DNA from: an uncultured Thermoanaerobaculia bacterium | GTDB lineage: Bacteria; Acidobacteriota; UBA4820; DSQY01 | NCBI GenBank assembly: GCA_964507185.1 | Contig: CAZDOY010000007.1 | Location: 39,260-103,259 of the forward strand | Direction of reading: 5' to 3' | Length of the DNA: 64,000 bases | Shown: piece after piece, positions 1 to 64,000 of the stretch | Layout: the number at the start of each line of letters is the position of its first letter | Numbering within the stretch: position 1 is the stretch's first letter | The notes under the pieces: model-generated | The model's input: only the letters and a program-made list of their open reading frames with translations | Databases searched by the model: none | What the model was told of the DNA's origin: nothing | Position numbers and translations under genes: made by a program

Positions 1-1
1 C

Positions 2-223
2 GTGGCCGTGGCTCGCGCCCTCGTCGGCGAGCCCGCCATCCTCCTCGCCGACGAGCCAACGGGCAACCTGGATTCACAGAACGGCGAAAAGGCCATGGAA
101 CTCCTGCGGGACCTCCACCAGGGAGGCGCCACGCTGTGCCTGGTCACGCATGACCCACGCTACGCCCGGTACGCCGAACGGACAGTACACCTGTTCGACG
201 GGGTGATCGTCGATGAAACCTGA
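2..223 (+). CDS. ABC transporter ATP-binding protein, C-terminal fragment (gene starts upstream of window); MacB/LolD-like
   Basis: Translation ...[37 protein letters not shown]... is the Walker-B/D-loop/H-loop region of an ABC ATPase; tight coupling to the downstream FtsX permease. Confidence 0.8.
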
Positions 224-2717
224 TGGAGGTACCGCGGGAAGCGGATGGGGGAATCTAATCCCTACTTTTGGGGCCGACGTACGGTTCGCGCTACGGACCT
301 TTCGGAAGCATCCGGGCTTCACGGCCACCGCCGTCCTCTGCCTGGCCCTGGGCATCGGCGCCAACACCGCCGTCTTCAGCGTCGTCAACGGTGTTCTGCT
401 CAAGCCGTTGCCCTACCATCAGCCCGGCCGGCTCGCCATGTGCTTCGTCCAAGACCCACAATATGGACGCCAGAATATCCCCCCGGCTTTTTATCTCGGG
501 TGGAAGGATCATTGCGCCTCTTTCGAAGCTCTTTCTGCTTATAGCTTTGCGAGGTTCACTCTCACGGGGAATAGGGGCCCCCAGCTGGTTGATGGACTCG
601 TGACGACACCGTCGCTCTTCTCGGTATTGGAGGTCCGGCCGGCACTCGGACGCCTCTTTCTTTCCGGCGAAGACAAGCCGGGGCACGCACCGGTGGCGCT
701 GATAAGCTGGGGCCTGTTCCAGCGCCGGTACGGGGGCGACCCCCGTATCATCGGAGAAACCTTACATGTGAACGGCATCGCCACGACGCTCGTGGGTGTC
801 ATGCCGCGCGGTTTTGACTTTCCACGCGGAGCACAAATGTGGATGCCTCCAGGCGATCTCGTGCCGACATGGGTCTTTGCGCCCAGAAGGGTGGACCCCC
901 GCACGAACTGGAATCCATACCTTTGGACCATCGGCCGCCTCAAGCCCGGCGTGTCCTTCCAGCACGCTCAGGCGGAGGCCGAAACCTTGGCCAAACACCT
1001 GGACTCCGACCCGTCGGATGCCGCCCAGCTCAGGATCTCCGTCGTACCAACGTCGGCAGTCATAGTCGAAAATGCGCGCACTACGCTCCTCGTCCTGTTC
1101 GCCGTGGCTTTCTTCGTGCTGATGATCGCGACCGTGAACGTCACCAACCTACTGCTGGCCTCGGCGGCTCGGCGGAGAGGTGAACTGGCCGTCCGTACCG
1201 CGCTGGGCGCCGGTCGCGGACGAATCGCGAGACAGGTTCTGACCGAGAGCGTGCTACTTGCAGTGCTCGGAGGCATTGCGGGGCTCGTCTTGGCAGCCTG
1301 GGGCGTCCGGTTATTGAAGGTCATCGGACCTGAGACCCTGCCCCGGCTCTCCGGCGTGAAGGTAGACTGGACAGTTATGGCTTACCTGACCGGACTCTCG
1401 CTCGTGGCCGGCGTCCTTTCAGGCCTTGTCCCGGCTTTTCAGGCCTCAAGAGCCGATGTGAACGAATTTCTCAAAGACGGTGCGCCGGCGTTGGGCAGAG
1501 CGAGCCACAGCCGGATTCGGGGCCTCCTCGTTGTCTTCGAAGTCGCCCTCGCCCTGATCGTAACCGTCGGGGCGGGACTCCTGGGCCGGAGCCTTGTCGG
1601 GCTCCAGACCGTCAAGCTGGGCTTCAATCCACGCCACGTGCTCATGGCACAGGCGGCGTTGTCCAAGCCGGAATACCCCACATCTCAACGGATAACGTCA
1701 TTCTGCGAAAGAACTCTACGCGTGCTGCAGACAAGGCCGGGCATCGAAAGCTCGTGCATGACGAGTACCCTGCCCTTGATCAGCGGTCTGGGTGTGTCTG
1801 CTTTTCCCAAAAAGGGCGAAACGCCCGTGTCCGTCGAATCGTTTCCCACTCCGAGTCTCCGCCTCATCAGTCCCGACTACTTCCGTACGATGGGAATCCC
1901 GTTGGTCAGGGGACGGATTTTTACGGAGGCGGACGGGCAGGGTTCGCCCCCCGTGGCGATAGTCAGCGAAACCATGGCCCGAAAGGGATGGCCCGGGCAG
2001 GACCCGATCGGCAAGCACGTGGCCCAGGTTCTAGACACCCAAAACGGCAAGAAGCTGTACCGGGAAGTCGTCGGAGTGGCCGGCGACGCGAAGAACGGAG
2101 GGATAGGCCGAACCACATTGCCCGAAATGTACGTTCCCTACCCGCAGTGCACGACCAGCAGGATGGAGAAGGCTCTACGGAATCCCGTGTTCCTGGTGCG
2201 GACCAAAGGCGACCCGATGGCGCTGGCGGGCGCCGTGAAATCGGCGATCTGGAGCACGGATGCGGACGTTCCCGTCGTAAAAATCGGGCCCCTCAAGCAA
2301 GCGGTTGCAGGCACGCTGGACAAACAGCGGTTCACGGCCCTGCTCGTGGGGATTTTCGCCCTTCTCGCCGTGGTCCTCGCCGCCATCGGCCTGTACGGCG
2401 TCTTGTCGTACCTGACGGCGCAGCGCGCACACGAATTCGGAATCAGGATTGCGGTGGGCGCCGAGCCACGGGACATAATCCGGCTGACCCTTCTGCAGGC
2501 GTTGAAACCGGTGTTGATCGGTATCCTTCTGGGGCTCGTGGGCGTTTTCGCGTTGACCCGGTTGATTGCCGGACTCCTCTACGGCATAAAGCCCCTCGAC
2601 CCCTTGACTCTCGCGGCCGCCAGCCTGTTCTTCCTGGGAGTTGCCCTGCTGGCCTGCCTCCTACCGGCCCTCCGGGCCGCTCGGGCGGACCCCATGGACG
2701 GCCTGAGGAGCTCGTGA
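213..2717 (+). CDS. ABC transporter permease, MacB-like periplasmic core plus two FtsX domains (ADOP-type duplicated orphan permease), about 834 aa
   Basis: N-terminus ...[46 protein letters not shown]... is the signature of the ADOP family; two FtsX-like 4-TM blocks; overlaps the ATPase gene end. Confidence 0.85.
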
Positions 2718-2802
2718 TGCAAATGCCTGCGCGGGCGCAGCCCTATTGCTCTCGCTAACTTCTCTCAAGGCGTGTCGGAAGCCGCCGCGTCGAAGCCACT
2801 TT

Positions 2803-3588
2803 CTAAGGGTTGGTTCCCTCTGGTATTGCAGTAGAGTTCGCTGACGAATCGACCGGGGCATACTGTTTCTCGGGCGGTGCCGGCTCGAGGTCGAGGACGG
2901 AGCCATGGGCGCGGGCAAGGTAACTACAATCGTTCAAAAGGAATCCGTCGAAAGGCGTGTCGAGGAGAGGCTTTACGCTGTAGGTGACTCGCCCTATGCG
3001 CAGTTGTCCGTCTCGCGTAAGTCCGCACTGTTCTCCCGAACCTGTTCGGCGAACGTCGTGCAACAGCCACCAGTCGATCCAGTCGTTGAGCGAGGATACG
3101 TACTGAAATTTAATGTCGGCGTACCCGTCAGCAGTCAGGACAAAGGCATTTTGTCCTAGAACCTTAAAGTGAAAAGGATATTTGGCAAGTTCACGAGTGT
3201 CGGTCTGGATGGCACCATCCGGCAGAACATAGAGCCACCCCAAAGAATAATCTGAATTCCCGATACTGAAGAAAACTTCGCAATCGGGACCCTTATGCAA
3301 CCACGTGAGCCAGGGTACGGACATGGAGGAAGCGTCTACAGGAGAATGCGTCTTCAAGAAACGGTTGATAAACGCGGTGGAGATGTACTGCCCCGACCAC
3401 AACTGTTGGACGGCCGCCGCGTCTACGTGTGCGTCCAAGGTCTGTCTTTCGGGAGCCGCTGAGGGCTGGACTCTTTGGACGGACCTAGCACAAGCGAAAA
3501 GGGACAATACAAGCACTAACGGAATGACGAACAATAAGCGCTGAGCATTTTGACCGTGCGTCGAAGAAGGGATGGGCGACAGAGACAT
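2803..3588 (-). CDS. hypothetical secreted/lipoprotein (261 aa), last gene of aroF-cysS operon
   Basis: Internal start MSLSPIPSSTHGQNAQRLLFVIPLVLVLSLFACARS (signal peptide, possible lipobox LFAC). The 446-aa ORF in the track is this gene fused in-frame to antisense/alt-frame cysS sequence. Confidence 0.5.
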   Translation of the reverse strand: MSLSPIPSSTHGQNAQRLLFVIPLVLVLSLFACARSVQRVQPSAAPERQTLDAHVDAAAVQQLWSGQYISTAFINRFLKTHSPVDASSMSVPWLTWLHKGPDCEVFFSIGNSDYSLGWLYVLPDGAIQTDTRELAKYPFHFKVLGQNAFVLTADGYADIKFQYVSSLNDWIDWWLLHDVRRTGSGEQCGLTRDGQLRIGRVTYSVKPLLDTPFDGFLLNDCSYLARAHGSVLDLEPAPPEKQYAPVDSSANSTAIPEGTNP

Positions 3589-3601
3589 CCTGGCTGAGCG
3601 C

Positions 3602-4990
3602 TCAGGCGCGTTTCCAGCGGACGCCCTGGGGGGTGTCTTCGAGGAGGATGCCGCGGGCCTTGAGTTCGTCCCGGATGCGGTCTGCCTCGGCGAAGTCGCG
3701 GGCCTTGCGGGCGTCCTTGCGCTTCTGGATGAGGGTCTCCACCTCGGCATCCAGCAAGACTTCGCTGGCGGTTGGAATGCCGAAGACGGCCTCAAAGTCT
3801 GCGAGAAATCCGGCCGTCTCGGCCCGGGCGTCTTCCGTCCACTCGCCCTTGTCCATAGACGTGTTGGCGGCGCGGATGGCGTCGAACAGCGCCGAGAGGG
3901 CCACGGACGAATTGAGGTCGTCCTCGAGGGCGGCCTTGAAGGCGACGCGGTGGGCGCGGATCTCTTCGGCCGTTCCGTCAGCGGCCTCGGAAGCAACCCT
4001 CTCTTCGTCCAGCCGGGTCCTGAAGTCGCGTATGCGGCCCAGTGCGGCCTTGGCGGCCTCCAGCCCGTCGAAGGTGAAATTGAGCTGCTTGCGGTAGGAC
4101 ACCGAGAGCAGCAGGTACCGGATGGCCATGGGGTCGACGCCACGGTCCAGAATGTCCCGGAGCGTGTAGAAGTTGCCCTTTGACTTGGACATCTTCTCCC
4201 CCTCCACCATGAGGTGTTCGGCGTGCAGCCAAAGGCGCACGGGCGCCTTGCCGGTTGCCCCGCGGCTCTGGGCGATCTCGTTTTCGTGGTGGGGGAAGAC
4301 CAGGTCGATCCCTCCCGAGTGGATGTCGAAGACGTCGCCCAGGTACTTGCGGCTCATGGCGGAGCACTCCAGGTGCCAGCCGGGGCGCCCGGGCCCCCAG
4401 GGGCTTTCCCAGGAGGGCTCGCCGGGCTTTGCGGCCTTCCAGAGGACGAAATCCCGCGCCGCCTCCTTCTCGTACAGGTCGCTGTCTACGCGCGCCCCGT
4501 CCAGATTGCCCGAGAGGTCCACGTGGCAGAGCGATCCGTATTCGGGCAGGCTCGCGACGCGGTAGTAGACCGACCCCTGGCTCACGTAGGTGTGCCCGTT
4601 CTTCTCGAGGGCCCGGATCATGCCGATCATGTCCTCGATGTGCTCTGTGGCTCGGGGATAGACGTCGGCGGGGAGGCAGTTCAGCGTCTCCATGTCCTCG
4701 AAGAAGAGGGCCGCGTAGCGGTCCGTGAGCTCGCGAAGACCGACACCCTCGTCGTTGGCCCGCTTGATGGTCTTGTCGTCGATGTCCGTGAGGTTCTTGA
4801 CGTGCAGGACCTCGTAGCCCTCCCACAGCAGGAAGCGCTTGAGGAGATCCTCGAAGAGGAAGGTCCGGAAGTTCCCGATGTGCGCCACGTCGTAGACCGT
4901 CGGGCCACACGTGTAGAGCCTCACTCGCCCCTGCTCCATGGGCTCGAACGGTTCCAAATCGTGTGTCAGTGAATTGGTGAAGCGGATCAT
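3602..4990 (-). CDS. cysS: cysteine--tRNA ligase (462 aa)
   Basis: MIRFTNSLTHDLEPFEPMEQGRVRLYTCGPTVYDVAHIGNFRTFLFEDLLKRF...HIGN and KMSKS (EKMSKSKGN) class-I motifs; the 691-aa ORF in the track carries a spurious Arg-rich N-terminal extension. Confidence 0.9.
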   Translation of the reverse strand: MIRFTNSLTHDLEPFEPMEQGRVRLYTCGPTVYDVAHIGNFRTFLFEDLLKRFLLWEGYEVLHVKNLTDIDDKTIKRANDEGVGLRELTDRYAALFFEDMETLNCLPADVYPRATEHIEDMIGMIRALEKNGHTYVSQGSVYYRVASLPEYGSLCHVDLSGNLDGARVDSDLYEKEAARDFVLWKAAKPGEPSWESPWGPGRPGWHLECSAMSRKYLGDVFDIHSGGIDLVFPHHENEIAQSRGATGKAPVRLWLHAEHLMVEGEKMSKSKGNFYTLRDILDRGVDPMAIRYLLLSVSYRKQLNFTFDGLEAAKAALGRIRDFRTRLDEERVASEAADGTAEEIRAHRVAFKAALEDDLNSSVALSALFDAIRAANTSMDKGEWTEDARAETAGFLADFEAVFGIPTASEVLLDAEVETLIQKRKDARKARDFAEADRIRDELKARGILLEDTPQGVRWKRA

Positions 4991-6012
4991 GGGGTCGTTC
5001 CGAAGGTGCGCCCGACAAGGGGGGCTATGGCGGCGAGGTCCCTGGCGAGGACGGGCAGGTCTTCGATGCGAAGGGCCTGCGGGCCGTCGGAGAGCGCGTT
5101 TTCGGGCGCGGGATGGACCTCCACCATGATGCCGTCGGCACCGACCGCGGCCGCCGCCCGCGCCATGGGCAGGACGAGCGATCGTGTTCCCGTGGCGTGC
5201 GAAGGATCCACGACCACGGGCAGGTGGGTCATTTCCTTGAGGAGGCAGACCGAGGCCAGATCGAGGTTGTTTCTGAGGGAAGGATCGAAGGAGCGGATAC
5301 CCCTCTCGCAGAGGATGACCCGGCCGTTGCCGCCCATGAGGATGTATTCGGCCGCCAGGAGAAACTCCTCCCGTGTGGAGGCGAGGCCGCGTTTGAGCAT
5401 GACGGGCTTGGCCTGCCTGCCTAGGGCCTTGAGCAGGGGGAAGTTCTGCATGTTGCGGCTGCCCACCTGCAGGATGTCGGCGTAGCCGGCGACCAGATCC
5501 AGGTCCTCGCGGTCGAGGACCTCGCTCATCATCATCAGCCCGTGCCGGTTCGCCGCCTCCCTGTGCAGGCGAAGCCCCTCTTCGCCGAGCCCCTGGAAGG
5601 CGTAGGGACTCGTCCTGGGTTTGAAGGAGCCGCCGCGCAGGACGGCGCCCCCGGCGGCCTTCACGGCGGCGGCGCACGTTTCCATCTGGTCGGCATCCTC
5701 GACGGCACAGGGTCCGGAGAAGAGCACGACCGGGGTGTCCCCGACGCGGAAGCCGTCCTGCTCGATCACGGTATTCGCCGACCTGAAATCTCTGGATGCC
5801 AGAAGAAAACTCTCGGTCATGGGCACGATGCGCCGGACGCCGGGCAGTCCGGCAATTTCACGAGGGACCTGTGCGTGCTCGCTGTCGGCGGTCACGAGGA
5901 CGTCGTAGTGTTCGCCCTTTTCCCTCCGGGCGCCTATGCGGCGCTCCAGCAGGTACTTTTTCAGGGTCTCTGCTTGATCCGGAGTGATGGACTGTTCCAG
6001 AACGATGACCAC
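4987..6012 (-). CDS. 3-deoxy-7-phosphoheptulonate (DAHP) synthase, class I-beta with N-terminal ferredoxin-like regulatory domain (341 aa)
   Basis: ...VVLFSGPCAVEDADQMETCAAAVKAAGGAVLRGGSFKPRTSPYAFQGLGEEGL... typical DAHPS/KDO8PS TIM-barrel; about 70-aa N-terminal extension as in Thermotoga-type DAHPS; 4-nt ATGA overlap with cysS. Confidence 0.75.
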   Translation of the reverse strand: MVIVLEQSITPDQAETLKKYLLERRIGARREKGEHYDVLVTADSEHAQVPREIAGLPGVRRIVPMTESFLLASRDFRSANTVIEQDGFRVGDTPVVLFSGPCAVEDADQMETCAAAVKAAGGAVLRGGSFKPRTSPYAFQGLGEEGLRLHREAANRHGLMMMSEVLDREDLDLVAGYADILQVGSRNMQNFPLLKALGRQAKPVMLKRGLASTREEFLLAAEYILMGGNGRVILCERGIRSFDPSLRNNLDLASVCLLKEMTHLPVVVDPSHATGTRSLVLPMARAAAAVGADGIMVEVHPAPENALSDGPQALRIEDLPVLARDLAAIAPLVGRTFGTTP

Positions 6013-6225
6013 GGTTCCTCCGTCAAATTTTTGATTCTAATGGTTTCGTCCTGCATTTGGCAACAGGACGGCGGGAAGGATATTTCGCCTGCGGCGTGCT
6101 GAAGAGAGGGGCGGGCGGGTGGGTCAACACGTGATCCAGTGGCCAGGTGATTCAGCGATCGAGTGATCGGGGCGCGGGGTCGCATCCAGTTCATGCGAAA
6201 GGCCTCGGACCCCACGGGCCGCCGG

Positions 6226-6254
6226 TTGACAACCCCCCGCGCCCTGATTAGACT
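6226..6254 (+). promoter_or_regulatory. candidate sigma-70 promoter (TTGACA-17-TAGACT) for the zinc-ribbon/FHA gene
   Basis: TTGACA at 6226-6231, 17-nt spacer, TAGACT at 6249-6254, followed by GGAGG SD and GTG 6275. Confidence 0.35.
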
Positions 6255-6274
6255 CCAAGTTGGAGGCCACCCGA

Positions 6275-6811
6275 GTGATAGTAAGTTGTCCATCGTGCCA
6301 GAAGAAATACAGGCTCGAAGCCAAACATTTTCAGGATTCGGACAGGTTCCGATTCGCCTGTTCCCAGTGCGGCACAAACATAGAGGCCATGAGGGACGGC
6401 ACCCAGTCGGGCGACCAGGGCGGGCCCTCCACGCAAAGCATCAAGCGTATGGAGGGAACGTGGACGGAGAGCCAGGTCCCGGAATCGGAGCGGCTGGCCA
6501 TGCCGCCGGACAAGCGGGTGTCCCTGGCCATCCTTCAGGGAAGCGACGCGGGGCGCATCTTCCCGATAGAGAAGCCCGTCTTCACCATCGGAAGGCTCGA
6601 GGCCGACGCCACCCTCAACGACAGCGAAGTATCGCGCCACCACGCCCAGGTCGAACTGAAAGGCGAAGTGATCTTATTGAGGGATCTTAAAAGCACCAAC
6701 GGAACTTACGTTAACGAGCAGCGCATCACCGCGGTCCCCATCGAGCACCAGAGCGAGTTCAGGGTCGGGTCGACCACGCTCATGCTCATCGTGACGGACG
6801 CGCACCAATAA
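6275..6811 (+). CDS. MJ0042-type zinc-ribbon protein fused to C-terminal FHA domain
   Basis: VIVSCPSCQKKYRL...FACSQCGTNI (double CxxC zinc ribbon) plus FHA block FTIGRLEADATLNDSEVSRHHAQVELKGEVILLRDLKSTNGTYVN; probable GTG start at 6275 (track uses TTG 6260). Confidence 0.7.
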   Translation: MIVSCPSCQKKYRLEAKHFQDSDRFRFACSQCGTNIEAMRDGTQSGDQGGPSTQSIKRMEGTWTESQVPESERLAMPPDKRVSLAILQGSDAGRIFPIEKPVFTIGRLEADATLNDSEVSRHHAQVELKGEVILLRDLKSTNGTYVNEQRITAVPIEHQSEFRVGSTTLMLIVTDAHQ

Positions 6812-6814
6812 CAA

Positions 6815-7879
6815 ATGCCTGAATCAGTCCTGATAGCCATGTCGGGAGGGGTCGACTCTTCCGTTGCGGCACTTCTTCTTGTTGAGCGGGGGTATCGCGT
6901 CGTCGGCGTGACGCTCCGCCTGTACGATTCCTGCGGAAACCCCGCGGCCAGGAGCTGCTGTGGTATCGAAGACACTTACGATGCCCGTTCCGTGGCCGGA
7001 AGGCTCGGCATAGAGCACCGCGTCCTCGAGCACCAGGCTGCCTTCGAGCGCCTCGTCATCCAGCCGTTCGTGACTGACTACGCGGAGGGCCGTACGCCCA
7101 ACCCCTGCATTCTCTGCAACGAGAAGGTCAAGTTCGGGACGCTCTGGGAATACGCGAGGGCTAACGGTTTCGACGCCATCGCCACGGGCCACCACGCCCG
7201 GCTGCTGCGGGATGGCGGAAGGGTCGACCTCGTTCGGGCCACGGATCGGGCCAAGGACCAGTCCTACGTCCTCTTTCCGCTGACGTTGGAGCAGCGCCGC
7301 ATGACCCTTCTGCCGGTTGGCGAATGGACGAAGGAGGCCGTGCGGGGGAAGGCCCGCGAAATCGGCCTGCCCACGGCGGACAAAAAGGAAAGCCAGGACA
7401 TATGCTTCGTCGCCGGCGGCGAGTACGCCGATTACGTGGATAGGCACCTGGAGGAGCGTAAGCCGGGATTTATCCGGGATCTCAAGGGGCGCGCGCTGGG
7501 GACCCACGACGGCATCCACCGCTACACCGTCGGCCAGCGTCACGGCCTGGGCGTCCCGGCGGCGCACCCGCTCTACGTACTTGCAATCGACGCAGAGTCG
7601 GGCGATATTACGGTCGGCCCGAAGGGCGCCCTCGGCGTCAGCCGTTTCCTGGTGAAGGACTGGCACTGGCACCTGGCCCCGGACGACGGGTCGATGGAGC
7701 TTTCCGTTCAGGTCCGCTACCACCAGTCCCCCCGACGCGCGCATCTGGAGCAACGGGACACCGGCGTAGTGGTAGAATGGTTGGACGGCCCGTCGGGGGT
7801 AACCCCCGGACAGGCCGCCGTCGCCTACCGGGGAGACACCGTCGTGGGCGGGGGCTGGATTGTCGGGAGAATGCCATGA
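6815..7879 (+). CDS. mnmA: tRNA-specific 2-thiouridylase MnmA
   Basis: MPESVLIAMSGGVDSSVAALLL...PCILCNEKVKF...; PP-loop SGGVDSS motif. Confidence 0.9.
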   Translation: MPESVLIAMSGGVDSSVAALLLVERGYRVVGVTLRLYDSCGNPAARSCCGIEDTYDARSVAGRLGIEHRVLEHQAAFERLVIQPFVTDYAEGRTPNPCILCNEKVKFGTLWEYARANGFDAIATGHHARLLRDGGRVDLVRATDRAKDQSYVLFPLTLEQRRMTLLPVGEWTKEAVRGKAREIGLPTADKKESQDICFVAGGEYADYVDRHLEERKPGFIRDLKGRALGTHDGIHRYTVGQRHGLGVPAAHPLYVLAIDAESGDITVGPKGALGVSRFLVKDWHWHLAPDDGSMELSVQVRYHQSPRRAHLEQRDTGVVVEWLDGPSGVTPGQAAVAYRGDTVVGGGWIVGRMP

Positions 7880-8664
7880 TATGGATGCACCTGAGTCTGC
7901 TGTTTTACGTCGCCGCCATGGCCTTCGCCCTCATGTACGGGGGCTTTCAGAAGAAGATACTCTTCAGCTGCACGCTGGCGTTCGCGTGGACCGGCTTTCT
8001 CGTGCAAACGGCGCAGGAGGCCTACGTCTGGGCCCATAGGGGCGTGCCTCCCGCCACCAACCTGCACGAACTCTTCCAGGTCACGGCCTGGGCCGTGCTC
8101 GCCATCTACCTCATCGGCCTCTACCCGATGACGCGCAGCAAAATTCTCACCTTCTTCCTCATGCCCCAGGTCACGCTGTGCTTCCTTCTCGGCTTCCTGG
8201 CCCCGGACAAGGCCGTGGAGGCCAAGGACTTCTTCTACACGGCCTGGTTCCCCGTGCACATTTTCCTCCTGGTGTTCGGGATCGCCTTCTTCTTCATATC
8301 TTTCCTGTACGCGTCCATCTTCATCATGCAGGACCACAGCCTGAGGCACCGGCACGCGCCGTCGTCCCTTCCGATCCCTTCTCTGGAAGAGGCCCAGCGC
8401 TGGTCCACGCGGCTCCTGCTGACGGGCTTTCCGCTGTTCACCCTGGGGATCCTGAGCTCCATCCTTTACGGCATTCTCTACGGCCACAAAACGGACTGGA
8501 AGCCGGGGCTCCTGGAGGCCGCAAGTCTCATTGCATGGCTTGTCCTAGGCCTGGCCATCTACGGATGGAAATCCGCTAAGGTGCATCCACGCAAGCGGTC
8601 GTGGCTGGTTGTGGCCGGAGCCGCCTTCTCGGCTCTGATATTATTGGGGATTATCTGGCATTGA
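7876..8664 (+). CDS. cytochrome c assembly (CcsA/ResC)-family integral membrane protein, HemX-like, preceding hemA
   Basis: MIWMHLSLLFYVAAMAFAL... about 8 TM segments, W-rich region; ATGA overlap with mnmA; position upstream of hemA-hemC-hemD as for HemX/CcsA-like heme-cluster proteins. Confidence 0.7.
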   Translation: MIWMHLSLLFYVAAMAFALMYGGFQKKILFSCTLAFAWTGFLVQTAQEAYVWAHRGVPPATNLHELFQVTAWAVLAIYLIGLYPMTRSKILTFFLMPQVTLCFLLGFLAPDKAVEAKDFFYTAWFPVHIFLLVFGIAFFFISFLYASIFIMQDHSLRHRHAPSSLPIPSLEEAQRWSTRLLLTGFPLFTLGILSSILYGILYGHKTDWKPGLLEAASLIAWLVLGLAIYGWKSAKVHPRKRSWLVVAGAAFSALILLGIIWH

Positions 8665-9953
8665 GCGAACTGGTACTCGTCGGACTCAACCACAAGCGGG
8701 CGCCCGTCGAGGTGCGAGAGTGCATCGCCTTCTCGGACGAGGAGAAAGTGCCTTTCCTGGAGGGCCTCAGGCAGGCCGGCCTGGTCAAGGGCGCCGTTCT
8801 TCTCTCGACGTGTAACCGGGTCGAACTCTATGCGGACCTCAACGAATCGAACGACCCCGGCGATCTCGTTCAGGCGATCAGGGCGTCGCGCAAGGCCCCG
8901 CCGGACGTTCAGGACGACGTCTTCTACGTGGAGACGAACAAGGAGGCCGTGGCCCACCTTTTCCGGGTAGCGTCGGGGCTCGACTCCATGATTCTCGGCG
9001 AGCCGCAGATCCTGGGCCAGGTCAAGGACGCCTACTTCCTCGCCCGGGACGGCGGAACCGTGACCACGCCCCTCAACCTCCTGTTTCAGAAGTCCTTTCA
9101 CGTGGCCAAGCAGGTGCGCACCCAGACGGGCATAGGCCAGCGTCCTGTGACCGTCTCGTACGCGGCCTTCAACCTGGCCAGGGGCATCTTCGCCGACCTG
9201 TCCACGAAGCGGATCCTCATCCTCGGCGCCGGCGAGATGAGCAGGATCCTGGCCACCCACTTCGTGGACCACGGCGTGAAGACCATCAAGGTGGCCAACC
9301 GCACCTACGAAAGGGGCGTCGAGTTCGCCCGCCAGTTCAATGCCGAGGTCGTGCCGTGGGAGGACTTCCCCAAGGTGCTCATCCAGAGCGACATCGTCAT
9401 TTCGTCGACCGGTGCGCCGCGCCCCGTCATTCTGCGCCCCATGATGGAAACGGTCATGAAGATCCGCCGCTGGTCGAGCATCTTCCTTATCGACATAGCG
9501 GTGCCTAGAGATGTGGAGCCCGCCGCGGGAAAGCTGGACAGCGTCTATCTCTACAACATCGACGACCTCCAGGAGGTGGCCGACGAGGGACTGTCCGAAC
9601 GGCAGACACGCGCCGCCGATGCCGAGAACATGATCACCTCCGAACTCGACCTCTATGCGCGCTTCCTGGAACACCAGCACCTGAGCGACGTCATCAGCGG
9701 CGTCATGGACTGGGTGGCCGAGATCCAGAAGGTGGAGGTCGAGGAAGCCCTGCGCAAGATGGGTGACCTCACGCCCAGACAGGAGGACATCCTGCGCAAC
9801 TCGGTCAGGCGTGTCGTCCACAAGGTTCTGCACGCGCCCATCACACAGGTGAAGAAGCTGGTGGTGGAGCAGGACGCGGCCATGGCCCTGCAGGTCTTCA
9901 GGGAGCTCTTTCCATTGAACCAGGACAAGAAGAAGGACCGGGAGGCCCAATGA
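8661..9953 (+). CDS. hemA: glutamyl-tRNA reductase
   Basis: ...LVLVGLNHKRAPVEVRECIAF...LLSTCNRVELYADL...; start ambiguous (TTG 8661 directly after upstream stop, or ATG 8601 overlapping upstream gene). Confidence 0.9.
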   Translation: MSELVLVGLNHKRAPVEVRECIAFSDEEKVPFLEGLRQAGLVKGAVLLSTCNRVELYADLNESNDPGDLVQAIRASRKAPPDVQDDVFYVETNKEAVAHLFRVASGLDSMILGEPQILGQVKDAYFLARDGGTVTTPLNLLFQKSFHVAKQVRTQTGIGQRPVTVSYAAFNLARGIFADLSTKRILILGAGEMSRILATHFVDHGVKTIKVANRTYERGVEFARQFNAEVVPWEDFPKVLIQSDIVISSTGAPRPVILRPMMETVMKIRRWSSIFLIDIAVPRDVEPAAGKLDSVYLYNIDDLQEVADEGLSERQTRAADAENMITSELDLYARFLEHQHLSDVISGVMDWVAEIQKVEVEEALRKMGDLTPRQEDILRNSVRRVVHKVLHAPITQVKKLVVEQDAAMALQVFRELFPLNQDKKKDREAQ

Positions 9954-10870
9954 CCCAGAAGAAGCTCCGCATCGGCAGCAGGGGAAGCACGCTCGCCCTA
10001 TGGCAGGCCAACTACGTGAAGGGCCGGCTATCGGAGCTTGCGCCGGGTACGGACGTGGACGTGGTGGTCATCAAGACGAGCGGCGACAGGATTCAGGACC
10101 GCCCGCTCTACGAAATCGGGGGCAAGGGGCTCTTCATCAAGGAAATCCAGATGGCCCTTCTCGAGGACCGGGTGGACCTCGCCATTCACAGCCTCAAGGA
10201 CTACCCCGTGGACAACCCGCCTGAGCTGACGCTCGCGTGCATCCCCCAGCGGCAGGACCGCCGTGACGTCCTCGTGATGAACCACGGACTCTCCACGGAC
10301 GCCTTCCCCGAGAAGGCGCGGGTGGGCACGGGTAGCCTGCGGCGCCGCTATCAGGCCCAGCTCCTCCATCCGGAATGGGACCTCCACGGCTTGAGGGGCA
10401 ACGTGGAAACGCGCCTGAAGAAAGCCGACTCGGAAGACCTGGACGCCGTCATACTCGCCTCGGCCGGCCTCAAACGCCTGGGCTACGACGGCAGGATCAG
10501 CCGCTGTTTCTCCATAGACGAGATGGTGCCGGCCGTCGGCCAGGGCGCCCTCGCCGTGGAATGCCGGCGGGCGGACACCGCACTGCTTTCTCTGCTCAAG
10601 GGGATGGAGGACGGGAAGGCCGCACGCGAAGTCCTTGCGGAGCGGCGCTTTCTAGAGGGGCTCGGCGGGGACTGCACGACACCCGTGGGCATCGACGCCG
10701 AGATTTCGGACGGCCGCGTAGTCCTGCGCGCCTTCCTGTCATCGAACGACGGGAGCCGCCACATCAAGGACCGTCTCGAAGGTCCCGCCGACCGGGCGGA
10801 GGCGCTGGCCGAAGACCTGCTGAAGGCCTTCGACGCGCGCGGCGCCCGGGCTCTCATGGGAACGAACTGA
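9950..10870 (+). CDS. hemC: hydroxymethylbilane synthase (porphobilinogen deaminase)
   Basis: MTQKKLRIGSRGSTLALWQANYVKGRL...; ATGA overlap with hemA. Confidence 0.9.
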   Translation: MTQKKLRIGSRGSTLALWQANYVKGRLSELAPGTDVDVVVIKTSGDRIQDRPLYEIGGKGLFIKEIQMALLEDRVDLAIHSLKDYPVDNPPELTLACIPQRQDRRDVLVMNHGLSTDAFPEKARVGTGSLRRRYQAQLLHPEWDLHGLRGNVETRLKKADSEDLDAVILASAGLKRLGYDGRISRCFSIDEMVPAVGQGALAVECRRADTALLSLLKGMEDGKAAREVLAERRFLEGLGGDCTTPVGIDAEISDGRVVLRAFLSSNDGSRHIKDRLEGPADRAEALAEDLLKAFDARGARALMGTN

Positions 10871-10895
10871 CAGCTACTTCTTACCCGGGGAACGG

Positions 10896-11666
10896 ATGGA
10901 CCGGACGCTCGACGACCTGAAAGTGCTTGTCACGCGCGAGTCCCGGCGCAGGGATGCGCTCGTGGAGGGCCTGGAGGCGCGCGGCGCGCGGGTCATCTGG
11001 CTGCCGGCCATCGAAACCGTGCCCGTGGAGCCGTCGAACGCCCCGGATGTCCTGGCCGATCCCGCCCGGTATGCGTGGATCGTGTTCACAAGCCCGAACG
11101 GCGTGCGTTTCTTCGGAGAATGGGCCGAATCCACCGGATTTGTGCCCCACCCGGAGGTGCGTGTGGCCTGCGTCGGAAAGAGCACGGCGGCGGCCGCCCG
11201 GCACGCCGGCTGGCGCGTGGAAGTCACGCCGCCGCAGTTTACCGGCAAGGAGCTGGGCAGAACGATGGTTGAAAAGTTCCCGGCCGCCGGGGCGCTCCTG
11301 CCAAGGCCCGTCGTGGCCCGCGAGGAACTCTCGAGTACCCTTGCAGATGCCGGGTGGAGCGTGACGCCGATCGTCGTCTACGTAACCCGCCCGGTTGCGC
11401 TGGACCGTGCGGCCCTCGCGGCCTTGGAGCGCGGCGTGGACGCCGCGGTCTTCGCCTCGCCCTCGGCGTTGAACAGCCTGTGGGAGCGTGTATCGGAAAC
11501 AGCCCGCGCGGCGCTCGTCGCGACCCGGTGCGTTCCTATCGGCCCGACGACGGCCGCGGCCCTCAGACGCGTTGGCCTGGAACCCGCCACAATCCCGGCG
11601 GAACACTCCCCCGGAGGCATCCTGGCCGCCCTCGAAGAGCTGTTCGCACAAAGGTCCGCCCGCTGA
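10896..11666 (+). CDS. hemD: uroporphyrinogen-III synthase
   Basis: LKVLVTRESRRRDALVEGLEARGARVIWLPAIETVPVEP... HemD fold; not fused to a methyltransferase. Confidence 0.8.
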   Translation: MDRTLDDLKVLVTRESRRRDALVEGLEARGARVIWLPAIETVPVEPSNAPDVLADPARYAWIVFTSPNGVRFFGEWAESTGFVPHPEVRVACVGKSTAAAARHAGWRVEVTPPQFTGKELGRTMVEKFPAAGALLPRPVVAREELSSTLADAGWSVTPIVVYVTRPVALDRAALAALERGVDAAVFASPSALNSLWERVSETARAALVATRCVPIGPTTAAALRRVGLEPATIPAEHSPGGILAALEELFAQRSAR

Positions 11667-11774
11667 CCCCGGCGGGCCTTCGCCCCGCCTCCCCCTATCC
11701 TGCTACAATGGAACACGACGCCTGAAAACGACGCGGCGCGCGGCCGTGCGGCGCACTCCCAGGGGACGGAAGCC

Positions 11775-14276
11775 ATGCCAGACACCCTCTATCTCGTCGA
11801 CGGGTCCTCGATCCTCTACCGGGCCTTCTTCGCCATCCGCCACCTGTCCACCCACGACGGGCGGCCGACGAACGCGATATTCGGGACGCTCAAGATGGCT
11901 CAGAAGCTCCTGAAGGACCACTCACCGAGCCATATCGCCTTCGTCTTCGACACGGCGGCGCCGACCTTCCGCCATGAGGCCTTCGAAGCCTACAAGGCCA
12001 ACCGTCCCGACATGCCCGACGACATGGCCGTGCAAATCACACCGGCCAAGGACATCCTCCGGGCCATGGGCCTGCCCGTCCTCGAAAAGGACGGCTACGA
12101 GGCCGACGACCTCATCGGCACCCTGGCCCGCGAAGCATGGGAGGCGGGCATGGAAACGGTCATCGTCACGGCCGACAAGGACATGTTCCAGCTCGTCCGC
12201 GAGGGCGTCCGCATCCTCCACACCAAGAAGGAGGACGCCGTCCTGGACGAGAAGGGCGTGGAGGAAGTCTTCGGCGTGCCGCCCGAGCGGGTCGTGGACG
12301 TGCTGGCTCTCTGGGGGGATGCCACCGACAACATTCCCGGCGTGCCGGGCATCGGCGAGAAGGGCGCCAAGCAGCTCGTGCAGGAATTCGGCGGGCTGGA
12401 GGACGTGCTCGCCCACGCGGACGAGGTGAAGCGCAAGGCCTACCGCAAGGGTCTCATGGAGCACCCGGACCAGGCTCGCCAATCCCGCGAACTCGCCACC
12501 ATAAAGACGGACGTGCCTCTGGAGTGGGCGCCCGGGGACCTCCACATAGGCGAACCGGACCACGGACGGCTCGTGGAATTGTGCCGGGAGCACGAATTCG
12601 AGTCCCTCCTCAAGGAGTTTCTTCAGCAGACGCCCTCCCTGGGCGTTCAGGTCGCGGAAAAGCCCTGGGAGGACGGACTGCTCGAAATACTCGCCGGTGA
12701 GGAGGCGGTCGGGCTCGCGTGGGACGGTGGGGACGCCTGGGTATCGGATGGCAAGACCGCGTGGAAAGGGCCCCTTCAGACCGCCGCCGGGAAGCGGACC
12801 CTCGCGTTACCGCTCTGCGTCCACGGGTACAAGGCCCTCCTGCACGCGACCCGCGCCTACGGCCGAGGCACGGGCGAGAGGGTGTTGGATGCCGCCGTGG
12901 TGGGGTACCTGCTCAATCCGTCCGGATCCGTCCCCTCCATCGCCAGGCTCTCCACGGAGATCCTTGGGGAAACGCCCGTGGAAGGAGACCACGCCGCGGA
13001 ATCGCTCCTCCTCGCGAGACTGCGGGAGCCGCTCAGGGCCCACCTGGATGAGCTGGGCATGGCCGGGCTCTACGACAGCGTGGAACGGCCGCTCATCGAA
13101 GTCCTCGCCCGCATGGAGGCAGCGGGCGTGCTCGTCGACAGGGCCTACTTCGAAGACCTCTCCGCCGAGATGGCCGGGAGCCTTCAGGACATCGAAAGAC
13201 AGATCTACGAGGCCGCGGGAACGGAGTTCAACGTGGCGAGCCCCAAGCAGGTGGGCGAGGTCCTCTTCGAAAAACTGGGCCTTCCGGTCCGGAAGAGGAC
13301 GTCCAAGACCAAGTCCTACTCCACCGACAACGAGGTCCTCGAGTTTCTCAAGCCCGCCCATCCCGTCGTACCCCTGATTCTGGAGTACCGCCTCCTGTCC
13401 AAACTCAAGGGGACGTACGTGGACGCCCTGCCGGCCTGCATCGACCCCGATACCGGCCGTGTCCACGCGGCGTTCCATCAGACCGTCACCGCCACCGGAC
13501 GCCTCTCCTCCTCCGACCCGAACCTGCAGAACATCCCCGTCAAAGGGGAATGGGGCGCCAGGATCCGCAAGGGGTTCACGGCGGCGCCCGGCTGTCTCCT
13601 CGTGGGGGCGGACTACTCCCAGATCGAATTGCGGATGCTTGCCCACCTTTCGCGGGACCCCGTTCTCACAAAGATCTTCGAGCGCGGCGAGGATATCCAC
13701 ACCACGACGGCCTCCGAGGTCTTCGACGTGGCGCCGGGTTTCGTCGACGCCGGCATGCGGCGCCAGGCGAAGGTCATCAACTTCGGCATTCTATACGGAA
13801 TGGGTCCCTTCGGCCTTTCCAGGGAACTCGGCGTGCCCCAGAAGGAGGCCAAGGCCTTCATAAGCCGGTATTTCGACCGGTTCCCTTCGGTCAAGGCCTA
13901 TCTGGACGGCGTTCAGGAGCAGGTCATGAAGGCGGAGGAGGTTACCACGGTCCTCGGTCGGCGGCGGCTCTTTCCCGGCATCTCACGGGCGCAGAAACCC
14001 GCCCAGCAGGCCCTTTTGCGCCAGGCCGTGAACACGACGGTCCAGGGCAGCGCGGCGGACCTCATCAAGAAGGCCATGATCACGGTGGACGGAAGCCTGC
14101 CGGAAGGGTGCCGCCTCATTCTCCAGGTCCACGACGAACTCATCGTGGAGGCTCCGGAAGGCGAGGCAGAAGGGGCGGCTGACATCCTGAAGAGGTCCAT
14201 GGAGGGCGCCATGAAACTCCGGGTGCCCCTCATCGTCAGCCTGAGCACGGGGCGCCGCTGGAACGACCTGAAGTAG
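11775..14276 (+). CDS. polA: DNA polymerase I (833 aa; 5'-3' exonuclease plus polymerase domains, proofreading motifs apparently degenerate)
   Basis: MPDTLYLVDGSSILYRAFFA... 5' nuclease; C-terminal KVINFGILYGMG and LILQVHDELIVEA motifs; size like Taq-type Pol I. Confidence 0.9.
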   Translation: MPDTLYLVDGSSILYRAFFAIRHLSTHDGRPTNAIFGTLKMAQKLLKDHSPSHIAFVFDTAAPTFRHEAFEAYKANRPDMPDDMAVQITPAKDILRAMGLPVLEKDGYEADDLIGTLAREAWEAGMETVIVTADKDMFQLVREGVRILHTKKEDAVLDEKGVEEVFGVPPERVVDVLALWGDATDNIPGVPGIGEKGAKQLVQEFGGLEDVLAHADEVKRKAYRKGLMEHPDQARQSRELATIKTDVPLEWAPGDLHIGEPDHGRLVELCREHEFESLLKEFLQQTPSLGVQVAEKPWEDGLLEILAGEEAVGLAWDGGDAWVSDGKTAWKGPLQTAAGKRTLALPLCVHGYKALLHATRAYGRGTGERVLDAAVVGYLLNPSGSVPSIARLSTEILGETPVEGDHAAESLLLARLREPLRAHLDELGMAGLYDSVERPLIEVLARMEAAGVLVDRAYFEDLSAEMAGSLQDIERQIYEAAGTEFNVASPKQVGEVLFEKLGLPVRKRTSKTKSYSTDNEVLEFLKPAHPVVPLILEYRLLSKLKGTYVDALPACIDPDTGRVHAAFHQTVTATGRLSSSDPNLQNIPVKGEWGARIRKGFTAAPGCLLVGADYSQIELRMLAHLSRDPVLTKIFERGEDIHTTTASEVFDVAPGFVDAGMRRQAKVINFGILYGMGPFGLSRELGVPQKEAKAFISRYFDRFPSVKAYLDGVQEQVMKAEEVTTVLGRRRLFPGISRAQKPAQQALLRQAVNTTVQGSAADLIKKAMITVDGSLPEGCRLILQVHDELIVEAPEGEAEGAADILKRSMEGAMKLRVPLIVSLSTGRRWNDLK

Positions 14277-14288
14277 CGCCGCCCCTGA

Positions 14289-14311
14289 TGACCGCGCCTT
14301 CGGGCGCAGTC
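14289..14311. terminator. weak GC hairpin between convergent polA and thyX (overlaps thyX stop)
   Basis: gaccgcgccTTCGggcgcagtc; no clean U-run. Confidence 0.25.
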
Positions 14312-15122
14312 ATTTCAGCTTGAACTTTTCGCGAATCTCGCGGGGGACGTCGTCGTCCTTGGGCATGCGTTCTTTAAGCCATTCCACGGACTCGGTGGAC
14401 AGGGAGACGGCGCTGAGGCGGTATTTCTCGAAGGCGGCATAGGCCAAAGGGGCAACGCGCCGCGTCAGGTCGGCCATGATGGCCGCGTATTGCCGGATTT
14501 CCCACTGGGCGTGCTCGTCGAGGCGCAGCCTCAGGAAGTGAAAGAGGTTGTTCAGGTCCATCTGCCAGTACCACTCGGTGTAGAGGCTCAGCGGAAGGCC
14601 GATGCGCGCCACTTCCCGGGCGAGATTCTTGTTCAGCATGGCCTCGTAGTGGGCGTAGGCGTCCTTCTGCCCCGCCTCGAGGGTCGCGATGACGGCCCCG
14701 GCGTCTTCGAGAGACAACGTCTCCTCGGAACGGCCCTGCTTGTTCACGGCGCTCTGGGTCCTGAGCGTCGATTCCGTGGGCGTGTAGAACTCGTCCTTCA
14801 TCACGGAGTAGCGCCCGGACATTTCGTTGAGGCGCGCGGTACGGTGGCGCACCCACTGCCTGGCCACGAAGATGGGGAGCTTCACGTGGAACGTGAGGAT
14901 CACCTGCTCGAAGGGCGAGGTGTGGCCGTTCCGCATGAGATAGTTGATGAGCCCCTGGTCCTCGCGGACGGTCTTGGTGCCTTTTCCGTAGGACACCCGC
15001 GCGGCGGCCACTATGCGCTCGTCTCCGCCGAGGTAATCCACCAGGCGGACGAAACCCTTGTCCAGAACGGAAAACTCCTTGTCGAGAACGGACTCGGCAT
15101 CTGGGATGACGACGTGGGCCAT
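14310..15122 (-). CDS. thyX: FAD-dependent thymidylate synthase ThyX (270 aa)
   Basis: MAHVVIPDAESVLDKEFSVLDKGFVRLVDYLGGDERIVAAARVSYG... and RHRTARLNEMSGRY (RHRX7S ThyX motif); track ORF has spurious 124-aa N-extension. Confidence 0.9.
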   Translation of the reverse strand: MAHVVIPDAESVLDKEFSVLDKGFVRLVDYLGGDERIVAAARVSYGKGTKTVREDQGLINYLMRNGHTSPFEQVILTFHVKLPIFVARQWVRHRTARLNEMSGRYSVMKDEFYTPTESTLRTQSAVNKQGRSEETLSLEDAGAVIATLEAGQKDAYAHYEAMLNKNLAREVARIGLPLSLYTEWYWQMDLNNLFHFLRLRLDEHAQWEIRQYAAIMADLTRRVAPLAYAAFEKYRLSAVSLSTESVEWLKERMPKDDDVPREIREKFKLK

Positions 15123-15229
15123 GACATGTCCTCCGAAAGGCGGTGAGCGACCTGGGCCGGAAGTGCCGGCGGCGAACGCGCAGGCACAGGGTAACCGTCC
15201 GGTGCGGCCGCCGTCAACGGTGCCCGCGC

Positions 15230-15613
15230 TCAACCACCGCGGTGCTTCCTGGGTTCCTCCCGGGGCAGATCCTTCTCGCGCGCCATCCGTCTCGCAAGGC
15301 CGAAACCTCGAAGTAGAACGACGGCCAGGCAAAGCAGGATGACGAGCACGAGAGGAGGGGTTCCGAACCGCCATGCGTAAACCCGCCTCCACAGCAGGAG
15401 GGCATGAACCCCCAGCAACGAACCGAGCACGACGAAGTCCCGCCCGACGCGGGCGTTGGCTGCGAACCAGATTTCGTCGTCGGCCAGGGTCCACGTGGTT
15501 TTGAAACCAAAGACGGGATTCCTAGGTATGAGCTTGAAGGCGAAGGGTGCGCCGAGAAGGATCATGCACGCCGCGGCGATGGCCGGAATGAAGACGACGT
15601 TTGATGCGGTCAT
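15230..15613 (-). CDS. SdpI/YhfL-family small membrane protein (127 aa)
   Basis: MTASNVVFIPAIAAACMILLGAPFAFKLIPRNPVFGFKT... 3-4 TM; strong SD AAGGAGGAAACC before ATG 15613. Confidence 0.55.
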   Translation of the reverse strand: MTASNVVFIPAIAAACMILLGAPFAFKLIPRNPVFGFKTTWTLADDEIWFAANARVGRDFVVLGSLLGVHALLLWRRVYAWRFGTPPLVLVILLCLAVVLLRGFGLARRMAREKDLPREEPRKHRGG

Positions 15614-15838
15614 GGTTTCCTCCTTTTTTGTCACCCGCCCGGACCCACCGGATTGCACGGGGTGCTACGGACATCCGCGGGGCTGCGGGCGCCGAGCTGC
15701 ATGTGGCCGCCGGTGGCATTTCAGGCCGGAAGCCAGTAATATTATAGGCTCAACTCGGCGGCGCTCTCTCTCGGATGGCGGATGGTCGTCCCAACCCTGG
15801 TGCCCGACGAGTCTTGTGCCGAGGAACCGGAGGTGTGG

Positions 15839-17383
15839 GTGACGAAGCGAATTCTCGTGGCTGACGATGACAAGCTGATCCGGCAGGTCATCGGAGAACT
15901 TCTCTCACACAGCGGTTATGTAGTTGCCGAGGCCGCCAACGGCAAGGAGGTCATGGCCCACGTCAACCTCGCTCCGCCGGACCTCATCATCCTTGACCTG
16001 AAGATGCCCTCGGTGGACGGGTTCCAGGTCCTTGCCTGGCTCAAGGCCGACGAGATCACGCGCTTCATTCCCATCATTGTGATCACGGGCCATGAGGGCC
16101 ATAGCGAAAGGGTGCGGAGCCTGGAACTGGGCGCCGACGACTTCCTCATGAAACCCGTCGAGCATACCGAACTCCTGGCCAGGGTGCACTCTCTCTTGAG
16201 ATTCAAAGGACTCAACGACCAGATGCTGCACAGCTACCGCCAGATAAGCGAACTTGGCCGAATCGCGGAGGATCTCCTCCAGGCCAGGGACCCCATGAGC
16301 CACCTGAGCGAGGCCGTGCTGGGCTCGCTCCTGCGAGAGGAAGTTTCTGAGTCGCTGAGGCCCTCGCGGCTGTGGACGGGCCGGCGTTCCGGCGAGCGAT
16401 TGGGCGGCGTCACCTTTCGACTTGACGATGGGTCCGTGCACAAGGAATCCTCGCATATATCGCTGAAAACGGTGGAATCGTCGCTCGCCGGGGCGAGCAG
16501 GGAAGGCGACCTCTTCTGGGTCAACGGTCCGCTTCCCGGCCCGATCAGCCGTCTCTTCGGAACCGATGGAGCATTGACCTCCATAGTCGGCGTGACGCGG
16601 GAGGCAAACTGGTTCATGGCATCGGGTTACAACCACGCGGTCAATGCCTACGACGGGCAGGTACTGAGAACCATAGCCCTCCAGTGGCAGTTCTTCGATC
16701 GCATAACTGACGAGATGCGTGCCACAGAAGACGCCTTCTTCTACATGATGTCGGCCCTTGCCAGGGCTGCCGAGTTGAACGATCAGGAGACGGGGAACCA
16801 CATCATGCGGGTGAACGCCCAGTCTGCTCTGCTTGCGGAGAAACTCGGCTGTTCGCACGAGTTCGTCAGGTGGATCGGACAGAGCGCCCAGATGCACGAC
16901 GTGGGAAAGATGAGCATCCCGCGGTCTGTGCTTCGCAAGCCCGGCCCGCTGGACAGAGATGAGTGGGCCTGGATTTATCGGCATCCACTTTACGGGGCCC
17001 AGATTCTCGGGGAATCCCCGCGGTTGTCCATGGCCCGGGAAATCGCTCTGGCGCACCACGAAAACTGGGATGGATCGGGCTATCCCACCGGACTCGACAG
17101 CACGAAAATCCCCCTGTCAGCCCGCATCGTCAAGATCGTGGACGTCTACGACGCGCTACGGAGCGCCCGGCCTTACAAGCGGGCCCTGACGCACGAGGAG
17201 ACTCTGGCGATCATCGGCCAGGGTGACAATCGGGTACTGCCGACCCACTTCGATCCCGAGATTCTGTCGTGCTTTATCCACAGCGAATCCAACGTGCACG
17301 ATATCCACCGCGCCTACGCCGACACGGAAACCTCGCCGGGCGACGAGCATACGCCTCCGCCGCATCCCTTCGTAAGGCACTGA
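15839..17383 (+). CDS. response regulator: REC domain, about 200-aa uncharacterised middle region, C-terminal HD-GYP phosphodiesterase domain
   Basis: KRILVADDDKLIRQVIGELL...IILDLKMPSVDGFQVL (REC); C-term ...HDVGKMSIP...ALAHHENWDGSGYPTGL (HD-GYP). GTG 15839 with GGAGG SD; alternative ATG 15782. Confidence 0.8.
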   Translation: MTKRILVADDDKLIRQVIGELLSHSGYVVAEAANGKEVMAHVNLAPPDLIILDLKMPSVDGFQVLAWLKADEITRFIPIIVITGHEGHSERVRSLELGADDFLMKPVEHTELLARVHSLLRFKGLNDQMLHSYRQISELGRIAEDLLQARDPMSHLSEAVLGSLLREEVSESLRPSRLWTGRRSGERLGGVTFRLDDGSVHKESSHISLKTVESSLAGASREGDLFWVNGPLPGPISRLFGTDGALTSIVGVTREANWFMASGYNHAVNAYDGQVLRTIALQWQFFDRITDEMRATEDAFFYMMSALARAAELNDQETGNHIMRVNAQSALLAEKLGCSHEFVRWIGQSAQMHDVGKMSIPRSVLRKPGPLDRDEWAWIYRHPLYGAQILGESPRLSMAREIALAHHENWDGSGYPTGLDSTKIPLSARIVKIVDVYDALRSARPYKRALTHEETLAIIGQGDNRVLPTHFDPEILSCFIHSESNVHDIHRAYADTETSPGDEHTPPPHPFVRH

Positions 17384-17429
17384 GATCGGTCCGACAACCC
17401 CTGCTTCCGACGTGGCGAAGGGGACGGCG

Positions 17430-18836
17430 TCAGACCCTGTGCAGTTTGATCACATTGGTGACTTCCGAGTCGCCCGAGAGCATGGAGAGCGTGACGATCA
17501 CGTTCTGTCCTGGCACCACCAGGCCCGCCCGATGGACGGCTTCCAGTGCCGAAGAGACCGCTTTCTCGGCATCGTAGGACGGCTCCACCCGCAGCGGGAC
17601 GACGCCCCACACGACGGCAAGCCGGTTCAGAACGGCTTCATCCGCGCTGCAGGCCACGATGGGGGCCTCCATGTGAAACTTGGAAAGCAGGCGGGGCATT
17701 CTACCCGTGGGCGTGATGGATATCACGGCGGCGACGCGGAGGTCCTCTGCCGCGCTGGCCGCCGCGTGGCTTGCCGCGTGGTGGAAGTCCGTTACGCCGG
17801 TGAACGGCTGCTGCTCGGGATGGTAGAAGCGGCTGCTTTCGGTTTCCCGCGCGATGCGGCTCAGGACGGAAACCGCCTGCACGGGATAGTTTCCTACGGC
17901 CGATTCGGCGGAAAGCATGACCGCGTCCGTCCCGTCGTAGATGGCGTTGGCGACGTCCGAAACCTCCGCCCGCGTGGGTGTCGGGTGGTCGATCATGGAT
18001 TCGAGCATCTGGGTGGCCGTGATGACGAACTTGCCACGTCGGTTGGCTTCCGCGATGATCGTCTTCTGCGCCTGAGGCACGTGCTCCGGGCCTATCTCTA
18101 CGCCCAGGTCGCCGCGGGCCACCATGACACCGTCGACCTCCTTCAGGATGGCTTCGAGGTTGTCCATGGCCTCGGGCTTCTCGATCTTTGCCACGATCCA
18201 CGGCGGCTTTTCAGCCTTCGTGAGGGTCCTTTTCAGGCCCCGCACGTCGGAGGCCTTGCGCACGAAGGAGAGCGCCACGATATCAACGCCGAGTTTGAGG
18301 CCGAAGGCCAGGTCGTCCTTGTCCTTCTTCGTGAGGGACGGCGCGCTCAGCGCCACGCCCGGGAGGTTGACGCCCTGGTGCGACCGAACGACGCCGCCCC
18401 GGACCACCACCGTCCTTACGTCCGCGGCGACCACCTTCTCGACGCGGACTTCTATGGTCCCATCGGCGAGAAAAACCCTGTCGCCCTTCTTCACATCTTT
18501 CGGCAGGTGCCGATATGTGGTAAAGGCCTTCTGGGCAGTACCTTTGCACGGCTTGGTGACCAGCGTGAAGGCCTCGCCCTCCACGAGCGTGGCCGCGTCC
18601 TCGGAGAACTCGCCCAGCCTGATCTTGGGCCCCTGGAGATCCTGGAGGACGGCCAGCGGGCGCCCGATCCTGCGGCTCACGGAGCGCACTGCGTTGAATC
18701 GCCCCGCGTGATCCTCGTGGGTGCTGTGGGAGAAGTTGAGGCGGGCCACGTCCATCCGCGCTTCCGCCAGTTCAAGAATGCGCTCCTCCGAATGGCTGGC
18801 CGGTCCGAGCGTGCAGACTATCTTGGTGTGGGCCAT
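17430..18836 (-). CDS. pyk: pyruvate kinase (468 aa)
   Basis: MAHTKIVCTLGPASHSEERILELAEARMDVARLNFSHSTHEDH... Confidence 0.9.
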   Translation of the reverse strand: MAHTKIVCTLGPASHSEERILELAEARMDVARLNFSHSTHEDHAGRFNAVRSVSRRIGRPLAVLQDLQGPKIRLGEFSEDAATLVEGEAFTLVTKPCKGTAQKAFTTYRHLPKDVKKGDRVFLADGTIEVRVEKVVAADVRTVVVRGGVVRSHQGVNLPGVALSAPSLTKKDKDDLAFGLKLGVDIVALSFVRKASDVRGLKRTLTKAEKPPWIVAKIEKPEAMDNLEAILKEVDGVMVARGDLGVEIGPEHVPQAQKTIIAEANRRGKFVITATQMLESMIDHPTPTRAEVSDVANAIYDGTDAVMLSAESAVGNYPVQAVSVLSRIARETESSRFYHPEQQPFTGVTDFHHAASHAAASAAEDLRVAAVISITPTGRMPRLLSKFHMEAPIVACSADEAVLNRLAVVWGVVPLRVEPSYDAEKAVSSALEAVHRAGLVVPGQNVIVTLSMLSGDSEVTNVIKLHRV

Positions 18837-18906
18837 ATTCGTACCCCCTCCGCGGTTTCCCTGATACCACGATTCGGCGCCCTCTGGCAACGATCAGAGG
18901 TACTCA

Positions 18907-19170
18907 AGTGACCGAGTGGCCGGGTCGCGGCCATATCTTCGAAGAAAGAAAGCGGGAATAGGTGAGCAGGTAACCTAGTGAGCAGGTCGCGTGCTGACCT
19001 TCGAAGGTTCGTCCCCGGCCGCCCTTTCTTCTTCTTGACCCTCAGCCGTTCGGTCTGAGGCTTCGGAGAAGTGAAACTCCCTGCTTCCCTGCCGTCCTTC
19101 AATCCGCAATCCCAAATCCCAGTTCCCAAGTATCCATAGGGCCTTGGCCCTTAGCCCTTGGGAAAAAACC
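18907..19170 (+). repeat. intergenic repeat family, copy A (longest; contains internal tandem gtgagcaggt x2)
   Basis: modules agtgaccgag / CCTTCGAAGG palindrome / aatccgcaatcccaaatcccag / gaaaaaacc shared with copies at 34325-34541 (inverted), 40370-40500, 50061-50211. Confidence 0.5.
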
Positions 19171-19181
19171 ATCTTCTGCTG

Positions 19182-21737
19182 TCATTTCGCGATAATGCCC
19201 TTGATTCCCCCCGAAATCAGGGAGGCTAGATTGGTCAGGATACTGGGGAGCGCGATGCCCCCCGGAGAGGCGAGGTACCTGGGCTCCCACTGGGGATCGA
19301 ACTTGTCCTTGTACTCCCTCAGGCCCTGGAAATTGTAGAAGTGTTCGCCGTGCAGGAAGATTATCGCACCCAGGCGGTTCCACAGGGGCGCGAGTGAGCG
19401 GTTGTCCAGGCCGGCCAGCGGAGCCATTCCCAGGTTGAACCATCCGTACCCCTCGGATTTGCCCCAAAGCATGAGGTTCGCAAAGAGGTAATCCATGATC
19501 GTGCCGGGCGCATCCGGAAGGTAACGCATCAGGTCTATGGAAAGTTCCTCCTTGCCGGAACTGCCGAAGATGTTGGCGAAGGCCAGGATCCGTCGGTCCT
19601 TCAGGACCACGGCGGCCGGGTAGCGCTTGATGTAGCCCTCGTCGAAGAAGCCCAGCGAGAAGCCCTTCTCCCGAGTATTTTTTTCATCGAGCCAACGGTC
19701 GGAAACCTCCCTGAGCGCATGGATGGAATCAGCGCACTCGTCCGGCGAGAGCACGGCGAACGTGTAGCCCTCGCCGTTCAATCTATTGTGGACGTACCTG
19801 AGGCGCCGGCGGGAGCCTCCTTCCAGGTTGAACCCCTCCAGGGGAACCCGGGCTTCTTCGCCCAGCTTCAACATCGTCAGGCCCATGTCGAGGTAGATGT
19901 GCAGGTTTTCCGGGCGGACTTGGTAAAAGACCGGCCAGCCGTCGTGCCGGTCGCACATCTCCCGGAACGTCCAGCACAGCTCCACCTTGTCCTCGTCCGC
20001 GCCCACCGGGTCGCCCATCACGGTCCAACTCCTGCCCTGGACGGCGTACATCAAAAAGGCCTTTCCCGTGTCGCTGAAAAGGAAGGACTTGTCGCCGAGC
20101 ATCGCCAGGTGGGCGTAGGTCAGCGGCGAAGTGTCCACGACCGATGCGACCCTGTCCATCTCGACGGAGCCCGGCAGGACGGGCTCAGGCGCTATCGGTC
20201 TGAGAAGGCGCCACATTGTAAAAAACAGGAGGGCGCCGATGGTGCCCACCATGGTCCTCATGAACCTGGGCGCCCCCTGGGAGAGGCTGAAACGCCACCA
20301 CAACTCGTTGGAATACTCTACGTGCTTGTAAGCGAAGAAGCCGAGCCACACCGAGCAAAGCAGGACGAGTACGATGGCCGTGATCCAACCCGGACTGAAG
20401 CGCTGGCTGAAGAGGGAGGCCCGCCTGTAGAAAAGCGGCCGGCACGGCAGCAAAACGATGAAGATCACGCCGAGCACCATGGCGGGTTTGTAGTCGAGTC
20501 CCTTCAGGATGGACAGGATCGCGCCGCCGCCCAGAAGCCCGAGAGTGAGGATGTAAGCCGCGTCGATGCGCCTCTGAATGCCACGCGCCAGCAAAAGGAG
20601 GCCCGCGCCCACCAGGCTCCCGAGGAAGTGGGACACCTCCAAGACGGGCAGCGGAAGGAGGTCCCCGATGAGCCTCAGGTCGGCCTTTTCCACCGGCATG
20701 GCGCCGGAAAACAGCAGGATCGCGCCGCCGATGAAGGTGATCAGGGCGAGAAAGTGCGGCGCCAGGGCTGAATACCACTCTCCGAGTGCGCTCGCGGCCT
20801 TCTTCACCAGGTGCCGGCTCTCGATCAGCTCGCTCGCGCCCATGGCGACGGCGGCCACCAGGAGGGGGCCGATGTAGTAGATGGCCCTGTAGGCGAGGAG
20901 GGAGCCCAGAACCGATGCTGTGGAGAAAGATCCGGGCAGGAGCAGAAGCACCGTGGACTCGAAGACCCCCAGGCCTCCGGGGATCTGGCTCACCAGTCCG
21001 CCGAGTTGCGCCAGGAGGAATATGCCCAGAAAACGGGGGTAGGAAAGACCGGTGCCGGACGGCAGCAGCACGTAGAGCACCCCGCCGGCAAGCGCCCAGT
21101 CGAGGGATGAGATGAGCATCTGCTGCAGGGCCATGCCCGGCGAAGGGAGGGGGAACTCCCATCCCCGCCACCGCAGCGGTTCCCTCTTGAGGAAGGTCAG
21201 GACGAAGTAGCCTGCGAGAACGGCCAGGAGGATGAAACCGAGCGGACGGGCCGAGGAGAACGGCAGGTGGTAACTGGCCGGCAGCCTCGGGGGTTCGATC
21301 ACGAAGGACGCCCCGCCCACGGTCAGGACGCCGATCCAGAAGGTCGTCGTACAGAAGGCCACAACGTTGGTGATCTCCACCGCCGAGAGGCCCCAGGCGG
21401 AGTAGAGCCTGTACCGCACGGGCGCCGTCGTGAACAGGTTGAATCCCGCGTTGTTGCTGAAGGCGTATCCGATGAAGGACACCAGGGCGATCCGTCCGTA
21501 ACCCAGAGAAAGCTTGAGGTAATGGAAGGCCAGCGTGTCGTACCCCGTCAGCACGAGGTATCCGAGGAGGGTCAGCAGGACCGCCGCCGCGATCCTGTCG
21601 GGCTGGATCTGCTGGAGCGCCCTGATGACGTCGTGGTAATGATACTTCTTCAGGGCGTCGTGAATGACCCAGAGCGCCAGGACGAAGATGGTGAGGCCGA
21701 AGATCGGCCCCAGGATCCGCAGCACTTTCCGCTTCAT
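19182..21737 (-). CDS. mprF: MprF-family bifunctional lysylphosphatidylglycerol flippase/synthetase (about 850 aa)
   Basis: N-terminal about 14-TM flippase domain, C-terminal DUF2156/lysyl-PG synthase domain (...GEEARVPLEGFNLEGGSRRRLRYVHNRL...); start MKRKVLRILGPIF at 21737. Confidence 0.8.
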   Translation of the reverse strand: MKRKVLRILGPIFGLTIFVLALWVIHDALKKYHYHDVIRALQQIQPDRIAAAVLLTLLGYLVLTGYDTLAFHYLKLSLGYGRIALVSFIGYAFSNNAGFNLFTTAPVRYRLYSAWGLSAVEITNVVAFCTTTFWIGVLTVGGASFVIEPPRLPASYHLPFSSARPLGFILLAVLAGYFVLTFLKREPLRWRGWEFPLPSPGMALQQMLISSLDWALAGGVLYVLLPSGTGLSYPRFLGIFLLAQLGGLVSQIPGGLGVFESTVLLLLPGSFSTASVLGSLLAYRAIYYIGPLLVAAVAMGASELIESRHLVKKAASALGEWYSALAPHFLALITFIGGAILLFSGAMPVEKADLRLIGDLLPLPVLEVSHFLGSLVGAGLLLLARGIQRRIDAAYILTLGLLGGGAILSILKGLDYKPAMVLGVIFIVLLPCRPLFYRRASLFSQRFSPGWITAIVLVLLCSVWLGFFAYKHVEYSNELWWRFSLSQGAPRFMRTMVGTIGALLFFTMWRLLRPIAPEPVLPGSVEMDRVASVVDTSPLTYAHLAMLGDKSFLFSDTGKAFLMYAVQGRSWTVMGDPVGADEDKVELCWTFREMCDRHDGWPVFYQVRPENLHIYLDMGLTMLKLGEEARVPLEGFNLEGGSRRRLRYVHNRLNGEGYTFAVLSPDECADSIHALREVSDRWLDEKNTREKGFSLGFFDEGYIKRYPAAVVLKDRRILAFANIFGSSGKEELSIDLMRYLPDAPGTIMDYLFANLMLWGKSEGYGWFNLGMAPLAGLDNRSLAPLWNRLGAIIFLHGEHFYNFQGLREYKDKFDPQWEPRYLASPGGIALPSILTNLASLISGGIKGIIAK

Positions 21738-21857
21738 CCCGACATCCCCCTGAGTGATGCCCGCATCGTCCTGTCGAAGCATAAATAGTAACACGCCGGG
21801 GCGCGGATGCTTTCTCTGGAAGCGCGTTTTAAGATTGCGGGGCGCCGCCGGGCGGGA

Positions 21858-23444
21858 TCAGGCGGTCTTCTTGGGCGGGATGCGCGAAGCCGCGTATTCG
21901 GCAATCGCCGTGATGGTCAGGCTGGGATTGACGCCCAGGTTGGCCCCGATCACGGAACCGTCCATGACGTACAGGCCCTCGTAGCCGAAAACCCTGCATC
22001 CTCCATCCACCACACCATCTTCGGACGTCTTGCCCATGGGGCATCCGCCGAGTATGTGGGCGGTCGTGGGCACGTTGAGGAGAACCTCGTTGAGGGCGCT
22101 CTGCGGGAAGGCGTTCAGCCGTTTCGAAACCCTTTTGGCCGTTTCGTTGGCGATGGGGATGTAGGGGGGCGCCGGCGGCTGGCCGGGCGGTTGGAAGGAG
22201 GACACGGTACGCCTGAAAGGCCATAACCACCGTCTCTTCATCACGAGCTGGAGGCGGTTGTCGATGGTCTGCATGACCAGGAGGATGAAGGTCTTGCGCG
22301 CCCGGCCGAAGGGCCACAGCGTCCGCAGGAAATCCAGCGGGCGCCGCAGGCAGTTTCCGATCCACTTGAAGGGGCGCGTCAGGGCCGTCCCGCCGTCCGT
22401 GAGCGGCGTGCCCAGGAGACACATGACGTCGGAGCCCCTGGAATAGCGGACGGGCTCTATCCGCGTGTTGCCGTCCGGGAAGTAGTGCGACGTGATGGCG
22501 ATTCCCTCGCACATGTCCGGCCCCTTGCCCCGCACCGTCACGCCGAGCAGGGCCTCGCTGTTGGTGCGGGTATAGGAGCCCAGCGCATCCGAAAGCTGCG
22601 GAAGGGTCCCTCTCCGCTTGCAGTTCAAAAGGAGCGGCACCGAACCCAGCACGCCCGCGGAGAGCACGACGTTGTCGGCGAGGAGGGTGCCTCGGTTCTT
22701 GAAGAGCATCGAGGTGGCGCGCTCCGTGGCCAGCCTGTATCCGCCCTCCGCGAGCGGTTCGATCCCCGTCACGCGGGTTTCTGGCAGAATCTCGGCGCCC
22801 TTTTTCTCCGCGAAGTAGAGATAGTTTTTGTCCAGCGTGTTCTTTGCGCCGGGCCGGCAGCCCACCATGCAGCCGCCGCAGAACGTGCAGCCCGTGCGCG
22901 GCGGCCCCCCGCCGCCGAAGTACGGGTCCGGTACTTCCTTGTCCGGCTCGCCGAAGAAGACCGCCACGTCCGTCGGGTGGAAAGTCCCCTCGACGCCCAT
23001 CTCTCGGGCCACTTCGAGAAGGGCGTCGTCGGCACGCGTCATGCGCGGATTGACCGCGACGCCCAGCATTCTCCGGGCCTCCTCAAAGTGGGGCTCCAGG
23101 ACGGCCTTCCAGTCGTTGAGGTCCTTCCACCTGGGATCTCCGAAGGCTTCGTCCGCGGGCATCATGAGCGTGTTGGCGTAGACGAGGCTTCCACCGCCCA
23201 CGCCGGCCCCGTGCAGAACGAGGACGTCTCTCAGCAGCGTCAGCTGCTGGATCCCGTGACAGAGAACCCTCGGCATCCAGAAGAACTTCCGAAGGTTCCA
23301 GTTGGTCCTGGGGAAATCCTCCGGCCGCCATCGCTTGCCCATCTCGACGACGAGAACGCGGTAGCCCTTCTCGGTGAGGCGGAGGGCGGCAACCGATCCG
23401 CCGAAACCCGACCCCACCACGACGAAATCGTATTTATCAGGCAC
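21858..23444 (-). CDS. GMC-family FAD oxidoreductase (cholesterol/alcohol oxidase-like), 528 aa
   Basis: YDFVVVGSGFGGSVAALRLTEKGYRVLVVEMG (GxGxxG FAD fold) and C-terminal ...AHILGGCPMG...VMDGSVIGANLGVNPSLTITAIAE GMC_oxred_C signature. Confidence 0.8.
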   Translation of the reverse strand: MPDKYDFVVVGSGFGGSVAALRLTEKGYRVLVVEMGKRWRPEDFPRTNWNLRKFFWMPRVLCHGIQQLTLLRDVLVLHGAGVGGGSLVYANTLMMPADEAFGDPRWKDLNDWKAVLEPHFEEARRMLGVAVNPRMTRADDALLEVAREMGVEGTFHPTDVAVFFGEPDKEVPDPYFGGGGPPRTGCTFCGGCMVGCRPGAKNTLDKNYLYFAEKKGAEILPETRVTGIEPLAEGGYRLATERATSMLFKNRGTLLADNVVLSAGVLGSVPLLLNCKRRGTLPQLSDALGSYTRTNSEALLGVTVRGKGPDMCEGIAITSHYFPDGNTRIEPVRYSRGSDVMCLLGTPLTDGGTALTRPFKWIGNCLRRPLDFLRTLWPFGRARKTFILLVMQTIDNRLQLVMKRRWLWPFRRTVSSFQPPGQPPAPPYIPIANETAKRVSKRLNAFPQSALNEVLLNVPTTAHILGGCPMGKTSEDGVVDGGCRVFGYEGLYVMDGSVIGANLGVNPSLTITAIAEYAASRIPPKKTA

Positions 23445-23551
23445 GTCGCTCTCCCCATGAACATGGTCCTGATGCGAGGGCCTCGTTCACCGCAGACTCG
23501 CTGACTCGCTGAGACGCGTGGAAGACCTGTCCGCGCGCGTCAGGTTCTCTC

Positions 23552-25192
23552 TCAGGTTCTCTCGAAGATGCGCCTTGCCTCGCCGAGTTCCCGCGCGGAA
23601 GGCGTCAGGATGGTCCGGGCATGGATGCGTATCTTCCGGCCGTCGTGGGCGGCGGTCCGGACGTCGGCCTCGCAGACGAAATCCACCGGCCCTTCGGCCC
23701 GGCGCGCGGGAGTCGCCGTGGCGTTGGCACCGGCCCTGCCGGTGGCCGCCACGGCCGGCCGGCCCATCTTCTGTGCCACGAACCGCCTGGCCGCATTCTC
23801 CAGCCCGGTGCCGCTCTTCACGAGGGGCGGAAGCGGCACGGGCTTTTCGTCCGTTACCGGGCGGGTCTCGAAGGCCACGCGCTTGCGGTCGATGAGGTGG
23901 AGCGGCGTGATGTTGTCGCTCGTGATGTTGTTGCCGAGGACGCCGCATCCCAGGGTCATGGCGGGGGGCAGGTTGGTGGAGTATCCGATGGCCCCGTGCG
24001 TGCCGGGCGAGTTCACGATGATCCGGAACGCAGGCTTCTTCAGGGCGAACTGGCGGACGACGTTTAGGTCCTGGGTGTGGAGGGTGAGGGTATGGCCCAG
24101 TCCTCCGTACTTGAGAACCTCGATACAGCGCAGGCACCCGGCCTCCCAACCGTCCGCCTCATAGTAGGAAAGGATCGGGGAGAGCTTTTCCAGGGACAGG
24201 GGATAGTCCCTCCCCACGCCCCCTTCGGGCGCAATGAGTGCGCGCACGGAGTCGGGGACGGAAAAACCGGCCATGGTGGCTATGACCTGGGGCGACCGGC
24301 CCACCACCTTCGGGTTGAGGCGGCCGTCACTGTCCACCACCAGGGCTTCGAGAAGCGCCTTTTCTCTCGGGTTGACGAAATAGCCTCCCGCTTTCTCGAA
24401 CTCCTCCCTGGCTTTTTCCGCGATCGGAAGATCGACGATCACCGACTGCTCGCTGGCACACACGGTGCCCCAGTCGAAGGACTTTCCGGCGATCACGTCC
24501 TTTGCGGCCTTCCGAACGACGGCCGTCCGCTCTATGAAGGACGGCACGTTGCCCGGACCGACGCCGTAGGCGGGCTTGCCCGAGGAATACGCCGCGTTGA
24601 CGAGCCCCATCCCCCCGGTGGCCAGGATCACGTTGATGCCGGAATGGCGCATGAGGGCCTGCGTGTCCTCGATGGACGGGTTGGGGATGATACCGATGAT
24701 GCCCCGGGGGGCCCCCGCGGCGACGGCCGCGTCGTGCATGGCGTCCGCCACGGTCTTGATGCAGTTCTTTGCGGCGGGGTGGGGGGAGATCACGATGCCG
24801 TCCAGGGCCTTGAGGGCGATCATGATCTTGTAGATGGCCGTCGACGTCGGGTTGGTGGACGGGATCACAGCCGCCACCACGCCCATGGGCGAGGCCACTT
24901 CGTAGATACCCTGGCCGGGGTCCGCACTGAGAAAACCGACCGTCTTCAGGGGGCGGATGTAGCGGTAGACGTCCTCCGCGCCCACGCGGTTCTTGATTGT
25001 CTTGTCGGCTGTGGTGCCGTAGCCCGTTTCCTCGTGGGCCATCCTCGCCCACTTTTCGAGATTCGGCATGCAGACCTGGTGGAGAGCGTCGATTATCTTA
25101 TCCACCTGGTCCTGGGTAAAGGATGTGAAGGCTTGCTGGGCACGCCTGACGGATGCAACGACGCGATCCACCTCGGAACTGGCCATGGTCAA
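23552..25192 (-). CDS. CoA-acylating aldehyde dehydrogenase (EutE/PduP family) with about 85-aa C-terminal extension
   Basis: ...FDWGTVCASEQSVIV... catalytic Cys context of EutE/PduP; core about 460 aa then Ala/Pro-rich linker and module DFVCEADVRTAAHDGRKIRIHARTILTPSARELGEARRIF. Confidence 0.85.
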   Translation of the reverse strand: MTMASSEVDRVVASVRRAQQAFTSFTQDQVDKIIDALHQVCMPNLEKWARMAHEETGYGTTADKTIKNRVGAEDVYRYIRPLKTVGFLSADPGQGIYEVASPMGVVAAVIPSTNPTSTAIYKIMIALKALDGIVISPHPAAKNCIKTVADAMHDAAVAAGAPRGIIGIIPNPSIEDTQALMRHSGINVILATGGMGLVNAAYSSGKPAYGVGPGNVPSFIERTAVVRKAAKDVIAGKSFDWGTVCASEQSVIVDLPIAEKAREEFEKAGGYFVNPREKALLEALVVDSDGRLNPKVVGRSPQVIATMAGFSVPDSVRALIAPEGGVGRDYPLSLEKLSPILSYYEADGWEAGCLRCIEVLKYGGLGHTLTLHTQDLNVVRQFALKKPAFRIIVNSPGTHGAIGYSTNLPPAMTLGCGVLGNNITSDNITPLHLIDRKRVAFETRPVTDEKPVPLPPLVKSGTGLENAARRFVAQKMGRPAVAATGRAGANATATPARRAEGPVDFVCEADVRTAAHDGRKIRIHARTILTPSARELGEARRIFERT

Positions 25193-25255
25193 CCTCTACG
25201 GAAGAAGACGGCGAAACGCATGCCATGCGCTCCGCGCTTCAGGGCTCCGCCGGCT

Positions 25256-25597
25256 TTAGGAGCCTCGGGGTCTGCGCGACTTGGGCTTTGCGGCGCGTTT
25301 GCCGGGCTCGTCCGCCTCGGGAGGTTGCGGGATGATGCCCTCCACCTGGTCGTAGGGCATCGGGATGACGTGGACCGAAACCAGGTCTCCCACGCGCCGT
25401 GCCGCGGCCGCCCCGGCGTCCGTGGCCGCCTTGACGGCGCCCACGTCCCCCCTGACCATCACCGTGACGTACGCGCTGCCGATGTATTCCTTGCCGACGA
25501 GGACCACCTTTGCGGCCTTCACCATGGCGTCGGCCGCCTCGATGGCCGCTACCAGCCCGCGCGTCTCGATCATGCCCAAGGCTTCCCGGTTAAGCAT
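25256..25597 (-). CDS. bacterial microcompartment shell protein, BMC-H (PduA/EutM/CcmK family, PF00936), 113 aa with basic C-terminal tail
   Basis: [70 protein letters not shown] is roughly 70-75% identical to PduA as I recall it. Confidence 0.9.
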
Positions 25598-25625
25598 CCC
25601 CTGTCGTTCCTCCCTTCAAGAATCG

Positions 25626-25654
25626 AGCATAGAAGACCTCGGCAGCCCTGTCAA
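25626..25654 (-). promoter_or_regulatory. candidate sigma-70 promoter for BMC-H/aldehyde dehydrogenase operon (TTGACA-17-TATGCT on minus strand)
   Basis: minus-strand reading ttgacagggctgccgaggtcttctatgct then GGGAGG SD and ATG 25597. Confidence 0.4.
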
Positions 25655-25717
25655 TAATGGGAGGCGGTAGAGGTAAACCAACAATCCAGCGTCCAATTCC
25701 GAAATCAACCACCCTTG

Positions 25718-25736
25718 GCGTTACCGAATGTAACGC
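25718..25736. promoter_or_regulatory. perfect 7-bp inverted repeat GCGTTAC-N5-GTAACGC about 80 bp upstream of sigma-54 promoter (candidate enhancer/UAS)
   Basis: gcgttaccgaatgtaacgc read directly; position typical for bEBP sites. Confidence 0.35.
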
Positions 25737-25796
25737 TTTGGGCGGGGGGCAAGGGGAGCTATAATTACAAAGCTAGGTATGTAGGGATCGAAGGCA

Positions 25797-25811
25797 TGGC
25801 ACGGAGATTGC
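25797..25811 (+). promoter_or_regulatory. sigma-54 (-24/-12) promoter TGGCAC-N5-TTGC upstream of minor pilin operon
   Basis: tggcacggagattgc matches consensus TGGCAC-N5-TTGCW exactly; GAGGAGG SD and ATG 25836 follow. Confidence 0.55.
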
Positions 25812-25835
25812 CTAACCTTAATAGAGGAGGCATAT

Positions 25836-26426
25836 ATGCGCGAAGGGGGCCGGCAAGACCCGAACTCTAAAGCATTGGGTTTCACGCTGCTAGAAGTCCT
25901 TGTCGTGGTCGCGATCCTGGGGCTCATCGCAACCATTCTCACGGTGGCCGTCAGCAACGCGATCAAGAGGCAGCGGCTGGACACGGCCGCCCAGCAGTTG
26001 CGCAGCTTCATGGACAGAGCCTACGTGTCGACGACACAGACGGGAAACGGCATATTCGTTCAGATCGGCGCGGAGCGGACGGACGGGTCCAGGCTCGTGA
26101 GGCTCATAGAGGACAGCAATTCGAATAAGACGCTCGACAGTACGGACCAGGTCCTGGCGACGGAAACCATAACGAGTGATCTCGTCCTGTCCAATTCCTC
26201 CACCGCGGCAACCGCCTGGCCCGTTATCGGCGGCTCTCTGGTGATGCTCTGCGACTCAATGGGGCGGGCCATCAATCCGAACACGGGCCTCCAGATTTCC
26301 CAGGACCTTACGATTTCATTGACGCACACCGACATGACGGGATCCGGTACGTTAACCCCAAGGCTTCGGTACGACATCCGTCTGTACCCACTGTGGAGCC
26401 CGTCTTTGACCGAGGTGAGACTATGA
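25836..26426 (+). CDS. type IV pilus minor pilin / pseudopilin (FimT/GspH-like) with prepilin N-terminal methylation motif
   Basis: ...KALGFTLLEVLVVVAILGLIATIL... class III signal peptide. Confidence 0.7.
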   Translation: MREGGRQDPNSKALGFTLLEVLVVVAILGLIATILTVAVSNAIKRQRLDTAAQQLRSFMDRAYVSTTQTGNGIFVQIGAERTDGSRLVRLIEDSNSNKTLDSTDQVLATETITSDLVLSNSSTAATAWPVIGGSLVMLCDSMGRAINPNTGLQISQDLTISLTHTDMTGSGTLTPRLRYDIRLYPLWSPSLTEVRL

Positions 26427-26956
26427 GAGCCCAATTGAATCGGCGCGTGCCGGAAAAAGCGGAGGGAGAGAAGGGCAGCAGCCTCATAGAGGTGCTCGTG
26501 GCACTTCTGATCATGCTCTTCCTCATGATCGGCATCCTGCAGATGTTCGCCCTGTCCTACCTGGTAAATCTGGGCTCGGCGGCCCGCACCGAGCTAACCT
26601 ACAAGTGCGAGCAGGTGATGGAGAACGTTCGCTACTTTTCCTATTTGTCCCATGAAGGGATAGCGCTCCCCGCTAATACCGGCATTACCTTCGCGGCAGG
26701 GACCTACGACCTTCCCTATTCGGGGAGCGCCGTGGCCAGTTCTTACTGGGGGCCGACCCAGGCCGACGTCGTGGAAGGCGAGGACATGCCCTACCGCCTG
26801 TCCGTCGAGGTCCAGGATGGCGATACTCATGGCGTGGCGGGCCAGTGGATCGTGACCGTTTCGGCCGTGCCGTCCGAGGTTCAGGGCGCCCGCAAGTACA
26901 TTGGCGTGGGCATCGAACACAAGAGGGTTGATTATGTCGCTCAGTTACCGAAGTAG
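26423..26956 (+). CDS. pilV: type IV pilus minor pilin, PilV-like
   Basis: ...EGEKGSSLIEVLVALLIMLFLMIGIL...; ATGA overlap with upstream gene; +1 residue Ser instead of Phe. Confidence 0.6.
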   Translation: MRAQLNRRVPEKAEGEKGSSLIEVLVALLIMLFLMIGILQMFALSYLVNLGSAARTELTYKCEQVMENVRYFSYLSHEGIALPANTGITFAAGTYDLPYSGSAVASSYWGPTQADVVEGEDMPYRLSVEVQDGDTHGVAGQWIVTVSAVPSEVQGARKYIGVGIEHKRVDYVAQLPK

Positions 26957-28079
26957 ACGAAAAGATAAGGGCTTCACGCTCATCGAGGCCACCATCTCCC
27001 TCACCCTCCTGCTGGTGGTGTTGATCGTCTCCCTGACGTTTCTCTTCTCCATGCGGACCTTCTCCCAGCGACAGGAGATGTTCACGTCGCCGAGGCAGAC
27101 GGCCCGGCGCGCGCTCGACTACCTGACCTACTACGTCCGTGGAGCCGGTGATCTGAACCAGGAGCAGGACAATCCGAACGCCATCGTGGTGTGGTACGCG
27201 AACGGTTCGGCGACCCCCGTCCAGGCCTCGTACGACAACGTGACCAATGCGAACTTTGCGGACAAGGGCACCGACCTGATCAACCTGGCCATACCGCCTC
27301 TGTCCCCCATCAGCGCGCAGTATATTCCTTCGAGTGGGAGCGCCTCGACGGGGATCGTCGCCTTTTCGGCGGGATGCGGCACCTCGGACGACGACACGGC
27401 GAACAAGGATCTGTTCAAGACGCTGACGGGGTGCTGCGACGCCAGCGGCAACAGCCCCATCATGACCCTCGTGGACCACAACGGGGACTGGGCCTACTTT
27501 CAGATCACCGGTTACCAAGACAGCGACTGTGCCGGCAAACCCACGACGAGCCCTCCGACCCCGCCGGGCGTCCACATCACCGCCAACTACGGGAATTCGT
27601 TGGGCATCAACCCGCCGGGGGGGCCTGTTCTCGATGAGCCCTATTACCTGAAAGTGGGCGTTTTTTACTACAGCTTCCGCGTCAAGAACGGCCAGCTCCA
27701 GCAGAAGAGCGGCGTTTTCAACCCAACCAAGCCCGATGACGGATTCGTCACCCTTCTGGATAACGTGGAGGATTTGCAAATCGCCTACATATACGACGAT
27801 GGAACCATTTGGAACAGCGCCGCCCAGACGCTGGTCACAACGGGCGACGTTCCCACCCAGCCGGGCACGGGTACCGCGGCGCCCCCCGACATCCGGAGCG
27901 TGACGGGACTCAGGATCACCATCGTGGGACGGTCGGTCCAGCTCCCCGTCACGATGCTCAGCCACGACAAGTACTCGCGGCCGGCAGCCGAGAACCACGC
28001 GGGCGGCCTGGCGGATCGCTTCTACCACTACCGGCTCACGGATACGGTGATGCTCCGCAACCGGATGCTGGGGAGATGA
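26934..28079 (+). CDS. pilW: type IV pilus minor pilin, PilW-like (381 aa)
   Basis: MSLSYRSRRKDKGFTLIEATISLTLLLVVLIVSL... Confidence 0.65.
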   Translation: MSLSYRSRRKDKGFTLIEATISLTLLLVVLIVSLTFLFSMRTFSQRQEMFTSPRQTARRALDYLTYYVRGAGDLNQEQDNPNAIVVWYANGSATPVQASYDNVTNANFADKGTDLINLAIPPLSPISAQYIPSSGSASTGIVAFSAGCGTSDDDTANKDLFKTLTGCCDASGNSPIMTLVDHNGDWAYFQITGYQDSDCAGKPTTSPPTPPGVHITANYGNSLGINPPGGPVLDEPYYLKVGVFYYSFRVKNGQLQQKSGVFNPTKPDDGFVTLLDNVEDLQIAYIYDDGTIWNSAAQTLVTTGDVPTQPGTGTAAPPDIRSVTGLRITIVGRSVQLPVTMLSHDKYSRPAAENHAGGLADRFYHYRLTDTVMLRNRMLGR

Positions 28080-28675
28080 CCATGAAAGAGAGAGGTAGCG
28101 CACTCATTACGGTCGTACTGGTCGTCCTGGTCCTGACCATGGTTGGCATCGCCGGCGCCCTGTTCATGCAGGTCGAAGACAGGGTTTCCAAGAACGACGA
28201 ACTCCAGCAGGCGGGGCTGTACGCAGCCGAAGCCGGCCTGCGGGTGGGCGAAAAGCTGGTCTACGACGCGGCGGTTTCCAATAGCGACTCGCTCAACACG
28301 ATGCTCGCCCACATCTCAACCACCGTTCCCGACCTCCAGCCTCCGGGCGAGGGCTATACGGCGGTGGTGTTGGCTGATCCGACTTCGGGCGTCGAGTACG
28401 CGAACGTGGTCATTCCGGTTCCGTCGGGAATCGTGGCGCGGGCCACGTACACGCTGTACGTGCGCAACAACATGGACGACGTCACCCACAGCGCCACGGT
28501 CGACGGCGACAGCAAGGTGAATCTCATCGCTGTGGGCGAGGTCCAGGATTCGTCTGGAAGGCGTGTCGTGGAGAAGATCGTTGAAGAGCAGATGGACGCA
28601 GGCGGCGCCGGAGGGCAACATGGTCCAGAACTCGGGGGCAGCATGGCCGGAACAGGCGCCTCCGGTGTCAACTAG
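28076..28675 (+). CDS. pilX: type IV pilus assembly protein PilX-like
   Basis: MTMKERGSALITVVLVVLVLTMVGIAGALF... PilX N-terminal domain; ATGA overlap with pilW. Confidence 0.65.
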   Translation: MTMKERGSALITVVLVVLVLTMVGIAGALFMQVEDRVSKNDELQQAGLYAAEAGLRVGEKLVYDAAVSNSDSLNTMLAHISTTVPDLQPPGEGYTAVVLADPTSGVEYANVVIPVPSGIVARATYTLYVRNNMDDVTHSATVDGDSKVNLIAVGEVQDSSGRRVVEKIVEEQMDAGGAGGQHGPELGGSMAGTGASGVN

Positions 28676-28696
28676 GCGTTGTGAAGGAGAACTGAC

Positions 28697-31600
28697 ATGT
28701 TTACGGTGGGAAGAGTAAAGAGAACGGCAGCGGGGATTATTGTGCTGCTGGGCGTTCTGTGGGCCTTGCCGTCCCCCGCGGCCGAAGGCTACGACCCCAT
28801 GCTACAGATCACGCACCAGCTCGCGCGGCCGGACATCTACATGGTCCAGGACACCAGCGGGTCCATGGCGTGGGATATCAACGGACACAGCGTGGGCGTG
28901 GACAGCGTGGGAGAAACGCCTTCCGGCGAGTGGATAGTTTCAAAGTCGGGCTGCAGCGACAGCGATTGCAGGCACTGGTACTACAAGCTCAGGGTCTACC
29001 AGACTCTGCCCAGCCGCATGGCGAAGCTGAAGAACGCCCTCGGCAACAGCGTGACCATCATCACGGCCTGGGAGCCGCCCGGCGAGTGGACCACGGACAC
29101 CTCCTACGGCTACATCACCAACACGAACTGGAAGCACGGTACGATCAGCGGCCCGTCGGTCTCGACCCATTCGACGTACCGGGATTACGAGTGGGAGATC
29201 GACTTTGGCCGGAGACATCACGAGCCGGATCCCGGTAGTCCCTTCACGGCTTACGATGGGTCCGACACCATGACCGTGGGGACGGGCGGTGTTTCTCTCC
29301 CGCCGGCCGACCTCGTCGGACAAACCTCCGGCGTGGTCAACTGGGGCCTCATCACCTTTGGCGGGTCCTGCAGCAGTTACAGCTACCATCTGCAGGTGCC
29401 CATAGATTCCAACGACACGGGCGACGTCTCGGCCATCGAAGCCAAGCTCCGCCTGCACAGAGACGGCGGCCTCAACGCCAACGGGAGTACCCCCACGCGG
29501 GGAGCCCTCCAATTCGCCGCGACCGAACTGACGCAGACGTTCAATGCCGATCCCAAGTACATGTGCAACAGGGCGTACGGCGCCATCCTCGTCACCGATG
29601 GCGAATCCAACGCCTGCAATCCGTACAGTTCGACCTGGTCGAACTGCTCCACAGAGGCTCAAACAAATTATACGCAGTACCCCGCCGGAAAATCCGAAGA
29701 GATCTGGAACCTGAATCTGACCCGCGGCGGCTCGGCACCGAGAAACGTTCGGACCTGGGTCATCGGCGTCAGCAACGAAGTCGGCCCGTGTGAGCTCAAT
29801 TACACCGCCTACATGGGGCGGACCGATGCCTCCAGCCCGAATGGGGACGCTGGCTTCGATACCGTCAATGACCCCTACCTGCCGACCAGCACGGGCGATA
29901 CGAGCCACTACACGATAAACAGCACCCACCCCGGCTACGCCTATTTTGCGACCGCGTCAGGCGCGCTCGAGGATGCCTTCGCGGCCATCGTAGCGGCCGT
30001 AGCGGTGGGCGACTACACGACCTCGGCCCCCGTGGCCACCTCCACCACCAACGTTGCCAATCTGGCGCTTCTGCCTTCGGCCCAATACCCCACCTGGAAG
30101 GGACACCTCTACGCGTTCGACCTCACCAAGCCGTCCACGGACCCCAATTACGAGCTTTGGGATGCCGGCGAAGTTCTCGCTTCCACGGCCGCTTCGAGCA
30201 GAAACATCTACACGTGGGACGCCAGTAACAAACTGGTCGCGGTAACGAGCAAGAATCTCTCGACGCTTCAGAGCATCGCCACGGCCTTCACGCCGTCGTT
30301 CAGCGGGAGCAGTCTCACGAGCAATGTCGTGGACTTCATCCGCGGCAACGACGGCAACGGTACGCCCAGGACCTGGAAACTGGGTGCCGTCATCAATTCG
30401 ACACCAGCGGTCGTCGTCGCCCCGGAGAAGTACAAGCGTGGCAAGGCTCAGGATCACACGGGCTTCGAGAGCGAGTATGCGAACAGGACGCCGGTCGTAT
30501 GGGTGGGCTCCGATGACGGCATGATGCACTGCTTCAAGCTTTCGGACGGTTCGGAAGTACTGGCGCTGCTGCCGCCGAATCTCCTGTCGCAGCAGGTCCA
30601 GCTCTACGACCACTACCTGGCCAAGCCGGTGGACAACCCCACGGGCGAGCCCAGAATAACCTCCCAACAAGTGTACGGAGTGGCCTCCTCCCCCAGGTAC
30701 GGCGACGTCTATTTCGGCTCACCCACGAAGGACTACAAGACGGTTTTGCTTCTCACCGAAGGGCCGGGAGGCGACCTGGTGGCTGCCGTGGATGTGACCG
30801 ACGTCGTGCCCACGGACACCACCTATGTCGCTCCGAGCATCCTGTGGACACGGACGGGGTCTTCACCGAGTTCGCTCCTGACTTCCGGGCTACACAAGAC
30901 GTGGAGCGTGCCGGCCTTCGGTTACGACTCGCAGACTACCGCCAAGGGCGTCATGGGGGCGGGCTTCGATCCTTCGAGTACGGCCGCTTCCCAGGTCGCG
31001 CCCGACGTTTTCACCTTGAATCCCGGCACGGGTGTGTTCACGACATCGAGCCTGTCCAACGGGACTTCGCCGCTCGTAGGGAACCAGGCCTTTGCGGCCA
31101 GCGTCATCTTCAACAAGACGGACAACGCCTTTTACGCGGACAGCATCGTGGATCTCGGCTTGCAGGCGGACCTCAACGGGCGCATATGGTTCCTGCCGGC
31201 GAAGACGTGGGCCCCCACGATCGGGATCGATGCGACGGCCAAGGCCGGCCAGACCCAACCCATCTACTATTCACCGGCTGCGACCGGGTTCGTACAAGGC
31301 AGTCTGCACTACGACCTCTATGCCTTCGCCAGCGGGACTTTCTATGAACAATCTCCGACGGTTACCGGCCCCAATGTGGGAACATCGGGCTACTTCATCC
31401 CGTCGTTCTACATCGTGGCCAAGCCCATGGATGCCACGAAGGCCACCAACGACGAGATCCTTCAAATCCCCATCAAGAGCGTCAATGTGCCGGGCAGTAC
31501 GGACACTTTCCTGGGACCGCGAAGCCAGGTGACGGCACCCCCCATGGTCTTCGTCCCCGTGTCGGGCACGGGTAACCCGGTCGCCCTGTTCCTGGTCTAC

Positions 31601-31870
31601 GATCCAGATACCGCGGATTGCGGTGGGACATCCTACATCGTCAAGATAAGCTTCGACATAAAGGACGGAAAGCCTGCGACGGTCAGCCAGACGACCTACG
31701 AAGCGGGAGAGGGCGCCGGCAGCGGCTTCGCCCTCGCGGGCGGTAAAGTCATCGTTGCCAGGAGCGGGATCGGAGCGGGACAGAAGGCCAGTGTCAGCAC
31801 TGTTCCCGATCTCAATCCCACGGAGGGACTCTCGAATCCCACCCCGACCTGGTGGCGCGAGCTTAAGTAG
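28697..31870 (+). CDS. pilY1: PilY1/PilC-like type IV pilus tip-associated adhesin (1057 aa), N-terminal vWA-like, C-terminal beta-propeller-like
   Basis: signal peptide; MIDAS-like DTSGSM; size and position after fimT-pilV-pilW-pilX. Confidence 0.75.
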   Translation: MFTVGRVKRTAAGIIVLLGVLWALPSPAAEGYDPMLQITHQLARPDIYMVQDTSGSMAWDINGHSVGVDSVGETPSGEWIVSKSGCSDSDCRHWYYKLRVYQTLPSRMAKLKNALGNSVTIITAWEPPGEWTTDTSYGYITNTNWKHGTISGPSVSTHSTYRDYEWEIDFGRRHHEPDPGSPFTAYDGSDTMTVGTGGVSLPPADLVGQTSGVVNWGLITFGGSCSSYSYHLQVPIDSNDTGDVSAIEAKLRLHRDGGLNANGSTPTRGALQFAATELTQTFNADPKYMCNRAYGAILVTDGESNACNPYSSTWSNCSTEAQTNYTQYPAGKSEEIWNLNLTRGGSAPRNVRTWVIGVSNEVGPCELNYTAYMGRTDASSPNGDAGFDTVNDPYLPTSTGDTSHYTINSTHPGYAYFATASGALEDAFAAIVAAVAVGDYTTSAPVATSTTNVANLALLPSAQYPTWKGHLYAFDLTKPSTDPNYELWDAGEVLASTAASSRNIYTWDASNKLVAVTSKNLSTLQSIATAFTPSFSGSSLTSNVVDFIRGNDGNGTPRTWKLGAVINSTPAVVVAPEKYKRGKAQDHTGFESEYANRTPVVWVGSDDGMMHCFKLSDGSEVLALLPPNLLSQQVQLYDHYLAKPVDNPTGEPRITSQQVYGVASSPRYGDVYFGSPTKDYKTVLLLTEGPGGDLVAAVDVTDVVPTDTTYVAPSILWTRTGSSPSSLLTSGLHKTWSVPAFGYDSQTTAKGVMGAGFDPSSTAASQVAPDVFTLNPGTGVFTTSSLSNGTSPLVGNQAFAASVIFNKTDNAFYADSIVDLGLQADLNGRIWFLPAKTWAPTIGIDATAKAGQTQPIYYSPAATGFVQGSLHYDLYAFASGTFYEQSPTVTGPNVGTSGYFIPSFYIVAKPMDATKATNDEILQIPIKSVNVPGSTDTFLGPRSQVTAPPMVFVPVSGTGNPVALFLVYDPDTADCGGTSYIVKISFDIKDGKPATVSQTTYEAGEGAGSGFALAGGKVIVARSGIGAGQKASVSTVPDLNPTEGLSNPTPTWWRELK

Positions 31871-32023
31871 CCGATTGCTTCACTTCATCGGATCTTGCCG
31901 GGCGGGCCTTCGGGCCCGCCCTTTTCATTCCTGATACGGGTCTGGTTTCAAGGTGACGGAACCGTCAAGAATTGGTCTGTCGAAAGTTTTTGTTCTTTCG
32001 GACGGAGCCGGCAAACGGTCGCC

Positions 32024-32680
32024 CTACCTTCCCCAGATGCCGCCTACAAGGCCTTTTATCCCGCTCTTGCGCTTTCCGATGGTTCGAGTCTCACCGCCGC
32101 AGGATCGGCACAAATAGTGAGGGGCGCCGCCCTCGATCAGCGGCTCGTTCCTGACGCATTCCTGGCAGAGGTAGTTCTGGCACTTCTCGCATTCCCATCG
32201 AGGTCTGGTCTCCCGGTGGACCGCGCAGTGGCCTTCATCGCCGTGCTGCTGTCTGTGGAGCTGGAGGGCCTCAGAGAAATGGGCCCCCAGGGCGGGATAG
32301 GAACATACGGGCGCCCATTCGCCATCGTGGACCCTGGCCAGGTCGTTTTCCATGAGCTGGCCCTCGAGGATCTTCTCGCGAATCTGATCGATGGTGAAGG
32401 GACCCCGGTCGAAGTCCTGATTCGGGTCGGTTTTCTTGACTTCCCAGATGGGCTCGGCGGCGGGCTTTGCTTCGGCCCCCGACGCCTGGGTCGGCGGTGT
32501 CGACGGCTTCCGGCCGGAGCCCGAATCCTCTTGCGCCCTCGTCAGCTTGCCGTCCGGAAATACGACCAGCATCGCCCCGCATCGTTGGCAACGCCCCCTG
32601 GCACCCGAGTCCGGTATGCGTTCGGACGGCAGCGAAAAGGAGGTTTCACAAGAAGGGCAACGGAATGTAACGGTCGGCAT
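32024..32680 (-). CDS. MJ0042-type zinc-ribbon protein with central GYF-like (DUF4339-like) domain and C-terminal Cys-rich B-box-like finger
   Basis: MPTVTFRCPSCETSFSL...GRCQRCGAML; FTIDQIREKILEGQLMENDLARVHDGEWAPV; C-term HCAVH...WECEKCQNYLCQECV...YLCRSCGG. Confidence 0.55.
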   Translation of the reverse strand: MPTVTFRCPSCETSFSLPSERIPDSGARGRCQRCGAMLVVFPDGKLTRAQEDSGSGRKPSTPPTQASGAEAKPAAEPIWEVKKTDPNQDFDRGPFTIDQIREKILEGQLMENDLARVHDGEWAPVCSYPALGAHFSEALQLHRQQHGDEGHCAVHRETRPRWECEKCQNYLCQECVRNEPLIEGGAPHYLCRSCGGETRTIGKRKSGIKGLVGGIWGR

Positions 32681-32908
32681 GGAGTCATCTCTCTACAATT
32701 GTCAGCCGGTCGCCGCAAGTGTCTGAAGAACGCCGGAATCCAGTTGCTTATTTTAGCACGAACCAGCGCCGGTGGCACCTCCACGGGCAGGGAGATGCTT
32801 GAATGGCCGAAGGCCCCGGTCTCGACTTGGTATGGGAATGAAAAGAGAGATAGAGAATGGGGCGCCCGGCCGGGCGCCCCGAGTCGAGAGGATTGGCGTT
32901 CCGATTGC

Positions 32909-34213
32909 CTAGAAAGCAACCTGCATGGTGAGCTGGACGCGCTTTTCATCGGGGATCTGGGGATCGTTGTGCTGCTTCACCTGGTAGTCCAACAACAGCT
33001 TGTTGGACTTGAAGATGTTGTAATACACGCCGCCGATGAGGGTCTTCTGAACGTCGTCGGCCACGGCGTAGCCCGCTTCCGGATTCGGGTCGAACCGGTC
33101 GTAGCGGCCGATGAGCCCCCATTTGTCGCTGGGTGGAAAGCTCCCGCGGACGAAGAAGGAGTATCCTTTCTGCTTTCGGGCCGATCCGTCTGCGTTCAGC
33201 GCAGTTCCGCTCTGGTTGCCCTTGAAGTCGAGATACTGCGCCGTCGCGGTGAAGTAGTGGCTTTCGTAGGAGATCATTCCGTCCCAGCCCTTCCAGTCGG
33301 GCAGCTCTTTCCCGGGAACGGAAGCCACGTTGCCCTTGCCGTTCACGCCGAACGCCGTGAACTGCAGGCCGGGGATGGTGCCGGGGAAGGGGCGGACGGT
33401 CACACGGCCCTCGAAGACCTTGTTCTGGTTCTTATCGGCGGCGTGGTACCCGCCGCCCTGGTATATGCCCAGCTGAAAGGTACCGTAACGACCGGCGTAG
33501 TGGCCATCCACGTTCTTCTTGTAGTCGGAGGACATCTGGCCGCCGAAGTTGCCGCCGATCATCACGCCCATGTCCGCGCTGTTGAAGATGCCGTTGCGCT
33601 CGATGAACATGGGGTCCTGCATGCGGAAGCCGTTGATGGCCTCCTCGAAGTCGTGCCACGGCACGTGGGCCTGGCCGAACTCCACGTAGGGCTGGGACAC
33701 GAAGCCCGTGCCCTTATCATCCCAGTGGAACTTCGCGTAGAGGTATTTGATCCTCGGCTTCCAGTCGCCGTAGGCGTCCCGAGTGATATCAGTGGTTATG
33801 CGGGCGTCCATGAATGGTGTGATGGTCTTCTGAACGTCCAGGTAGCCGCGCTTCAGGACGAAATCGTTGTAAGACGTGGTCTCGTTCGCGGTCCCGGCGT
33901 ACTTGTTCCCGTTCTGGAAGGAGATGTAGCCCAGCCCCCCTATTTTGAGCCCCTCGAGGGCGCTCGGGAGCTTGGGTGCGACGGTGCTAGTCTTCAGGCT
34001 CTCGTCCACGGTCTGCTTGACTTCGGTCTTCTGCTGTTCCTTCTGTTGCTCTTTCTGGTGGTTGTACTGGGCCTGAACGGCCAGGGCCTGCTCCTCCGTG
34101 ATGACGTGGTTTTCTACGAGGATCTTCAGAAGCGGGTCCATTTCCTGCGCCTGTACGGCGAGACCGGCCAGGAGCCCGAGGGCACACACGGCCGCGATGA
34201 AGGTTTTCCTCAC
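32909..34213 (-). CDS. outer-membrane porin (phosphate-selective porin O/P-like beta-barrel), 434 aa
   Basis: signal peptide VRKTFIAAVCALGLLAGLAVQAQ, Gly/Tyr-rich alternating strands, C-terminal ...LTMQVAF; GTG start 34213 preceded by AAGGAGGA. Confidence 0.6.
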   Translation of the reverse strand: MRKTFIAAVCALGLLAGLAVQAQEMDPLLKILVENHVITEEQALAVQAQYNHQKEQQKEQQKTEVKQTVDESLKTSTVAPKLPSALEGLKIGGLGYISFQNGNKYAGTANETTSYNDFVLKRGYLDVQKTITPFMDARITTDITRDAYGDWKPRIKYLYAKFHWDDKGTGFVSQPYVEFGQAHVPWHDFEEAINGFRMQDPMFIERNGIFNSADMGVMIGGNFGGQMSSDYKKNVDGHYAGRYGTFQLGIYQGGGYHAADKNQNKVFEGRVTVRPFPGTIPGLQFTAFGVNGKGNVASVPGKELPDWKGWDGMISYESHYFTATAQYLDFKGNQSGTALNADGSARKQKGYSFFVRGSFPPSDKWGLIGRYDRFDPNPEAGYAVADDVQKTLIGGVYYNIFKSNKLLLDYQVKQHNDPQIPDEKRVQLTMQVAF

Positions 34214-34324
34214 CTTTTCCTCCTTTCCTTCACTTATAAAAGAAACCATTCAACCTCCGCGTTTCGGCCCTCCAGTCATCGAGGGCAGGGTCAGGCTATA
34301 GGACGGAGGTTGCCTGCGCATCAC

Positions 34325-34541
34325 GGTTTTTTTTCGAGAACGAAACAAGGCATCGGGGAAGTTTGGGACTTGGGATTTGGTATTGCGGATTTGTAATGCG
34401 GCAGGGGAGATGCCTTCGCAAATTGCGACCTGAAGGCCGCTCCCGCAGCATGAGCGGTCGGCGGTCCCCTGTCTGCCGTCGTTCGCCGGACGCAGCCCGC
34501 AGAGGTCCTCACGCAACTCGATCACCGGATCACTTGATCAC
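34325..34541 (-). repeat. intergenic repeat family, copy B (inverted orientation) in porin / TPR-protein divergent region
   Basis: RC contains gtgatcaagtgatccggtgatcgag ... cctgccgcattacaaatccgcaataccaaatcccaagtcccaaac ... gaaaaaaaacc; about 80% identical to copy A tail. Confidence 0.5.
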
Positions 34542-34601
34542 TCTAAGACTGTCGCAGGAGCCGCGGCCGGTGATAAACTGTTTCCAAAAGGGAGGTCCCT
34601 C

Positions 34602-35360
34602 ATGAGGAAGATGGTGATCCTATGTGCGCTGGTTCTGCTGACCGGTTCCCTGTTCCCCGTCGGGCTGCGTGCCGCCGATGCGTCGCAGGTGCTCGCCCGG
34701 GCGAACGACGCCTACGCGAAACGGGGGGATCCTGTGCAGGCGCTCGACGCAGTGAAACTCTACAAAGAGGCCGCCAAGGCCGACCCCGGTTCCTACGAGG
34801 CGCTCTGGAAGGGCGCCAAGGCCTGCTATTTCTACGGGGAATACACGCGCGCCGATGCCTCGGACAAGGATAAAATGGCCATCTTCCAGGAAGGTATCGA
34901 CCTGGCCAAGGCCGCCGTTGCGCTTAAAACGGACGGCGTCGAAGGCCATTTCTGGCTGGGCGTTCTCTACGGCGTATACGGGGAGGCCAAGGGCATCTTC
35001 AAGTCCCTGAGCCTGGTTCCCGACATCAAGCAGGAGATGAACACGTGCCTCAAGCTCGACAAGGCCGTGGAAGGCTACGGTCCGGACCGCGTTCTCGGAC
35101 GGATGTACTACAAGCTGCCCTGGTTCAAGGGCGGCGACAACAAGAAGTCCATCCAATACCTGGAAGAATCGTTGAAGGGCGAACCGAATAATGACCTGAC
35201 CCGGCTCTACCTGGCGCAGACCTGCAAATCGGAAGGCATGAAGAAGCGGGCGCTGGAGTTGGTGCACAAGATCCTGGACAACCCTCCCGATCCGCGCTGG
35301 GCTCCCGAGTACCCGTCCATCAAGGCCAGGGCCGAAAAACTTCTTCGCAAACTCACCTGA
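34602..35360 (+). CDS. secreted TPR-like repeat protein (252 aa)
   Basis: signal peptide MRKMVILCALVLLTGSLFPVGLRAAD; helical repeat content. Confidence 0.5.
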   Translation: MRKMVILCALVLLTGSLFPVGLRAADASQVLARANDAYAKRGDPVQALDAVKLYKEAAKADPGSYEALWKGAKACYFYGEYTRADASDKDKMAIFQEGIDLAKAAVALKTDGVEGHFWLGVLYGVYGEAKGIFKSLSLVPDIKQEMNTCLKLDKAVEGYGPDRVLGRMYYKLPWFKGGDNKKSIQYLEESLKGEPNNDLTRLYLAQTCKSEGMKKRALELVHKILDNPPDPRWAPEYPSIKARAEKLLRKLT

Positions 35361-35380
35361 ACGACGCCGTAAACGACATA

Positions 35381-35411
35381 AAAAAGGGAGGGCATCGCCC
35401 TCCCTTTTTTT
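35381..35411. terminator. bidirectional rho-independent terminator between TPR gene (+) and OPT transporter (-)
   Basis: aaaaagggagggcATCGccctcccttttttt: 8-bp GC stem flanked by A-run and T-run. Confidence 0.75.
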
Positions 35412-35427
35412 GTCCTTGTCGGCCGGT

Positions 35428-37473
35428 CTACTTGAGCACCTGTCGCGTGGGCTTGGTGACGACGCGGTAGAGCCAGTAGACAACGCCCAGCATGACGATG
35501 AGCCCGGGCCATCCGCCGAAGGGCGGCGCGGGGAACACGGCCATGAAGTCGCCCTTGAAGAACGGCCAGACGCTTGCAAGGGTGATCGGAACGGCCAGGG
35601 CAATCCCCATGAGCGCCTCGCCCGTGATCAGGCCCGACGCGAAGAGGAGACCCTTCCTGTCACCCTGGCCTTCGGCTTCCTTGAGCCTCGACAGGATGTC
35701 CTTCGAGGCGTTCTTCGACGCCTTGTTCCGCATCTTTGCGGCGGCGAAGGCGACCAGGCCACCGGCGAGGATGGGCGTGGAGAGCGAGAAGGGGAGATAG
35801 ATGCCCACGGCCACGGCCAGGACGGGGGTCCTGAACGAACTGCCCCTGGCCTTGAGGTACTGGTCCAGGCAGATGATGGCCACGGCGATGATTCCGCCGA
35901 TGGTGACCATGGTCCACGGCAGTCCGCCGTGGAAGACGCCCTGCGCGACGGAAGCCATGAGGGTGGCCTGCGGGGCGGGCAGCGGCGTCGGGTGGGCGGC
36001 GAGCCAGCTCGGAGAGGCGTGGAAGGGGACGCCCACGCCGTACTTGATGTTCAGCAGGTGCAGGATGGGCGAGAGGACCAGGGACGAGGCCAGGACGCCG
36101 ACGATGAGCATGAATTCCTGCTTCCAGGGCGTCGCGCCGAGTATGTACCCCGCCTTGAGGTCCTGAAGGTTGTCCCCGGAAATGGCCGCTGCCACGCAGA
36201 CGACTGCGCCGATGAGGATGGCCGCGGCCGGCCCCGCCGCACTTCCGTGTCCGAGAAAGAGCAAAAGGACGAGCGCCGCGAAAAGAATGGTCGCTATGGT
36301 CACGCCCGAAATCGGGTTGTTGGACGACCCCACCAGTCCCGCCATGTAGCCGGCGACGGCGGAAAACAGGAAGCCGGCGATGAGCATGATGACGGCCATG
36401 ATGATGCTGACGGTCACGCTCTTCACCACGAGGTGATAGACGAAAAAGAGCGGGATCACGGCCAGGATGGAAAAGACGATAACCCAGATCATGGGGATGT
36501 CCTTGTCCGTCCTTTCCGTGGCGACGCCGCTCTTTTCTTCCTTGAGAGCCTTGAGCCCGCTCACCACGCCCGTCAGCAGCTGATTTCTCAGCTGGACGAG
36601 TGCCCACAGCCCGCCGACGCACATGGCGCCTACGCCCAGGTAGCGGATCTGGGCGCTCCAGATGGCCGTCGCGCCCTCAACGGCGCCGTGAGCCCCCGCG
36701 GGGATGCCATGCATGGCGGCGTAGATGGGGATGGCGATCCACCAGGAGATCGCGCCGCCGACGAAAACCAGGACGGCGATGTTGAGCCCCACGATGTAGC
36801 CGACGCCCAGAAGTGCCGGAGAGAGGTCCGTGCCGAAATAGGCGATACTGTTGCCTACGCGGGTTCCAACCTCGAACACGCCCGCCCAGAGTTTGAGGCC
36901 GGCTTCCTGGCATATCTTCAGGAAACCGCCCGCCAGGGTGGCAATGATCATGGTTGCCAGCGAACCCTTTTCCTCGGTCGAGTGGCCGGCTTTGAGGACC
37001 TCGGCCGTCGCTATGCCCTCTGGGAATTTGATTTCCTCGCGCGCCTGCACAACCAGCGCCCGCCTCAGGGGGACGGAAAATAGGACGCCGATCGTACCGC
37101 CCAGGGCCGTGATCATGAGCGTCTGCAGGTAGTCGTAGTGCGACCAGTAGCCGAGAATCACGAGGGCGGGGATCGTGAAGACGACCCCCGCGGCGACGGC
37201 TTCCCCGGCGGATGCGGCCGTTTGCACGATGTTGTTTTCCAGGATGTTGTTCTTCTTGAAAAGGGAGAAGACGGCCATTGAAATGACGGCGGCGGGAATG
37301 GTCGCGGAAACGGTCATTCCGGCGAAGAGGCCGAGATAAGCGTTGGCGCCCGCCAGAACCACGGCGAGAAAGATGGCAAGGATGATGCCCTTGAAAGTAA
37401 TTTCAGGGAGCCGTGTCTCCGACGAAATTAGAGGTTCGAACTTATCTTTTTTCTGGTCGCCGTTTTGCCCCAT
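35428..37473 (-). CDS. OPT-family oligopeptide transporter (681 aa)
   Basis: MGQNGDQKKDKFEPLISSETRLPEITFKGIILAIFLAVVLAGANAYLGLFAGMTVSATIPAAVISMA... about 16 TM; track ORF has 27-aa spurious extension. Confidence 0.8.
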   Translation of the reverse strand: MGQNGDQKKDKFEPLISSETRLPEITFKGIILAIFLAVVLAGANAYLGLFAGMTVSATIPAAVISMAVFSLFKKNNILENNIVQTAASAGEAVAAGVVFTIPALVILGYWSHYDYLQTLMITALGGTIGVLFSVPLRRALVVQAREEIKFPEGIATAEVLKAGHSTEEKGSLATMIIATLAGGFLKICQEAGLKLWAGVFEVGTRVGNSIAYFGTDLSPALLGVGYIVGLNIAVLVFVGGAISWWIAIPIYAAMHGIPAGAHGAVEGATAIWSAQIRYLGVGAMCVGGLWALVQLRNQLLTGVVSGLKALKEEKSGVATERTDKDIPMIWVIVFSILAVIPLFFVYHLVVKSVTVSIIMAVIMLIAGFLFSAVAGYMAGLVGSSNNPISGVTIATILFAALVLLLFLGHGSAAGPAAAILIGAVVCVAAAISGDNLQDLKAGYILGATPWKQEFMLIVGVLASSLVLSPILHLLNIKYGVGVPFHASPSWLAAHPTPLPAPQATLMASVAQGVFHGGLPWTMVTIGGIIAVAIICLDQYLKARGSSFRTPVLAVAVGIYLPFSLSTPILAGGLVAFAAAKMRNKASKNASKDILSRLKEAEGQGDRKGLLFASGLITGEALMGIALAVPITLASVWPFFKGDFMAVFPAPPFGGWPGLIVMLGVVYWLYRVVTKPTRQVLK

Positions 37474-37593
37474 ATGTCTCTCTCCTTTAAGTGCTTGAAG
37501 GCGCTCGCAGACGCGGTCGGTGGATGGCGCGAGCAACGGCCTCCGGGCCGGCATCGGAGGAGGCGGGGCTCCAGCGTGCCGTCCGAAAGGCGA

Positions 37594-38472
37594 TCACCAC
37601 TTCCAGAACTGCCACCAGTGCGTCTTTTTGCGTGTAGACTTGACGAGCGGCTCCTCGAAGATCTTCTTGTCCCTCTTGGAAGTCCGAGCTTCGTGCTTCT
37701 CGATCTTGCTCATGTACTTGTGGGAGTCCTTGGCTAGTACTGTGCCCGGCACTTCCTGCGTGATCCTCTTGAAATAGAGGACGGCCTCCTTGTCCTGCCC
37801 GTCCCTGTGAAGAGCCTCACCCAGACGGTAGTACACGAGCGGCATGTTCCAGTACGTCGGATAGTGCTCGATCGTGTAGCGGTACCGCCCGATGGCGCCC
37901 TTAGGGTGTCCGACTTTCAGGTACCAGTCCCCGATCTTGATTTCGTGGGCCGCCAACACGTTGTCGATGTCCTTGATCTTCTGCTTGGCCTCGGCGACGT
38001 AGGAGCAGTTGGGGTAATTCTCAATAAGAGATTTGAAGGCCTCCCGGGCATCCCTGGCGGGTGTCACGTCCCGGTCGGGCGTCTCGATTTCCTCGAAATA
38101 GCAGGAGCCTATCTTGTACTGGCAATAGGGCGCCTCCGGGTGCGTCGGATGGAAAGCCAGAAAAGACTGGTAACGGCTGATAGCCTCCGAATAGGCCTCG
38201 AGCGTATGTTCGGTGGTATAGCTGTCCGCTTCGGCGATCTGTGCCTTGTCCTTATACTCGCCGGCGTCCTCCCTCATGAGAACCTGATCAAAATAGCGCC
38301 TGGCCGTCGCCGGCCGCTTCTTCTTCAGATACTCCATGCCCTTGGCGTAGAGGGTGGATACGGGGACCACCTTGGTCTCGGCGGCGGCCCCTTTGGGGCG
38401 CCGGTGGTGGCAGGCGGTAGTCAGGGCAAGCAGAATGATCGCCGCGGCGACTACGGTCCTAGCGCTTTTCAC
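37594..38472 (-). CDS. bamD: outer membrane protein assembly factor BamD-like TPR lipoprotein
   Basis: MKSARTVVAAAIILLALTTAC lipobox then TPR repeats. Confidence 0.6.
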   Translation of the reverse strand: MKSARTVVAAAIILLALTTACHHRRPKGAAAETKVVPVSTLYAKGMEYLKKKRPATARRYFDQVLMREDAGEYKDKAQIAEADSYTTEHTLEAYSEAISRYQSFLAFHPTHPEAPYCQYKIGSCYFEEIETPDRDVTPARDAREAFKSLIENYPNCSYVAEAKQKIKDIDNVLAAHEIKIGDWYLKVGHPKGAIGRYRYTIEHYPTYWNMPLVYYRLGEALHRDGQDKEAVLYFKRITQEVPGTVLAKDSHKYMSKIEKHEARTSKRDKKIFEEPLVKSTRKKTHWWQFWKW

Positions 38473-38872
38473 AGCCGTCTCCTATCTTGCAAAGAAGGTT
38501 ACTGGGCAGCCGGCAAGGCTTCCCGTTCAGATCCGTGGATGCGTGTTCCGTGCGCCCCGAGGCGAGGAGAACCTCGCCGGGCGCGCGGAGGATGTCGTAC
38601 TCGAATGCGAAGCGCACCCCGTTAGCCTGGACAAGGCGGGCCTTGACCAGTACTTCGTCGTCGTACCGGGCCGGCTGTCGGTATCGCAGGCTGATGGCGA
38701 GGACCGGCATCCTGATGCCCCGATCCTCGAGCGAGCGGTAAGGAACGCCTCGAACGCGCAGGTATTCTGTTCGCGCCACCTCCATCCAGGCGAGATAGGC
38801 AGAGTGGTGCACGACGCCCATCTGGTCTGTTTCAACGTAACGTACGCGCAATGTAGTCGAAGTCTCAGGCAT
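38459..38872 (-). CDS. acyl-CoA thioesterase, YbgC/4HBT hotdog family
   Basis: ...YVETDQMGVVHHSAYLAWMEVARTEYL... hotdog-fold signature. Confidence 0.75.
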   Translation of the reverse strand: MPETSTTLRVRYVETDQMGVVHHSAYLAWMEVARTEYLRVRGVPYRSLEDRGIRMPVLAISLRYRQPARYDDEVLVKARLVQANGVRFAFEYDILRAPGEVLLASGRTEHASTDLNGKPCRLPSNLLCKIGDGCEKR

Positions 38873-39533
38873 GAAGAAGGTCCCTCAGGGATTCGGCGGC
38901 GGCGGCGGGATCCGGCCGGCCGAAGATCGAGGAGCCGGAAACGAACCAGTCGGCGCCCGCTTCCAGGAGCGGGGGCAGCGTATCTTCGGCCACGCCCCCG
39001 TCCACCTCCACGGCCGTCTCGAGACCTCGTTCCCGGATCATCCGCTTCAGCGCGCGGATCTTGTCCAGCGCGAGAGGAAGGAATTTTTGACCGCCGAATC
39101 CGGGGTTGACGCTCATGACCAGAACATAATCGACGTCATTGAGGATCACGTCAAGGGTCTCGATGGGCGTGGCCGGATTGAGCGCCACACCCGCCTTCAT
39201 GCCGTGCTCCTTGATGTTCTGAATGGTCCGGTGCAGGTGGGGGCACGCTTCCTGATGAACCGAGAGGAAGTCGGCCCCGGCCGAGGCGAAATTTTCGACG
39301 TAACGATCCGGCGCCTCGATCATGAGGTGACAGTCCACCGGGAGCTTCGTGTGGGGCTTCAGTGCCTTGACCACGATCGGTCCCATGGTGATGTTAGGAA
39401 CGAAATGGCCGTCCATGACGTCCACGTGGATCAACCCGCTGAAGGGTTCGACCCGTGCCACCTGGTCCGCGAGGCGGGAGAAGTCGGCGGACAGGATGCT
39501 GGGTGCGAGCCATTTTTCTGGGTGTCCGGACAT
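38865..39533 (-). CDS. rpe: ribulose-phosphate 3-epimerase
   Basis: ...ILSADFSRLADQV...HVDVMDGHFVPNITMGP...MSVNPGFGGQKF... Confidence 0.9.
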   Translation of the reverse strand: MSGHPEKWLAPSILSADFSRLADQVARVEPFSGLIHVDVMDGHFVPNITMGPIVVKALKPHTKLPVDCHLMIEAPDRYVENFASAGADFLSVHQEACPHLHRTIQNIKEHGMKAGVALNPATPIETLDVILNDVDYVLVMSVNPGFGGQKFLPLALDKIRALKRMIRERGLETAVEVDGGVAEDTLPPLLEAGADWFVSGSSIFGRPDPAAAAESLRDLLHA

Positions 39534-40237
39534 CAGCGGCTCACCATCAACTGCACGAGATCGTTCCTCCCGAGGGGCTTTCCCGCATCGGGTATCTGCC
39601 CCACGATGGTACCCGAGGGCACGCCGCCGCCGCCCACCGCGCGGGCCGGACCGACGGAGATGGCATAGAGTTTGAGATCGTTTCGAACGTTCTCGTAGCT
39701 TTGCCCGTAAAGATCGGGCATGACGAAAACGGGTGGAGGGGCCCCGAGATCGACCAGGAGGGAAACCTCAGAATCCCTGGGAACCACGGTCCCGGCCGGC
39801 GGGTTCTGGCTTGCAACGAGAGGGGCGGACGCGACCCCATGATAATAAGAGGTCGCGTTAAGCTGGAGTCCCGCCTGCTGGGCCTGCAGCTGGGCCTCTT
39901 CCATGCGCATCCCCACCAGGTTAGGCATGGTCACTGTCTCGATACCCTTGCTCACGACTGCGGAAAGGGTCATGCCCTTGCGCGCGGTCATCCCCGGTGC
40001 TGGACTCTGTTCGATGACGCAGTTCTTTTTCTGGCGGAGGTCGTACCGTTCGGACAGGACCTTGAACACGAGGTGGGCCCGTTGGGCCTGCCATTGCGCC
40101 TGCTCCTGCGACAGGCCCACGACGGGCGGAACGGTGGTTCCGCTGCTGAACAGCGATACGCGGATCAGCAGGTACGTTCCCGCTGCGACCCCCAGTCCGA
40201 AAACGAAAAGGTACAACATCCATCTCACGAAACGCAT
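39533..40237 (-). CDS. membrane-anchored protein with two PASTA domains, no kinase or transpeptidase domain (234 aa)
   Basis: MRFVRWMLYLFVFGLGVAAGTYLLI (TM) then VTMPNLVGMRMEEAQLQAQQAGLQL and FVMPDLYGQSYENVRNDLK PASTA-like blocks. Confidence 0.6.
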   Translation of the reverse strand: MRFVRWMLYLFVFGLGVAAGTYLLIRVSLFSSGTTVPPVVGLSQEQAQWQAQRAHLVFKVLSERYDLRQKKNCVIEQSPAPGMTARKGMTLSAVVSKGIETVTMPNLVGMRMEEAQLQAQQAGLQLNATSYYHGVASAPLVASQNPPAGTVVPRDSEVSLLVDLGAPPPVFVMPDLYGQSYENVRNDLKLYAISVGPARAVGGGGVPSGTIVGQIPDAGKPLGRNDLVQLMVSR

Positions 40238-40369
40238 GGAGCCCTCCGACCCGCGCCAGTTTACCATAAAGTCCTGTTGCCGCCGGGGTCCTTCGCCTGT
40301 TGGACGGGACTCCGGGTGAGCGGCCGATCCAGCCGCCTGTATGCGCGTCGGTGCCATGTCCGGTGTCCG

Positions 40370-40500
40370 GTGATCGGTGCTCAGTTCGGGGGTGGACCTT
40401 CGAAGGTTCGCCCCTCTGTCGTTCTATGTAGCGTCCGATGGCAATCGGCTGCAGCGAAGGACGACCCTCTTCCGTCTTCAAATCCCAAATTCGAAATCTC
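40370..40500 (+). repeat. intergenic repeat family, copy C in PASTA / accD divergent region
   Basis: gtgatcggtgctcagttcgggggtggaCCTTCGAAGGttcgcccc ... tcaaatcccaaattcgaaatc. Confidence 0.5.
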
Positions 40501-40572
40501 CATCGGTCCTCTTCCGGAGGCCATTTGTCGCCGTCCAGCCTTTTCGTTATACTCCCCAGGGAGAATTTGAAG

Positions 40573-41433
40573 ATGTGGTTCCGCCAGAAGAAAAAACCGG
40601 AGGTCCAGGACGGAGAGGAGCGCTCCGTAAGAGTACCCGAAGGGCTCTGGACCAAGTGCGATTCCTGCGGACAGATCATGTTTTCCCAGATCATTGAAGA
40701 GAACAACAGGGTCTGCCCCAAGTGTAACTACCACTTCAGGATTTCCGCCCCCCAGCGGCTCCAGTCCCTTTTCGACGAGGGAGCCTACGAGGAGTTCGAC
40801 GAGGCCATCGAACCCGTGGATTCCCTGAAGTTCAAGGATATCAAGCGCTATTCGGACCGCATCTCGCAATACCAGAAAAGCGTTGGAACAAAAGACGCCG
40901 TTATCAATGCCTCCGGAACGGTGGGCGCCATGAAGGTCATCATATCCTGCATGGAGTACGCCTTTATGGGTGGGTCGATGGGAAGCGTGGTGGGGGAGAA
41001 GATCACGCGGGCCGCCGAGCGGGCGCTCTCGGACGGTGTGCCCCTCATCGTCATCTCCTGCTCCGGCGGGGCGAGGATGCAGGAATCGGTGCAGTCCCTC
41101 ATGCAGATGGGAAAGGTATCCGCCGCGCTCGGTCGCCTCCACGAGGCCAGGATTCCCTTCATCTCCGTGATGACCGATCCGACAACGGGCGGCGTGACGG
41201 CGTCCTTTGCCATGTTGGGCGACGTGAACATCGCCGAACCGAAAGCGCTGATCGGGTTCGCGGGACCTCGCGTCATTGAGCAGACCATTCGCCAGAAGCT
41301 GCCCGAGGGCTTCCAGCGGTCCGAATTCCTCCTGGAAAAGGGCTTTCTCGACCTGGTGGTCCACAGGAGCCTGATGCGCGAAACCCTGAAGGGCCTCCTC
41401 GCGTTCTTTACGGGGCAGACTCCATCTGAATGA
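40573..41433 (+). CDS. accD: acetyl-CoA carboxylase carboxyltransferase subunit beta (286 aa)
   Basis: [39 protein letters not shown]...CPKCNYH zinc finger and CT domain. Confidence 0.9.
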
Positions 41434-42725
41434 ACTACGCACAGTCCCTGCGCTATCTCGATTCTCTCATCGAGTTCGGCGTCAAGACCGGCATTGAGCA
41501 CACGGCCCGTCTCGCGGCGCAGATGGGAAACCCCCAAGACGAATTTCCGAGTCTTCTCCTCGCCGGAACGAACGGCAAGGGATCGACGTCGGCTTTCCTG
41601 GCAACCATACTGGCAAAGGCGGGCTACAGGACGGGGCTCTACACGTCGCCGCACCTTGTCAACGTGGAAGAACGCATAGCGGTGGGCGGCCGCCCCATCA
41701 GCAGGACGTGCTTTTCAGAGTCGATGACCCGCGTCAGGGAGGCGGCGGAGAATGCCATTTCGGCAGGCCTCGTGGAGGGACAGCCCACCTACTTCGAAAG
41801 CCTGACGCTCGCCTGCTTCGACCACTTCAACCGGTCCCGAATCGATATCGGCGTTCTTGAGGTCGGCCTGGGCGGCAGGCTGGACTGCACCAACATCGTC
41901 CATCCCATCCTCACGGGGGTGACCAATGTCGGACTGGACCACGAGCAGTATCTCGGGTACGGCCTGGCCACCATCGCGAAGGAAAAAGCGGGCATCTTCA
42001 AACCCAGGGTGCCCGCCCTGACGGCAGCCGATAGACCGGTTGTCCTGGACGTCCTGAGGCGCGAAGCCTTCAAGGCCGGCACGACCCTGAGCCCTCAGGA
42101 CGGTTCGATTGAGACGGACGTGGGTGTGTGGCGGCTCATCGATGGTGAGGGCACCATGGAGCTGCCCTATCCATCGGTGCCCGGCCGGCATCAGCTGACA
42201 AACGCCACGCTGGCGGTCAGGTGCTGCCGGGTGCTGCGCTCCAAGGGATGGCGCATAGACGACGAGGCCATCCGATCCGGCATCGCGGAGACAAGATGGC
42301 CCGGCCGGCTGGAGCGCGTGGCCGACGCGCCCGATACTTATCTCGACGGTGCGCACAATCCCGACGGGTGCGAAATCCTGGCGGAATTTGTCCGGGGGCT
42401 CCCCCATCCGAGAAAGGCCCTCGTCTTCACCGCCATGAGGGACAAGCCGTTGAATGCCATGTCGTCCCGCTTGTTTCCGGAATTCGGGGCCGTCTGGGCG
42501 ACGTCCCTCCCCATGGACAGGAGTTGCACTCCAGAGGAAATCCTGGCCGGCTCCGGGCGCCGGAATCTCATGCTTGACGGTGACCCTTTGTCCGCCATGG
42601 AAAAAGCCCGGACGTGGGCCGGAGAAGGCGGCCTCGTCATCGCGGCGGGGAGTCTCTATCTGGTCGGGTACCTTGAAGCGGTCCTCGGCGGGTTGTCTCG
42701 TGCGTCCTGGGGCAGCGGCCTGTGA
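41430..42725 (+). CDS. folC: bifunctional folylpolyglutamate synthase / dihydrofolate synthase
   Basis: ...[35 protein letters not shown]... Mur-ligase fold; ATGA overlap with accD (conserved accD-folC linkage). Confidence 0.85.
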
Positions 42726-42820
42726 TACCCCATTCCTGGTGTATTGCCGACTTCGTCCCCCGGCAAAACACTGCAGGCGTGCCGTTCTTCAGGGGGCTGT
42801 CCCGTCTTGCCGGCGAGTTC

Positions 42821-43654
42821 TTAAACCAGGAAGACTCCGGCCATCGCGCAGGCGCTCGTTTCGTCCGGCCTCAACCGCCGGGGCTCCTCCACCATGACGC
42901 GGGTTCCCAGGAGACGAACGACCGTCCTGACCTCTTCCAGGTCGTCAGCCTTGAAATGGAAGACGAACCCGCGACCGGATCTCTCGACCTTCTGTTCCTC
43001 GCACATTTGTAGGTCCGCCACCCAATCCTCCGTCTTCTTGAACCGGATCGTCACGTGATGCCTTGTTCCGGATCGGATCCAGCCTCCGGAAGACCGGACT
43101 CTCTCGTCGCCGAATGGGGAGGGCTCCTGCATCTCGGGGCCCGGTTCCGCCCTCGAGATCGTCGAAACGGGGATATTCATGAGGGCGTCGGAGTCTGTGC
43201 GGGATGCGAACAGGTAGAGATCCCCGCGAAGCCGTGAGAAAAAATACGGGCGAATGTTGCGTGCGACCATCGTATCGCGAGGCCCCAGCAGCGATACGGT
43301 GAGGGTTCGACCTTCGTAGAGGGCGTGGTGCACGATTTCTAGGTTCCGCCGCACCGCCTCCATCGAGAAGGTCCTGGATGCCGGGCTGAGCGCATAAGGA
43401 CGGCAGGTGACGTCCGCGGCGAAGTCGACCGGAGCCACCGGGAGAGCGTAATAATACCCCCGATCCTGATCGTGCGCGATGGGCAGCCCCATTCTCTGCT
43501 TCATGAAGGCCAGGTCCCTGCATACGGTCCTCACCGTGACGCCCAGCTTCTTGGAGATGGAATCGAGCGTGTGCCGTCCCTCGGCGCGCAGCAGCACATC
43601 TATGACGGCGACCCGCTTTCTGGTGGCTTTGAAACGAACCGGTGGCATGTGCAC
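42821..43654 (-). CDS. WYL-domain transcriptional regulator (HTH + WYL + C-terminal domain), paralog 1
   Basis: MPPVRFKATRKRVAVIDVLLRAEGRHTLDSISKKLGVTVRTVCRDLAFMKQRMGLPIAHDQDRGYYYALP; clear paralog of 45751-46602. Confidence 0.7.
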   Translation of the reverse strand: MHMPPVRFKATRKRVAVIDVLLRAEGRHTLDSISKKLGVTVRTVCRDLAFMKQRMGLPIAHDQDRGYYYALPVAPVDFAADVTCRPYALSPASRTFSMEAVRRNLEIVHHALYEGRTLTVSLLGPRDTMVARNIRPYFFSRLRGDLYLFASRTDSDALMNIPVSTISRAEPGPEMQEPSPFGDERVRSSGGWIRSGTRHHVTIRFKKTEDWVADLQMCEEQKVERSGRGFVFHFKADDLEEVRTVVRLLGTRVMVEEPRRLRPDETSACAMAGVFLV

Positions 43655-43906
43655 GACCTCCTTCCGAGAAAGCAGAATGGAGCATGATGCGTGCCACGTG
43701 GCCGAATCTCAGTATCTGTTGTTAATCAAAGAGTTAGAGGTGACCTGGCGCATCCCGTCGTTAACGCGTGAACGACGAAGTGTAAAGTTCCCTTAACATT
43801 TTGCATTACCGTGGGTGCAATTCGGGAGGTGGAGTCGGGCGGCGCGGTGTTGTCGCGCGTGTGCAGTCTTCGATCCGCCTGTCTGATTTGGCGCTCCACG
43901 GCCGGA

Positions 43907-45589
43907 TCAGGTCCGCTTGAAGTCTCGTGCGCGGATGCCCAGAGTTCGAAGATATTTGGAAAGGGTCTGCCGCGTCACGCCCAGCAGGTCGGCCGCCCGG
44001 GTCACGTTGCCTCCGGTGCTGGCGAGCGCCTCTCTGATCGCCGTCGCCTCGGCCGCCCTGCGGCGAACTTCCATCCGCACGCCCGGGGCGTTTTTTGTTT
44101 CGGCAAGCCAGGCACGAACCTGGGGCGACAGGTGACGGGTCTGGATGATTCCGCCGGAATCCGCGAGGTGGTAGGCCCTCTTCAGCTCCATCTTCAACTC
44201 TCGCACGTTGCCCGGCCACCCGTATTCCGTGACCGCCCGGAAGGCCTCCAGAGAGAGGCCCTGGACGTCCCTGGCCGAGGAGGCTTCGTTCTCCTCCAGA
44301 AAGAGATCCACGAGCGGCGGGATCCAGCGCCTCCTCTCCCGCAGGGGGGGGATGCGGACCTCTGCTCCGCGCAGCCTGTAGTAGAGGTCCTCGCGAAACT
44401 CACCGCGCCGGATGGCCTTTTCGAGGTTCTGATTGGTGGCCGAAAGCCAGCGCACTTTGAGCGGCACTGCGGCCCGGCTGCCCAAGGGGTATATCTTCGA
44501 GTCCTCCAGAACCCTCAGCAGTTTCGCCTGTATGTGCAGTGGAATCTCTCCGACCTCATCAAGGAGAACGGTGCCTTCGTTCGCCGTTTCCAGTTTGCCT
44601 CGGCGACCCAGGACACCGGTGGCCGTGTTCGGCTGGATGCCGAACAGTTCGCTCTCGAAGAGCGCCTCCGGTATCGCTGCGCAGTGGATGACCTGGAAAG
44701 GGGCCTGTTGGCCCATGGAAAGCTGGTGGATCGCCCGGGCCAGGACTTCCTTCCCTACGCCCGTTTCGCCCGTGATCAGAATGGGCAGGTCGCTTGCAAC
44801 GAGCCTCTCGACCTCTTCCCACGGGCCGTCCAGACCGACAAGCGAAGGCGGCTTCGGGTTCCGTCCGCCCTGCGGCTCGGCACCGATCTGCCTGGTGGCA
44901 CCTACCCGGACCTGAACGGCCTCCAGGATGTTCAGGAGGGTCGGCAAAACCGATTCGGTTTCTTCCCCGCCGCCCGTCCAGCGACAGGTCCATGTCCCCC
45001 GGACGCCTTCCAGATCGATGGATTCCGCCTGTTCCGGCGCGGTGCGCCACAATCCGGGGAGAACGCACCGTTCTTTACCGTCGCCGCGCTGTATGATCTC
45101 GAGATCCGACAGTCCCAGGATCCTCCGCCACCGGTTTCCCCAATCGCGACTTTCCGTGTAGGCGCGGATGCACGCATTGAGAATGCCTGCGGAACCCGCT
45201 TTTGATGAGAATGATGCCGCATCCGGGCTCTCGCCGGTGTGCATCCTGGCCGGAAGGGACGGAGACAGGCCTCCGGGAGTCCGCCAGTCCAGGGTCGATT
45301 CCTTTTGGACGAAAATCCAGACGGAACCGAGGGTCAGTCGGTCGCCCTCTTCGAGCCGGTCGTGGTCGAGACGCTTGCCCTCCCGGCTCACGCCCAGGCG
45401 GGAATCGCAGTCCCGAACGTAAAGTTCACGGCCCTGTTCCCCGGCGAGCATGAACTCGCAATGTCTCCGGCTGATCCCCGGCACGGGCAGAATCACGTCG
45501 TTTGAAGGATCCCGGCCCACACTGAGAAAATTCTTGGTGACGGGGACGGACAAACCGTGCGCTTCACAATGAAAGCGAAGGACCCACAT
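43907..45589 (-). CDS. FHA-domain / AAA+ (sigma-54-interaction type) / Fis-HTH enhancer-binding-type regulator with degenerate GAFTGA loop
   Basis: N-term FLSVGRDPSNDVILPVPGISRRHCEFMLAGEQGRELYVRDCDSRLGVSREGKRL (FHA); ILITGETGVGKEVLARAIH (Walker A); ESELFGIQPNTATGV where canonical ESELFGHEKGAFTGA is expected; C-term ...GNVTRAADLLGVTRQTLSKYLR. Confidence 0.8.
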   Translation of the reverse strand: MWVLRFHCEAHGLSVPVTKNFLSVGRDPSNDVILPVPGISRRHCEFMLAGEQGRELYVRDCDSRLGVSREGKRLDHDRLEEGDRLTLGSVWIFVQKESTLDWRTPGGLSPSLPARMHTGESPDAASFSSKAGSAGILNACIRAYTESRDWGNRWRRILGLSDLEIIQRGDGKERCVLPGLWRTAPEQAESIDLEGVRGTWTCRWTGGGEETESVLPTLLNILEAVQVRVGATRQIGAEPQGGRNPKPPSLVGLDGPWEEVERLVASDLPILITGETGVGKEVLARAIHQLSMGQQAPFQVIHCAAIPEALFESELFGIQPNTATGVLGRRGKLETANEGTVLLDEVGEIPLHIQAKLLRVLEDSKIYPLGSRAAVPLKVRWLSATNQNLEKAIRRGEFREDLYYRLRGAEVRIPPLRERRRWIPPLVDLFLEENEASSARDVQGLSLEAFRAVTEYGWPGNVRELKMELKRAYHLADSGGIIQTRHLSPQVRAWLAETKNAPGVRMEVRRRAAEATAIREALASTGGNVTRAADLLGVTRQTLSKYLRTLGIRARDFKRT

Positions 45590-45750
45590 GTACTCCCCCG
45601 ATTCTTGATGGCAAAGGGGACCCCGGCCGGCGGCCGCAGTTCCATACTCTTCAGTTTAGCACAGGGCCGCGCCGTGCCCGGGTCAATCCTCGCCCAGGGT
45701 CGGCGTTCTCCACGACGCTGAGACCGGACGGAGACTTCTCCCCGAGACGG

Positions 45751-46602
45751 TCAAGGCCGGTCGCCCTCCGGCCGGGCGAAGTTGTAGGCTCGCAGCATTC
45801 TCAGCAGATGGAACCGGAGCAGCGATCTCAGGATTGCCGGTTCTTCGACCGTTACGGTGTCTCCCAGGAAGAAGACCAGCCGCCTGACCGCCTCGAGATC
45901 GTCGGTGCGGAATCGGATCGTGATGTGAGAGGTGGTCGTTTCGACCACCTGTCCGTCGGCCATCTGTAGGTCCCGGGCCCATGCCGGGGAAGAGGGGAAT
46001 CGGAGACTGACCTTATAGAGAGAACCGCTCTTGATCCAGCCCTCGCCATCCTTGACCTTGATCTCGCTCAGAGGCGGATCGAGGAATCTGTCGGCGAGGA
46101 CCGCGACCTTGCTCAAATTCTGCACGGGTATGTTGACGAGTTCGCGGCGATCCGGGCGATAGGCGAAGAGGGTCAGGCGCGACGCGACGCGGGAAAGAAA
46201 GTGGGGGTGCAGGATCCACGAAACATCCTCGCCGCCTTCCCCTGCGATTGTTACGGTGATCTTCTTCTGCCCGTACAGGGCGGAGTGTATCTTCTCGAGA
46301 ATTGCCACCGTGTCACGGGAACTCTGCCGCATGGGACGCTTCGGCGGCGCGCTTCTGAAGTCCCGGTTTTCCGTGTCCTCGAGGGGGGGCACGGGCAGGG
46401 CGTAGTGGTACCCCCTGCCGTAGCTGTGTTCGATGGGCAGGCCCATTTCCTCCTTCATGTAGGAGATGTCCCGGCAGACGGTCCGCTGGGTCACCATCAG
46501 GGCCTCGGCCAGGCTGGCCAGGGTATTGGACGTATTTGATCGAAGCAGCCGGTCGATCTTGCTGGCGCGCTTCTGGACGGATTTGTATTTTACGGGTGCC
46601 AT
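45751..46602 (-). CDS. WYL-domain transcriptional regulator, paralog 2 (283 aa)
   Basis: MAPVKYKSVQKRASKIDRLLRSNTSNTLASLAEALMVTQRTVCRDISYMKEEMGLPIEHSYGRGYHYALP; GGAGG SD before ATG 46602. Confidence 0.7.
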   Translation of the reverse strand: MAPVKYKSVQKRASKIDRLLRSNTSNTLASLAEALMVTQRTVCRDISYMKEEMGLPIEHSYGRGYHYALPVPPLEDTENRDFRSAPPKRPMRQSSRDTVAILEKIHSALYGQKKITVTIAGEGGEDVSWILHPHFLSRVASRLTLFAYRPDRRELVNIPVQNLSKVAVLADRFLDPPLSEIKVKDGEGWIKSGSLYKVSLRFPSSPAWARDLQMADGQVVETTTSHITIRFRTDDLEAVRRLVFFLGDTVTVEEPAILRSLLRFHLLRMLRAYNFARPEGDRP

Positions 46603-46810
46603 GGTTACCTCCAGGTGCTTATCCAGCAAGGTTGTTGCCTGACGCGCCAAGGCTGATAAGACCTTTATCGTCATGTAGTTAAGCCCTGTGGCTGCGTCCG
46701 TGCGGCCTCTCTCCAAAGGCGCCCACATCCATATAGTAGAGATAAGCCTCTTAATTTCAAGAGATTGAACTGTCGTTCGTGGTTGACGTACGGAACCGCC
46801 GCCGAACGGC

Positions 46811-47314
46811 TCAGCGCTCGAAGCCGAGGACGCCGACGTAGTGCCGGATTTCCGGGTCCGCGTTCCCCCGGCGGAACATGACTGACACAACATCGCCCCG
46901 CAGTCGGGAGAGCGAATGGCCGTTTCTCCGGCAGTAAATCTGTCCGGCGAGCAGAACCCGCCTTCGCTTTCTGGCGGTTACGGCCTGGGCGGGTGTGCCG
47001 AACCTGACAGAGCGCCTGGCCTTGACCTCGATCACGACGATCAGCCCTTCGTGTGCGGCCAGTATGTCGGCCTCTCCGCCTTTCACGCTGTAGTTTCTCG
47101 CCAGGACTCGGTATCCTTTGTTCTCAAGGTGGCGTGCTGCGAGCCTTTCACCCAGGGCGCCGATCTTCCCGGGGGCCACCCTCACCTTCAGCTTTTCCAG
47201 AAGGCGTCCGAGCCACTCCGATTTGACGCCCGGGATGAACCGGGTGCCGGGGTGCCTTTGGAAAGAGCGCGCCCGCTTGCTCCCGGACTGCCTGAGAAGC
47301 GTCATGCGAATCAA
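46811..47314 (-). CDS. yraN: YraN/UPF0102-family protein (PD-(D/E)xK nuclease-like fold)
   Basis: ...GERLAARHLENKGYRVLARNYSVKGGEADILAAHEGLIVVIEVKARR... matches UPF0102 core. Confidence 0.65.
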   Translation of the reverse strand: MIRMTLLRQSGSKRARSFQRHPGTRFIPGVKSEWLGRLLEKLKVRVAPGKIGALGERLAARHLENKGYRVLARNYSVKGGEADILAAHEGLIVVIEVKARRSVRFGTPAQAVTARKRRRVLLAGQIYCRRNGHSLSRLRGDVVSVMFRRGNADPEIRHYVGVLGFER

Positions 47315-47841
47315 TGCCCCCGCTGGCCTGGTGGCCTTCTGCCCTGAAAGCGGCGTCGCGGCCCTTCCCCGCCCCTCATCTGTTGCATGAGGTCCCGGCG
47401 CATGATGAGGAACTCTGCCTGCTGTCGTGGCGTGAGTCCGGCGAGGAGTCGGGACTCCAGGTCCCTCAATCGTTTCTCGAAGCTGGCCTGTTGGGCTTGG
47501 AAGTCGGCTACGTCCCGAGCCAGGACCTTGTCGGATGTTCTTCCGTCTTCGATGTGCGCCTGGATCCTGGACATGATATCCATCATCGCCTGCCGGTGGC
47601 GGGCGCGTTCCCCGTCGATGGCCTTGAGGACCTCCATCGCCTTGAGCGTTTGCGCATCCGTGAGAGACAGTGTTTCACGCATCCGCTGAATGAGGTATAG
47701 CCTCGCGATTTCCCGTCTGTGATGACCGTGCCCCTGCATCCGTTCGACGGGCGGAGCGGGGCCATCCGGTGGGGGCGCCTGGGCGGGGACACTCAGGCAG
47801 AAGGCGCTGAGAAGAAGTGCGAACAAGCAAGCTCTAACCAT
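47311..47841 (-). CDS. periplasmic Spy/CpxP-like (LTxxQ motif) protein
   Basis: signal peptide MVRACLFALLLSAFCLSVPAQA; LTDAQTLKA and LTPRQQAEF LTxxQ repeats. Confidence 0.55.
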   Translation of the reverse strand: MVRACLFALLLSAFCLSVPAQAPPPDGPAPPVERMQGHGHHRREIARLYLIQRMRETLSLTDAQTLKAMEVLKAIDGERARHRQAMMDIMSRIQAHIEDGRTSDKVLARDVADFQAQQASFEKRLRDLESRLLAGLTPRQQAEFLIMRRDLMQQMRGGEGPRRRFQGRRPPGQRGH

Positions 47842-48367
47842 TCCATCCTCCTGTGTCAACCGGACCGAGATAATCCTCGAGGTCTTCGGCCGACTGCTTT
47901 TCAACCTGGCCCCCCACGGATGATTCTGTAAGGTTTAGCAGCGCAACCGTCGAATCCTCGGTGGTCCCGTACGCCAGCGTGCCCAAACCTCGGCTCACGC
48001 TTTGCTGCTCCTTGATCGAGAGGTTCGCCTGGATCGACCGACCCGGGCTCTCGAGCCGGAGGACCGATAGCGAACCTGTCAGGCCGGCCGCCAGAATGAA
48101 CACCGCCGCCGCCGCTCGCCAGGGAAGGGATCTCGAAGTCCGCGCCCCGGGCTTTGTGGCCGCAGCAACCGTCTTGGCGATCAGCTTCGTCTCCCATTCC
48201 GCGTCCCGGGAGAGGACCGGTGACGCACCCGCCATCTCTGCACCCAGCGCCCGCAAATCATCGATCTCCCGCCGGCACCGGCCGCAGTGCTCGATGTGTT
48301 GCTTGACCTCGGCCGGCATGAGGCCGGAGCCGGTCAAAGCCAGCCTTACAGCTTGATCATGCGTCAC
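47834..48367 (-). CDS. membrane-spanning zinc-finger anti-sigma factor
   Basis: HIEHCGRCRRE (H-x3-C-x2-C ZAS motif), one TM (AAAVFILAAGLTGSL); overlaps upstream ECF sigma gene. Confidence 0.6.
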   Translation of the reverse strand: MTHDQAVRLALTGSGLMPAEVKQHIEHCGRCRREIDDLRALGAEMAGASPVLSRDAEWETKLIAKTVAAATKPGARTSRSLPWRAAAAVFILAAGLTGSLSVLRLESPGRSIQANLSIKEQQSVSRGLGTLAYGTTEDSTVALLNLTESSVGGQVEKQSAEDLEDYLGPVDTGGWNG

Positions 48368-48917
48368 AAGACACCTCCAGCGTCTTTCGGAGGTTTCTCA
48401 GTCCGAAGAAATAGTGAGCCTTCACCGTTCCCTCGGCAAGCGACAGCACCTCCGCGATCTCCCTGAAAGATAGATCCAGCCACGTCCTGAGGATGACCAC
48501 CGAACGCTGCTGGGTCGGCAGGGTCTTCAGTACCCGCCTCAACCGGATGTTCCGTTCTTCCTCCAATGTGTCCGAATCGGGGGAACGGCCCGGGTTCCGT
48601 CCTTCCGGCACCTCTCCCGTCAGGATCTCGCGCTGAACGGTGGCCGACGCCAGGTGATTCAACGCGAGATTGTGGCCGATGCGAAAGAGAAAGGACCTGG
48701 TCGAACAGTCCCCGCGAAAGGAATCCAGCGAAGTTGCGAACCGCAGGAATGTTTCCTGGGCCAGTTCTTCCGCATCCGCCCGGTTGCGGACCATGCCCGC
48801 CAGGTACCTCACCAGCGGCGCCGTATGCGCTCTTACAAACGCCTCCAGGGCATCCTGGCGCTTTGCTTTTATATCGTCCAGCCATGGGTCTTTTGCCTCG
48901 GCCATAAAGTCATCCAC
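48357..48917 (-). CDS. ECF (sigma-70 family group 4) RNA polymerase sigma factor
   Basis: region 2 ...AEELAQETFLRF... and region 4 ...LSFREIAEVLSLAEGTVKAHYFFGLRNLRK. Confidence 0.85.
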   Translation of the reverse strand: MDDFMAEAKDPWLDDIKAKRQDALEAFVRAHTAPLVRYLAGMVRNRADAEELAQETFLRFATSLDSFRGDCSTRSFLFRIGHNLALNHLASATVQREILTGEVPEGRNPGRSPDSDTLEEERNIRLRRVLKTLPTQQRSVVILRTWLDLSFREIAEVLSLAEGTVKAHYFFGLRNLRKTLEVSCDA

Positions 48918-49060
48918 CCTAAGTGACCATGGTACGGCAGGAATGGTTTAATGATAACCGCCCCGTCCGGTCCCGTCCCGCTGTGAAACAAGACACAGCA
49001 CATGTGACAGAAACGACACATTGCAGAAACAATTCTTTAGTATTATCAAGAGTTAGGTTC

Positions 49061-49075
49061 TGGCACGCCCCTTGC
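49061..49075 (+). promoter_or_regulatory. sigma-54 (-24/-12) promoter TGGCAC-N5-TTGC upstream of lpxC
   Basis: tggcacgccccttgc exact consensus; GGGAGG SD and TTG start 49100 follow. Confidence 0.45.
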
Positions 49076-49099
49076 TAAAGGGGGCCAGGGAGGTGGTAC

Positions 49100-49993
49100 T
49101 TGTACTACCAGAGGACACTGAAACACGCCATCGAATGCAGCGGGATAGGTCTTCACTCGGGACGCAAGGTCTCCATGCGCCTCCTCCCTGCTCCGCCCGA
49201 CACGGGTATCGTTTTCCGGAGGGTGGACAAGGAAGGCTTTGAAATTCCGGCCAACTCGAACTACGTACAGAGAGTCGACTTCGCGACGACGCTTGGCTCC
49301 AGCGGGCTTCAGGTATCGACGGTCGAACACCTGCTCGGGGCTTTCTACGGTATGTGCGTGGACAACGTCGTCGTGGAGATAAATGCAGCCGAAGTCCCGA
49401 TCATGGACGGTTCGGCGGCGCCCTTTGTCTACCTCATCAGGGAGGCTGGGGCCATCAATCAGAACAAAACCAGGCGCTATTTTCGGGTGACGCGCCCCCT
49501 GGAAGTCCAGGAGGCGGACCGCTGGATCAAGATACTGCCCTCGGAGGAACTCCGGGTCACCTACACCATCGCCTTTGCGCACCCGCTGATCTACGAGCAG
49601 ACGCTGACTATCCCCATCAACGCCGGCACCTTCGTGGACCAGATCGCGCCGGCCCGGACCTTCGGTTTCATGAAGGACGTCGAAGCCCTCCGGGTCAGGG
49701 GGCTGGCGCTGGGCGGTTCCGTCGACAATGCCATCGTTCTGGGCGAGAGCCGCGCGCTCAACGCCGACCTCAGGTTCATCAACGAGTTCGTCCGGCACAA
49801 GATTCTCGACGTTCTGGGCGATCTCTCCCTGGCCGGGTATCCCCTCAAGGCGCATATCCTGGTCCACAAAGGCGGGCACCGCCTCCACACGGACATGGCC
49901 AAGCTCATCAACCGGTCCTCCGCCTTCAATGCAATAGAGTCTTCAGGGGAAGAGTCCACCGCTGCCCTGCGGTTGGCTCCCCCTATGGCGTAA
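49100..49993 (+). CDS. lpxC: UDP-3-O-acyl-N-acetylglucosamine deacetylase
   Basis: (M)YYQRTLKHAIECSGIGLHSGRKVSMRLLPAPPDTGIVFRRVD... aligns residue-for-residue with LpxC N-terminus; TTG start. Confidence 0.9.
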   Translation: MYYQRTLKHAIECSGIGLHSGRKVSMRLLPAPPDTGIVFRRVDKEGFEIPANSNYVQRVDFATTLGSSGLQVSTVEHLLGAFYGMCVDNVVVEINAAEVPIMDGSAAPFVYLIREAGAINQNKTRRYFRVTRPLEVQEADRWIKILPSEELRVTYTIAFAHPLIYEQTLTIPINAGTFVDQIAPARTFGFMKDVEALRVRGLALGGSVDNAIVLGESRALNADLRFINEFVRHKILDVLGDLSLAGYPLKAHILVHKGGHRLHTDMAKLINRSSAFNAIESSGEESTAALRLAPPMA

Positions 49994-50025
49994 CCTCCTT
50001 ACTCAACTTCCTTCCTCCAACCATC

Positions 50026-50052
50026 GAGGGCCTCAGGGCCCTCTCTTTTTTT
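50026..50052 (+). terminator. rho-independent terminator after lpxC
   Basis: gagggcctcagggccctc hairpin then tctttttttat. Confidence 0.55.
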
Positions 50053-50060
50053 ATGACCAA

Positions 50061-50211
50061 GTGATCGAGTAAAGAGTGACCGAGGCGGGGGGACCGCCTT
50101 CGAAGGCTGTACGTCTGTGCGTGAGTAAGGGAGCAGGTAAGTGCGGCGGGGGAGGACCTTCGAAAGTTTGCCACCTGCCGCAGTTAAATCCCAAATCCCA
50201 ATTCCGAAATC
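50061..50211 (+). repeat. intergenic repeat family, copy D between lpxC terminator and topA 3' end
   Basis: gtgatcgagtaaagagtgaccgaggcggggggaccgCCTTCGAAGGctg ... gggagcaggtaag ... gaccttcgaaagtttgcc ... aaatcccaaatcccaattccgaaatcg. Confidence 0.5.
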
Positions 50212-50215
50212 GCCT

Positions 50216-52591
50216 TCAGCCCTTCTCTTCGATCGGTTCGCTGTACTTGCAGGCCTTTTCGGGGCACGCCTTGACCGGCCCGCTCTTCGTCTGGCGTTCG
50301 ATAAGATAGGGACTGCCGCAGGTGGGACAGGGCCCCGGCAGAGGTTTCGACCAGGAGATGAAGTCGCACTCAGGGTAGCCCGTACAGCCGTAGAAAAGCT
50401 TCCGCCTCTTGGTAAAGCGCTTGGCCAAGGGCTTTCCGCACTTGGGACACGGTGTTTCCACCGTCTCCTTCTGGATGTATTTGCAGGTAGGGTAGTTGGA
50501 ACACGCGACAAATGGGCCATAGCGGCCGTGCTTCTTCACGAGGTTCGAGCCGCATTCCGGGCATTTCTCTTCCAGGGGCTCGTCTTTGGCCACGACCACG
50601 CTGCCCGATTTGTCCTTTCGGATCTTCAGCGTGTATTTGCATTCGGGGTAACGCTCGCAGGCCAGAAATGCGCCGTAACGCCCCTGGCGTACCGCCATGG
50701 GGCTCCCGCACTTTTCACACGTTTTGGCGTCCTCGGGCACCTCGGGAGGCTTCTCGTCGGGCAGGGGGCGGGTTCCCTTGCATTCCGGGTAACCGGAACA
50801 GGCGAGAAAGCGTCCGAATCGGCCCATCTTGAGGACCATCGGGCGTCCGCACTTGTCGCAGACTTCGTCGGTCGCCTGGCCCTCCTTGCGGAGGTCCACC
50901 ATCTCACCCTTGGCCGCTTCGAGCTCCTTGTGGAAGTCCGTCCAGAACCGCTCCAGCAGTTTCTGCCGGTCCATGGCCCCGTTTTCGACTTTGTCGAGGT
51001 TCTCTTCCATGGCGGCCGTGTAACCGATGTCGAACAGCGCGGGGAAGTGCTTGATCAGGATCTGGCTGACCAGCATGCCCATGTCGGTGGGCACGAGGGC
51101 ACCCTTTTCCTTCTCCACGTAGGTTCGTTCCTGGATCGTCGAGATGATGGTCGCGTAGGTGGAGGGCCGTCCGATGCCGTTCTCCTCCAGGGCCTTCACG
51201 AGGGTCGCCTCGGTGTAGCGGGGGGGCGGCTCGGTGAACTTCTGCTCCGACTTGAGATCGAGCAGCGTCAGACTCTCGCCCTGTGTGAGGGGAGGTAACA
51301 CGCCCTTCTCGTCGTTTTCCTCGACCTCGTAGACCGCGAGGAACCCCTGGAAGCGGCAGACGGAGCCAGAGGCGCTGAACAGGGCGTCGCCGCACGCCGC
51401 CTGTACCTTCGTGGCGTCGAAAAGGGCGTCCGCCATCTGGCTCGCAACGAACCGTCGCCAGATCAATCGGTAAAGGGCGAACTCGTCGCGGCCCAGATAG
51501 GGTTTCACGCTTTCGGGCGTGCGTCCCGCATCGGTGGGGCGGATCGCCTCATGGGCGTCCTGAGCCGCCTTCTTCGGCGCGTACAAACGGGGCTTCGGAG
51601 GAAGGAAGTCTCCGCCGAAGGTTTCCTGCACGAACGCCCTGGCCGCATCCACCGCCTGGGGTGAGACGCGGGTCGAATCGGTCCTCATGTAGGTGATGAG
51701 TCCCACCGTCTCCCCTCCGGCCAGGTCGACGCCCTCATACAGGCGCTGGGCCACGGACATGGTCTTCTTCACCGGAAACTTCAGAAGCCTGGCCGCCTCC
51801 TGTTGCAGTTTGCTCGTGATGAAAGGCGGAGACGGGCTCTTCTTCTGCTTCTTCTTTTCCAGCTTCGCGACGGACCAGTCCCGGTCTTTCAGGTGCGCCA
51901 GCAACGCATCGTTTTCTTCCGCGTTGCGTATCTGCGACTTCTTGCCTTTCCACTGGGTGAGCCTGGCGTCGAAAGGCTTGGCCCGCCCACCTTCGCCGCA
52001 CAGCGAGGCGGTTACGGCCCAGTATTCTTCGGGTTGAAAGGCCCGGATGGTGTCCTCCCGCTCGCAGATCATCCTGAGGGCCACGGTCTGTACGCGTCCG
52101 GCCGACAGGCCCTTGCGCACCTTGTCCCAGAGCAACGGCGAAATCTGGTATCCGACGAGGCGGTCGATGATGCGGCGGGCGATCTGAGCGTTGACCTTCT
52201 GGGGGTCCACCTCTATGGGGTGGGCGACGGCGGCCTTGACCGCGGAAGAAGTAATCTCGTGAAAGAGGACGCGCTCGATGGGTTTGCCCATCTCTTTCAA
52301 GAGCTCTGAAAGGTGGTAGCAGATGGCCTCTCCTTCCCGGTCGGGGTCTGCCGCAAGGAGGATGGTGCCGGCTCTGGAGGCGGCCGTATGGATCTTGCTC
52401 ACGACGCTCTTCTTCGCGGGGAGAACGACGAAGGTGGGACGGAAATTCTTGTCCACGTCCACGGCCAGTTTATTGCCGGGAAGGTCTCGCACGTGCCCCA
52501 TGGAGGCCATGACGGAAAAGCCCTTGCCCAGGTATTTCTGTATGGCCCTTGCTTTGGCCGGCGATTCGACGATCAGGAGTGTGTCTGCCAT
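50216..52591 (-). CDS. topA: DNA topoisomerase I with multiple C-terminal C4 zinc ribbons
   Basis: MADTLLIVESPAKARAIQKYLGKGFSVMASMGHVRDLP... TOPRIM; repeated CxxC...CxxC ribbons at C-terminus. Confidence 0.9.
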   Translation of the reverse strand: MADTLLIVESPAKARAIQKYLGKGFSVMASMGHVRDLPGNKLAVDVDKNFRPTFVVLPAKKSVVSKIHTAASRAGTILLAADPDREGEAICYHLSELLKEMGKPIERVLFHEITSSAVKAAVAHPIEVDPQKVNAQIARRIIDRLVGYQISPLLWDKVRKGLSAGRVQTVALRMICEREDTIRAFQPEEYWAVTASLCGEGGRAKPFDARLTQWKGKKSQIRNAEENDALLAHLKDRDWSVAKLEKKKQKKSPSPPFITSKLQQEAARLLKFPVKKTMSVAQRLYEGVDLAGGETVGLITYMRTDSTRVSPQAVDAARAFVQETFGGDFLPPKPRLYAPKKAAQDAHEAIRPTDAGRTPESVKPYLGRDEFALYRLIWRRFVASQMADALFDATKVQAACGDALFSASGSVCRFQGFLAVYEVEENDEKGVLPPLTQGESLTLLDLKSEQKFTEPPPRYTEATLVKALEENGIGRPSTYATIISTIQERTYVEKEKGALVPTDMGMLVSQILIKHFPALFDIGYTAAMEENLDKVENGAMDRQKLLERFWTDFHKELEAAKGEMVDLRKEGQATDEVCDKCGRPMVLKMGRFGRFLACSGYPECKGTRPLPDEKPPEVPEDAKTCEKCGSPMAVRQGRYGAFLACERYPECKYTLKIRKDKSGSVVVAKDEPLEEKCPECGSNLVKKHGRYGPFVACSNYPTCKYIQKETVETPCPKCGKPLAKRFTKRRKLFYGCTGYPECDFISWSKPLPGPCPTCGSPYLIERQTKSGPVKACPEKACKYSEPIEEKG

Positions 52592-53703
52592 TCATTCGGC
52601 TCCTTGGGTGATGTCCTGCGGGCATACCGCGTACCGGGCAATTCTACACATAGCCCGGCCATTTGCAACTCGACAAGGACCGTGAGAATGTCCGGGGCGG
52701 ACAGGCCGGACTCGACGCTCAACCGGTCTATGCTCCTCCCCTCGTCCGCGCTCATCGCATCAAAGAGAACGCGCGCCTTGGCGGACAATGCCGAGTCTCC
52801 GCCCTCGGTCCCGGCGGGAATATCGTTAAGAGGTTTCAATCTGCAACATGTGTCTGGGGGAAATTCTTCCAGGACGTCGGCGACTTGCTGGACCAGCTTG
52901 GCACCCTTCTGAATAAGAGTATTCGGGCCTATGCCGGTACGGCTGGTGATGTTGTGAGGCACGGCGAAGACCTCTCGTCCCGTTTCAAGTGCGAAACGAG
53001 CAGTGACGAGAGACCCCGACTTTTCGGTCGCCTCGACGACCAGTACCCCTGAAGTCAGACCTGAAATAACGCGGTTTCGAACGGGAAAATTCCTCGGAAG
53101 GGGCGGCGTCCCAGGCGGGTACTCGCTGATGATCGCCCCGCCCCTGTCCAGGATATTCTGCATAAGCCCATCGTTTTCAGGCGGATATATTCTGTCTATA
53201 CCCGTGCCCAGGACGGCGGCCGCGTGTCCTTCGACTGCCAGGGAACCCTGATGGGCGGCCGTGTCAATACCGCGCGCCAGACCGCTCACGACTGCCATTC
53301 CGGCGTACACGAGTTCCTTCGCCAGCGTCCTTGCGACGTTCTGACCGTAGACGGTGCACAGCCGGGATCCGACCACCGCGATCGCGGGCAGGGAGAAAAC
53401 CTCCAGGGACCCCTTAACGTACAGCGCGGGCGGGGGATCGGGCAGACTGCGGAGAGACTCCGGATAGCCGGGATCGTCCCATGAAAGGATGGTAACGCCC
53501 TCCTTTTCCGCCGCTCGATCCGCTTCTTCGGCGCCCTCCCAGTCCAGTTTGGCAAGCGACTTGCTTATGTTGGGGTGTAGTTTCACGGGGCGGGCGCCTT
53601 CCCTGAGGGAACGAAGCAAGGCCTTCTTCCCGAGCAGTTCGGCCCTGAGGACGGTCGATAGGGATGTCAAGCGCGTCAGGGCGCTGTAAAGATAAGGTTC
53701 CAC
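52573..53703 (-). CDS. dprA: DNA processing protein A (Smf)
   Basis: ...AVVGSRLCTVYGQNVARTLAKELVYAGMAVVSGLARGIDTAAHQGSL... Rossmann-like DprA domain; conserved dprA-topA linkage. Confidence 0.85.
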   Translation of the reverse strand: MEPYLYSALTRLTSLSTVLRAELLGKKALLRSLREGARPVKLHPNISKSLAKLDWEGAEEADRAAEKEGVTILSWDDPGYPESLRSLPDPPPALYVKGSLEVFSLPAIAVVGSRLCTVYGQNVARTLAKELVYAGMAVVSGLARGIDTAAHQGSLAVEGHAAAVLGTGIDRIYPPENDGLMQNILDRGGAIISEYPPGTPPLPRNFPVRNRVISGLTSGVLVVEATEKSGSLVTARFALETGREVFAVPHNITSRTGIGPNTLIQKGAKLVQQVADVLEEFPPDTCCRLKPLNDIPAGTEGGDSALSAKARVLFDAMSADEGRSIDRLSVESGLSAPDILTVLVELQMAGLCVELPGTRYARRTSPKEPNEWQTHS

Positions 53704-53788
53704 TCTGGCTCCAAGCGACGAAAAGGCAAGAATCTATAACACATGAAATGAACCAAGGCAATCATCATCACTACATGGGGAATGCAAA

Positions 53789-54376
53789 ATGGTATCGAGA
53801 TCTTATTTTGAACAGACGGCTCTGGTTCACATCGACTTCCTGTACAACCTGGCCCTCAAGATAACCCGCAACGAGGACGACGCCCAGGACCTGGTGCAGG
53901 AGACCTACCTGCGTGCCTATCGCTTCTTCGACAAGTACGAGCCCGGGACAAACTGCAAGGCCTGGCTCTACCGTATCATGAAAAATACCTTTATCAACCA
54001 CTACAGGAAACAGCACCGCAGACCGAGTGAGGTGGACTTCGATTCCATCGAGGAGACGCAGGAATCTCACGTTCGGTCGGATAGTTCATGGCCCCAGAAT
54101 CCGGAACAGACGCTGATAAATTCGATCATCCGCGAGGACGTTCGAAACGCCTTCCTCCAGTTGCCCCAGGGATATCGTGAAGCTCTGGCACTGTCCCTGT
54201 TGGGAGGTAAGTCCTACAAGGAGATCGCGGACATGATGGACTGCCCCATCGGAACCATCATGTCGCGCATCCACCGCGCCCGCAAACTCATGCAGAAGCA
54301 ACTGACGGAGCACGCCGAGGAAAAGAGCTGGGTCGTACCGTCCGAAGCCACCCAACAGCTCGCCCAGGGCGCGTAG
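53789..54376 (+). CDS. ECF RNA polymerase sigma factor (SigR/RpoE-like)
   Basis: ...DAQDLVQETYLRAYRFFDKYEPGTNCKAWLYRIMKNTFINHYRK... and ...KSYKEIADMMDCPIGTIMSRIHRARKLM. Confidence 0.85.
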   Translation: MVSRSYFEQTALVHIDFLYNLALKITRNEDDAQDLVQETYLRAYRFFDKYEPGTNCKAWLYRIMKNTFINHYRKQHRRPSEVDFDSIEETQESHVRSDSSWPQNPEQTLINSIIREDVRNAFLQLPQGYREALALSLLGGKSYKEIADMMDCPIGTIMSRIHRARKLMQKQLTEHAEEKSWVVPSEATQQLAQGA

Positions 54377-54468
54377 ATCTTGCTCGTTCGGGACGACTCG
54401 TTCTCGGTTCGATCCGGGCAGCAGGTCTAAATCACCCAGCACGAACCCGAAAGAACGTATCAGAAATT

Positions 54469-54519
54469 AATCGGGCCCTCCCAGGGTTACATTCGGAAGG
54501 AGGGCCCGATTTGTTTTTT
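54469..54519 (+). terminator. strong hairpin plus T-run between ECF sigma gene and its ZAS anti-sigma gene (terminator/attenuator)
   Basis: atcgggccctcc-N17-ggagggcccgat followed by ttgttttttt. Confidence 0.5.
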
Positions 54520-54528
54520 TCGGGCGAA

Positions 54529-54846
54529 ATGGGTGGCGACGTGGATTGCGTAAGAGTCAGGGCGCTCTTGCCCCTGGTTGTAGCGGATAGGATAAAAGGG
54601 AACCGGTTGCAGAAGATCCGGGAGCACCTCTCTTTCTGCCTCCCGTGCCGCCGCGCCTACGAGGCGCGCAGGCGGCTTCACAGTTCCGTGTCCACGAGCC
54701 TGTCTGGCTCCAAGGCCGCGCCCGGCCAGCTTAAGGAATCCATCAGGGCGTGCATGGACTGTATGGACAACCCGGGCAAGAGGGTGTGTCCGAGGCTGCG
54801 CTTCAAAGTGCGGCTTGTTACGCCTCCTCCCGATGATCTAAAATAG
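54529..54846 (+). CDS. soluble zinc-finger (zf-HC2/ZAS) anti-sigma factor, RsrA/ChrR-N-like (105 aa)
   Basis: MGGDVDCVRVRALLPLVVADRIKGNRLQKIREHLSFCLPCRRAYEA (C...H-x3-C-x2-C); no TM; track start at 54511 lies inside the terminator T-run. Confidence 0.55.
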   Translation: MGGDVDCVRVRALLPLVVADRIKGNRLQKIREHLSFCLPCRRAYEARRRLHSSVSTSLSGSKAAPGQLKESIRACMDCMDNPGKRVCPRLRFKVRLVTPPPDDLK

Positions 54847-54936
54847 CGTCCGTTTGGCGCCAAAGGCAGAAAACAGGCCCGTTCCAGGTGGAAATGGGAA
54901 TTCAGTCTGAGGGCGAGCCCCTTGAGGAGTCGATAG

Positions 54937-55455
54937 ATGAAGAAAACCATGACAAAGGTACTCACCGTTCTTCTCGTGCTTGCGAGCGTAATGGTCCTGA
55001 CACCGGTCCTGGCCGGGACGGACGTGGGTGAGCCGGCCACCAACTTTACGCTGCAGCAGATCAACGGTGGGAAGAAGGTCACCCTCTCGCAACTCAAGGG
55101 GAAGCCTACTCTCGTCGTCTTCTGGGCTACCTGGTGCCCGCCCTGCCGGCGGGAGATTCCCCTTCTGAAGAAACTGGATAAAGAGTACGGCCCCAAAGGC
55201 CTGCAAATCGTCGCACTGGCGCTCAACTACCGGGAGACGCAGGACGTGGTCGCCAAGTTCATCAAAGATCACGAACTGCCGTACACGGTTCTCTGGGACG
55301 AGGACAACAAGACGGCCGATGCCTATTCCGTCACGGGCATACCGACGGCCGTCCTCGTGGATGCGAACGGCGTGATCCGCTTCAGGGGGCACCAGCTAGA
55401 AGATCCCGCTTTCATGGGGCTCCTGAAGGACTACACATCCTCCAAGGCCTCCTGA
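54937..55455 (+). CDS. TlpA/ResA-like periplasmic thiol:disulfide oxidoreductase (thioredoxin fold)
   Basis: signal peptide; ...TLVVFWATWCPPCRREIPLL... Confidence 0.8.
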   Translation: MKKTMTKVLTVLLVLASVMVLTPVLAGTDVGEPATNFTLQQINGGKKVTLSQLKGKPTLVVFWATWCPPCRREIPLLKKLDKEYGPKGLQIVALALNYRETQDVVAKFIKDHELPYTVLWDEDNKTADAYSVTGIPTAVLVDANGVIRFRGHQLEDPAFMGLLKDYTSSKAS

Positions 55456-55483
55456 TCGAGGCGCCGCCCCGCACGGTATAGAA

Positions 55484-55514
55484 GGCCCGGCCCTGATGGG
55501 ACCGGGCCTTTTCA
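55484..55514 (+). terminator. rho-independent terminator after tlpA-like gene
   Basis: ggcccggccctgatgggaccgggcc then ttttca. Confidence 0.5.
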
Positions 55515-55517
55515 TCG

Positions 55518-57857
55518 TCACCGGCGCGGCGGGGGAAGCCAGCTCCCGTTTCTCATCCTGTAAACCATTGGACGTCGCGACGGCCAGGCTACGAGAAGAG
55601 CGCCGTCGCGATCTGTCCTGAAAATCGACGATCCAATCCTGATGTAGCGTTGGAGTACGCTCTGGGCCGGGTGGCCGAACCGGTTGGCGCGTCCCACGGA
55701 GAAGAAAGCTGCGCGCGGCGAAGAGGCCTGTACCCAGGGCGGGGTGCTGGAGGTGGCCGAGCCGTGATGTGGAACGATTTCGCCGAATACGGGCCGGATC
55801 AGCCCCCCTTCCAGGATGTGGCGTTCGGCGTCCGCCTCGATGTCCCCCGTCACAAGGAACGTGCGGCCGCCCTCACGAATCCGGGCCACCAGGCATCGGT
55901 CGTTCTCGCTGCTCTCCGGCCTGTCGGGGTCGGGATGCAGGATCTCCGCTCTGAAAGCTCCTACCCTCAAGGTGTCGGACGTCCTGAGAGGAATGAGTGA
56001 CACGCCCTCTGACCTCGCCGTTCGGGCGATGAACCCGGGCAGTCCGCGTGACGGGGGATCGGTCGCCGGGTAAGCAACGAATCCGACGTCCAGATCCCTC
56101 AGAAGATCCGGGGTCGCTCCCGAATGGTCCGAATCCCAGTGGGTGAGTACGATACCGTCTACGCGGCGGCGCCCGGCGGCGGCGAGGAAAGGCTCGATCA
56201 CCGTCCGGGCCGAAGAGGTCCCTCTCATCATCGGTGTGCCCGCATCGAAGAGAATCGTCCGTCCGTCCCGGCAGAAGACCTGGCAGGAAGCCTCGCCGAC
56301 GTCGAGGACGACCACGGAGGGATCGGGCAGGCGGGGCCGGAGCCACGGTAGCGTCCATGCGCCGACGACCGCAACGGTCGCGAGGACCCACCCCGCACGT
56401 CTCCGCCTTCCCGGCACGGCCAGCGCGCACAGTCCCGCGACGAAGAGCACGGTCCACACCAGGGCTGGACGGGGAATGAAGATCGAGCCCCACCCGGCCG
56501 CCCCCAACCGGGTGGGGAGAACCATGAATATGCGGGCCGACAGGGCCAGTCCCTTGCCCAACACCTGGTGAACGCCGGGGACGAAGGCGAGCCCCAGGAT
56601 GTATGGCAGTCCGAGAACCTGAATGGCCATGATGGGCACGGACGCCAGGGGCGTTGCCAGCCAGCCCAGCGGGGAGATCCTGTGGAAGTCCAGGGCGAGA
56701 ATGGGCAGGGTCGACAGCTGGGCCGAGAAACCGACCCAGAGAAGGCGGGTGATCCACCCGGCTGCCCCTTCCATGGCGAAGTGTGCGGGCATGGCGTTCC
56801 AGAGTCCGATGATGCCCAGTGTGGCTGCAAAGGTGAGCTGGAAGCCGGTGTCGAGGATCCACGCGGGGTTCCAGATGAGAAGCGCGGCCAGCGAAACGCT
56901 CCAGGCGTAGAGCGCGCCCTGGGGTCTGGCCAGCAGGCAGGCTGCCAGGAATATCCCGGCCATGAACAGAGCCCTGACGAGAGATGGGCTTGCCGAGGCG
57001 AGGAGCCCGTAGACGATCAAGAGGCAGAGGCCCGAGACGTCCCTCCAGGCCGGCGGGATGCCGGCCAGGTGCGCCACCAGCGCCAGAAGAACCAGCAGGA
57101 GGCCCACGTGCAGGCCGGAAAGCGCCACCAGATGAAAGAGGCCGGACCGGCTCAGGGCGTCGCGCTGGCCCGTCGTGAGAAGGCCCCTTTCCCCGAGAAG
57201 GACCGCCAGCAGGAGTCCGCTGTCCGCGCCCGCGTCCGACCGCAACCGTCTCTCCAGGACGTGCCGGTAGGCGGAGAAGGGGTGGGGCAGGGAGGCGCGA
57301 CCAATTCGTACGAGCCGGGGGCTCCGACACCCGGCGGTCAAAAGGATGCCCTTGCGCCGCAGGTAGGCGCGGCGGTCGAATTCGCCCGGGTTCTGCGGCC
57401 CCCGCGGGCGCTGAAGCCGGAGGCTCGCCTCCACGGAAACGCCGGCAACGGGAGGTCGGATGGGCAGGTAGGCCCGAACCAGCGCATTGCACGCGCGCCA
57501 GGCGTCTGCGGTTTCGAAAGACGTCAGCCGGAGAAGACAACGGGATCCGTCCGGCCAGGGTTCGGAGTGGAGAACGCGCCCTCTCACCCACGCGTAGACC
57601 GGCACGCCGGACCGGGCCACACTGTCGACCAGCGGATCGGGCCGCGCGGCGTGACGTCCGACGTTGCCGACGGCCAGCCCGGCCAGGATGGCGCAGACAG
57701 GCAAGACCCGGAGCAGCCGCTTCCGGCGGGCCGCGAAAGCACCCAGCAGGCAGGCGCACAGCCCCCATCCGACGGAGGCTGAAATCCACGCCGAGAGTCC
57801 GATTCCGGCCGCGAAGGCCGAAAGGAGGAGCGGCCGGGATATGGTCCGGTTAGTCAT
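55518..57857 (-). CDS. comEC: DNA internalization-related competence protein ComEC/Rec2 (competence domain plus metallo-beta-lactamase domain)
   Basis: multi-TM competence domain; C-term ...VLDVGEASCQVFCRDGRTILFDAG...IVLTHWDSDHSGA... MBL fold. Confidence 0.85.
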   Translation of the reverse strand: MTNRTISRPLLLSAFAAGIGLSAWISASVGWGLCACLLGAFAARRKRLLRVLPVCAILAGLAVGNVGRHAARPDPLVDSVARSGVPVYAWVRGRVLHSEPWPDGSRCLLRLTSFETADAWRACNALVRAYLPIRPPVAGVSVEASLRLQRPRGPQNPGEFDRRAYLRRKGILLTAGCRSPRLVRIGRASLPHPFSAYRHVLERRLRSDAGADSGLLLAVLLGERGLLTTGQRDALSRSGLFHLVALSGLHVGLLLVLLALVAHLAGIPPAWRDVSGLCLLIVYGLLASASPSLVRALFMAGIFLAACLLARPQGALYAWSVSLAALLIWNPAWILDTGFQLTFAATLGIIGLWNAMPAHFAMEGAAGWITRLLWVGFSAQLSTLPILALDFHRISPLGWLATPLASVPIMAIQVLGLPYILGLAFVPGVHQVLGKGLALSARIFMVLPTRLGAAGWGSIFIPRPALVWTVLFVAGLCALAVPGRRRRAGWVLATVAVVGAWTLPWLRPRLPDPSVVVLDVGEASCQVFCRDGRTILFDAGTPMMRGTSSARTVIEPFLAAAGRRRVDGIVLTHWDSDHSGATPDLLRDLDVGFVAYPATDPPSRGLPGFIARTARSEGVSLIPLRTSDTLRVGAFRAEILHPDPDRPESSENDRCLVARIREGGRTFLVTGDIEADAERHILEGGLIRPVFGEIVPHHGSATSSTPPWVQASSPRAAFFSVGRANRFGHPAQSVLQRYIRIGSSIFRTDRDGALLVAWPSRRPMVYRMRNGSWLPPPRR

Positions 57858-57946
57858 GGCCCAACCTTACCGAGGGGTGACGATCAGCCTGGCGGGCGCA
57901 ACGGGTTCGGCCGGATCCGCTGCGGGGCCCTCCGCAAACGAAAGAG

Positions 57947-57988
57947 GCCTTTCCCCGGCTCCGGACGTCGAATCCCGGGGAAAGGCCA
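57947..57988 (-). terminator. 13-bp perfect-stem hairpin downstream of the Sec-thioredoxin/TPR gene (candidate terminator)
   Basis: ggcctttccccgg-N16-ccggggaaaggcc; on minus strand followed by ucuuucguuug. Confidence 0.4.
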
Positions 57989-58019
57989 TCAGATTTACCG
58001 TTCCTGGAATCTTCCCGGA

Positions 58020-59093
58020 TCAGCCCTTCGTGCCTCCGCCATGCATCTTAAGGAACTTGGCGCGCTGTCCCATGAGGTACTTGTCCTCCGGTTTCTGTTT
58101 GAGGGCCCTGTCGATGGTCGCGACGGCCTCGTCCTTGTTGCCCAGCTTGTAGTAGACCTCGGCCAGCGTGTCCAGGATACCCGGGTCGTCGTGGCTGATC
58201 GCGACGGCCTTGCGGGCCGCCTCGGCGGCCTTGTCCAGCTCGAGGCCCTGTTCGGCGCAGTGCCAGGCGTAGTCGTTGAGGAACCCCGGATCGTCCTGGC
58301 GGTTGGGCATGGCGGCGTGGTACAGACCGAGGTAGTCCGACTCGGCCTGCTTTTTCGCCTGGGCGTCCGCGGCGTGCTTGATCGCACCGCGATAGTAGCG
58401 CGAGAGCGATGAAAAGGCTTCCTCCGAGGCGTCCGATTTCCCCCCCTGGGCGAGCTTACTCAAAACTTCGACGCCCTTGGGCGGGTCCGTACTCAGGAGG
58501 GCCTCGCCGCGGATGAGCGCCAGCGACGTTTCCAGCTTGGCGTCGCTCTTCTTGTCGGCGGTCCGGGCCTTGTCCACCCAGGCCAGGGCCTCCTTGGCGT
58601 CGCCCCTGTCAAGATATTTCTGCGCGATATCCCGGCGGATGTCCGGTCCCGCGTCGGCCGCCGAGCGGCTTACCAGGTCGCCGAGGGTGTCGACGCCGTA
58701 GGTGTAGGCGAGGAGGGTGCGCATCCAGTCGGACCTGTTGTCGTATCCTATGATGCGGTCTATTTCCTCGCCCTTGGGCGAGATGACGATTGTCGTGGGA
58801 ATGCCCTTCACGTGGTAGGCCTTGGCGAGGGCCTGCACCTCGGGTTTGTCCACGTTCTGGCGGATCATGACGTTTGACTGCGAAAGACGACTGACCATCG
58901 ATGGCGTAAGGACTTCACGGTCCAGTTTTTGGCAGGACCCTCACCAGTCGGCGTAAAACTTCAGGATGAGATTGTCATCCTTGGCCTTAGCCTCGGCCTT
59001 CGCCTGGTCGAACGTGCCCTTGTACCAACCCGTCCCGGCGGCCATCAGGCCGATGGGCAGGGCGAGCAAGAGGGCGGCAAGAAATTTTTTCAT
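58020..59093 (-). CDS. periplasmic thioredoxin-fold + TPR protein with in-frame UGA at first position of CxxC (candidate selenoprotein, UxxC), about 357 aa
   Basis: Minus-strand reading from ATG 59093: MKKFLAALLLALPIGLMAAGTGWYKGTFDQAKAEAKAKDDNLILKFYADW-TGA-GSCQKLDREVLTPSMVSRLSQSNVMIRQNVDKPEVQALAKAYHVKGIPTTIVISPKGEEIDRIIGY... continuous frame across TGA at 58941-58943; GAGGAGG SD; hairpin ggtcc-N11-ggacc immediately 3' of UGA. Confidence 0.6.
58919..58940 (-). ncRNA. candidate SECIS-like hairpin immediately downstream of in-frame UGA
   Basis: UGA-g-GGUCC-ugccaaaaacu-GGACC on the mRNA strand. Confidence 0.3.
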
Positions 59094-59218
59094 GGAACCC
59101 TCCTCACGGTGAAGTACAAAGATTTACCACAAATAGACGCTGGAAGCCAGTTCGGGAGGGAGGGGGGACGATTTGGGATTTGAAAGGCGGCTCGAGGCGG
59201 GTCTTCGGAGGGCGACGT

Positions 59219-60979
59219 CTAATCCCCTGCTTCCGGCAAAACGATCGCAAAGCCCGCTCCGCCCAGTTCGGACTCTACGGCCTCCAACCCGCCGCCGTGC
59301 TCGCGGATGATCTTGCGGGCTATGGCGAGACCGAGCCCCGTCCCTCCGGGCTTCTGGCTGGTGAAAGGCGTAAAGAGGTTCTGGCGGACTTCCGCGTCGA
59401 GCCCGGGGCCGTTATCTTCCACCGTGATGGTCACGCGCTTCTCCGCACTCCGCGCGGAGAACCTCACTCGGCCGGAGCCATCGTCGGAAGCACCCGAAGC
59501 TTCCAAGGCGTTCCGCGCCAGATTCCGGATGGCCCGTCCGAGCGTCTCCCAGTCCGCTTCCACGGTCAGGTCCTCAGGACAGTCCACCTCCACGGAAACC
59601 TCCGGCCACTCGTGCCCGGCCATCTCCGCTTCCTCCCTCAGCAGGTCCGCCAGCCTGCACGTCTCCCGGACGACGGGCAGGGGACGGGCGAAGAAGAGGA
59701 GGTTGTTCACGACCTGCGCGAGGCGCTCGGCCTCCTCGCGGAGGCCGGTGAAGTGCCTCTCGTCCAAAAGGGCTGGCACGTCCTGTTCCAGCAATTTGAG
59801 GTGGGCGGTCATCGTATTGAGGCTGTTCCGGACCTCGTGGGCCACGCCCGCGGCCACCTCCCCCAGGCGCGTCAGGGCTTCCCGTTCCACGAGGGTCCTC
59901 TGCATCGTGTAGACCTCGGTCTGGTCGCGGAGGATGAGCAGGTAGCCTCGTAACTGGTGGAGAAGGTTGTATAGGGGGATGCCTACGACCTGGAGGAGCG
60001 TACCCGGTGCCCCGGGCACCTCTTCCTTGAGGGCCAGCGCCCTGCTCTGCCTCACTTCCTGCAGGGCCGCCAGGGCCTCGGGGCGCACCCCGAGCAGGCC
60101 CATGCCGGTGTCGCCCAGACGCGGGACCTCCGTAAGCCCGAGTAGCCTCCGGGCGGCGGCATTGACGCCGACGAGCCGGTCCTCGTTGTCGAACCGGAGG
60201 TATCCCGCCTCGAGATTCGCGCAGAGCGCTTCCGCCATGCCCTCCACGTCCTCGGCCCGCTGTCTCTCCCGCCTGTGGGCGGCCTCCAGTTCCCCGGTCC
60301 TCTCCCTGAGCTCGGCCAGCGTTTTCTGAAAGAGCGCCACCAACTGCTGGGTGGAGTCTCCCCCCGGGCCCGAAGGAAGGACTTCTCCCGCCTCCACCAG
60401 GACCCGCTCGACCCCTCGGCGGGATCGCACCAGCTTGAGGCCCAGCCAGAAAAGGAAGGTCAGAAGCGCCAGCCCCGCCGCGGATACCATGGCCGCCGCA
60501 AGGGCGAAATGCGCCTGTACGCGTGCGAAACCTGGGGCGTCAAAGACGATGACGAGCCGCCTCCTGTCGGCAAAAGTGCGCGTGTACACCAGGCCCCCGC
60601 GGCTTGCGGTCACAGAGTCCCCTCCCGTCGGCGGTGCGTAGGTCTTCGGTGGAGGCGCGAAAGGAGGGGCGGACCAGAGGACGTGATCGCCGAGGAGGAT
60701 GGCGGCCTGCCTCGGCTTCACCGCCGCGCCCTGGGGCGGCCTGCCGCCGTAGAGAGCTTCGTCCAGGCTCTCACCCCTCTGCGGGATGGGCCTGTGCTCG
60801 ATGCGCGCCACCGCCGCGCGCCCCCCCGCGAGCACCGCCCCGCGAACGGACCTTCTCTGGGCGCCCTGGTACCTGGCGAGGGCCGCCAGGCTCCACAACG
60901 CCGTCAGGAGCAGGAGCGCGCAGAGTGCGGCCAAGGCCAACGTGAGACCCTTCTTCAGGCGGTCCCGTTGTGAGTTCAT
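59219..60979 (-). CDS. sensor histidine kinase (periplasmic sensing domain, PAS, HisKA, HATPase_c), 586 aa
   Basis: MNSQRDRLKKGLTLALAALCALLLLTALW (TM1) ... second TM ... LGEVAAGVAHEVRNSLNTM (H-box) ... VEDNGPGLDAEVRQNLFTPFTSQKPGGTGLGLAIARKII (G1/G2); ATGA overlap with pilD. Confidence 0.8.
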   Translation of the reverse strand: MNSQRDRLKKGLTLALAALCALLLLTALWSLAALARYQGAQRRSVRGAVLAGGRAAVARIEHRPIPQRGESLDEALYGGRPPQGAAVKPRQAAILLGDHVLWSAPPFAPPPKTYAPPTGGDSVTASRGGLVYTRTFADRRRLVIVFDAPGFARVQAHFALAAAMVSAAGLALLTFLFWLGLKLVRSRRGVERVLVEAGEVLPSGPGGDSTQQLVALFQKTLAELRERTGELEAAHRRERQRAEDVEGMAEALCANLEAGYLRFDNEDRLVGVNAAARRLLGLTEVPRLGDTGMGLLGVRPEALAALQEVRQSRALALKEEVPGAPGTLLQVVGIPLYNLLHQLRGYLLILRDQTEVYTMQRTLVEREALTRLGEVAAGVAHEVRNSLNTMTAHLKLLEQDVPALLDERHFTGLREEAERLAQVVNNLLFFARPLPVVRETCRLADLLREEAEMAGHEWPEVSVEVDCPEDLTVEADWETLGRAIRNLARNALEASGASDDGSGRVRFSARSAEKRVTITVEDNGPGLDAEVRQNLFTPFTSQKPGGTGLGLAIARKIIREHGGGLEAVESELGGAGFAIVLPEAGD

Positions 60980-61755
60980 GGCCCGACCTTGAAGAAAAGG
61001 CCCGCGTACCACGTCCACAGGGCTGGAGCCCAGAAAAGGGCCGCGAGAGCGGCCGCGCACAGGAAGGTCCCGAAGGGCAGCGGCGTCCTTCGCCCCTTTC
61101 CGGACATGAGAAGGTAGGTGCCGCCGATGACGGTGCCGAGAATGGCGCCGCCCAGAAGCGTCATGAGCATGCCCTGCCAGCCCAGGAAAGCGCCGATCAT
61201 GGCCAGGAGCTTCACGTCTCCCCAGCCCATGGCTTCGATGCCGAAGAGGGCGTAGACGCCTATCACCGCGGCAGGCAGGCCGGCGCCTGCGGCCGCCCCC
61301 GCCACGGATTGCCACGGGGTCGTCCACGAGAGAAAGGGCGACAGGGCCAGGCCGATCAGGATGCCTGGATACGTCAGCTTGTCCGGCAGGATCTGGTGTT
61401 CGAGGTCGATCAGGCCGAGCGGAAGGCAGAATAGAGAGAAAAGACAACCCGCAAGCGCATCAACACTGAGGCCCCAGAGCAGAAATGAGGCTAGGAACAG
61501 TCCGCCCATGGCGGCTTCGACGAGGGGATACCGCACGCTGATCGGGTAGGAGCACCGGGCGCAGCGCCCCCGCAGCACCACCCAGGAAAGGATCGGCACA
61601 TTGAGGTACCAGGGAATGGCCTCGCCGCAATGCGGGCAGTGCGAGCCGGGATAGACGACGGACTCGCGGATGGGGAGCCTGTAGATGAGCACGTTGGCGA
61701 AGGACCCCGCCACGAGCCCAAGGGCGGCGGCGAAAACCGCAAAGATGATTACCAT
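60976..61755 (-). CDS. pilD: prepilin peptidase / N-methyltransferase (A24 family)
   Basis: ...GSFANVLIYRLPIRESVVYPGSHCPHCGEAIPWYLNVPILSWVVLRGRCARC... (zinc-binding CxxC...CxxC) and peptidase domain. Confidence 0.85.
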   Translation of the reverse strand: MVIIFAVFAAALGLVAGSFANVLIYRLPIRESVVYPGSHCPHCGEAIPWYLNVPILSWVVLRGRCARCSYPISVRYPLVEAAMGGLFLASFLLWGLSVDALAGCLFSLFCLPLGLIDLEHQILPDKLTYPGILIGLALSPFLSWTTPWQSVAGAAAGAGLPAAVIGVYALFGIEAMGWGDVKLLAMIGAFLGWQGMLMTLLGGAILGTVIGGTYLLMSGKGRRTPLPFGTFLCAAALAALFWAPALWTWYAGLFFKVGP

Positions 61756-62618
61756 TCCGCGTACTTCCCCTTAAACTTGTAAGGAGTAATGCTCCACACC
61801 CTTCCGGTTTTCGGATCGTAGCCGTAGGAATGACCGGCGGGGTCCCTGGGGAGTTTCTCGAGAAAGCCGGCTTCCACCAGTCCTCGGAGGCTGTCGGGGA
61901 ATTGGCCCTTGGCCCTCTTATAGGCGAAGATCGCGGTCTTCAACGCGCGCAGGTCGATTTTGATGGTCAGGTCCCAGATGTTCCGTTCGGCGGCCATCAC
62001 GAAAAACCTCGACTGGTCGTTGTTCTGGTTCTCGTGCTCCTTCTTCACGTTTTCCCAGTAGTGCAATGAGACCCTGTAGTCGCCCCGATACTTGTAAGCG
62101 TTGGCGACGAGGTCCTTGAGCATGGAATTCCCTGGGTTCCGGCGAAGAGCGGTGGTGAAGAACTTCAGCGCCATCGGGTAGTTCTTCGCCTGGAAGAAGG
62201 CGTACGTGCCGGCATCCCAGGCGATGAGCCAGTTCTTCGGATTCTTAGCCAGGCCCTTGTCGGCAAGCTTGTAGATGAGATCCCACCGCTTGTCCAGGGA
62301 CAGGAAAAGGTCCCCGAATATGTAGGCCTCGTAAAAACGAGGGTCCAGGTCCGTAATGACGTCGAATGTGTGGAAAAGGTACTCGTCTCGCACAGAGCTT
62401 CCGTACCGGTCGAAATACTGGACCGACCATATGAAGATGAGGTCCGCCCAGAAGTCCTCCTGCCCGAGGCTCACCATCTTCATGTATCCGCTGGATGGGA
62501 CGTAGTAGGACCTGAACTCGGTCGGATAAGTCTGATAAATCGCCGCCATGTCCTGGTGGAGCGGCACGACCGCCACCATGAGAAGGACCAGGATCAGTAT
62601 GCCGGCGAGAATCTTCAC
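61749..62618 (-). CDS. hypothetical N-terminally anchored protein with helical-repeat (TPR-like) domain; possible PilG analogue
   Basis: GTG 62618 VKILAGILILVLLMVAVVPL (single TM) then soluble domain ...LAKNPKNWLIAWDAGTYAFFQAKNYPMALKFFTTALRRNPGN...; upstream 92 codons of track ORF are Arg/His-rich artefact. Confidence 0.45.
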   Translation of the reverse strand: MKILAGILILVLLMVAVVPLHQDMAAIYQTYPTEFRSYYVPSSGYMKMVSLGQEDFWADLIFIWSVQYFDRYGSSVRDEYLFHTFDVITDLDPRFYEAYIFGDLFLSLDKRWDLIYKLADKGLAKNPKNWLIAWDAGTYAFFQAKNYPMALKFFTTALRRNPGNSMLKDLVANAYKYRGDYRVSLHYWENVKKEHENQNNDQSRFFVMAAERNIWDLTIKIDLRALKTAIFAYKRAKGQFPDSLRGLVEAGFLEKLPRDPAGHSYGYDPKTGRVWSITPYKFKGKYAEW

Positions 62619-62620
62619 GG

Positions 62621-63409
62621 CTACACCAGGTCGCGGCGCTTGAATGCCAGGCCCGCAGCCAGGAGGAGGATGGATACCATGAGGCCCGTGTAAAGCACGG
62701 CGCGCCACGTGAAACCCGCCGCCACCGGTATGTTGTAAGCGACGAGGTTGTTGATGTTCAGCATGTTCAGGTCCGGCAGCAAGTGGTAGACGATCAGGAT
62801 GGCCCTCTTGCCGAAATCGGACGTGACGTTGGGAAGCAAGACGTTCGGCAGGGCCGAACTCGTATGGCCGATGAGGTAGAAGGCGATGGTGCACAAGGCG
62901 CTCACCACCGGCGACGTGATGGACGAAAAGAAGAGGGCCACGGCCGTCAGGATCATAAGCTCGAGATAGATGAAGAAAGCCGCTTCGAATATGCGGGGGG
63001 TGAATCCCCCGACGAATACCAGCACGGCCGAAAGGACCGCCATCATGGCCATGAGATTAACCAGGAGGACGCTCATCAGGCCCAGGCACCGGCCCACGAG
63101 GAAGTGGCTCCTAGGAAGCGGCTTGGACAGGATGTTGTAGATGGTCTTTTTCTCGATCTCCTGGTAGACGAGACCGATGCCCACGAATATGGCGGTCATG
63201 GCAGAAAAATAGGAGATCGTGGACAGCCCGACGTCGAGCACCACCTTTCGGACCGTGCCCACGGCCAGAAAACCAAGGACGTAGGAAAAGAGGAGCAGGC
63301 AGATCGCGAAGGCAAGGAGGATGTAGAAAATCCGACTGCGCACCGCCTCCTTGAAGGTGTTCTTGCCGATGGCGTAGACCTGGGCGTACATGAGCACGGG
63401 GTTCGTCAT
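62621..63409 (-). CDS. ABC-2 family transporter permease (6 TM)
   Basis: [51 protein letters not shown]... typical ABC-2 permease. Confidence 0.75.
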   Translation of the reverse strand: MTNPVLMYAQVYAIGKNTFKEAVRSRIFYILLAFAICLLLFSYVLGFLAVGTVRKVVLDVGLSTISYFSAMTAIFVGIGLVYQEIEKKTIYNILSKPLPRSHFLVGRCLGLMSVLLVNLMAMMAVLSAVLVFVGGFTPRIFEAAFFIYLELMILTAVALFFSSITSPVVSALCTIAFYLIGHTSSALPNVLLPNVTSDFGKRAILIVYHLLPDLNMLNINNLVAYNIPVAAGFTWRAVLYTGLMVSILLLAAGLAFKRRDLV

Positions 63410-64000
63410 GAGGGGCGCTCTCCCTGCAACTGGGCCATAAACAGGTCTTCCAGTGACGACTTGTGCGGAACGACGGCGCGGATGCCGGCCTTGGCCTCCC
63501 GCGCCGCGTCAAGCACCCTCTCCAGGGACTTTTCATCCTCGACGCGAAGGAGCACCTGTGTATCCTGCTGCACGAGCACCGAGCACCCCTCCGGCACCTG
63601 GAAGCCGCGGCCGACCCTCAGGGTCACGTCCCAGAAATCGATCTCGGAGCCCAGGAGCTTGTCCAGGGTTCCCTCCTTGACCACCTGACCTTGCATGAGT
63701 ATGGCCACTTCGTCGCAGATTGATTCGGCGTCGGAGAGAATGTGGGACGAGAAGAAGACCGTCTTGCCCTTGGCCTTCAGGTCGAGGATCAGGTCCCGCA
63801 TCTCCCGTCGGCCCACGGGGTCGAGCCCGCTGACGGGCTCGTCGAGGATCACGAGCTCGGGGTCGTTGATCAGCGCCTGCGCAAGGCCTATGCGCTGCAG
63901 CATCCCCTTGCTGTACTTCCTGAGCTGGACCGAGCCCTTGTTTTCCAGGCCCACAGATTTCAGGAGTTCCTCCGACCTGTCGGCCAACTCTGCCTTGGGT
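63406..64000 (-). CDS. ABC transporter ATP-binding protein (N-terminus beyond window end)
   Basis: ...[64 protein letters not shown]... signature/Walker B/H-loop; frame stays open to position 64000. Confidence 0.8.

Follow-up and report, generated by a model that had tools for sequence, protein, structure and literature searches.

The copies described here probably make up a lineage-specific, non-coding family of BIME/BOX-like mosaic repeats located between housekeeping genes in a group of Acidobacteriota. Bacteria are well known to carry modular intergenic repeats. Acidobacteriota are abundant in soils and sediments; to our knowledge, almost nothing is known of their non-coding DNA. The window (the whole 64 kb stretch of DNA analysed) holds four full copies, A to D, and two partial copies with ordered modules in common, namely a period-8 head, (GTGATCNR)n, one or two GC-rich hairpins with TTCGAA at the centre, and a terminal module of ~60 nt that ends in the heptads AAATCCG-AATCCCA-AATCCCA-ATTCC. 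Elements are 130-270 nt long, non-coding, intergenic and multi-copy, and members of the family take up about half of the window's larger intergenic spacers. The initial annotation had reported four main copies at these sites with modules in a fixed order, and both points were confirmed in the sequence. Features are listed below, with E-values from a 105-nt nhmmer profile for which only copies in other genomes (two Acidobacteriota MAGs) were used.

Copy A, 18907..19170, plus strand: between the mprF stop (19182, minus) and the pyk promoter/start (18836, minus).
Copy A octad head, 18907-18921, plus strand.
Copy A degenerate octads, 18962-18990, plus strand.
Copy A TTCGAA hairpin/core, 18972-19026, plus strand: exact CCTTCGAAGG at 18998-19007 (E 5e-5).
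Copy A private hairpin, 19043-19064, plus strand.
Copy A terminal module, 19086-19141, plus strand: heptads at 19101-19128 (E 8.7e-9).
Copy A TAGCCCTT-type module plus A-run, 19140-19170, plus strand.
Copy B, 34345..34541, minus strand: divergent spacer between a TPR gene (start 34602, plus) and a 446-aa gene (start 34249, minus).
Copy B octad head, 34516-34543: period 8, 3.5 copies.
Copy B terminal module, 34356-34418: variant centre TTGCGAAGG, heptads at 34364-34391 (E 1.2e-12).
Copy C, 40366..40502, plus strand: divergent spacer between a PASTA gene and accD.
Copy C octad head, short, 40366-40380, plus strand.
Copy C hairpin GGGGTGGACC-TTCGAA-GGTTCGCCCC, 40389-40414, plus strand.
Copy C GTAG-headed REP-like hairpin GTAGCGTCCGATGGCAATCGGCTGCAGC, 40428-40455, plus strand.
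Copy C terminal module and short tail, 40443-40502, plus strand (E 5.5e-6).
Copy D, 50061..50211, plus strand: between the lpxC terminator (50026-50053) and the topA stop (50216-50218, minus); profile match 50143-50211 (E 3.5e-12).
Copy D octads, 50061-50085, plus strand.
Copy D hairpin 1, plus strand: exact CCTTCGAAGG at 50097-50106.
Copy D degenerate octads, 50121-50143, plus strand.
Copy D hairpin 2 (CCTTCGAAAG), 50143-50181, plus strand.
Copy D heptad tail, 50186-50211, plus strand: ends 4 nt short of the topA stop codon.
Partial copy r1, 6131..6240, plus strand: five octads, a G-rich arm and a TGCGAAAGG core.
Partial copy r2, 59167..59225, minus strand: core (CCTCCGAAGACCCGCCTCGAGCCGCC) and short tail (TTTCAAATCCCAAATCG).
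Degenerate tail only, 25681..25707, plus strand: AACAATCCAGCGTCCAATTCCGAAATC, identical to the copy D tail at 19/27 positions.

The terminal module, which forms the 3' end of a copy, reads CTTCGAAGG-CCCGTCCCC-GCCG-TTCAAATCCGC-AATCCCA-AATCCCA-ATTCCCAAAT and closes in a short C-rich heptad array whose opposite strand is G-rich (e.g., the tail GATTTGGGAATTGGGATTTGGGATTGCGGATTT). The heptad units AATCCCA and AAATCCC, equivalent to GGGATTT on the opposite strand, are all intergenic, and TRF identified period-7 tandem units at 19108-19129 and 50186-50211. Upstream of this module, the 5' part is variable and consists of period-8 arrays (GTGATCNR, GTGAGTAG) and GC-rich palindromic hairpins, some of which carry a GTAG head of the REP type. 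For example, copy B has a long, GC-rich, imperfect interior, copy C a perfect 10-bp stem around TTCGAA that includes two G-U pairs, and copy D a long imperfect stem around TTCGAA, and the TAGCCCTT module of copy A is also present in the MAGs.

Several details of the earlier description needed revision. The self-complementary 10-mer reported twice in copy D is exact only once (50097-50106), the second instance, CCTTCGAAAG, having one mismatch. The element gtgagcaggtaa, described as a module, does occur, but it continues the period-8 head array in degenerate form; the region reads GTGAGCAG GTAACCTA GTGAGCAG and aligns with GTGATC octads in the orthologous copy described below. A terminal gaaaaaaacc, proposed as a family feature, is found only in A and B. 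The relic at 6131-6240 retains head and core (octads GTGATCCA GTGGCCAG GTGATTCA GCGATCGA GTGATCGG), but it has no heptad tail and no match to the 105-nt profile; it is followed directly by the TTGACA-17-TAGACT promoter of an FHA-domain gene. The inverted relic placed near 59150-59214 was substantiated by a profile match at 59170-59221 (E 8e-6), and lies directly past the stop of a histidine-kinase gene (59219), 74 nt upstream of a thioredoxin-like gene. What had been called a tail-only copy near 25683-25707 is a degenerate tail upstream of the palindrome and promoter of a pilin gene, and is a weak candidate for family membership. The 14-mer it was said to share with copy D is real (3 matches versus 0.55 expected).

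Motif counts pointed to the same sites. The heptad motif AATCCCAAATCCCA (≤3 mismatches) occurred 11 times in the window against 3.9 ± 2.0 in shuffled sequences, with 10 of the 11 matches inside named copies, and GACCTTCGAAGGTTCG (≤3 mismatches) occurred five times against 1.0 expected, always in A, C or D. These three copies also hold the only exact instances (n = 3) of the 10-bp palindrome CCTTCGAAGG. Taken alone, the octad motif was not enriched relative to shuffles, and octads gain meaning only by their position beside other modules. GATC itself occurs 349 times in the window (219 expected), a count that is uninformative about the octads. The profile produced six matches at five sites in the 64 kb, all intergenic. 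Gene calls based on GC3, together with Pfam matches of the flanking genes (pyruvate kinase/MprF, TPR protein, PASTA/AccD, LpxC/TopA), confirmed that the copies are intergenic throughout, as had been claimed.

Chance similarity, or the low complexity typical of GC-rich intergenic DNA, might produce this pattern: heptads and octads are simple tandem repeats, the octads alone show no enrichment, and a 19-mer heptad pattern also matches unrelated arrays and coding sequence in many phyla. This explanation is nevertheless extremely improbable and already refuted by profile E-values down to 1e-12 against zero matches in 664 kb of controls, by a copy kept at an orthologous position, and by a non-repetitive 30-nt core (CTTCGAAGGCCCGTCCCC.GCCG..TTC) common to the window and two other genomes.

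Copies were numerous in the sampled loci of the two Acidobacteriota MAGs (36 and 14 in 120 kb and 72 kb, respectively), although these loci (192 kb, 50 profile matches) are 8-kb pieces picked by motif. There is no overlap between the loci of the two MAGs, and one locus (L047) overlaps the window at the DAHP synthase gene only, with 68% identity. The profile had zero matches in 664 kb of control contigs from more distant relatives, and the family thus appears restricted to one lineage of Acidobacteriota. An alignment of window and MAG copies showed that they have core and tail in common. In the MAGs, the terminal module is joined to differing upstream modules, including GTAG-headed REP-like hairpins, and two terminal modules often form an outward-facing inverted pair of 180-260 nt; pairs of this kind are confined to the MAGs.

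One MAG locus (L026) carries an orthologue of copy A in the pyk/mprF spacer, between flanking genes of ~80% nucleotide identity. Both ends of the element are kept and the tail is identical over ~33 nt, making it the part best conserved between the species, whereas the interior is rearranged and the octads number 8 rather than ~2. In a syntenic relative (L108), the C and D sites are empty, which appears to reflect gain or loss of copies. Elsewhere, two copies in locus L036 are ~100% identical over 170 nt of a GTAG-hairpin interior while their heptad tails differ, which points to recent copying of the interior only. At copy D, contigs from two other metagenomes represent a second haplotype with seven clustered shared differences within 113 nt (50087-50199), compared with ~4 differences in the remaining 6.4 kb; this single event looks like a conversion-like patch. 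Four strain-level contigs end at an element.

Related sequences were also found outside the lineage. An arm of ~32 nt (AAATCCGM-AATCCCAAATCCCAATTCC-CAAAT) is nearly identical in Acidobacteriota and Chloroflexota-labelled contigs, and on a Chloroflexota-labelled contig palindromic versions lie inside an operon, exactly between a stop codon and the Shine-Dalgarno/ATG. Among viral contigs, the 27-mer tail had no match, and the 18-mer core had one chance match with no tail beside it. A literature search by sequence returned only unrelated eukaryotic primers or sequences.

The initial annotation had also suggested a family of small RNAs. On this explanation, transcription in the element's "+" orientation would yield small RNAs or RNA elements acting in cis, an idea consistent with the perfect 10-bp stem with G-U pairs in copy C and with better folding of the "+" strand in copies C (-47.7 versus -40.8 kcal/mol) and D (-54.3 versus -40.5 kcal/mol), each with a z-score of about -1.9. 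The G-U pairs in C and D raised the idea of a strand-specific RNA hairpin, which was rejected once 30 copies were compared: G-U and A-C pairs were balanced (81 versus 76), and mean folding energy was the same on both strands. Pairing around TTCGAA was poor in these copies, with 219 Watson-Crick pairs, 81 G-T pairs and 360 non-pairs over 660 positions. Folding z-scores of the copies ranged from -1.9 to +0.9, giving no support for small RNAs, and the 5' arm of the hairpin is missing in many family copies. A search of the window and eight MAG loci against Rfam 15 gave no matches at the gathering threshold and none on the elements at E ≤ 5. No tRNA or tmRNA was found in the window; another locus (L062) contains a truncated tmRNA-like 3' end that was not called by ARAGORN. 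None of the window copies has a promoter in front or a terminator behind, and every orientation relative to neighbouring genes occurs. Hence, lacking an Rfam match, strand-specific pairing, promoter/terminator framing or fixed orientation, the small-RNA explanation is unsupported and very unlikely. What is conserved in the terminal module is its sequence and not an RNA structure.

The elements resemble MITEs in size (130-270 nt), in being non-coding, intergenic and multi-copy, and in the outward-facing inverted pairs seen in the MAGs. In the window copies, however, the GTGATC octads of the head are not complementary to the AATCCCA heptads of the tail, and no terminal inverted repeats were found. 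None of the 20 inverted pairs examined was flanked by a consistent direct repeat that would indicate a target-site duplication, and TA was present at both ends in only two of four copies in one locus (L073). Element boundaries blur into the heptad arrays, and no sharp 5' boundary could be defined. Without terminal inverted repeats or target duplications, the window copies are not classical MITEs. They are only 65-80% alike and show no sign of recent movement. A transposase between outward-facing terminal modules was considered and rejected, the only ORF found there being an unrelated 160-aa gene in locus L047. Searching the 7,615 ORFs of all loci analysed by phmmer with an IS200 TnpA sequence gave no matches, although this is a weak test, and neither a transposase nor a related autonomous IS was found among the ORFs of the window and sampled loci.

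The REP-like interpretation of the initial annotation is supported in the form of a BIME/BOX-like mosaic that is multi-copy, intergenic, present in both orientations, lineage-restricted and modular. Each copy of such a mosaic would be put together from a small module library. Its GC-rich hairpin units may be copied, probably by a trans-acting transposase, for which a Y1/RAYT-type enzyme would be the obvious candidate, none being seen in the ORFs examined; heptad and octad arrays would lengthen and shorten through replication slippage, and gene conversion would homogenise the copies. Copies are found only at harmless sites, either in gaps that separate a stop codon from the following signal or just upstream of promoters. 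Any effect on the host would most likely be structural, with a hairpin/array at the 3' end protecting or ending the upstream transcript; alternatively, copies may serve as a spacer or insulator ahead of promoters.

Gene calls in the MAG loci rest on a simple GC3 heuristic that makes start-codon distances approximate. In 20 copies the tail faces a gene 3' end, with the stop mostly 0-25 nt away; in 27 it faces a gene 5' end at a distance of 42-283 nt, and ~10 of these 27 have a strong -35/-10 pair that begins 11-30 nt after the tail. For example, the accD promoter (TTGTCG-17-TATACT, 40525-40553) starts 25 nt past the tail of copy C. The idea that tail and promoter are coupled was rejected, as the distance from tail to -35 box varies from 4 to 68 nt, and the promoter therefore lies outside the element. 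Whole elements follow no orientation rule relative to neighbouring genes. The tail itself was shown to obey the placement rule of the G-rich heptamer repeats of Xanthomonas and Nostoc, published for GGGAATC and GGGGA(C/T)T repeats (PMC4692102): on the coding strand the G-rich sequence begins 0-25 nt past a stop; alternatively, a gene is preceded by the C-rich strand.

Those intergenic repeats were described by Rehm et al. 2015 in Xanthomonas (GGGAATC) and Nostoc/Anabaena (GGGGA(C/T)T, the cyanobacterial STRR), with four as the preferred number of units in Xanthomonas and a role in transcripts or initiation proposed but not proven (PMC4692102). The arrays here share with them a 7-nt unit with a GGG tract followed by A/T (GGGATTT, GGGAATT, GGGATTG), a strictly intergenic location, often in inverted pairs, a G-rich strand that points away from the nearest ORF, a position within tens of nucleotides of a stop or upstream of a gene on the non-coding strand, and retention of positions between related species while array length and sequence vary. 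They differ in phylum (Acidobacteriota), in unit sequence and in being short (3-5 units, with 1-3 GGG tracts in the window). Moreover, they are fused to a GC-rich TTCGAA core, REP-like hairpins and period-8 arrays, so that the heptad array is one end of a composite element.

This likeness raises the possibility that the terminal module is a functional gene-boundary signal acting through non-B structure, with the G-rich heptads (GGGATTT/GGGAATT) forming a G-quadruplex or the C-rich strand an i-motif or unstructured C-rich tract, which might stop or protect transcripts after stop codons or modulate initiation before promoters. The shared placement rule (PMC4692102), the conservation of the tail above all other parts between species, and the palindromic Chloroflexota-labelled versions between stop and Shine-Dalgarno/ATG would fit such a signal. 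An intramolecular quadruplex, however, needs four G tracts, as in quadruplex-competent heptamer repeats, whereas the window tails have only one to three GGG tracts (A 3, B 2, C 1, D 2) and the MAG consensus three plus GCGG; function has not been established even in the published Xanthomonas and Nostoc systems. We therefore consider a non-B signal unlikely.

A similarly improbable explanation is that the copies are dispersed targets of a single DNA-binding protein, for instance gyrase, a nucleoid-associated protein or a global regulator. It would recognise the TTCGAA-centred palindrome and/or the heptad array, by analogy with IHF or gyrase at E. coli BIMEs. Protein binding would fit a terminal module in which the sequence, and not a pairing pattern, is conserved; it would also fit the 10-bp palindrome, the many tails 11-30 nt upstream of a -35 box, and a function that would not depend on orientation. 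Conversely, ~40% of tails abut the stops of convergent genes, a setting in which regulating a promoter would make no sense, the neighbouring genes have unrelated housekeeping functions, the direct repeats recur every 7 bp, out of phase with the DNA helix, and no candidate protein is at hand.

The flagged sequences resemble both REP/BIME-type and G-rich heptamer repeats, and their overall design recalls a further system. BOX elements of Streptococcus pneumoniae have the structure boxA-boxB(n)-boxC, with modules of 45-60 nt. Like these, the present elements are asymmetric and modular, their end modules being conserved while the internal units vary in number, and are intergenic, without coding capacity or a known dedicated transposase; they differ in sequence and host phylum, and in using arrays of 7-8-nt units. 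As in REP/BIME families, high-copy extragenic GC-rich imperfect palindromes are mixed with short motifs as mosaics, often as head-to-head pairs and frequently at gene 3' ends, and some modules have a GTAG head (copy C, GTAGCGTCCG...; MAGs, GTAGCGGCCG...CGGCCGCTAC). Di Nocera et al. 2013 described the GTAG and CGTC REP superfamilies, as well as Y1 transposases flanked by inverted repeats in Acidobacteria (PMC3733652). Unlike a REP, which is a palindrome of 20-40 nt, the conserved unit here is asymmetric and ~60 nt long, and the main TTCGAA hairpin lacks GTAG, which sits on a secondary hairpin of copy C (40428) and on many MAG modules. CGTC occurs inside the core (GGCCCGTCCCC), with position, stem and loop sizes that differ from those published (PMC3733652). 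No RAYT gene is present among the ORFs examined, and microsatellite-like arrays form the ends of the elements.

That the terminal module is strongly conserved in three genomes and lies so close to stop codons could mean a host function rather than selfish persistence. The terminal module and related bare heptad palindromes in other lineages may be a conserved "punctuation" signal read by the host at gene boundaries, a proposal that we regard as distinctly doubtful. The module would then lie within a few nucleotides of a stop, or exactly between a stop and the next Shine-Dalgarno/ATG, and might set transcript 3' ends, serve RNase processing or couple the translation of adjacent cistrons; either function or the horizontal transfer of a working module would then explain why the 32-nt arm is found both in Acidobacteriota and in Chloroflexota-labelled contigs.

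If the mosaic repeat family is as proposed, it would link REP-like GC-rich hairpins and G-rich heptamer arrays, which have been described separately. The repeats would probably break short-read assemblies, in keeping with the four strain-level contigs that end at an element, and would create local hot spots of variation. The unexplained rule of a heptamer array beside a stop codon would also reach a third phylum, making comparative testing of that rule easier.

The initial annotation reported four good copies of a repeat whose modules occur in a fixed order, and direct reading of each copy bears this out. The sites are listed here with their matches to an nhmmer profile that was trained on 17 copies from metagenome-assembled genomes (MAGs), with no window copy included.

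Copies and relics of the repeat in the window
18907-19170 (+): copy A; profile match at 19086-19141 (E 8.7e-9) and, in its first core, at 18972-19026 (E 5e-5)
34345-34541 (-): copy B; profile match at 34356-34418 (E 1.2e-12)
40366-40502 (+): copy C; profile match at 40443-40502 (E 5.5e-6)
50061-50211 (+): copy D; profile match at 50143-50211 (E 3.5e-12)
6131-6240 (+): relic r1
59167-59225 (-): relic r2; profile match at 59170-59221 (E 8e-6)
25681-25707 (+): degenerate tail alone

In copies A-D, period-8 units (GTGATCGA and GTGACCGA, with GTGAGCAG/GTAACCTA as degenerate forms) make up a head that is followed by one or two GC-rich hairpins with TTCGAA at the centre and then by a tail of heptads (AATCCGC AATCCCA AATCCCA (A/G)TTCC). 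Allowing up to three mismatches, AATCCCAAATCCCA was observed 11 times against 3.9 ± 2.0 in shuffles, with 10 of the 11 inside named copies, and GACCTTCGAAGGTTCG five times against 1.0, exclusively in A, C, and D; exact matches to CCTTCGAAGG (three) were confined to the same copies. The octad motif GTGATCGAGTGATC was not enriched at this tolerance (10 observed, 6.4 in shuffles). In the TRF output, A and D contain arrays with a period of 7, and B contains one with a period of 8. The further claim that every copy is strictly intergenic is upheld by codon-position GC gene calls and by the Pfam matches of the neighbours. The flanking genes are mutually unrelated housekeeping genes according to Pfam (pyruvate kinase, MprF, a TPR protein, a PASTA protein, AccD, LpxC, TopA, DAHP synthase, an FHA protein, and a histidine kinase).

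Two other loci in the window are recorded here. A gene for a BMC-domain (microcompartment shell) protein at 25256-25597 (-) diverges from a type IV pilin gene at 25836-26426 (+) with an N_methyl motif, and their 240-nt spacer holds the palindrome CGTTACCGAATGTAACG and a degenerate heptad tail. At 58017-59093 (-), a secreted thioredoxin-fold/TPR protein has an in-frame TGA (58941-58943; context ...FYADW-TGA-GSCQKL...) at the first Cys position of CxxC, with a Pfam Thioredoxin domain spanning it (residues 35-122, E 2e-12, Cys substituted). This protein is a candidate selenoprotein, and a hairpin 3' of the TGA (GGUCC-N11-GGACC) could be a SECIS element.

A one-genome-per-species scan with the 19-mer AATCCCAAATCCCARTTCC returned at least 105 loci. 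Flank reading of the matches listed gave two groups. One comprises bare or inverted heptad arrays spread over many phyla, together with some matches that are due to chance or lie in coding sequence. The other comprises dozens of loci in only two Acidobacteriota MAGs, CAVRTJ01 (MFD02923.bin.1.102) and JBJKRE01 (Bin_51), which are built like the window copies, with the tail, the GTGATC octads, and CTTCGAAGG in common. Since the profile matches the window sites and had zero matches at E ≤0.01 in a control set of 80 metagenome contigs (664 kb) encoding AccD 56-81% identical to that of the window, sequence comparison indicates that the repeat family is real and limited to one lineage. Alignment of window and MAG copies gives the terminal module as CCTTCGAAGG-CCCGnCCCC-nGCCGy-nnTTCAAATCCGC-AATCCCA-AATCCCA-ATTCCCAAAT.

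Across the 59 copies listed with 130 nt upstream, this module is the sole constant part, and the upstream part is drawn from a library: GTGATC octads, GTGAGTAG or GTGAAGGG octads, GTGTCTA heptads, the hairpin GCGCC-N4-GGCGCGGTGA, TAGCCCTT repeats (also inside copy A), CCTCCC repeats, and GTAG-headed palindromes GTAGCGGCCG...CGGCCGCTAC (a GTAG hairpin lies inside copy C at 40428-40455). The family is a mosaic repeat that is present in multiple copies, is restricted to one lineage, lies strictly between genes, and has a terminal module conserved at the sequence level. Inverted pairs, consisting of two outward-facing terminal modules over 180-260 nt, are common in the MAGs, and no consistent target duplication was found at them. 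Two copies on one contig (L036) match at ~100% identity across 170 nt of their interior and have unlike heptad tails, which marks the GC-rich interior as the recently copied part, with the heptad arrays acting as flanks. In another contig, from Bin_51 (L062, 100-470), two element copies of 143 nt stand in tandem behind a tmRNA-like 3' end (…GGTTCGAATCCCTCCCTCTCCGCCA), whose last 15 nt (CCCTCCCTCTCCGCC) recur at the start of the second copy; this could be a tandem or att-like duplication. The tmRNA-like gene is cut off by the start of the contig, which is why ARAGORN missed it.

Copy A has a counterpart at the orthologous position, with a changed number of units. A Bin_51 contig (L026) that shares synteny with the window over 14.3-21.4 kb (nucleotide identity 77-81%) carries the element in its pyk/mprF spacer in the same orientation; the octad start, the pyk promoter side, and ~33 nt of identical tail are conserved, and the interior is rearranged (~8 octads vs 2 in A). 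Copies were gained or lost among more distant relatives, as a contig (L108, AccD 81% identical) keeps synteny around sites C and D and has the element at neither. Beside its topA stop, in the same place as copy D, this contig has another, perfect heptad array, (TCCCTGC)x3.6 at 7038-7062, and in copy A CTCCCTGCTTCCCTGCC directly precedes the tail. Related genomes appear to have different heptads at equivalent positions.

Copies A-D are covered by contigs from other metagenomes whose identity to the window is 99.8-100%. Two contigs (L001 and L002) share seven differences inside 50087-50199 of D vs ~4 across the other 6.4 kb, a contrast for which a pooled Fisher test overstates independence. Several shift D toward the family consensus (A>G at 50165 restores CCTTCGAAGG; changes at 50134/50139 give GTAGGTGAGTG), and we read these differences as probably one conversion-like event. 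The comparisons document a single conversion-like patch and a single recent copying of an interior. Four short-read contigs from other samples (L189 and L195-L197), otherwise 99.8-100% identical to the window, stop at or within the element, ending at window ~19061 and 34571, inside or beside copies A and B. Such ends are expected for a dispersed repeat, and the family appears to fragment assemblies of the source organism.

Tail-side distances to neighbouring genes are bimodal. Twenty copies point the tail toward a gene 3' end, with a gap to the stop codon of mostly 0-25 nt (in D, 4 nt to that of topA), and 27 toward a gene 5' end, 42-283 nt away. In about 10 of these 27, a strong -35/-10 pair starts 11-30 nt past the tail; the tail-to-(-35) distance is variable, and therefore the promoters are a property of the genes, not of the element. 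Tail placement follows the rule reported for the Xanthomonas GGGAATC and Anabaena GGGGA(C/T)T repeats, which keep their positions between species, vary in length, and often form inverted pairs (PMC4692102). Those repeats formed quadruplexes in vitro, and no function was found for them (PMC4692102). With only one to three GGG tracts per window tail, it is doubtful that these tails form an intramolecular quadruplex. A contig from a Chloroflexota-labelled MAG (L073), possibly mis-binned, has four ~80-nt palindromes, (GGGATTT)n-loop-(AAATCCC)n, within 8 kb (1424-1513, 2471-2557, 4154-4243, and 5683-5771) in an operon of small same-strand genes, with an arm nearly identical to the window element tail. 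The second and fourth occupy the whole gap from stop codon to the Shine-Dalgarno sequence/ATG of the next gene, and a possible stop codon adjoins the first array, suggesting translational coupling or RNase processing.

A small-RNA family, also proposed initially, is not supported, and several lines of evidence speak against an RNA gene or RNA structure. The elements had no match in Rfam. Across 30 copies, TTCGAA-centred pairing comprised 219 Watson-Crick, 81 G-U, 76 A-C, and 284 other positions, and mean folding energy was alike on both strands (-16.8 vs -17.1 kcal/mol); the 5' arm is wholly missing in many of the 59 copies, and folding z-scores of the window copies ranged from -1.9 to +0.9. 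No promoter was found ahead of, or terminator behind, any window copy. The only nearby signals belong to the neighbours (lpxC terminator, 50026-50053; accD promoter, 40525-40553), and all four possible arrangements of element and neighbouring genes are seen. The lpxC 3' UTR itself (49994-50053) is C/U-rich with several CCUCC (anti-Shine-Dalgarno-like) motifs. Its 39 nt past the stop (CCTCCTTACTCAACTTCCTTCCTCCAACCATCGAGGGCC) differ from L108 at only one position, compared with ~75% identity between the genes, and the terminator that follows keeps its stem and differs in its loop. A role as regulatory 3' UTR or as 3'-derived sRNA is possible for this sequence.

The REP/MITE-like reading survives in part: some defining features of REP elements are present, and those of MITEs are not. 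The family behaves like BIME and BOX elements, and its tail like heptamer SSRs; it falls outside the E. coli and pneumococcal repeat families. A trans-acting transposase may have spread its GC-rich units; in Acidobacteria, Y1 enzymes with flanking inverted repeats are known (PMC3733652). Arrays would lengthen and shorten through slippage, and under selection copies would survive solely between functional signals. Literature searches by sequence and keyword found no description of this family. The finding is real and best placed among bacterial interspersed repeats of known type, and its interest lies in the conserved terminal module, in a stop-codon placement rule that now extends to a third phylum, and in a strain-level conversion hot spot.

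Follow-up and report, generated by a model that had tools for sequence, protein, structure and literature searches.

The pair formed by a hexameric shell protein gene (BMC-H) and a CoA-acylating aldehyde dehydrogenase gene (AldDh) is probably, with a likelihood that we put at roughly 60%, the aldehyde-handling satellite module of an ACI-type metabolosome whose main locus is assumed to lie elsewhere in the genome. This reading draws on the conservation of the pair, the layout of AldDh, the host, the phylogeny, a promoter of the pair's own, an intact shell fold and enzyme, and a lead on docking to the shell. As the pair appears to be of an already catalogued kind, and the GMC flavoprotein gene beside it only a neighbour, the finding is mostly ordinary. 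Two minor points would be new, namely the motif PMPY in place of PRPH in the shell protein and a weak resemblance of the terminal domain of AldDh to the N-termini of EutQ and EutT.

In the catalogued ACI satellite locus, AldDh is encoded away from the vertex-protein gene and carries an encapsulation peptide (EP) near its C-terminus, followed by a domain of ~50 aa (Sutter 2021, Nat Commun, PMC8217296, Supplementary Data 2). BMC-H genes, some with an unusual PRPF motif, accompany this AldDh ‘occasionally’, the enzyme is related to those of MIC3 (Planctomycetes), and the catalogued genomes have a distant main locus as well as the satellite module (PMC8217296). That main locus holds a class II aldolase (PF00596), a 2-hydroxyacid dehydrogenase, a BMC-P triplet and BMC-H, and the type is catalogued mainly from subdivisions 4 and 6 of Acidobacteria. 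An earlier note on this DNA had proposed comparison with such catalogues, and the pair does match the ACI satellite (PMC8217296). Its suggestion that the shell gene is a satellite, working for a microcompartment that is encoded elsewhere, was right in kind, although the unit is the pair rather than the shell gene alone, and the main locus is assumed.

A conserved pair of genes

Four minus-strand ORFs had been described in this region, the last of them mprF after the GMC oxidoreductase gene, and all four were recovered in place (Table 1). Across a comparison set of 49 Acidobacteriota-type loci, the only recurring genes were AldDh (all 49) and BMC-H just upstream of it (45). The surroundings of the pair varied, with pilus genes in the window (the whole 64-kb stretch of DNA analysed) and RecJ, SecA, IleS and cell-wall genes elsewhere. 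The conserved unit is the pair of BMC-H and AldDh, neither the shell gene alone nor the trio that includes the GMC gene; the label of an orphan operon holds within the window only, and fails for the trio as a unit.

Table 1. Features of the region, with positions counted from the first letter of the window.
Feature	Position	Strand	Details
sigma-70-type promoter TTGACA-17 nt-TATGCT	25626..25654	-	29 nt upstream of the BMC-H start codon; read directly
BMC-H hexameric shell protein	25256..25597	-	113 aa; Pfam PF00936, E=2.7e-27
Disordered C-terminal tail of BMC-H	25259..25330	-	about residues 90-113; Pro/Glu-rich, then Lys/Arg-rich
Stem-loop in the BMC-H/AldDh spacer	25211..25235	-	11 pairs, 6 G-C; then CGTCTTCTTC; from the terminator-like scan
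CoA-acylating AldDh	23552..25186	-	544 aa from ATG 25186; catalytic core about residues 1-445; Pfam Aldedh
Encapsulation-peptide-like amphipathic helix LENAARRFVAQKM	23765..23803	-	AldDh residues 462-474; Pro/Ala-rich linkers on both sides
Terminal beta-alpha-beta-alpha-beta domain, ~44 aa	23555..23686	-	AldDh residues 501-544; motif DFVxEaDVRxA...TiiTPsARELGe..iF
Cholesterol-oxidase-like GMC flavoprotein	21858..23444	-	528 aa; 107 nt past the AldDh stop; GMC_oxred_N and GMC_oxred_C match
mprF	19182-21794	-	NCBIfam bifunctional MprF, 955 bits; pyruvate kinase next downstream

The promoter reported in the earlier note is present, reading from 25654 to 25626, and was the best of six promoter-like sites in 17000-26200 (10/12 matches; shuffles expect 1.6). 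The form TTGACA-N17/18-TAT(G/C)CT recurs ~40-57 nt upstream of the BMC-H start in most relatives checked, the other upstream DNA having diverged; L012, L013, L015, L017, L019, L020, L024, L025, L032 and L033 carry it at a similar distance. The AldDh ORF opens at TTG 25192 (546 aa), the likely start being the ATG six nucleotides further in, which is also used by JGI gene calls on identical contigs. With these two candidate starts, the spacer between BMC-H and AldDh measures either the 63 nt first given (to the TTG) or 69 nt (to the likely ATG). The stem-loop within it may possibly act as a partial terminator or stability element setting the shell-to-enzyme ratio; it is a weak feature because terminator-like sites, with eight found in the region against 6.4 expected from shuffles, are not enriched.

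Searches of the 64 kb by tblastn revealed no second BMC domain (queries E. coli EutM, EutK, EutL and EutS), no significant match to EutN (best E=0.19) and none to EutB, EutC or EutA. A local BMC-P HMM found none in six-frame stop-to-stop segments of at least 50 aa, and Pfam searches of about 48 predicted genes in the window returned housekeeping functions only, with no aldolase, diol or ethanolamine lyase, glycyl-radical enzyme or PduL. These results agree with the earlier observation that BMC-P, a second shell paralog and a signature enzyme are absent within 64 kb. The window has no BMC-P, aldolase or 2-hydroxyacid dehydrogenase gene, and none of the Acidobacteriota loci retrieved has one less than 10 kb from the pair; a BMC-P search returned Haliangium-type loci only. 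This absence is a point against the ACI satellite reading, and the main locus in the Thermoanaerobaculia lineage, being assumed, is another.

Shell protein and aldehyde dehydrogenase

The PF00936 match spans residues 6-81 of BMC-H and covers the whole 75-position profile, which indicates a single BMC domain. Identity to E. coli EutM is 66% over 94 aa, and a sequence search against PduA and EutM in the PDB gave E=1e-37 to 1e-32. The AF2 model has a core pLDDT of about 90, and Foldseek matched it to EutM/PduA structures with E about 1e-12 and TM of 0.88-0.94 (normalised by target length), with 74% identity to S. enterica PduA (3NGK), in line with the rough 70% estimated before. The BMC fold, whose absence the earlier note would have taken as a refutation, is thus predicted, and on this model membership of the fold family is not in doubt. 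The basic C-terminal tail is likewise real: residues 97-113 have pLDDT <50 in the AF2 model, which predicts disorder, and the tails of relatives have the same character with variable length and sequence, making this a family trait.

The edge of the hexamer departs from the canonical form. K27 is retained and PMPY (M80, Y82) replaces PRPH, so that the facet-tiling pair (K26 and R79 of PduA) is incomplete, the Lys being kept and the Arg replaced by M80. Among the best 120 BMC-H clusters the Arg was lost in 53 (45 PMPY, 6 PMPF and 2 PLPY) and 54 carried PRPH; one subclade of relatives carried PRPF. K30 stands at what we take to be the position of PduA N29, with the N29/R79 numbering checked against the chain offset. 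In PduA, R79 has the largest buried surface at the hexamer-hexamer contact, and R79A gives flat sheets rather than tubes (PMC4139245). The loss of the Arg raises doubt over whether the predicted hexamer would tile as a standard facet protein, and is also a point against the ACI satellite reading.

AldDh matches the Pfam family Aldedh (PF00171) and scored 553 bits against NCBIfam TIGR02518, acetaldehyde dehydrogenase (acetylating), below the cut-off of 620; it is a family member that does not reach the equivalog score. Residues 5-444 align to PDB 5J78, an acetylating acetaldehyde dehydrogenase (E=1.5e-136), with GTVCASEQ against GTICASEQ, a stretch that in this family holds the catalytic Cys. 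Thermoanaerobaculia-type MAGs carry orthologues with 65-97% identity, and in other Acidobacteriota the identity is 46-52%; the closest come from MAGs named Acidobacteriota, Thermoanaerobaculia or Thermoanaerobaculum. In a neighbour-joining tree of 86 AldDh cores, drawn without bootstrap values or catalogue reference sequences, the window clade was nested among tail-bearing Acidobacteriota enzymes, and a Planctomycetales sequence, presumed to be MIC3-type, fell within the same radiation. Thermoanaerobaculia is not known to belong to subdivision 4 or subdivision 6, which sets it apart from the main catalogued hosts and speaks against the ACI satellite reading.

Beyond its core, AldDh carries an amphipathic helix of the encapsulation-peptide kind, which a disordered linker joins to a domain of ~45 aa that is predicted to fold with high confidence. 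The AF2 check that the earlier note had suggested for such a peptide places the helix at tail residues 27-39 (462-474 of the protein), the adjoining linkers being of low confidence. Equivalent helices occur in other Acidobacteriota AldDh tails; on reading the tails of a Thermoanaerobaculum-type subclade (L026, L027, L029, L030) no EP helix was recognisable, which is a further point against the ACI satellite reading.

The terminal domain has a pLDDT of 93-96 (AF2) and matched no Pfam family and no PDB fold at E<0.6. A profile built from 36 AldDh tails scored the N-terminus of E. coli EutT at 15.0 bits (best shuffle 8.9) and that of E. coli EutQ at 13.9 bits (best shuffle 10.7), with 2000 shuffles of each as control; this weak match (14-15 bits) has E=1e-5 among 15 Eut proteins and 0.02-0.05 among 14,628 ORFs. 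In EutQ the motif recurs, weakly, at residues 8-39, within the 9-41 H1/H2 region that in Salmonella binds the Eut shell (PMC12487888), and it is also found at the C-terminus of an unannotated Firmicutes EUT-locus protein with an EP-like N-terminus. We propose from these resemblances that the domain may be a shell-docking module. The low bit scores, and a tree drawn without bootstrap values, are noted as points against the ACI satellite reading.

Proposed mechanism and alternative readings

The pair consists of one conserved promoter, the gene for a PduA/EutM-class shell hexamer and, after it, that for a CoA-acylating AldDh. In an ACI satellite the encapsulation-peptide helix would gather AldDh with other cargo, and the terminal domain would dock it on the shell, much as EutQ does in Eut compartments with its N-terminal helices. 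The hexamer encoded beside AldDh would be built into the shell facets or modify them. The genes for the vertex proteins of that shell and for the enzyme that makes the aldehyde, a class II aldolase in ACI loci, would lie elsewhere in the genome. Inside, AldDh would use NAD+ and CoA to turn a toxic aldehyde (lactaldehyde or acetaldehyde by analogy) into acyl-CoA.

The alternative that survives best, although we consider it unlikely, is that no closed compartment is formed in this lineage and that PMPY-edged hexamers, as sheets, tubes or free hexamers, scaffold AldDh via its helix and terminal domain and so limit aldehyde escape. The two genes move together as a unit of their own, under their own promoter, catalogues recognise ‘satellite-like’ loci judged structurally incomplete, and the edge Arg is missing from 53 of the 120 best clusters, which would alter lateral packing, as R79A does in PduA (PMC4139245). 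Other shell genes are also absent from the 64 kb and within 10 kb of the pair across about 49 loci; however, catalogued ACI genomes pair the module with a distant main locus, so that their absence nearby is to be expected and is uninformative. Conservation of the EP helix in the window subclade also speaks against this alternative, such helices being known from enclosed cargo, and the literature searched offered no example of a working enzyme scaffold built from BMC-H alone. A bolder proposal, which we regard as improbable, is that the terminal domain is an unrecognised and widely reused shell-docking module (shared by EutQ, EutT and the Firmicutes protein), with the PMPY-edged, basic-tailed hexamer as its dedicated receptor; the Thermoanaerobaculia pair might even be a hexamer-only aldehyde trap, without vertex proteins or a closed shell.

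The earlier note had the trio as one operon, in which the GMC flavoenzyme would oxidise an alcohol to an aldehyde for the shell-associated AldDh to convert to acyl-CoA. This is already largely refuted, and we hold it very improbable. The genes do share a strand, with a gap of 107 nt (not the 108 nt first given; the length of 528 aa stands), no terminator-like site was called between them, and adjacency is retained in several close relatives. However, the GMC protein matches the cholesterol oxidase family best (NCBIfam NF058674, 646 bits, below the equivalog cut-off of 850), the best PDB matches are cholesterol oxidases too, and since cholesterol-oxidase chemistry converts a secondary alcohol to a ketone rather than an aldehyde, the feeding of AldDh is not supported. 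The GMC protein opens directly with its FAD-binding motif and its GMC_oxred_C match extends to residue 515 of 528, leaving no room for an encapsulation peptide, and a targeting extension is absent at both ends. In 14 of the 49 loci the gene is near the pair, and every one of these comes from a close relative in which the synteny of pilus genes, mprF and pyk is kept as well; in the other 35 it is missing there. Two opposite-strand genes separate it from AldDh in L017, L021, L025 and L074, and an 830-nt gap does so in a 97%-identical relative. It keeps company with mprF and pyk instead, and we judge it an adjacent neighbour, not part of the microcompartment module; all three genes downstream of the pair are ordinary neighbours.

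Least credible is that the pair is now without function, left over and decaying from a microcompartment locus that has been lost. Its isolation within the window, without any further microcompartment gene, would suit this, but both ORFs are intact, the exact shell sequence is present on nine metagenome contigs, AldDh orthologues retain their architecture from 97% down to 65% identity, the promoter is conserved, and the F, V, E, A, T, P and A positions of the terminal domain are invariant in 55 sequences.

Comparison with known systems

With PduA and EutM (PDB 3NGK, 3I6P, 4AXJ) the shell protein shares the BMC fold, 71-78% identity and the edge lysine (PduA K26), and presumably a PduA-like pore loop (IGSAY against IGSGL). 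It differs in having Met and Tyr for Arg79 and His81 of PRPH, Lys at the presumed N29 position and a 24-aa disordered basic tail.

The core of AldDh, its Cys-containing motif and its encapsulation peptide are those of the EutE/PduP class and of Firmicutes EUT-locus enzymes (PDB 5J78, 3K9D); identity is about 50% to Paenibacillus EUT-locus enzymes but only 28% to E. coli EutE. Its peptide lies inside a long C-terminal extension that closes with an extra folded domain, whereas in Firmicutes EUT AldDhs the encapsulation-peptide helix is itself the protein end. Common to this domain, the EutQ N-terminal region and the EutT N-terminus is a ~35-residue motif (acidic/aromatic start, DVR/IRxA, iiTPxAREl), which in each case lies at one end of a microcompartment-associated protein, although the similarity is weak, and the shell-binding region of EutQ is described as helical (PMC12487888) whereas the AldDh domain model adds short strands.

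From the catalogued ACI satellites the pair differs in its Thermoanaerobaculia-like host, the catalogue giving subdivisions 4 and 6 as the primary ones, in an edge of PMPY rather than PRPH or PRPF, in the presence of BMC-H with AldDh in nearly all loci here rather than ‘occasionally’, and in a main locus that is assumed for the window genome. It shares with them an Acidobacteriota host, as judged from the 65-97% identical orthologues, an AldDh with a near-C-terminal peptide (462-474), linker and folded domain (501-544), the lack of a vertex-protein gene near AldDh, a BMC-H beside it with a non-standard edge motif, and, as the tree without bootstrap values suggests, an AldDh clade that may lie near MIC3.

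The hexamer and aldehyde dehydrogenase module

The 113-aa shell protein is beyond doubt a microcompartment hexamer (BMC-H). It matches the BMC domain in Pfam (E = 2.7e-27), is 66% identical to E. coli EutM and 74% identical to Salmonella PduA, and has the BMC fold in its AlphaFold model (core pLDDT about 90; TM 0.88-0.94, normalised by target length). The earlier note would have counted a missing BMC fold as refutation, and the model settles that condition in its favour. The gene positions, strand and promoter read in the earlier note were all borne out, with the spacers off by a few bases only.

Coordinates of the module and of other features in the window
Feature	Position	Strand	Remark
Promoter TTGACA-17-TATGCT	25654-25626	minus	read from sequence
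BMC-domain protein, 113 aa	25597-25256	minus	Pfam
BMC-H/AldDh spacer, 63-69 nt, with 11-pair stem-loop	stem-loop 25235-25211	minus	
AldDh, 544 aa	25186-23552	minus	counted from ATG
AldDh/GMC spacer, 107 nt	23445-23551	minus	
GMC oxidoreductase, 528 aa	23444-21858	minus	
mprF	21794-19182	minus	then pyruvate kinase
GMC gene beside mprF	19182-23444	minus	
Inverted repeat GCGTTAC-N5-GTAACGC	25718-25736		perfect
Pilus cluster	25836-31870	plus	
Longest CysS ORF, 691 aa	3602-5677	minus	
Longest ThyX ORF, 394 aa	14310-15494	minus	
Sigma-54 activator between two regulators	42821-46893	minus	

The exact shell protein sequence was found on nine metagenome contigs, with an identical arrangement wherever the contig was long enough to include neighbours, indicating a real population rather than an assembly accident. 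Species-representative genomes were scanned with the CoA-acylating aldehyde dehydrogenase (AldDh), and the hits, annotated by local profile searches and all-against-all ORF clustering, came to at least 80 loci. Among the matches listed, all 49 Acidobacteriota-type loci carry the AldDh, and 45 of the 49 have BMC-H directly upstream on the same strand. The neighbours of the pair vary by lineage: close relatives of the window have pilus genes there, and other loci have RecJ, SecA, IleS or cell-wall enzymes; no further gene conserved beside it was found across the Acidobacteriota, and the recurring downstream gene in one subgroup was RecJ. Ahead of the BMC-H start, by approximately 40-57 nt, most relatives checked also have TTGACA-N17/18-TAT(G/C)CT, amid diverged upstream DNA. 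Given the recurrence of the pair and its conserved promoter, the unit is these two genes under a promoter of their own, and both genes are intact, the AldDh with its helix, linker and folded tail. The stem-loop between them may hold hexamer output above enzyme output.

The hexamer-edge motif of the window protein is PMPY, where the canonical motif is PRPH. Among the 120 nearest protein clusters, PMPY occurs in 45, PMPF in 6, PLPY in 2 and PRPH in 54, so that PMPY represents a large natural clade and not a one-off. The edge lysine K27 is retained, and the position that we take to be equivalent to PduA N29, numbering PduA with the help of the PDB chain offset, is lysine. In PduA, Arg-79 has the most surface buried of any residue at the hexamer-hexamer contact, and the R79A substitution changes nanotubes into flat sheets (PMC4139245). 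A natural family of shell hexamers without the edge arginine held central to facet tiling would, if confirmed, be useful to the field. The AldDh-linked hexamers have C-terminal tails of like character, disordered and Lys/Arg-rich. In solved shells the termini of BMC-H proteins are located on the concave side, which faces the cytosol, and a basic tail placed there would point outwards.

Several 187-198-aa metagenome proteins (P0121, P0124, P0125, P0126 and P0131) contain two tandem PduA-like BMC domains with a short linker. They may well be tandem BMC-H fusions of natural origin, resembling the engineered fusion in PDB 6NER. Two further proteins (P0122 and P0142) are apparent assembly or duplication artefacts.

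Gene content of the window and the main locus

No vertex protein (BMC-P), second shell paralog or signature enzyme had been visible in the 64 kb by eye, and the searches agreed. Using E. coli Eut proteins, tblastn of the window returned a single BMC domain and no significant match for EutN, EutL, EutS or EutB/C. A BMC-P profile made from 31 EutN-type sequences, on which the Haliangium vertex protein scores 87 bits, matched none of the stop-to-stop segments of 50 aa or more in any of the window's six frames. The approximately 48 predicted genes have housekeeping functions by Pfam (CysS, MnmA, HemC/D, PolA, ThyX, an HD-GYP response regulator, an OPT transporter, BamD, Rpe, AccD, FolC, LpxC, TopA, DprA, ComEC and ECF sigma factors), and a type IV pilus minor-pilin/PilY1 cluster is also among them. 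The module is thus alone within 64 kb. Scans of the window for tRNA genes and Rfam families gave no matches.

We favour, at a probability of about 0.6, the reading that the pair is a satellite of a shell encoded elsewhere. The vertex protein of the window's lineage was sought by two routes, which led only to satellite pairs or Haliangium-type loci. PRPH-bearing BMC-H homologues on long contigs (P0203 and P0204) proved to be BMC-H and AldDh pairs again, in housekeeping surroundings. A search with the Haliangium BMC-P, its sequence checked against PDB 5V74, gave at least 120 clusters, those listed all being at least 73% identical to the query, and the two clusters examined, both on megabase-scale contigs (P0300 and P0305), were Haliangium-type loci. 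The pair could instead be a hexamer-only module, which we consider unlikely; the absence of BMC-P near it is no argument for an orphan, since just that is described in the Sutter 2021 catalogue for the Acidobacteria microcompartment type, ACI (PMC8217296), nor does it count against one.

On the other side of the shell gene, and divergent from it, the pilus cluster comprises three N-methyl-motif proteins, PilW-like and PilX_N-like proteins and a 1057-aa PilY1-like protein, with synteny in close relatives only. The BMC-H promoter and the pilin-like gene at 25836 point away from each other, and the inverted repeat lies in the intergenic DNA that separates them; GTTAC-N5/6-GTAAC occurs at a similar place in four relatives' loci (L015, L023, L031 and L032). 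The repeat may be an operator of one of the two divergent units. Elsewhere in the window, the longest CysS ORF has its catalytic domain from residue 244, behind a long N-terminal extension, and the longest ThyX ORF has its domain from residue 150. As the ThyX gene call in a relative is 263 aa, both extensions are probably over-extended start calls in GC-rich DNA, not real fusions. The sigma-54 activator has an N-terminal FHA domain and sits between two HTH_11/WYL/WCX-type regulators.

The neighbouring flavoenzyme

The earlier note had joined BMC-H, AldDh and the GMC flavin oxidoreductase in one operon and, in the first of its two readings, had the GMC enzyme as an alcohol oxidase supplying aldehyde to an encapsulated AldDh. 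While the first two genes do form a conserved pair, GMC is near it in only 14 of the 49 Acidobacteriota-type loci among the matches listed, all of them close relatives in which the AldDh is at least 72% identical and the pilus/mprF/pyk synteny is kept. Two opposite-strand genes (273 and approximately 600 aa) lie between AldDh and GMC in L017, L021, L025 and L074, ruling out an obligate common transcript, and the AldDh-GMC spacer is approximately 830 nt in a 97%-identical relative (L012, 11636-12466) as against 107 nt in the window. Cholesterol oxidases convert secondary alcohols to ketones, and they are the best family for the GMC protein (NCBIfam NF058674, 646 bits against a cut-off of 850) as well as its top PDB matches (1COY and 1B4V). 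Its N-terminus begins at once with the FAD-binding GxGxxG motif and the match to the C-terminal GMC domain extends as far as residue 515 of 528, leaving no room for an encapsulation peptide (EP). With patchy co-location, no EP and a cholesterol-oxidase-like sequence, GMC was rejected as a microcompartment partner; nothing found supports the proposed pathway, the link is very probably spurious and the gene is a neighbour. The initial observation was correct, but its interpretation was over-extended.

Steadier companions of the GMC gene are mprF and pyk, and the company of mprF hints that the role of the flavoenzyme lies with membrane lipids and not with a microcompartment. The loci concerned are those of the window, L023, L031 and L032; in some relatives the gene's partner is a shorter (approximately 330-aa) MprF-related ORF, followed by pyruvate kinase.

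The AldDh tail and relation to known microcompartments

The AldDh core (residues 1-445) matches 5J78, a solved acetylating acetaldehyde dehydrogenase (E = 1.5e-136), and the Cys-containing GTxCASEQ motif aligns between the two; it scores 553 bits against TIGR02518, under the 620-bit cut-off. By this homology the core is a predicted CoA-acylating enzyme. It is approximately 50% identical to the AldDhs of complete EUT loci in Paenibacillus, Cohnella and Brevibacillus, and 28% identical to E. coli EutE.

The check for an EP suggested in the earlier note turned up a candidate. AlphaFold modelling of the last 100 residues, based on 55 sequences, predicted an amphipathic helix at residues 462-474 (LENAARRFVAQKM), a low-confidence Pro/Ala-rich linker and, at 501-544, a compact beta-alpha-beta-alpha-beta domain (pLDDT 93-96) in which positions F, V, E, A, T, P and A are invariant. 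Other Acidobacteriota AldDhs share this plan of EP-type helix, long variable linker and the same terminal domain, whereas Firmicutes EUT AldDhs stop at the helix. The tail has no Pfam family, and a PDB fold search with the terminal domain gave no match below E = 0.66. In a Thermoanaerobaculum-type subclade (L026, L027, L029 and L030) the terminal domain is kept, a Tyr/Lys-rich stretch (e.g., PLEIYGYDYKQKK) replaces the amphipathic EP helix, and the hexamers are short, at 97-99 aa, ending RRKK or GGKK.

A profile built from 36 terminal domains of acidobacterial AldDhs was run on 15 Eut proteins of E. coli and picked just two N-termini, that of EutT (residues 3-41, 15.0 bits) and that of EutQ (residues 8-39, 13.9 bits). 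These are weak matches of approximately 35 residues, and the next best protein is below 0; the maxima from 2000 shuffles per N-terminus were 8.9 bits (EutT) and 10.7 bits (EutQ). The profile also matches the C-terminus of a Firmicutes EUT-locus protein of approximately 270 aa (E = 0.002-0.005 among 14,628 ORFs). This protein is unannotated and belongs to no Pfam family. Its gene lies between those for EutM and EutN at L047:12593-13408, with equivalents in about 12 Firmicutes EUT loci. An EP-like helix (MEIKQLVESIVRELV) forms its N-terminus, and its C-terminus carries the ...TiiSPlAkdL... motif seen also in the tail of the AldDh and at the N-termini of EutT and EutQ. According to a 2025 study (PMC12487888), the part of EutQ that binds the Eut shell is residues 9-41 (helices H1/H2), and the part that binds cargo peptides is residues 62-99. 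The resemblance suggests a docking function for the terminal domain, which may attach the AldDh to a hexamer; the simplest candidate is the co-encoded one. If confirmed, the EutQ lead would supply an explanation, open to testing, for the attachment of ACI AldDh cargo via a domain of approximately 50 aa. In a satellite of a shell encoded elsewhere, the helix would recruit the enzyme into the cargo core and the tail would dock it to the shell; the substrate aldehyde, by analogy lactaldehyde made by the ACI aldolase, would be supplied by an enzyme whose gene lies elsewhere, and the product would be an acyl-CoA.

ACI is exclusive to Acidobacteria (PMC8217296, Supplementary Data 2). Its main locus combines BMC-H and a BMC-P triplet with two enzymes, a class II aldolase and a 2-hydroxyacid dehydrogenase. 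The AldDh is encoded apart, in a satellite locus, and has its EP close to the C-terminus with a domain of approximately 50 aa, catalogued as of unknown function, behind it; it is sometimes accompanied by BMC-H genes, one class with an unusual PRPF motif (PMC8217296). The catalogue comparison proposed in the earlier note yielded a match to the ACI satellite in host, architecture and gene pairing, and PRPF is present in a subclade of the window's relatives. In a neighbour-joining tree of 86 AldDh cores, which carries no support values, the window's clade falls within the radiation of tail-bearing Acidobacteriota enzymes; a Planctomycetales sequence, presumably of the Planctomycetes type MIC3, falls there too, the grouping published for ACI/MIC3. 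On the strength of the match to the catalogue, the pair is filed as an ACI-type AldDh/BMC-H satellite.

The closest named organisms by AldDh are Thermoanaerobaculia and Thermoanaerobaculum MAGs, whereas the catalogue's primary classes are subdivisions 4 and 6, without Thermoanaerobaculia listed among them. Thermoanaerobaculum was not found in the legible parts of the Sutter 2021 supplementary files, whose shell-protein trees are legible in part, and a literature search on Thermoanaerobaculia and microcompartments returned nothing relevant. The microcompartment content is real but already catalogued, and the residual novelty is the lineage-specific edge motif and the homology lead for the AldDh tail. 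With a tempting but very probably wrong flavoenzyme link removed, the catalogued ACI type, of unknown function and experimentally untouched, reaches another acidobacterial class.

Follow-up and report, generated by a model that had tools for sequence, protein, structure and literature searches.

The locus raises the question of whether an AAA+ regulator with Ala in place of the Phe of its GAFTGA loop can still serve sigma-54, and what its position between two WYL regulator genes means. The window analysed here is 64 kb of an uncultured Acidobacteriota genome, and related loci carry numbers within the range L001–L021. With -24/-12-type promoters on both flanking WYL genes, the locus looks more like a small conserved signalling cascade than like a defence switch or a sigma-54-independent curiosity. 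We consider it somewhat probable that the locus represents a small conserved chromosomal cascade of one Acidobacteriota clade, in which a kinase acts through the FHA activator and sigma-54 on the WYL regulators. In agreement with the preliminary description, all genes lie on the minus strand: WYL-A (42821..43648; ATG start giving MPPVRF…, 275 aa, with an alternative GTG start at 43654), the FHA/AAA+/Fis-HTH activator gene (43907..45589; 560 aa), WYL-B (45751..46602; MAPVKYK…, 283 aa) and, adjoining upstream, a YraN/UPF0102 gene of the PD-(D/E)xK family (46811..47314; Pfam UPF0102, 1.8e-23).

Both flanking proteins are wHTH-WYL-WCX regulators, as confirmed by fold and family. Pfam matched HTH_11 and WCX in each, with the WYL model just below threshold in WYL-A (21.3 vs 21.8 bits); the PADLOC WYL profiles matched WYL-A (2.7e-14) and WYL-B (6.4e-12); and the top 30 PDB matches of the WYL-A AlphaFold model (pLDDT 74) are PafBC, DriD, CapW and BrxR. 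Their duplication, previously pointed out for the N-terminal HTH regions, extends beyond the HTH to the whole length, with 41% identity over 264 aa (E 3e-63). Judged from this identity and from the L017 copies in both the A clade and the B clade, the duplication is old. WYL-A, in the ancestral position adjoining folC, is the fast-evolving paralogue, being 84% identical to its L009 counterpart compared to 92–100% for neighbouring genes, and WYL-B is the slow-evolving one (identity 99% with its L009 copy, 75% with those of L005 and L007). The subfamily is rare: 1.84 billion proteins include only 17 of its representatives at E<=1e-30. Its WYL domain is compact, the canonical ligand-groove arginine is absent from every member, and the WYL Tyr is retained in A-type proteins and lost in B-type proteins. 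At the position of the near-invariant Arg in the F-x-x-x-R-[IV] strand, WYL-A has Thr and WYL-B has Asn. Because the compact domain lacks the groove arginine, the ligand may be something other than ssDNA.

The activator retains intact ATPase residues. Its approximate domains, all on the minus strand, are FHA (nt 45302-45589; Pfam FHA, 1.4e-13), a GAF-like domain (nt 44888-45202), AAA+ (nt 44108-44821; Pfam Sigma54_activat, 3.8e-53, with AAA_lid_14 also matched) and HTH_8 (nt 43955-44059; Pfam, 1.9e-10). The FHA had been taken for the only input domain, an incomplete picture, as residues ~130-234 fold as the GAF-like domain. The Walker A motif (GETGVGKE), the R-finger region and the C-terminal Fis HTH were found as first described, and Walker A, Walker B, the R-finger region and sensor II are invariant among relatives. 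The Asn of the FHA S-x-N-G turn is Leu here and is kept in no orthologue, so phosphopeptide binding may be atypical. This is the only Sigma54_activat gene in the window, which contains neither an rpoN gene nor a kinase gene.

The L1 loop sequence NTATGV (44612..44629, minus strand; residues 321-326) falls exactly on GAFTGA in an ungapped alignment to A. aeolicus NtrC1, so the Phe-to-Ala change noted earlier is real; three other loop positions differ as well. In 2009, Zhang et al. reportedly found that only F85Y stayed active. In PspF, F85 and T86 of GAFTGA touch sigma-54 region I, and all loop substitutions tested abolished open-complex formation (PMC3467059). On these grounds, and if the textbook mechanism applies, Ala at the Phe position would be expected to leave an activator inactive. 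However, xTA[TS]GV is present in 14/14 activator orthologues, more distant relatives carry G[VTA]A[TS]GV, and the xxA[TS]GV class, comprising 31 of the 120 retrieved relatives, is fixed across proteins as little as 30% identical. These alignments indicate that it is a conserved activator subclass, not a one-off decay. The strongly conserved variant, combined with invariant catalytic residues, suggests a constrained interaction surface and argues against decay. Additionally, DVUA0100, which carries GVATGV, lies inside a sigma-54-dependent operon and is a predicted activator of sigma-54 promoters (PMC4641369).

Sigma-54 promoters are, on sequence statistics, real in this organism. The window holds four near-consensus -24/-12 sites versus 0.51 expected, a number reached in 0/100 shuffles; one lies ahead of a type IV pilin-like gene, a kind of gene classically controlled by sigma-54, and another lies ahead of lpxC, where relatives have it too. 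The predicted WYL-A promoter TGGCACGcatcATGCT (43681..43696, minus strand; 32 nt before the ATG) has one mismatch to TGGCACG-N4-TTGCW and occupies the same place in every related locus (L009, L013/L015, L005, L007, L017, L001 and L002-4), with invariant GG and GC columns. The sigma-54-like element of WYL-B, aGGCAacaaccTTGCt (46625..46640, minus strand; 22 nt before the ATG), has correct GG/GC spacing and, differing from the consensus at three positions, is weaker than the WYL-A site. Its CAGGCA-N6-TTGC pattern is conserved in five lineages (including L013, L005, L007 and L017), and L017 keeps it although the rest of the intergenic region is unalignable. A consensus scan also placed a sigma-70-like promoter, TTGAAA-16-TACTAT (46733..46760, minus strand), before WYL-B, within a block conserved in the window, L013, L005 and L007. 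Upstream of the activator gene lies an extended -10-like element matched by consensus only, TGTGCTAAACT (45653..45663, minus strand), conserved as TGTG[CT]TA[AG]A.T in the window, L005 and L007 and present as TGATGTATACT in L002, from which we infer a sigma-70-type promoter. Near other xxATGV activators, L012 and L020 carry -24/-12 elements, and L011 and L018 weaker sites; no good site lies close to the orthologues in L008 and L019, and neither a WYL gene nor a good site was found near the GVATGV relative in L021.

An 18-bp palindrome, TGTtAA-N6-TTTACA (43781..43798), is centred ~95 bp upstream of the WYL-A -24 GG, a distance typical of enhancers, and is the sole match with <=1 mismatch in the 64 kb. 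It stays in register at every related locus, where changes in one arm are matched by symmetric, compensatory changes in the other; it reads TGTAAA…TTTACA in L005, L007, L009 and L015, CGTAAg…TTTACG in L017, and CGTCAA…TTGACG, twice, in L002. The palindrome may serve the activator as an enhancer (UAS) or, alternatively, be a WYL operator; where the site has diverged most (L002), so has the WYL recognition helix. The inverted repeat proposed before WYL-A, CGTCGTT-N8-AACGACG (43756..43777), lies 23 bp from the palindrome centre and about 6 nt from where it was first placed. It is exact in the window and in L009, and only partial further out, with one arm mismatch in L015 and the block CGT[CT]AA.CG in L005 and L007. 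The repeat proposed before WYL-B exists imperfectly (cttatcag, 46653-46660, and ctggataag, 46618-46626), ~25 nt from its first placement, and lacks conservation, being already degraded in a 91%-identical relative.

The suggestion that the activator reads a kinase signal gains support from Hanks kinase genes adjoining its orthologues or relatives in four other contexts: a Pkinase+TPR gene stands between activator and WYL gene in L002-4, another is operonic with the activator orthologue in L018, and in L012 and L021 the relatives with GVATGV have kinases beside them. Four lineages share the WYL-activator-WYL bracket, with activators 54–96% identical, and with the old duplication this shows an arrangement neither confined to one genome nor recently duplicated. 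YraN is the final gene of an overlapping ECF sigma/anti-sigma/Spy-like/YraN operon (47311-48917) whose gene order is the same in L001, L002, L005, L009, L013 and L017, and the region is a syntenic housekeeping block, topA-lpxC-ECF operon-YraN…folC-accD.

Since the WYL-activator linkage was seen only within this one syntenic block, shared ancestry could explain part of it. Whether the adjacency is meaningless altogether, the block being inherited intact in one clade while the activator targets genes elsewhere, is a different matter, and we regard this as quite unlikely. The same genes flank all WYL-linked loci, orthologues of similar identity occur in other contexts (L008, L018 and L019) with no WYL gene nearby, and the tiny WYL subfamily is also compatible with such inheritance. 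However, the -24/-12 element and the palindrome hold sequence and spacing in upstream DNA of otherwise ~50% column identity, the promoter remains attached to the WYL gene in L002-4 despite the kinase gene inserted between it and the activator gene, and the bracket persists down to 54% activator identity. A defence role, in which the WYL proteins would be repressors of BrxR/CapW type controlling a defence or toxin module, with YraN as its nuclease effector, is highly improbable. WYL regulators often accompany defence systems (PMC9122601, PMC9122588), the PADLOC WYL models match both proteins, and the YraN fold family is of PD-(D/E)xK type. Against this, PADLOC gives no match for YraN or other neighbours, YraN satisfies the housekeeping NCBIfam YraN model (113.5 bits vs a cutoff of 109), core-genome synteny is conserved with uniform GC content, and the WYL proteins lack the groove arginine; the defence link drawn earlier finds no support at this locus, which has no PADLOC effectors.

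Loss of sigma-54 coupling, as in TyrR, Rhodobacter NtrC/HupR, VpsR or Caulobacter NtrC, is the explanation that the preliminary description derived from the Ala, and we judge it unlikely. The protein would then be a sigma-70-dependent activator or repressor, or an anti-activator occupying the enhancer, and another activator, of canonical type and encoded elsewhere, would drive the WYL promoters. The four altered loop positions and the PspF substitutions (PMC3467059) favor this, and sigma-54-independent members of the family are already known. Yet the loop is neither deleted nor drifting, the ATPase residues are intact, conserved -24/-12 promoters lie on both sides of the activator gene in all syntenic relatives, the WYL-A palindrome sits at enhancer distance, the DVUA0100 prediction points to sigma-54 (PMC4641369), and no second Sigma54_activat gene occurs in the 64 kb.

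In the kinase-to-WYL cascade, the activator, transcribed from its own putative sigma-70-type promoter, would take input through its FHA domain. The source would be a Hanks-type Ser/Thr kinase, whose gene is a neighbour in relatives and presumably lies elsewhere in the genome here. It would bind the conserved palindrome and, by ATP hydrolysis, activate sigma-54 RNA polymerase at both flanking WYL promoters, which are predicted from sequence and conservation for WYL-A and less firmly for WYL-B. WYL-A, which would be inducible, and WYL-B, with its extra sigma-70-like promoter, might then form homodimers or a PafBC-like heterodimer and, speculatively, act on a regulon.

The activator shares its four-domain order, with sigma-54 activator AAA+ and Fis HTH, with the FHA-domain enhancer-binding proteins of Myxococcus xanthus, said to have been described by Jelsbak et al. 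in 2005, and with FHA-GAF-AAA+-HTH proteins common in Acidobacteriota and Myxococcota. Genomic linkage to Hanks kinases is a further likeness to these proteins. In contrast, those relatives carry GAFTGA or GAYTGA, the GAF-like domain here is short (~105 aa) with no detectable sequence similarity to theirs (hhalign probability 0.4%), and the FHA Asn-to-Leu change sets it apart from other FHA enhancer-binding proteins. DVUA0100 of Desulfovibrio vulgaris Hildenborough shares the Phe-to-Ala and final Ala-to-Val changes and the co-localization with predicted sigma-54 promoters, but is a predicted type III secretion regulator with different targets and an uncharacterized N-terminal region for which FHA is not reported (PMC4641369).

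The WYL proteins share three-domain architecture and fold with PafBC, the mycobacterial DNA-damage activator, and with DriD, CapW and BrxR, and two paralogues within one locus recall PafB/PafC, stated to be the sole WYL heterodimer described to date (PMC11804915). Unlike these, they are ~45–50 aa shorter because the helical linker is absent, have the groove Arg replaced, give no profile-level sequence match to solved WYL proteins, and lie outside any DNA-damage or defence context; the activator gene stands between their genes, each of which is preceded by a predicted -24/-12 promoter. RtcR-type CARF-AAA+-HTH activators (Makarova et al. 2014, PMC4012209) are comparable in joining a module that senses a ligand or signal to the core of a sigma-54 activator. 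PADLOC RtcR/PspF models match the AAA+ and HTH region of our activator, but its input is FHA plus GAF-like instead of CARF, and the WYL sensor is unfused, on separate regulators that appear to be activator targets. TyrR, R. capsulatus NtrC, HupR, VpsR and Caulobacter NtrC also have a non-canonical GAFTGA position, yet in that group the motif has been deleted or is free of constraint, and regulation is of sigma-70 promoters, whereas the loop variant described here is conserved and has -24/-12-type promoters as neighbours of its gene.

The most economical reading of the locus, and one that we consider somewhat probable, is a cascade running from a kinase through sigma-54 to a WYL regulon. A Hanks kinase would signal to the FHA/GAF-like activator of the xxATGV subclass (560 aa; 43907-45589, minus strand), the activator would fire the sigma-54 promoters of both flanking WYL genes, and the WYL regulators would then control a regulon. 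The two WYL genes encode WYL-A (275 aa; 42821-43648, minus strand) and WYL-B (283 aa; 45751-46602, minus strand).

The activator combines an intact bEBP core with a variant L1 loop, the loop that contacts sigma-54. Its Pfam domains are FHA, Sigma54_activat, AAA_lid_14 and HTH_8, with the AAA+ core matching PF00158 at 3.8e-53 and the C-terminal Fis-type HTH matching HTH_8 at 1.9e-10. The protein has the Walker A/B motifs, arginine fingers and sensor II of bEBPs; K280, D344/E345, R399/R405 and R463 are invariant in an alignment of 20 relatives, and each of its 35 PDB relatives at E<=1e-20 is a bEBP. The preliminary description held that GAFTGA had been lost, and an ungapped alignment to NtrC1 bears this out, as NTATGV stands in place of GAFTGA (or GAYTGA/GSFTGA). 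The form xTA[TS]GV occurs in 14/14 orthologues and G[VTA]A[TS]GV in remoter relatives; the variant is present in 31 of the 120 best matches, some of these without an FHA domain, and is conserved across proteins that are about 30% identical. Being fixed in orthologues and recurrent in relatives, the loop marks a constrained subclass rather than decay.

Sigma-54 promoter elements are enriched in the window and occupy conserved positions. The stringent -24/-12 pattern (TGGCACG-N4-TTGCW, <=1 mismatch) occurs four times in the whole window against 0.51 expected, and 0/100 shuffles reach four; at <=2 mismatches the window has no enrichment (6 observed vs 8.4 expected). The WYL-A promoter (43681-43696, minus strand) lies 32 nt before the ATG, and its element is found at the same position in every related locus, with invariant GG and GC columns amid intergenic DNA that is only ~50% conserved. 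Even in L002-4, where a kinase gene has come between activator and WYL gene, the element still precedes the WYL gene. An exact consensus promoter, TGGCACGccccTTGCT (49061-49076, plus strand), stands 23 nt before lpxC (49100-49993) and is conserved in L001, L002-4, L009 and L013; sigma-54 dependence of lpxC would be unusual. A near-consensus element (25797-25812, plus strand) precedes by 23 nt an ORF (25836-26426) encoding a type IV pilin-like protein with a prepilin N-methylation (N_methyl) motif. Pilin genes are classic sigma-54 targets, so this looks like the classic pairing and supports a working sigma-54 regulon here. The rpoN box is absent from the 64-kb window, and we infer sigma-54 in this organism from the enriched, conserved -24/-12 sites, including that of the pilin-like gene. 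A further element (53550-53565, plus strand) lies within dprA (52573-53703, minus strand), upstream of an ECF sigma ORF (53789-54376). It is about 220 nt before this second ECF sigma gene, its position is conserved in L001 and L002-4, and a copy of the WYL-A palindrome motif with 2 mismatches occurs at 53685-53702.

An enhancer-like site accompanies the WYL-A promoter. The 18-bp palindrome TGTtAA-N6-TTTACA (43781-43798) stands some 95 bp before the -24 element, on its upstream side, and is the sole match of such quality in 64 kb. Its register is constant in relatives and both arms change symmetrically, giving TGTAAA…TTTACA, CGTAAg…TTTACG and, twice, CGTCAA…TTGACG. Such matched changes in the two arms typify sites bound by dimers, and bEBPs characteristically act from an upstream enhancer some 80-150 bp away from a -24/-12 promoter. 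The palindrome is thus a putative dimer site at a distance typical of an enhancer, and the Fis HTH together with such a site near a -24/-12 promoter would be the arrangement expected of a bEBP. The inverted repeat CGTCGTT-N8-AACGACG described earlier upstream of WYL-A is exact (43756-43777) and lies 23 bp from the palindrome; it is conserved among close relatives only. An A/T-rich stretch between palindrome and -24 element (about 43715-43735 in the window, with equivalents in L005, L007 and L017) resembles the IHF consensus WATCAANNNNTTR in those three loci (1 mismatch by eye) and is weaker in the window.

WYL-B has a sigma-54-like element of its own, aGGCAacaaccTTGCt (46625-46640, minus strand), 22 nt before the ATG. 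Its core, CAGGCA-N6-TTGC, is kept in L013, L005 and L007, and also in L017, whose intergenic DNA is otherwise unalignable. WYL-B has a conserved sigma-70-like promoter (TTGAAA-16-TACTAT) too, and the activator gene is preceded by a conserved extended -10-like element. The site TGTCGTTCGTGGTTGACG (46771-46788), about 140 bp upstream of the -24-like element of WYL-B, has the CGTCAA half-site in common with the palindromes of L002; it is only suggestive, because the window has no significant excess of the degenerate palindrome YGTMAA-N6-TTKACR at <=2 mismatches (15 observed vs 9.7 expected). The repeat cttatcag/ctggataag, described earlier upstream of WYL-B, was rejected as an operator because it is lost already in L013. 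An Rfam search of 42000-49500 gave no credible match; a terminator scan gave matches no commoner than in shuffled sequence, and the intergenic regions contained none of them.

Kinase input is suggested by the company that such activators keep elsewhere. Hanks kinases adjoin an orthologous or related activator in four independent contexts: between activator and WYL gene in L002-4, with start and stop codons overlapping those of the activator gene in L018, transcribed divergently in L012, and in the same operon in L021. Neither a Hanks kinase motif nor a second activator was found in the 64-kb window. The apparent operon of L021 (1040-8997) encodes a GVATGV FHA activator, a CHASE2-Pkinase, an unknown 291-aa protein and a TPR-CHAT protein. 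At two places (L008, 6908-7816; L018, 1203-2336) an FGE-sulfatase-family gene adjoins a non-syntenic activator orthologue, the sulfatase-family gene of L018 being preceded by TGGCGTaagttTTGCT. Among these and other loci with xxATGV activators, L012 has a -24/-12 element with one mismatch before the next gene, L020 has one before the activator gene itself, and L011 and L018 have weaker sites; no -24/-12 element could be placed in the fetched L008, L019 and L021 loci.

The neighbourhood is conserved well beyond one genome, a point that the preliminary description had left to be checked. Across activator orthologues 46-100% identical to the window protein, the bracket of two WYL genes recurs in L009 and L013/L015 (94-100%, with the window itself), L005 and L007 (67-68%) and L017 (54%). 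L001 (48%) has a single, downstream WYL gene, L002-4 (53%) has the order activator, Pkinase/TPR kinase, WYL, and the non-syntenic L008, L018 and L019 (46-51%) lack a WYL gene. In a neighbour-joining tree, the downstream WYL copy of L017 falls in the A clade (67% bootstrap) and the upstream copy joins the B clade weakly (42%); as these copies split between the clades, the duplication is older than the L017 split, and the WYL genes are not recent tandem duplicates. Both old paralogues are kept together in four lineages. Compared with the nearest genome record, an uncultured Acidobacteriota MAG (L009), WYL-A (8001-8825 there) is 84% identical and by far the fastest-changing gene in the locus; WYL-B reaches 99% identity, the activator 96% and the neighbouring genes 92-100%. 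Apparent frameshifts occur in the L009 activator gene (about 7594-7596) and in WYL-B of L005/L006/L010 (about 2286 in L005), and are either assembly errors or pseudogenisation. The YraN/UPF0102 gene (46811-47314, minus strand; PF02021, 1.8e-23) encodes a product above the curated NCBIfam YraN cutoff (NF009154, 113.5 bits vs 109). Genes for an ECF sigma factor, an anti-sigma factor, a Spy/CpxP-like periplasmic protein and YraN overlap end to end (46811-48917, minus strand), which suggests one operon; their order is kept in all syntenic relatives, and in L001 only 33 nt separate YraN from the activator gene.

Could the AAA+ protein instead be sigma-54-independent, as the preliminary description proposed, or an anti-activator? 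The GAFTGA Phe is absent, and in PspF, where F85 and T86 touch region I of sigma-54, every tested loop substitution abolishes open-complex formation (PMC3467059); this is the strongest argument against activator activity. A sigma-54-independent protein would be expected to have sigma-70 targets and an unconstrained L1 loss, whereas here the loop variant is conserved and -24/-12 elements stand at both WYL genes, which counts against that proposal. There is also a precedent in DVUA0100 (GVATGV): according to Kazakov et al., it belongs to a type III secretion operon that depends on sigma-54, and its loop substitutions are probably no bar to activation (PMC4641369). On balance we regard a sigma-54-independent or anti-activating role as unlikely.

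Inherited synteny alone might also account for the association of activator and WYL genes, as the WYL-free, non-syntenic orthologues would allow; the preservation of the WYL-A element and palindrome within poorly conserved intergenic DNA argues against it, and we give this explanation little credence. Least probable is that the WYL pair gates defence in the manner of BrxR or CapW, an idea raised in the preliminary description. No PADLOC defence protein is found among the neighbours, and the locus sits in a conserved housekeeping block of even GC content (dprA-topA, lpxC, the ECF/anti-sigma/Spy-like/YraN operon, the regulators, folC, accD); in all relatives the neighbours are accD, folC, YraN, the ECF operon, lpxC, topA and dprA.

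The proposed kinase-to-sigma-54 cascade would matter beyond this locus. Genuine sigma-54 activators are told apart from sigma-54-independent look-alikes by the GAFTGA Phe, which is treated as their hallmark and on which both annotation and the prediction of regulons lean. The locus offers a clean natural test of that rule, with a Phe-to-Ala loop activator, conserved flanking -24/-12 promoters and a conserved enhancer-like palindrome, and roughly one in four of the relatives retrieved belongs to the loop subclass. Should the activator prove functional, the rule would have to be relaxed and the contact between L1 and sigma-54 revisited; if it is inactive, the locus would exemplify an enhancer-occupying anti-activator. 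Within searchable papers, the literature on WYL and sigma-54 covers only the CARF/RtcR connection; neither WYL regulators controlled by sigma-54 and a kinase nor the combination of Hanks kinase/FHA signalling, sigma-54 activation and WYL regulators is described there. It is this link, together with the natural test of the Phe, that makes the locus of interest.

The WYL proteins form a rare subfamily. HTH_11 and WCX exceed Pfam thresholds in both; the Pfam WYL profile scores 21.3 in WYL-A (cutoff 21.8) and is undetected in WYL-B, and the PADLOC WYL profile matches both (2.7e-14 and 6.4e-12, respectively). Profile searches against PDB chains with the whole protein or the WYL-WCX region found no WYL structure. 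Fold search alone did so: the top 30 PDB matches of the WYL-A AlphaFold model (pLDDT 74) are PafBC, DriD, CapW and BrxR at probability 1.0. Profiles and model together point to a wHTH-WYL-WCX architecture for both proteins. Only 17 cluster representatives at E<=1e-30 were found among 1.84 billion proteins, below which scores fall sharply to ordinary ~325-aa WYL regulators. Peptide-pattern scans returned 2 loci in genomes and 4 in metagenomes, all of the same clade; such WYL-anchored scans reach this one clade only, and the evidence for WYL linkage is thus confined to its syntenic block.

Unlike typical WYL regulators, the subfamily has no ~50-aa helical linker, and only its A type keeps the WYL-motif Tyr. 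When its members are aligned with eight typical WYL regulators, none of them has the near-invariant Arg of the …F-x-x-x-R-[IV] strand, which WYL-A replaces with Thr and WYL-B with Asn; the Arg before it is replaced by Met or Val. WYL-A and WYL-B thus lack the ligand-groove arginines of PafBC/DriD/CapW/BrxR-type factors; the missing residues probably correspond to PafB R211/R214, and PafBC requires arginines in its WYL groove to bind ssDNA (PMC11804915). PafBC is the only known heterodimeric WYL regulator (PMC11804915), which makes the conserved pair of WYL-A and WYL-B a candidate for a second. A bolder and rather doubtful extension is that xxA[TS]GV EBPs are a distinct, widespread class firing sigma-54 promoters without the GAFTGA Phe, which would imply that they contact sigma-54 region I in a different mode; here such an activator would be kinase/FHA-gated and induce a second PafBC-like WYL heterodimer that senses something other than ssDNA.
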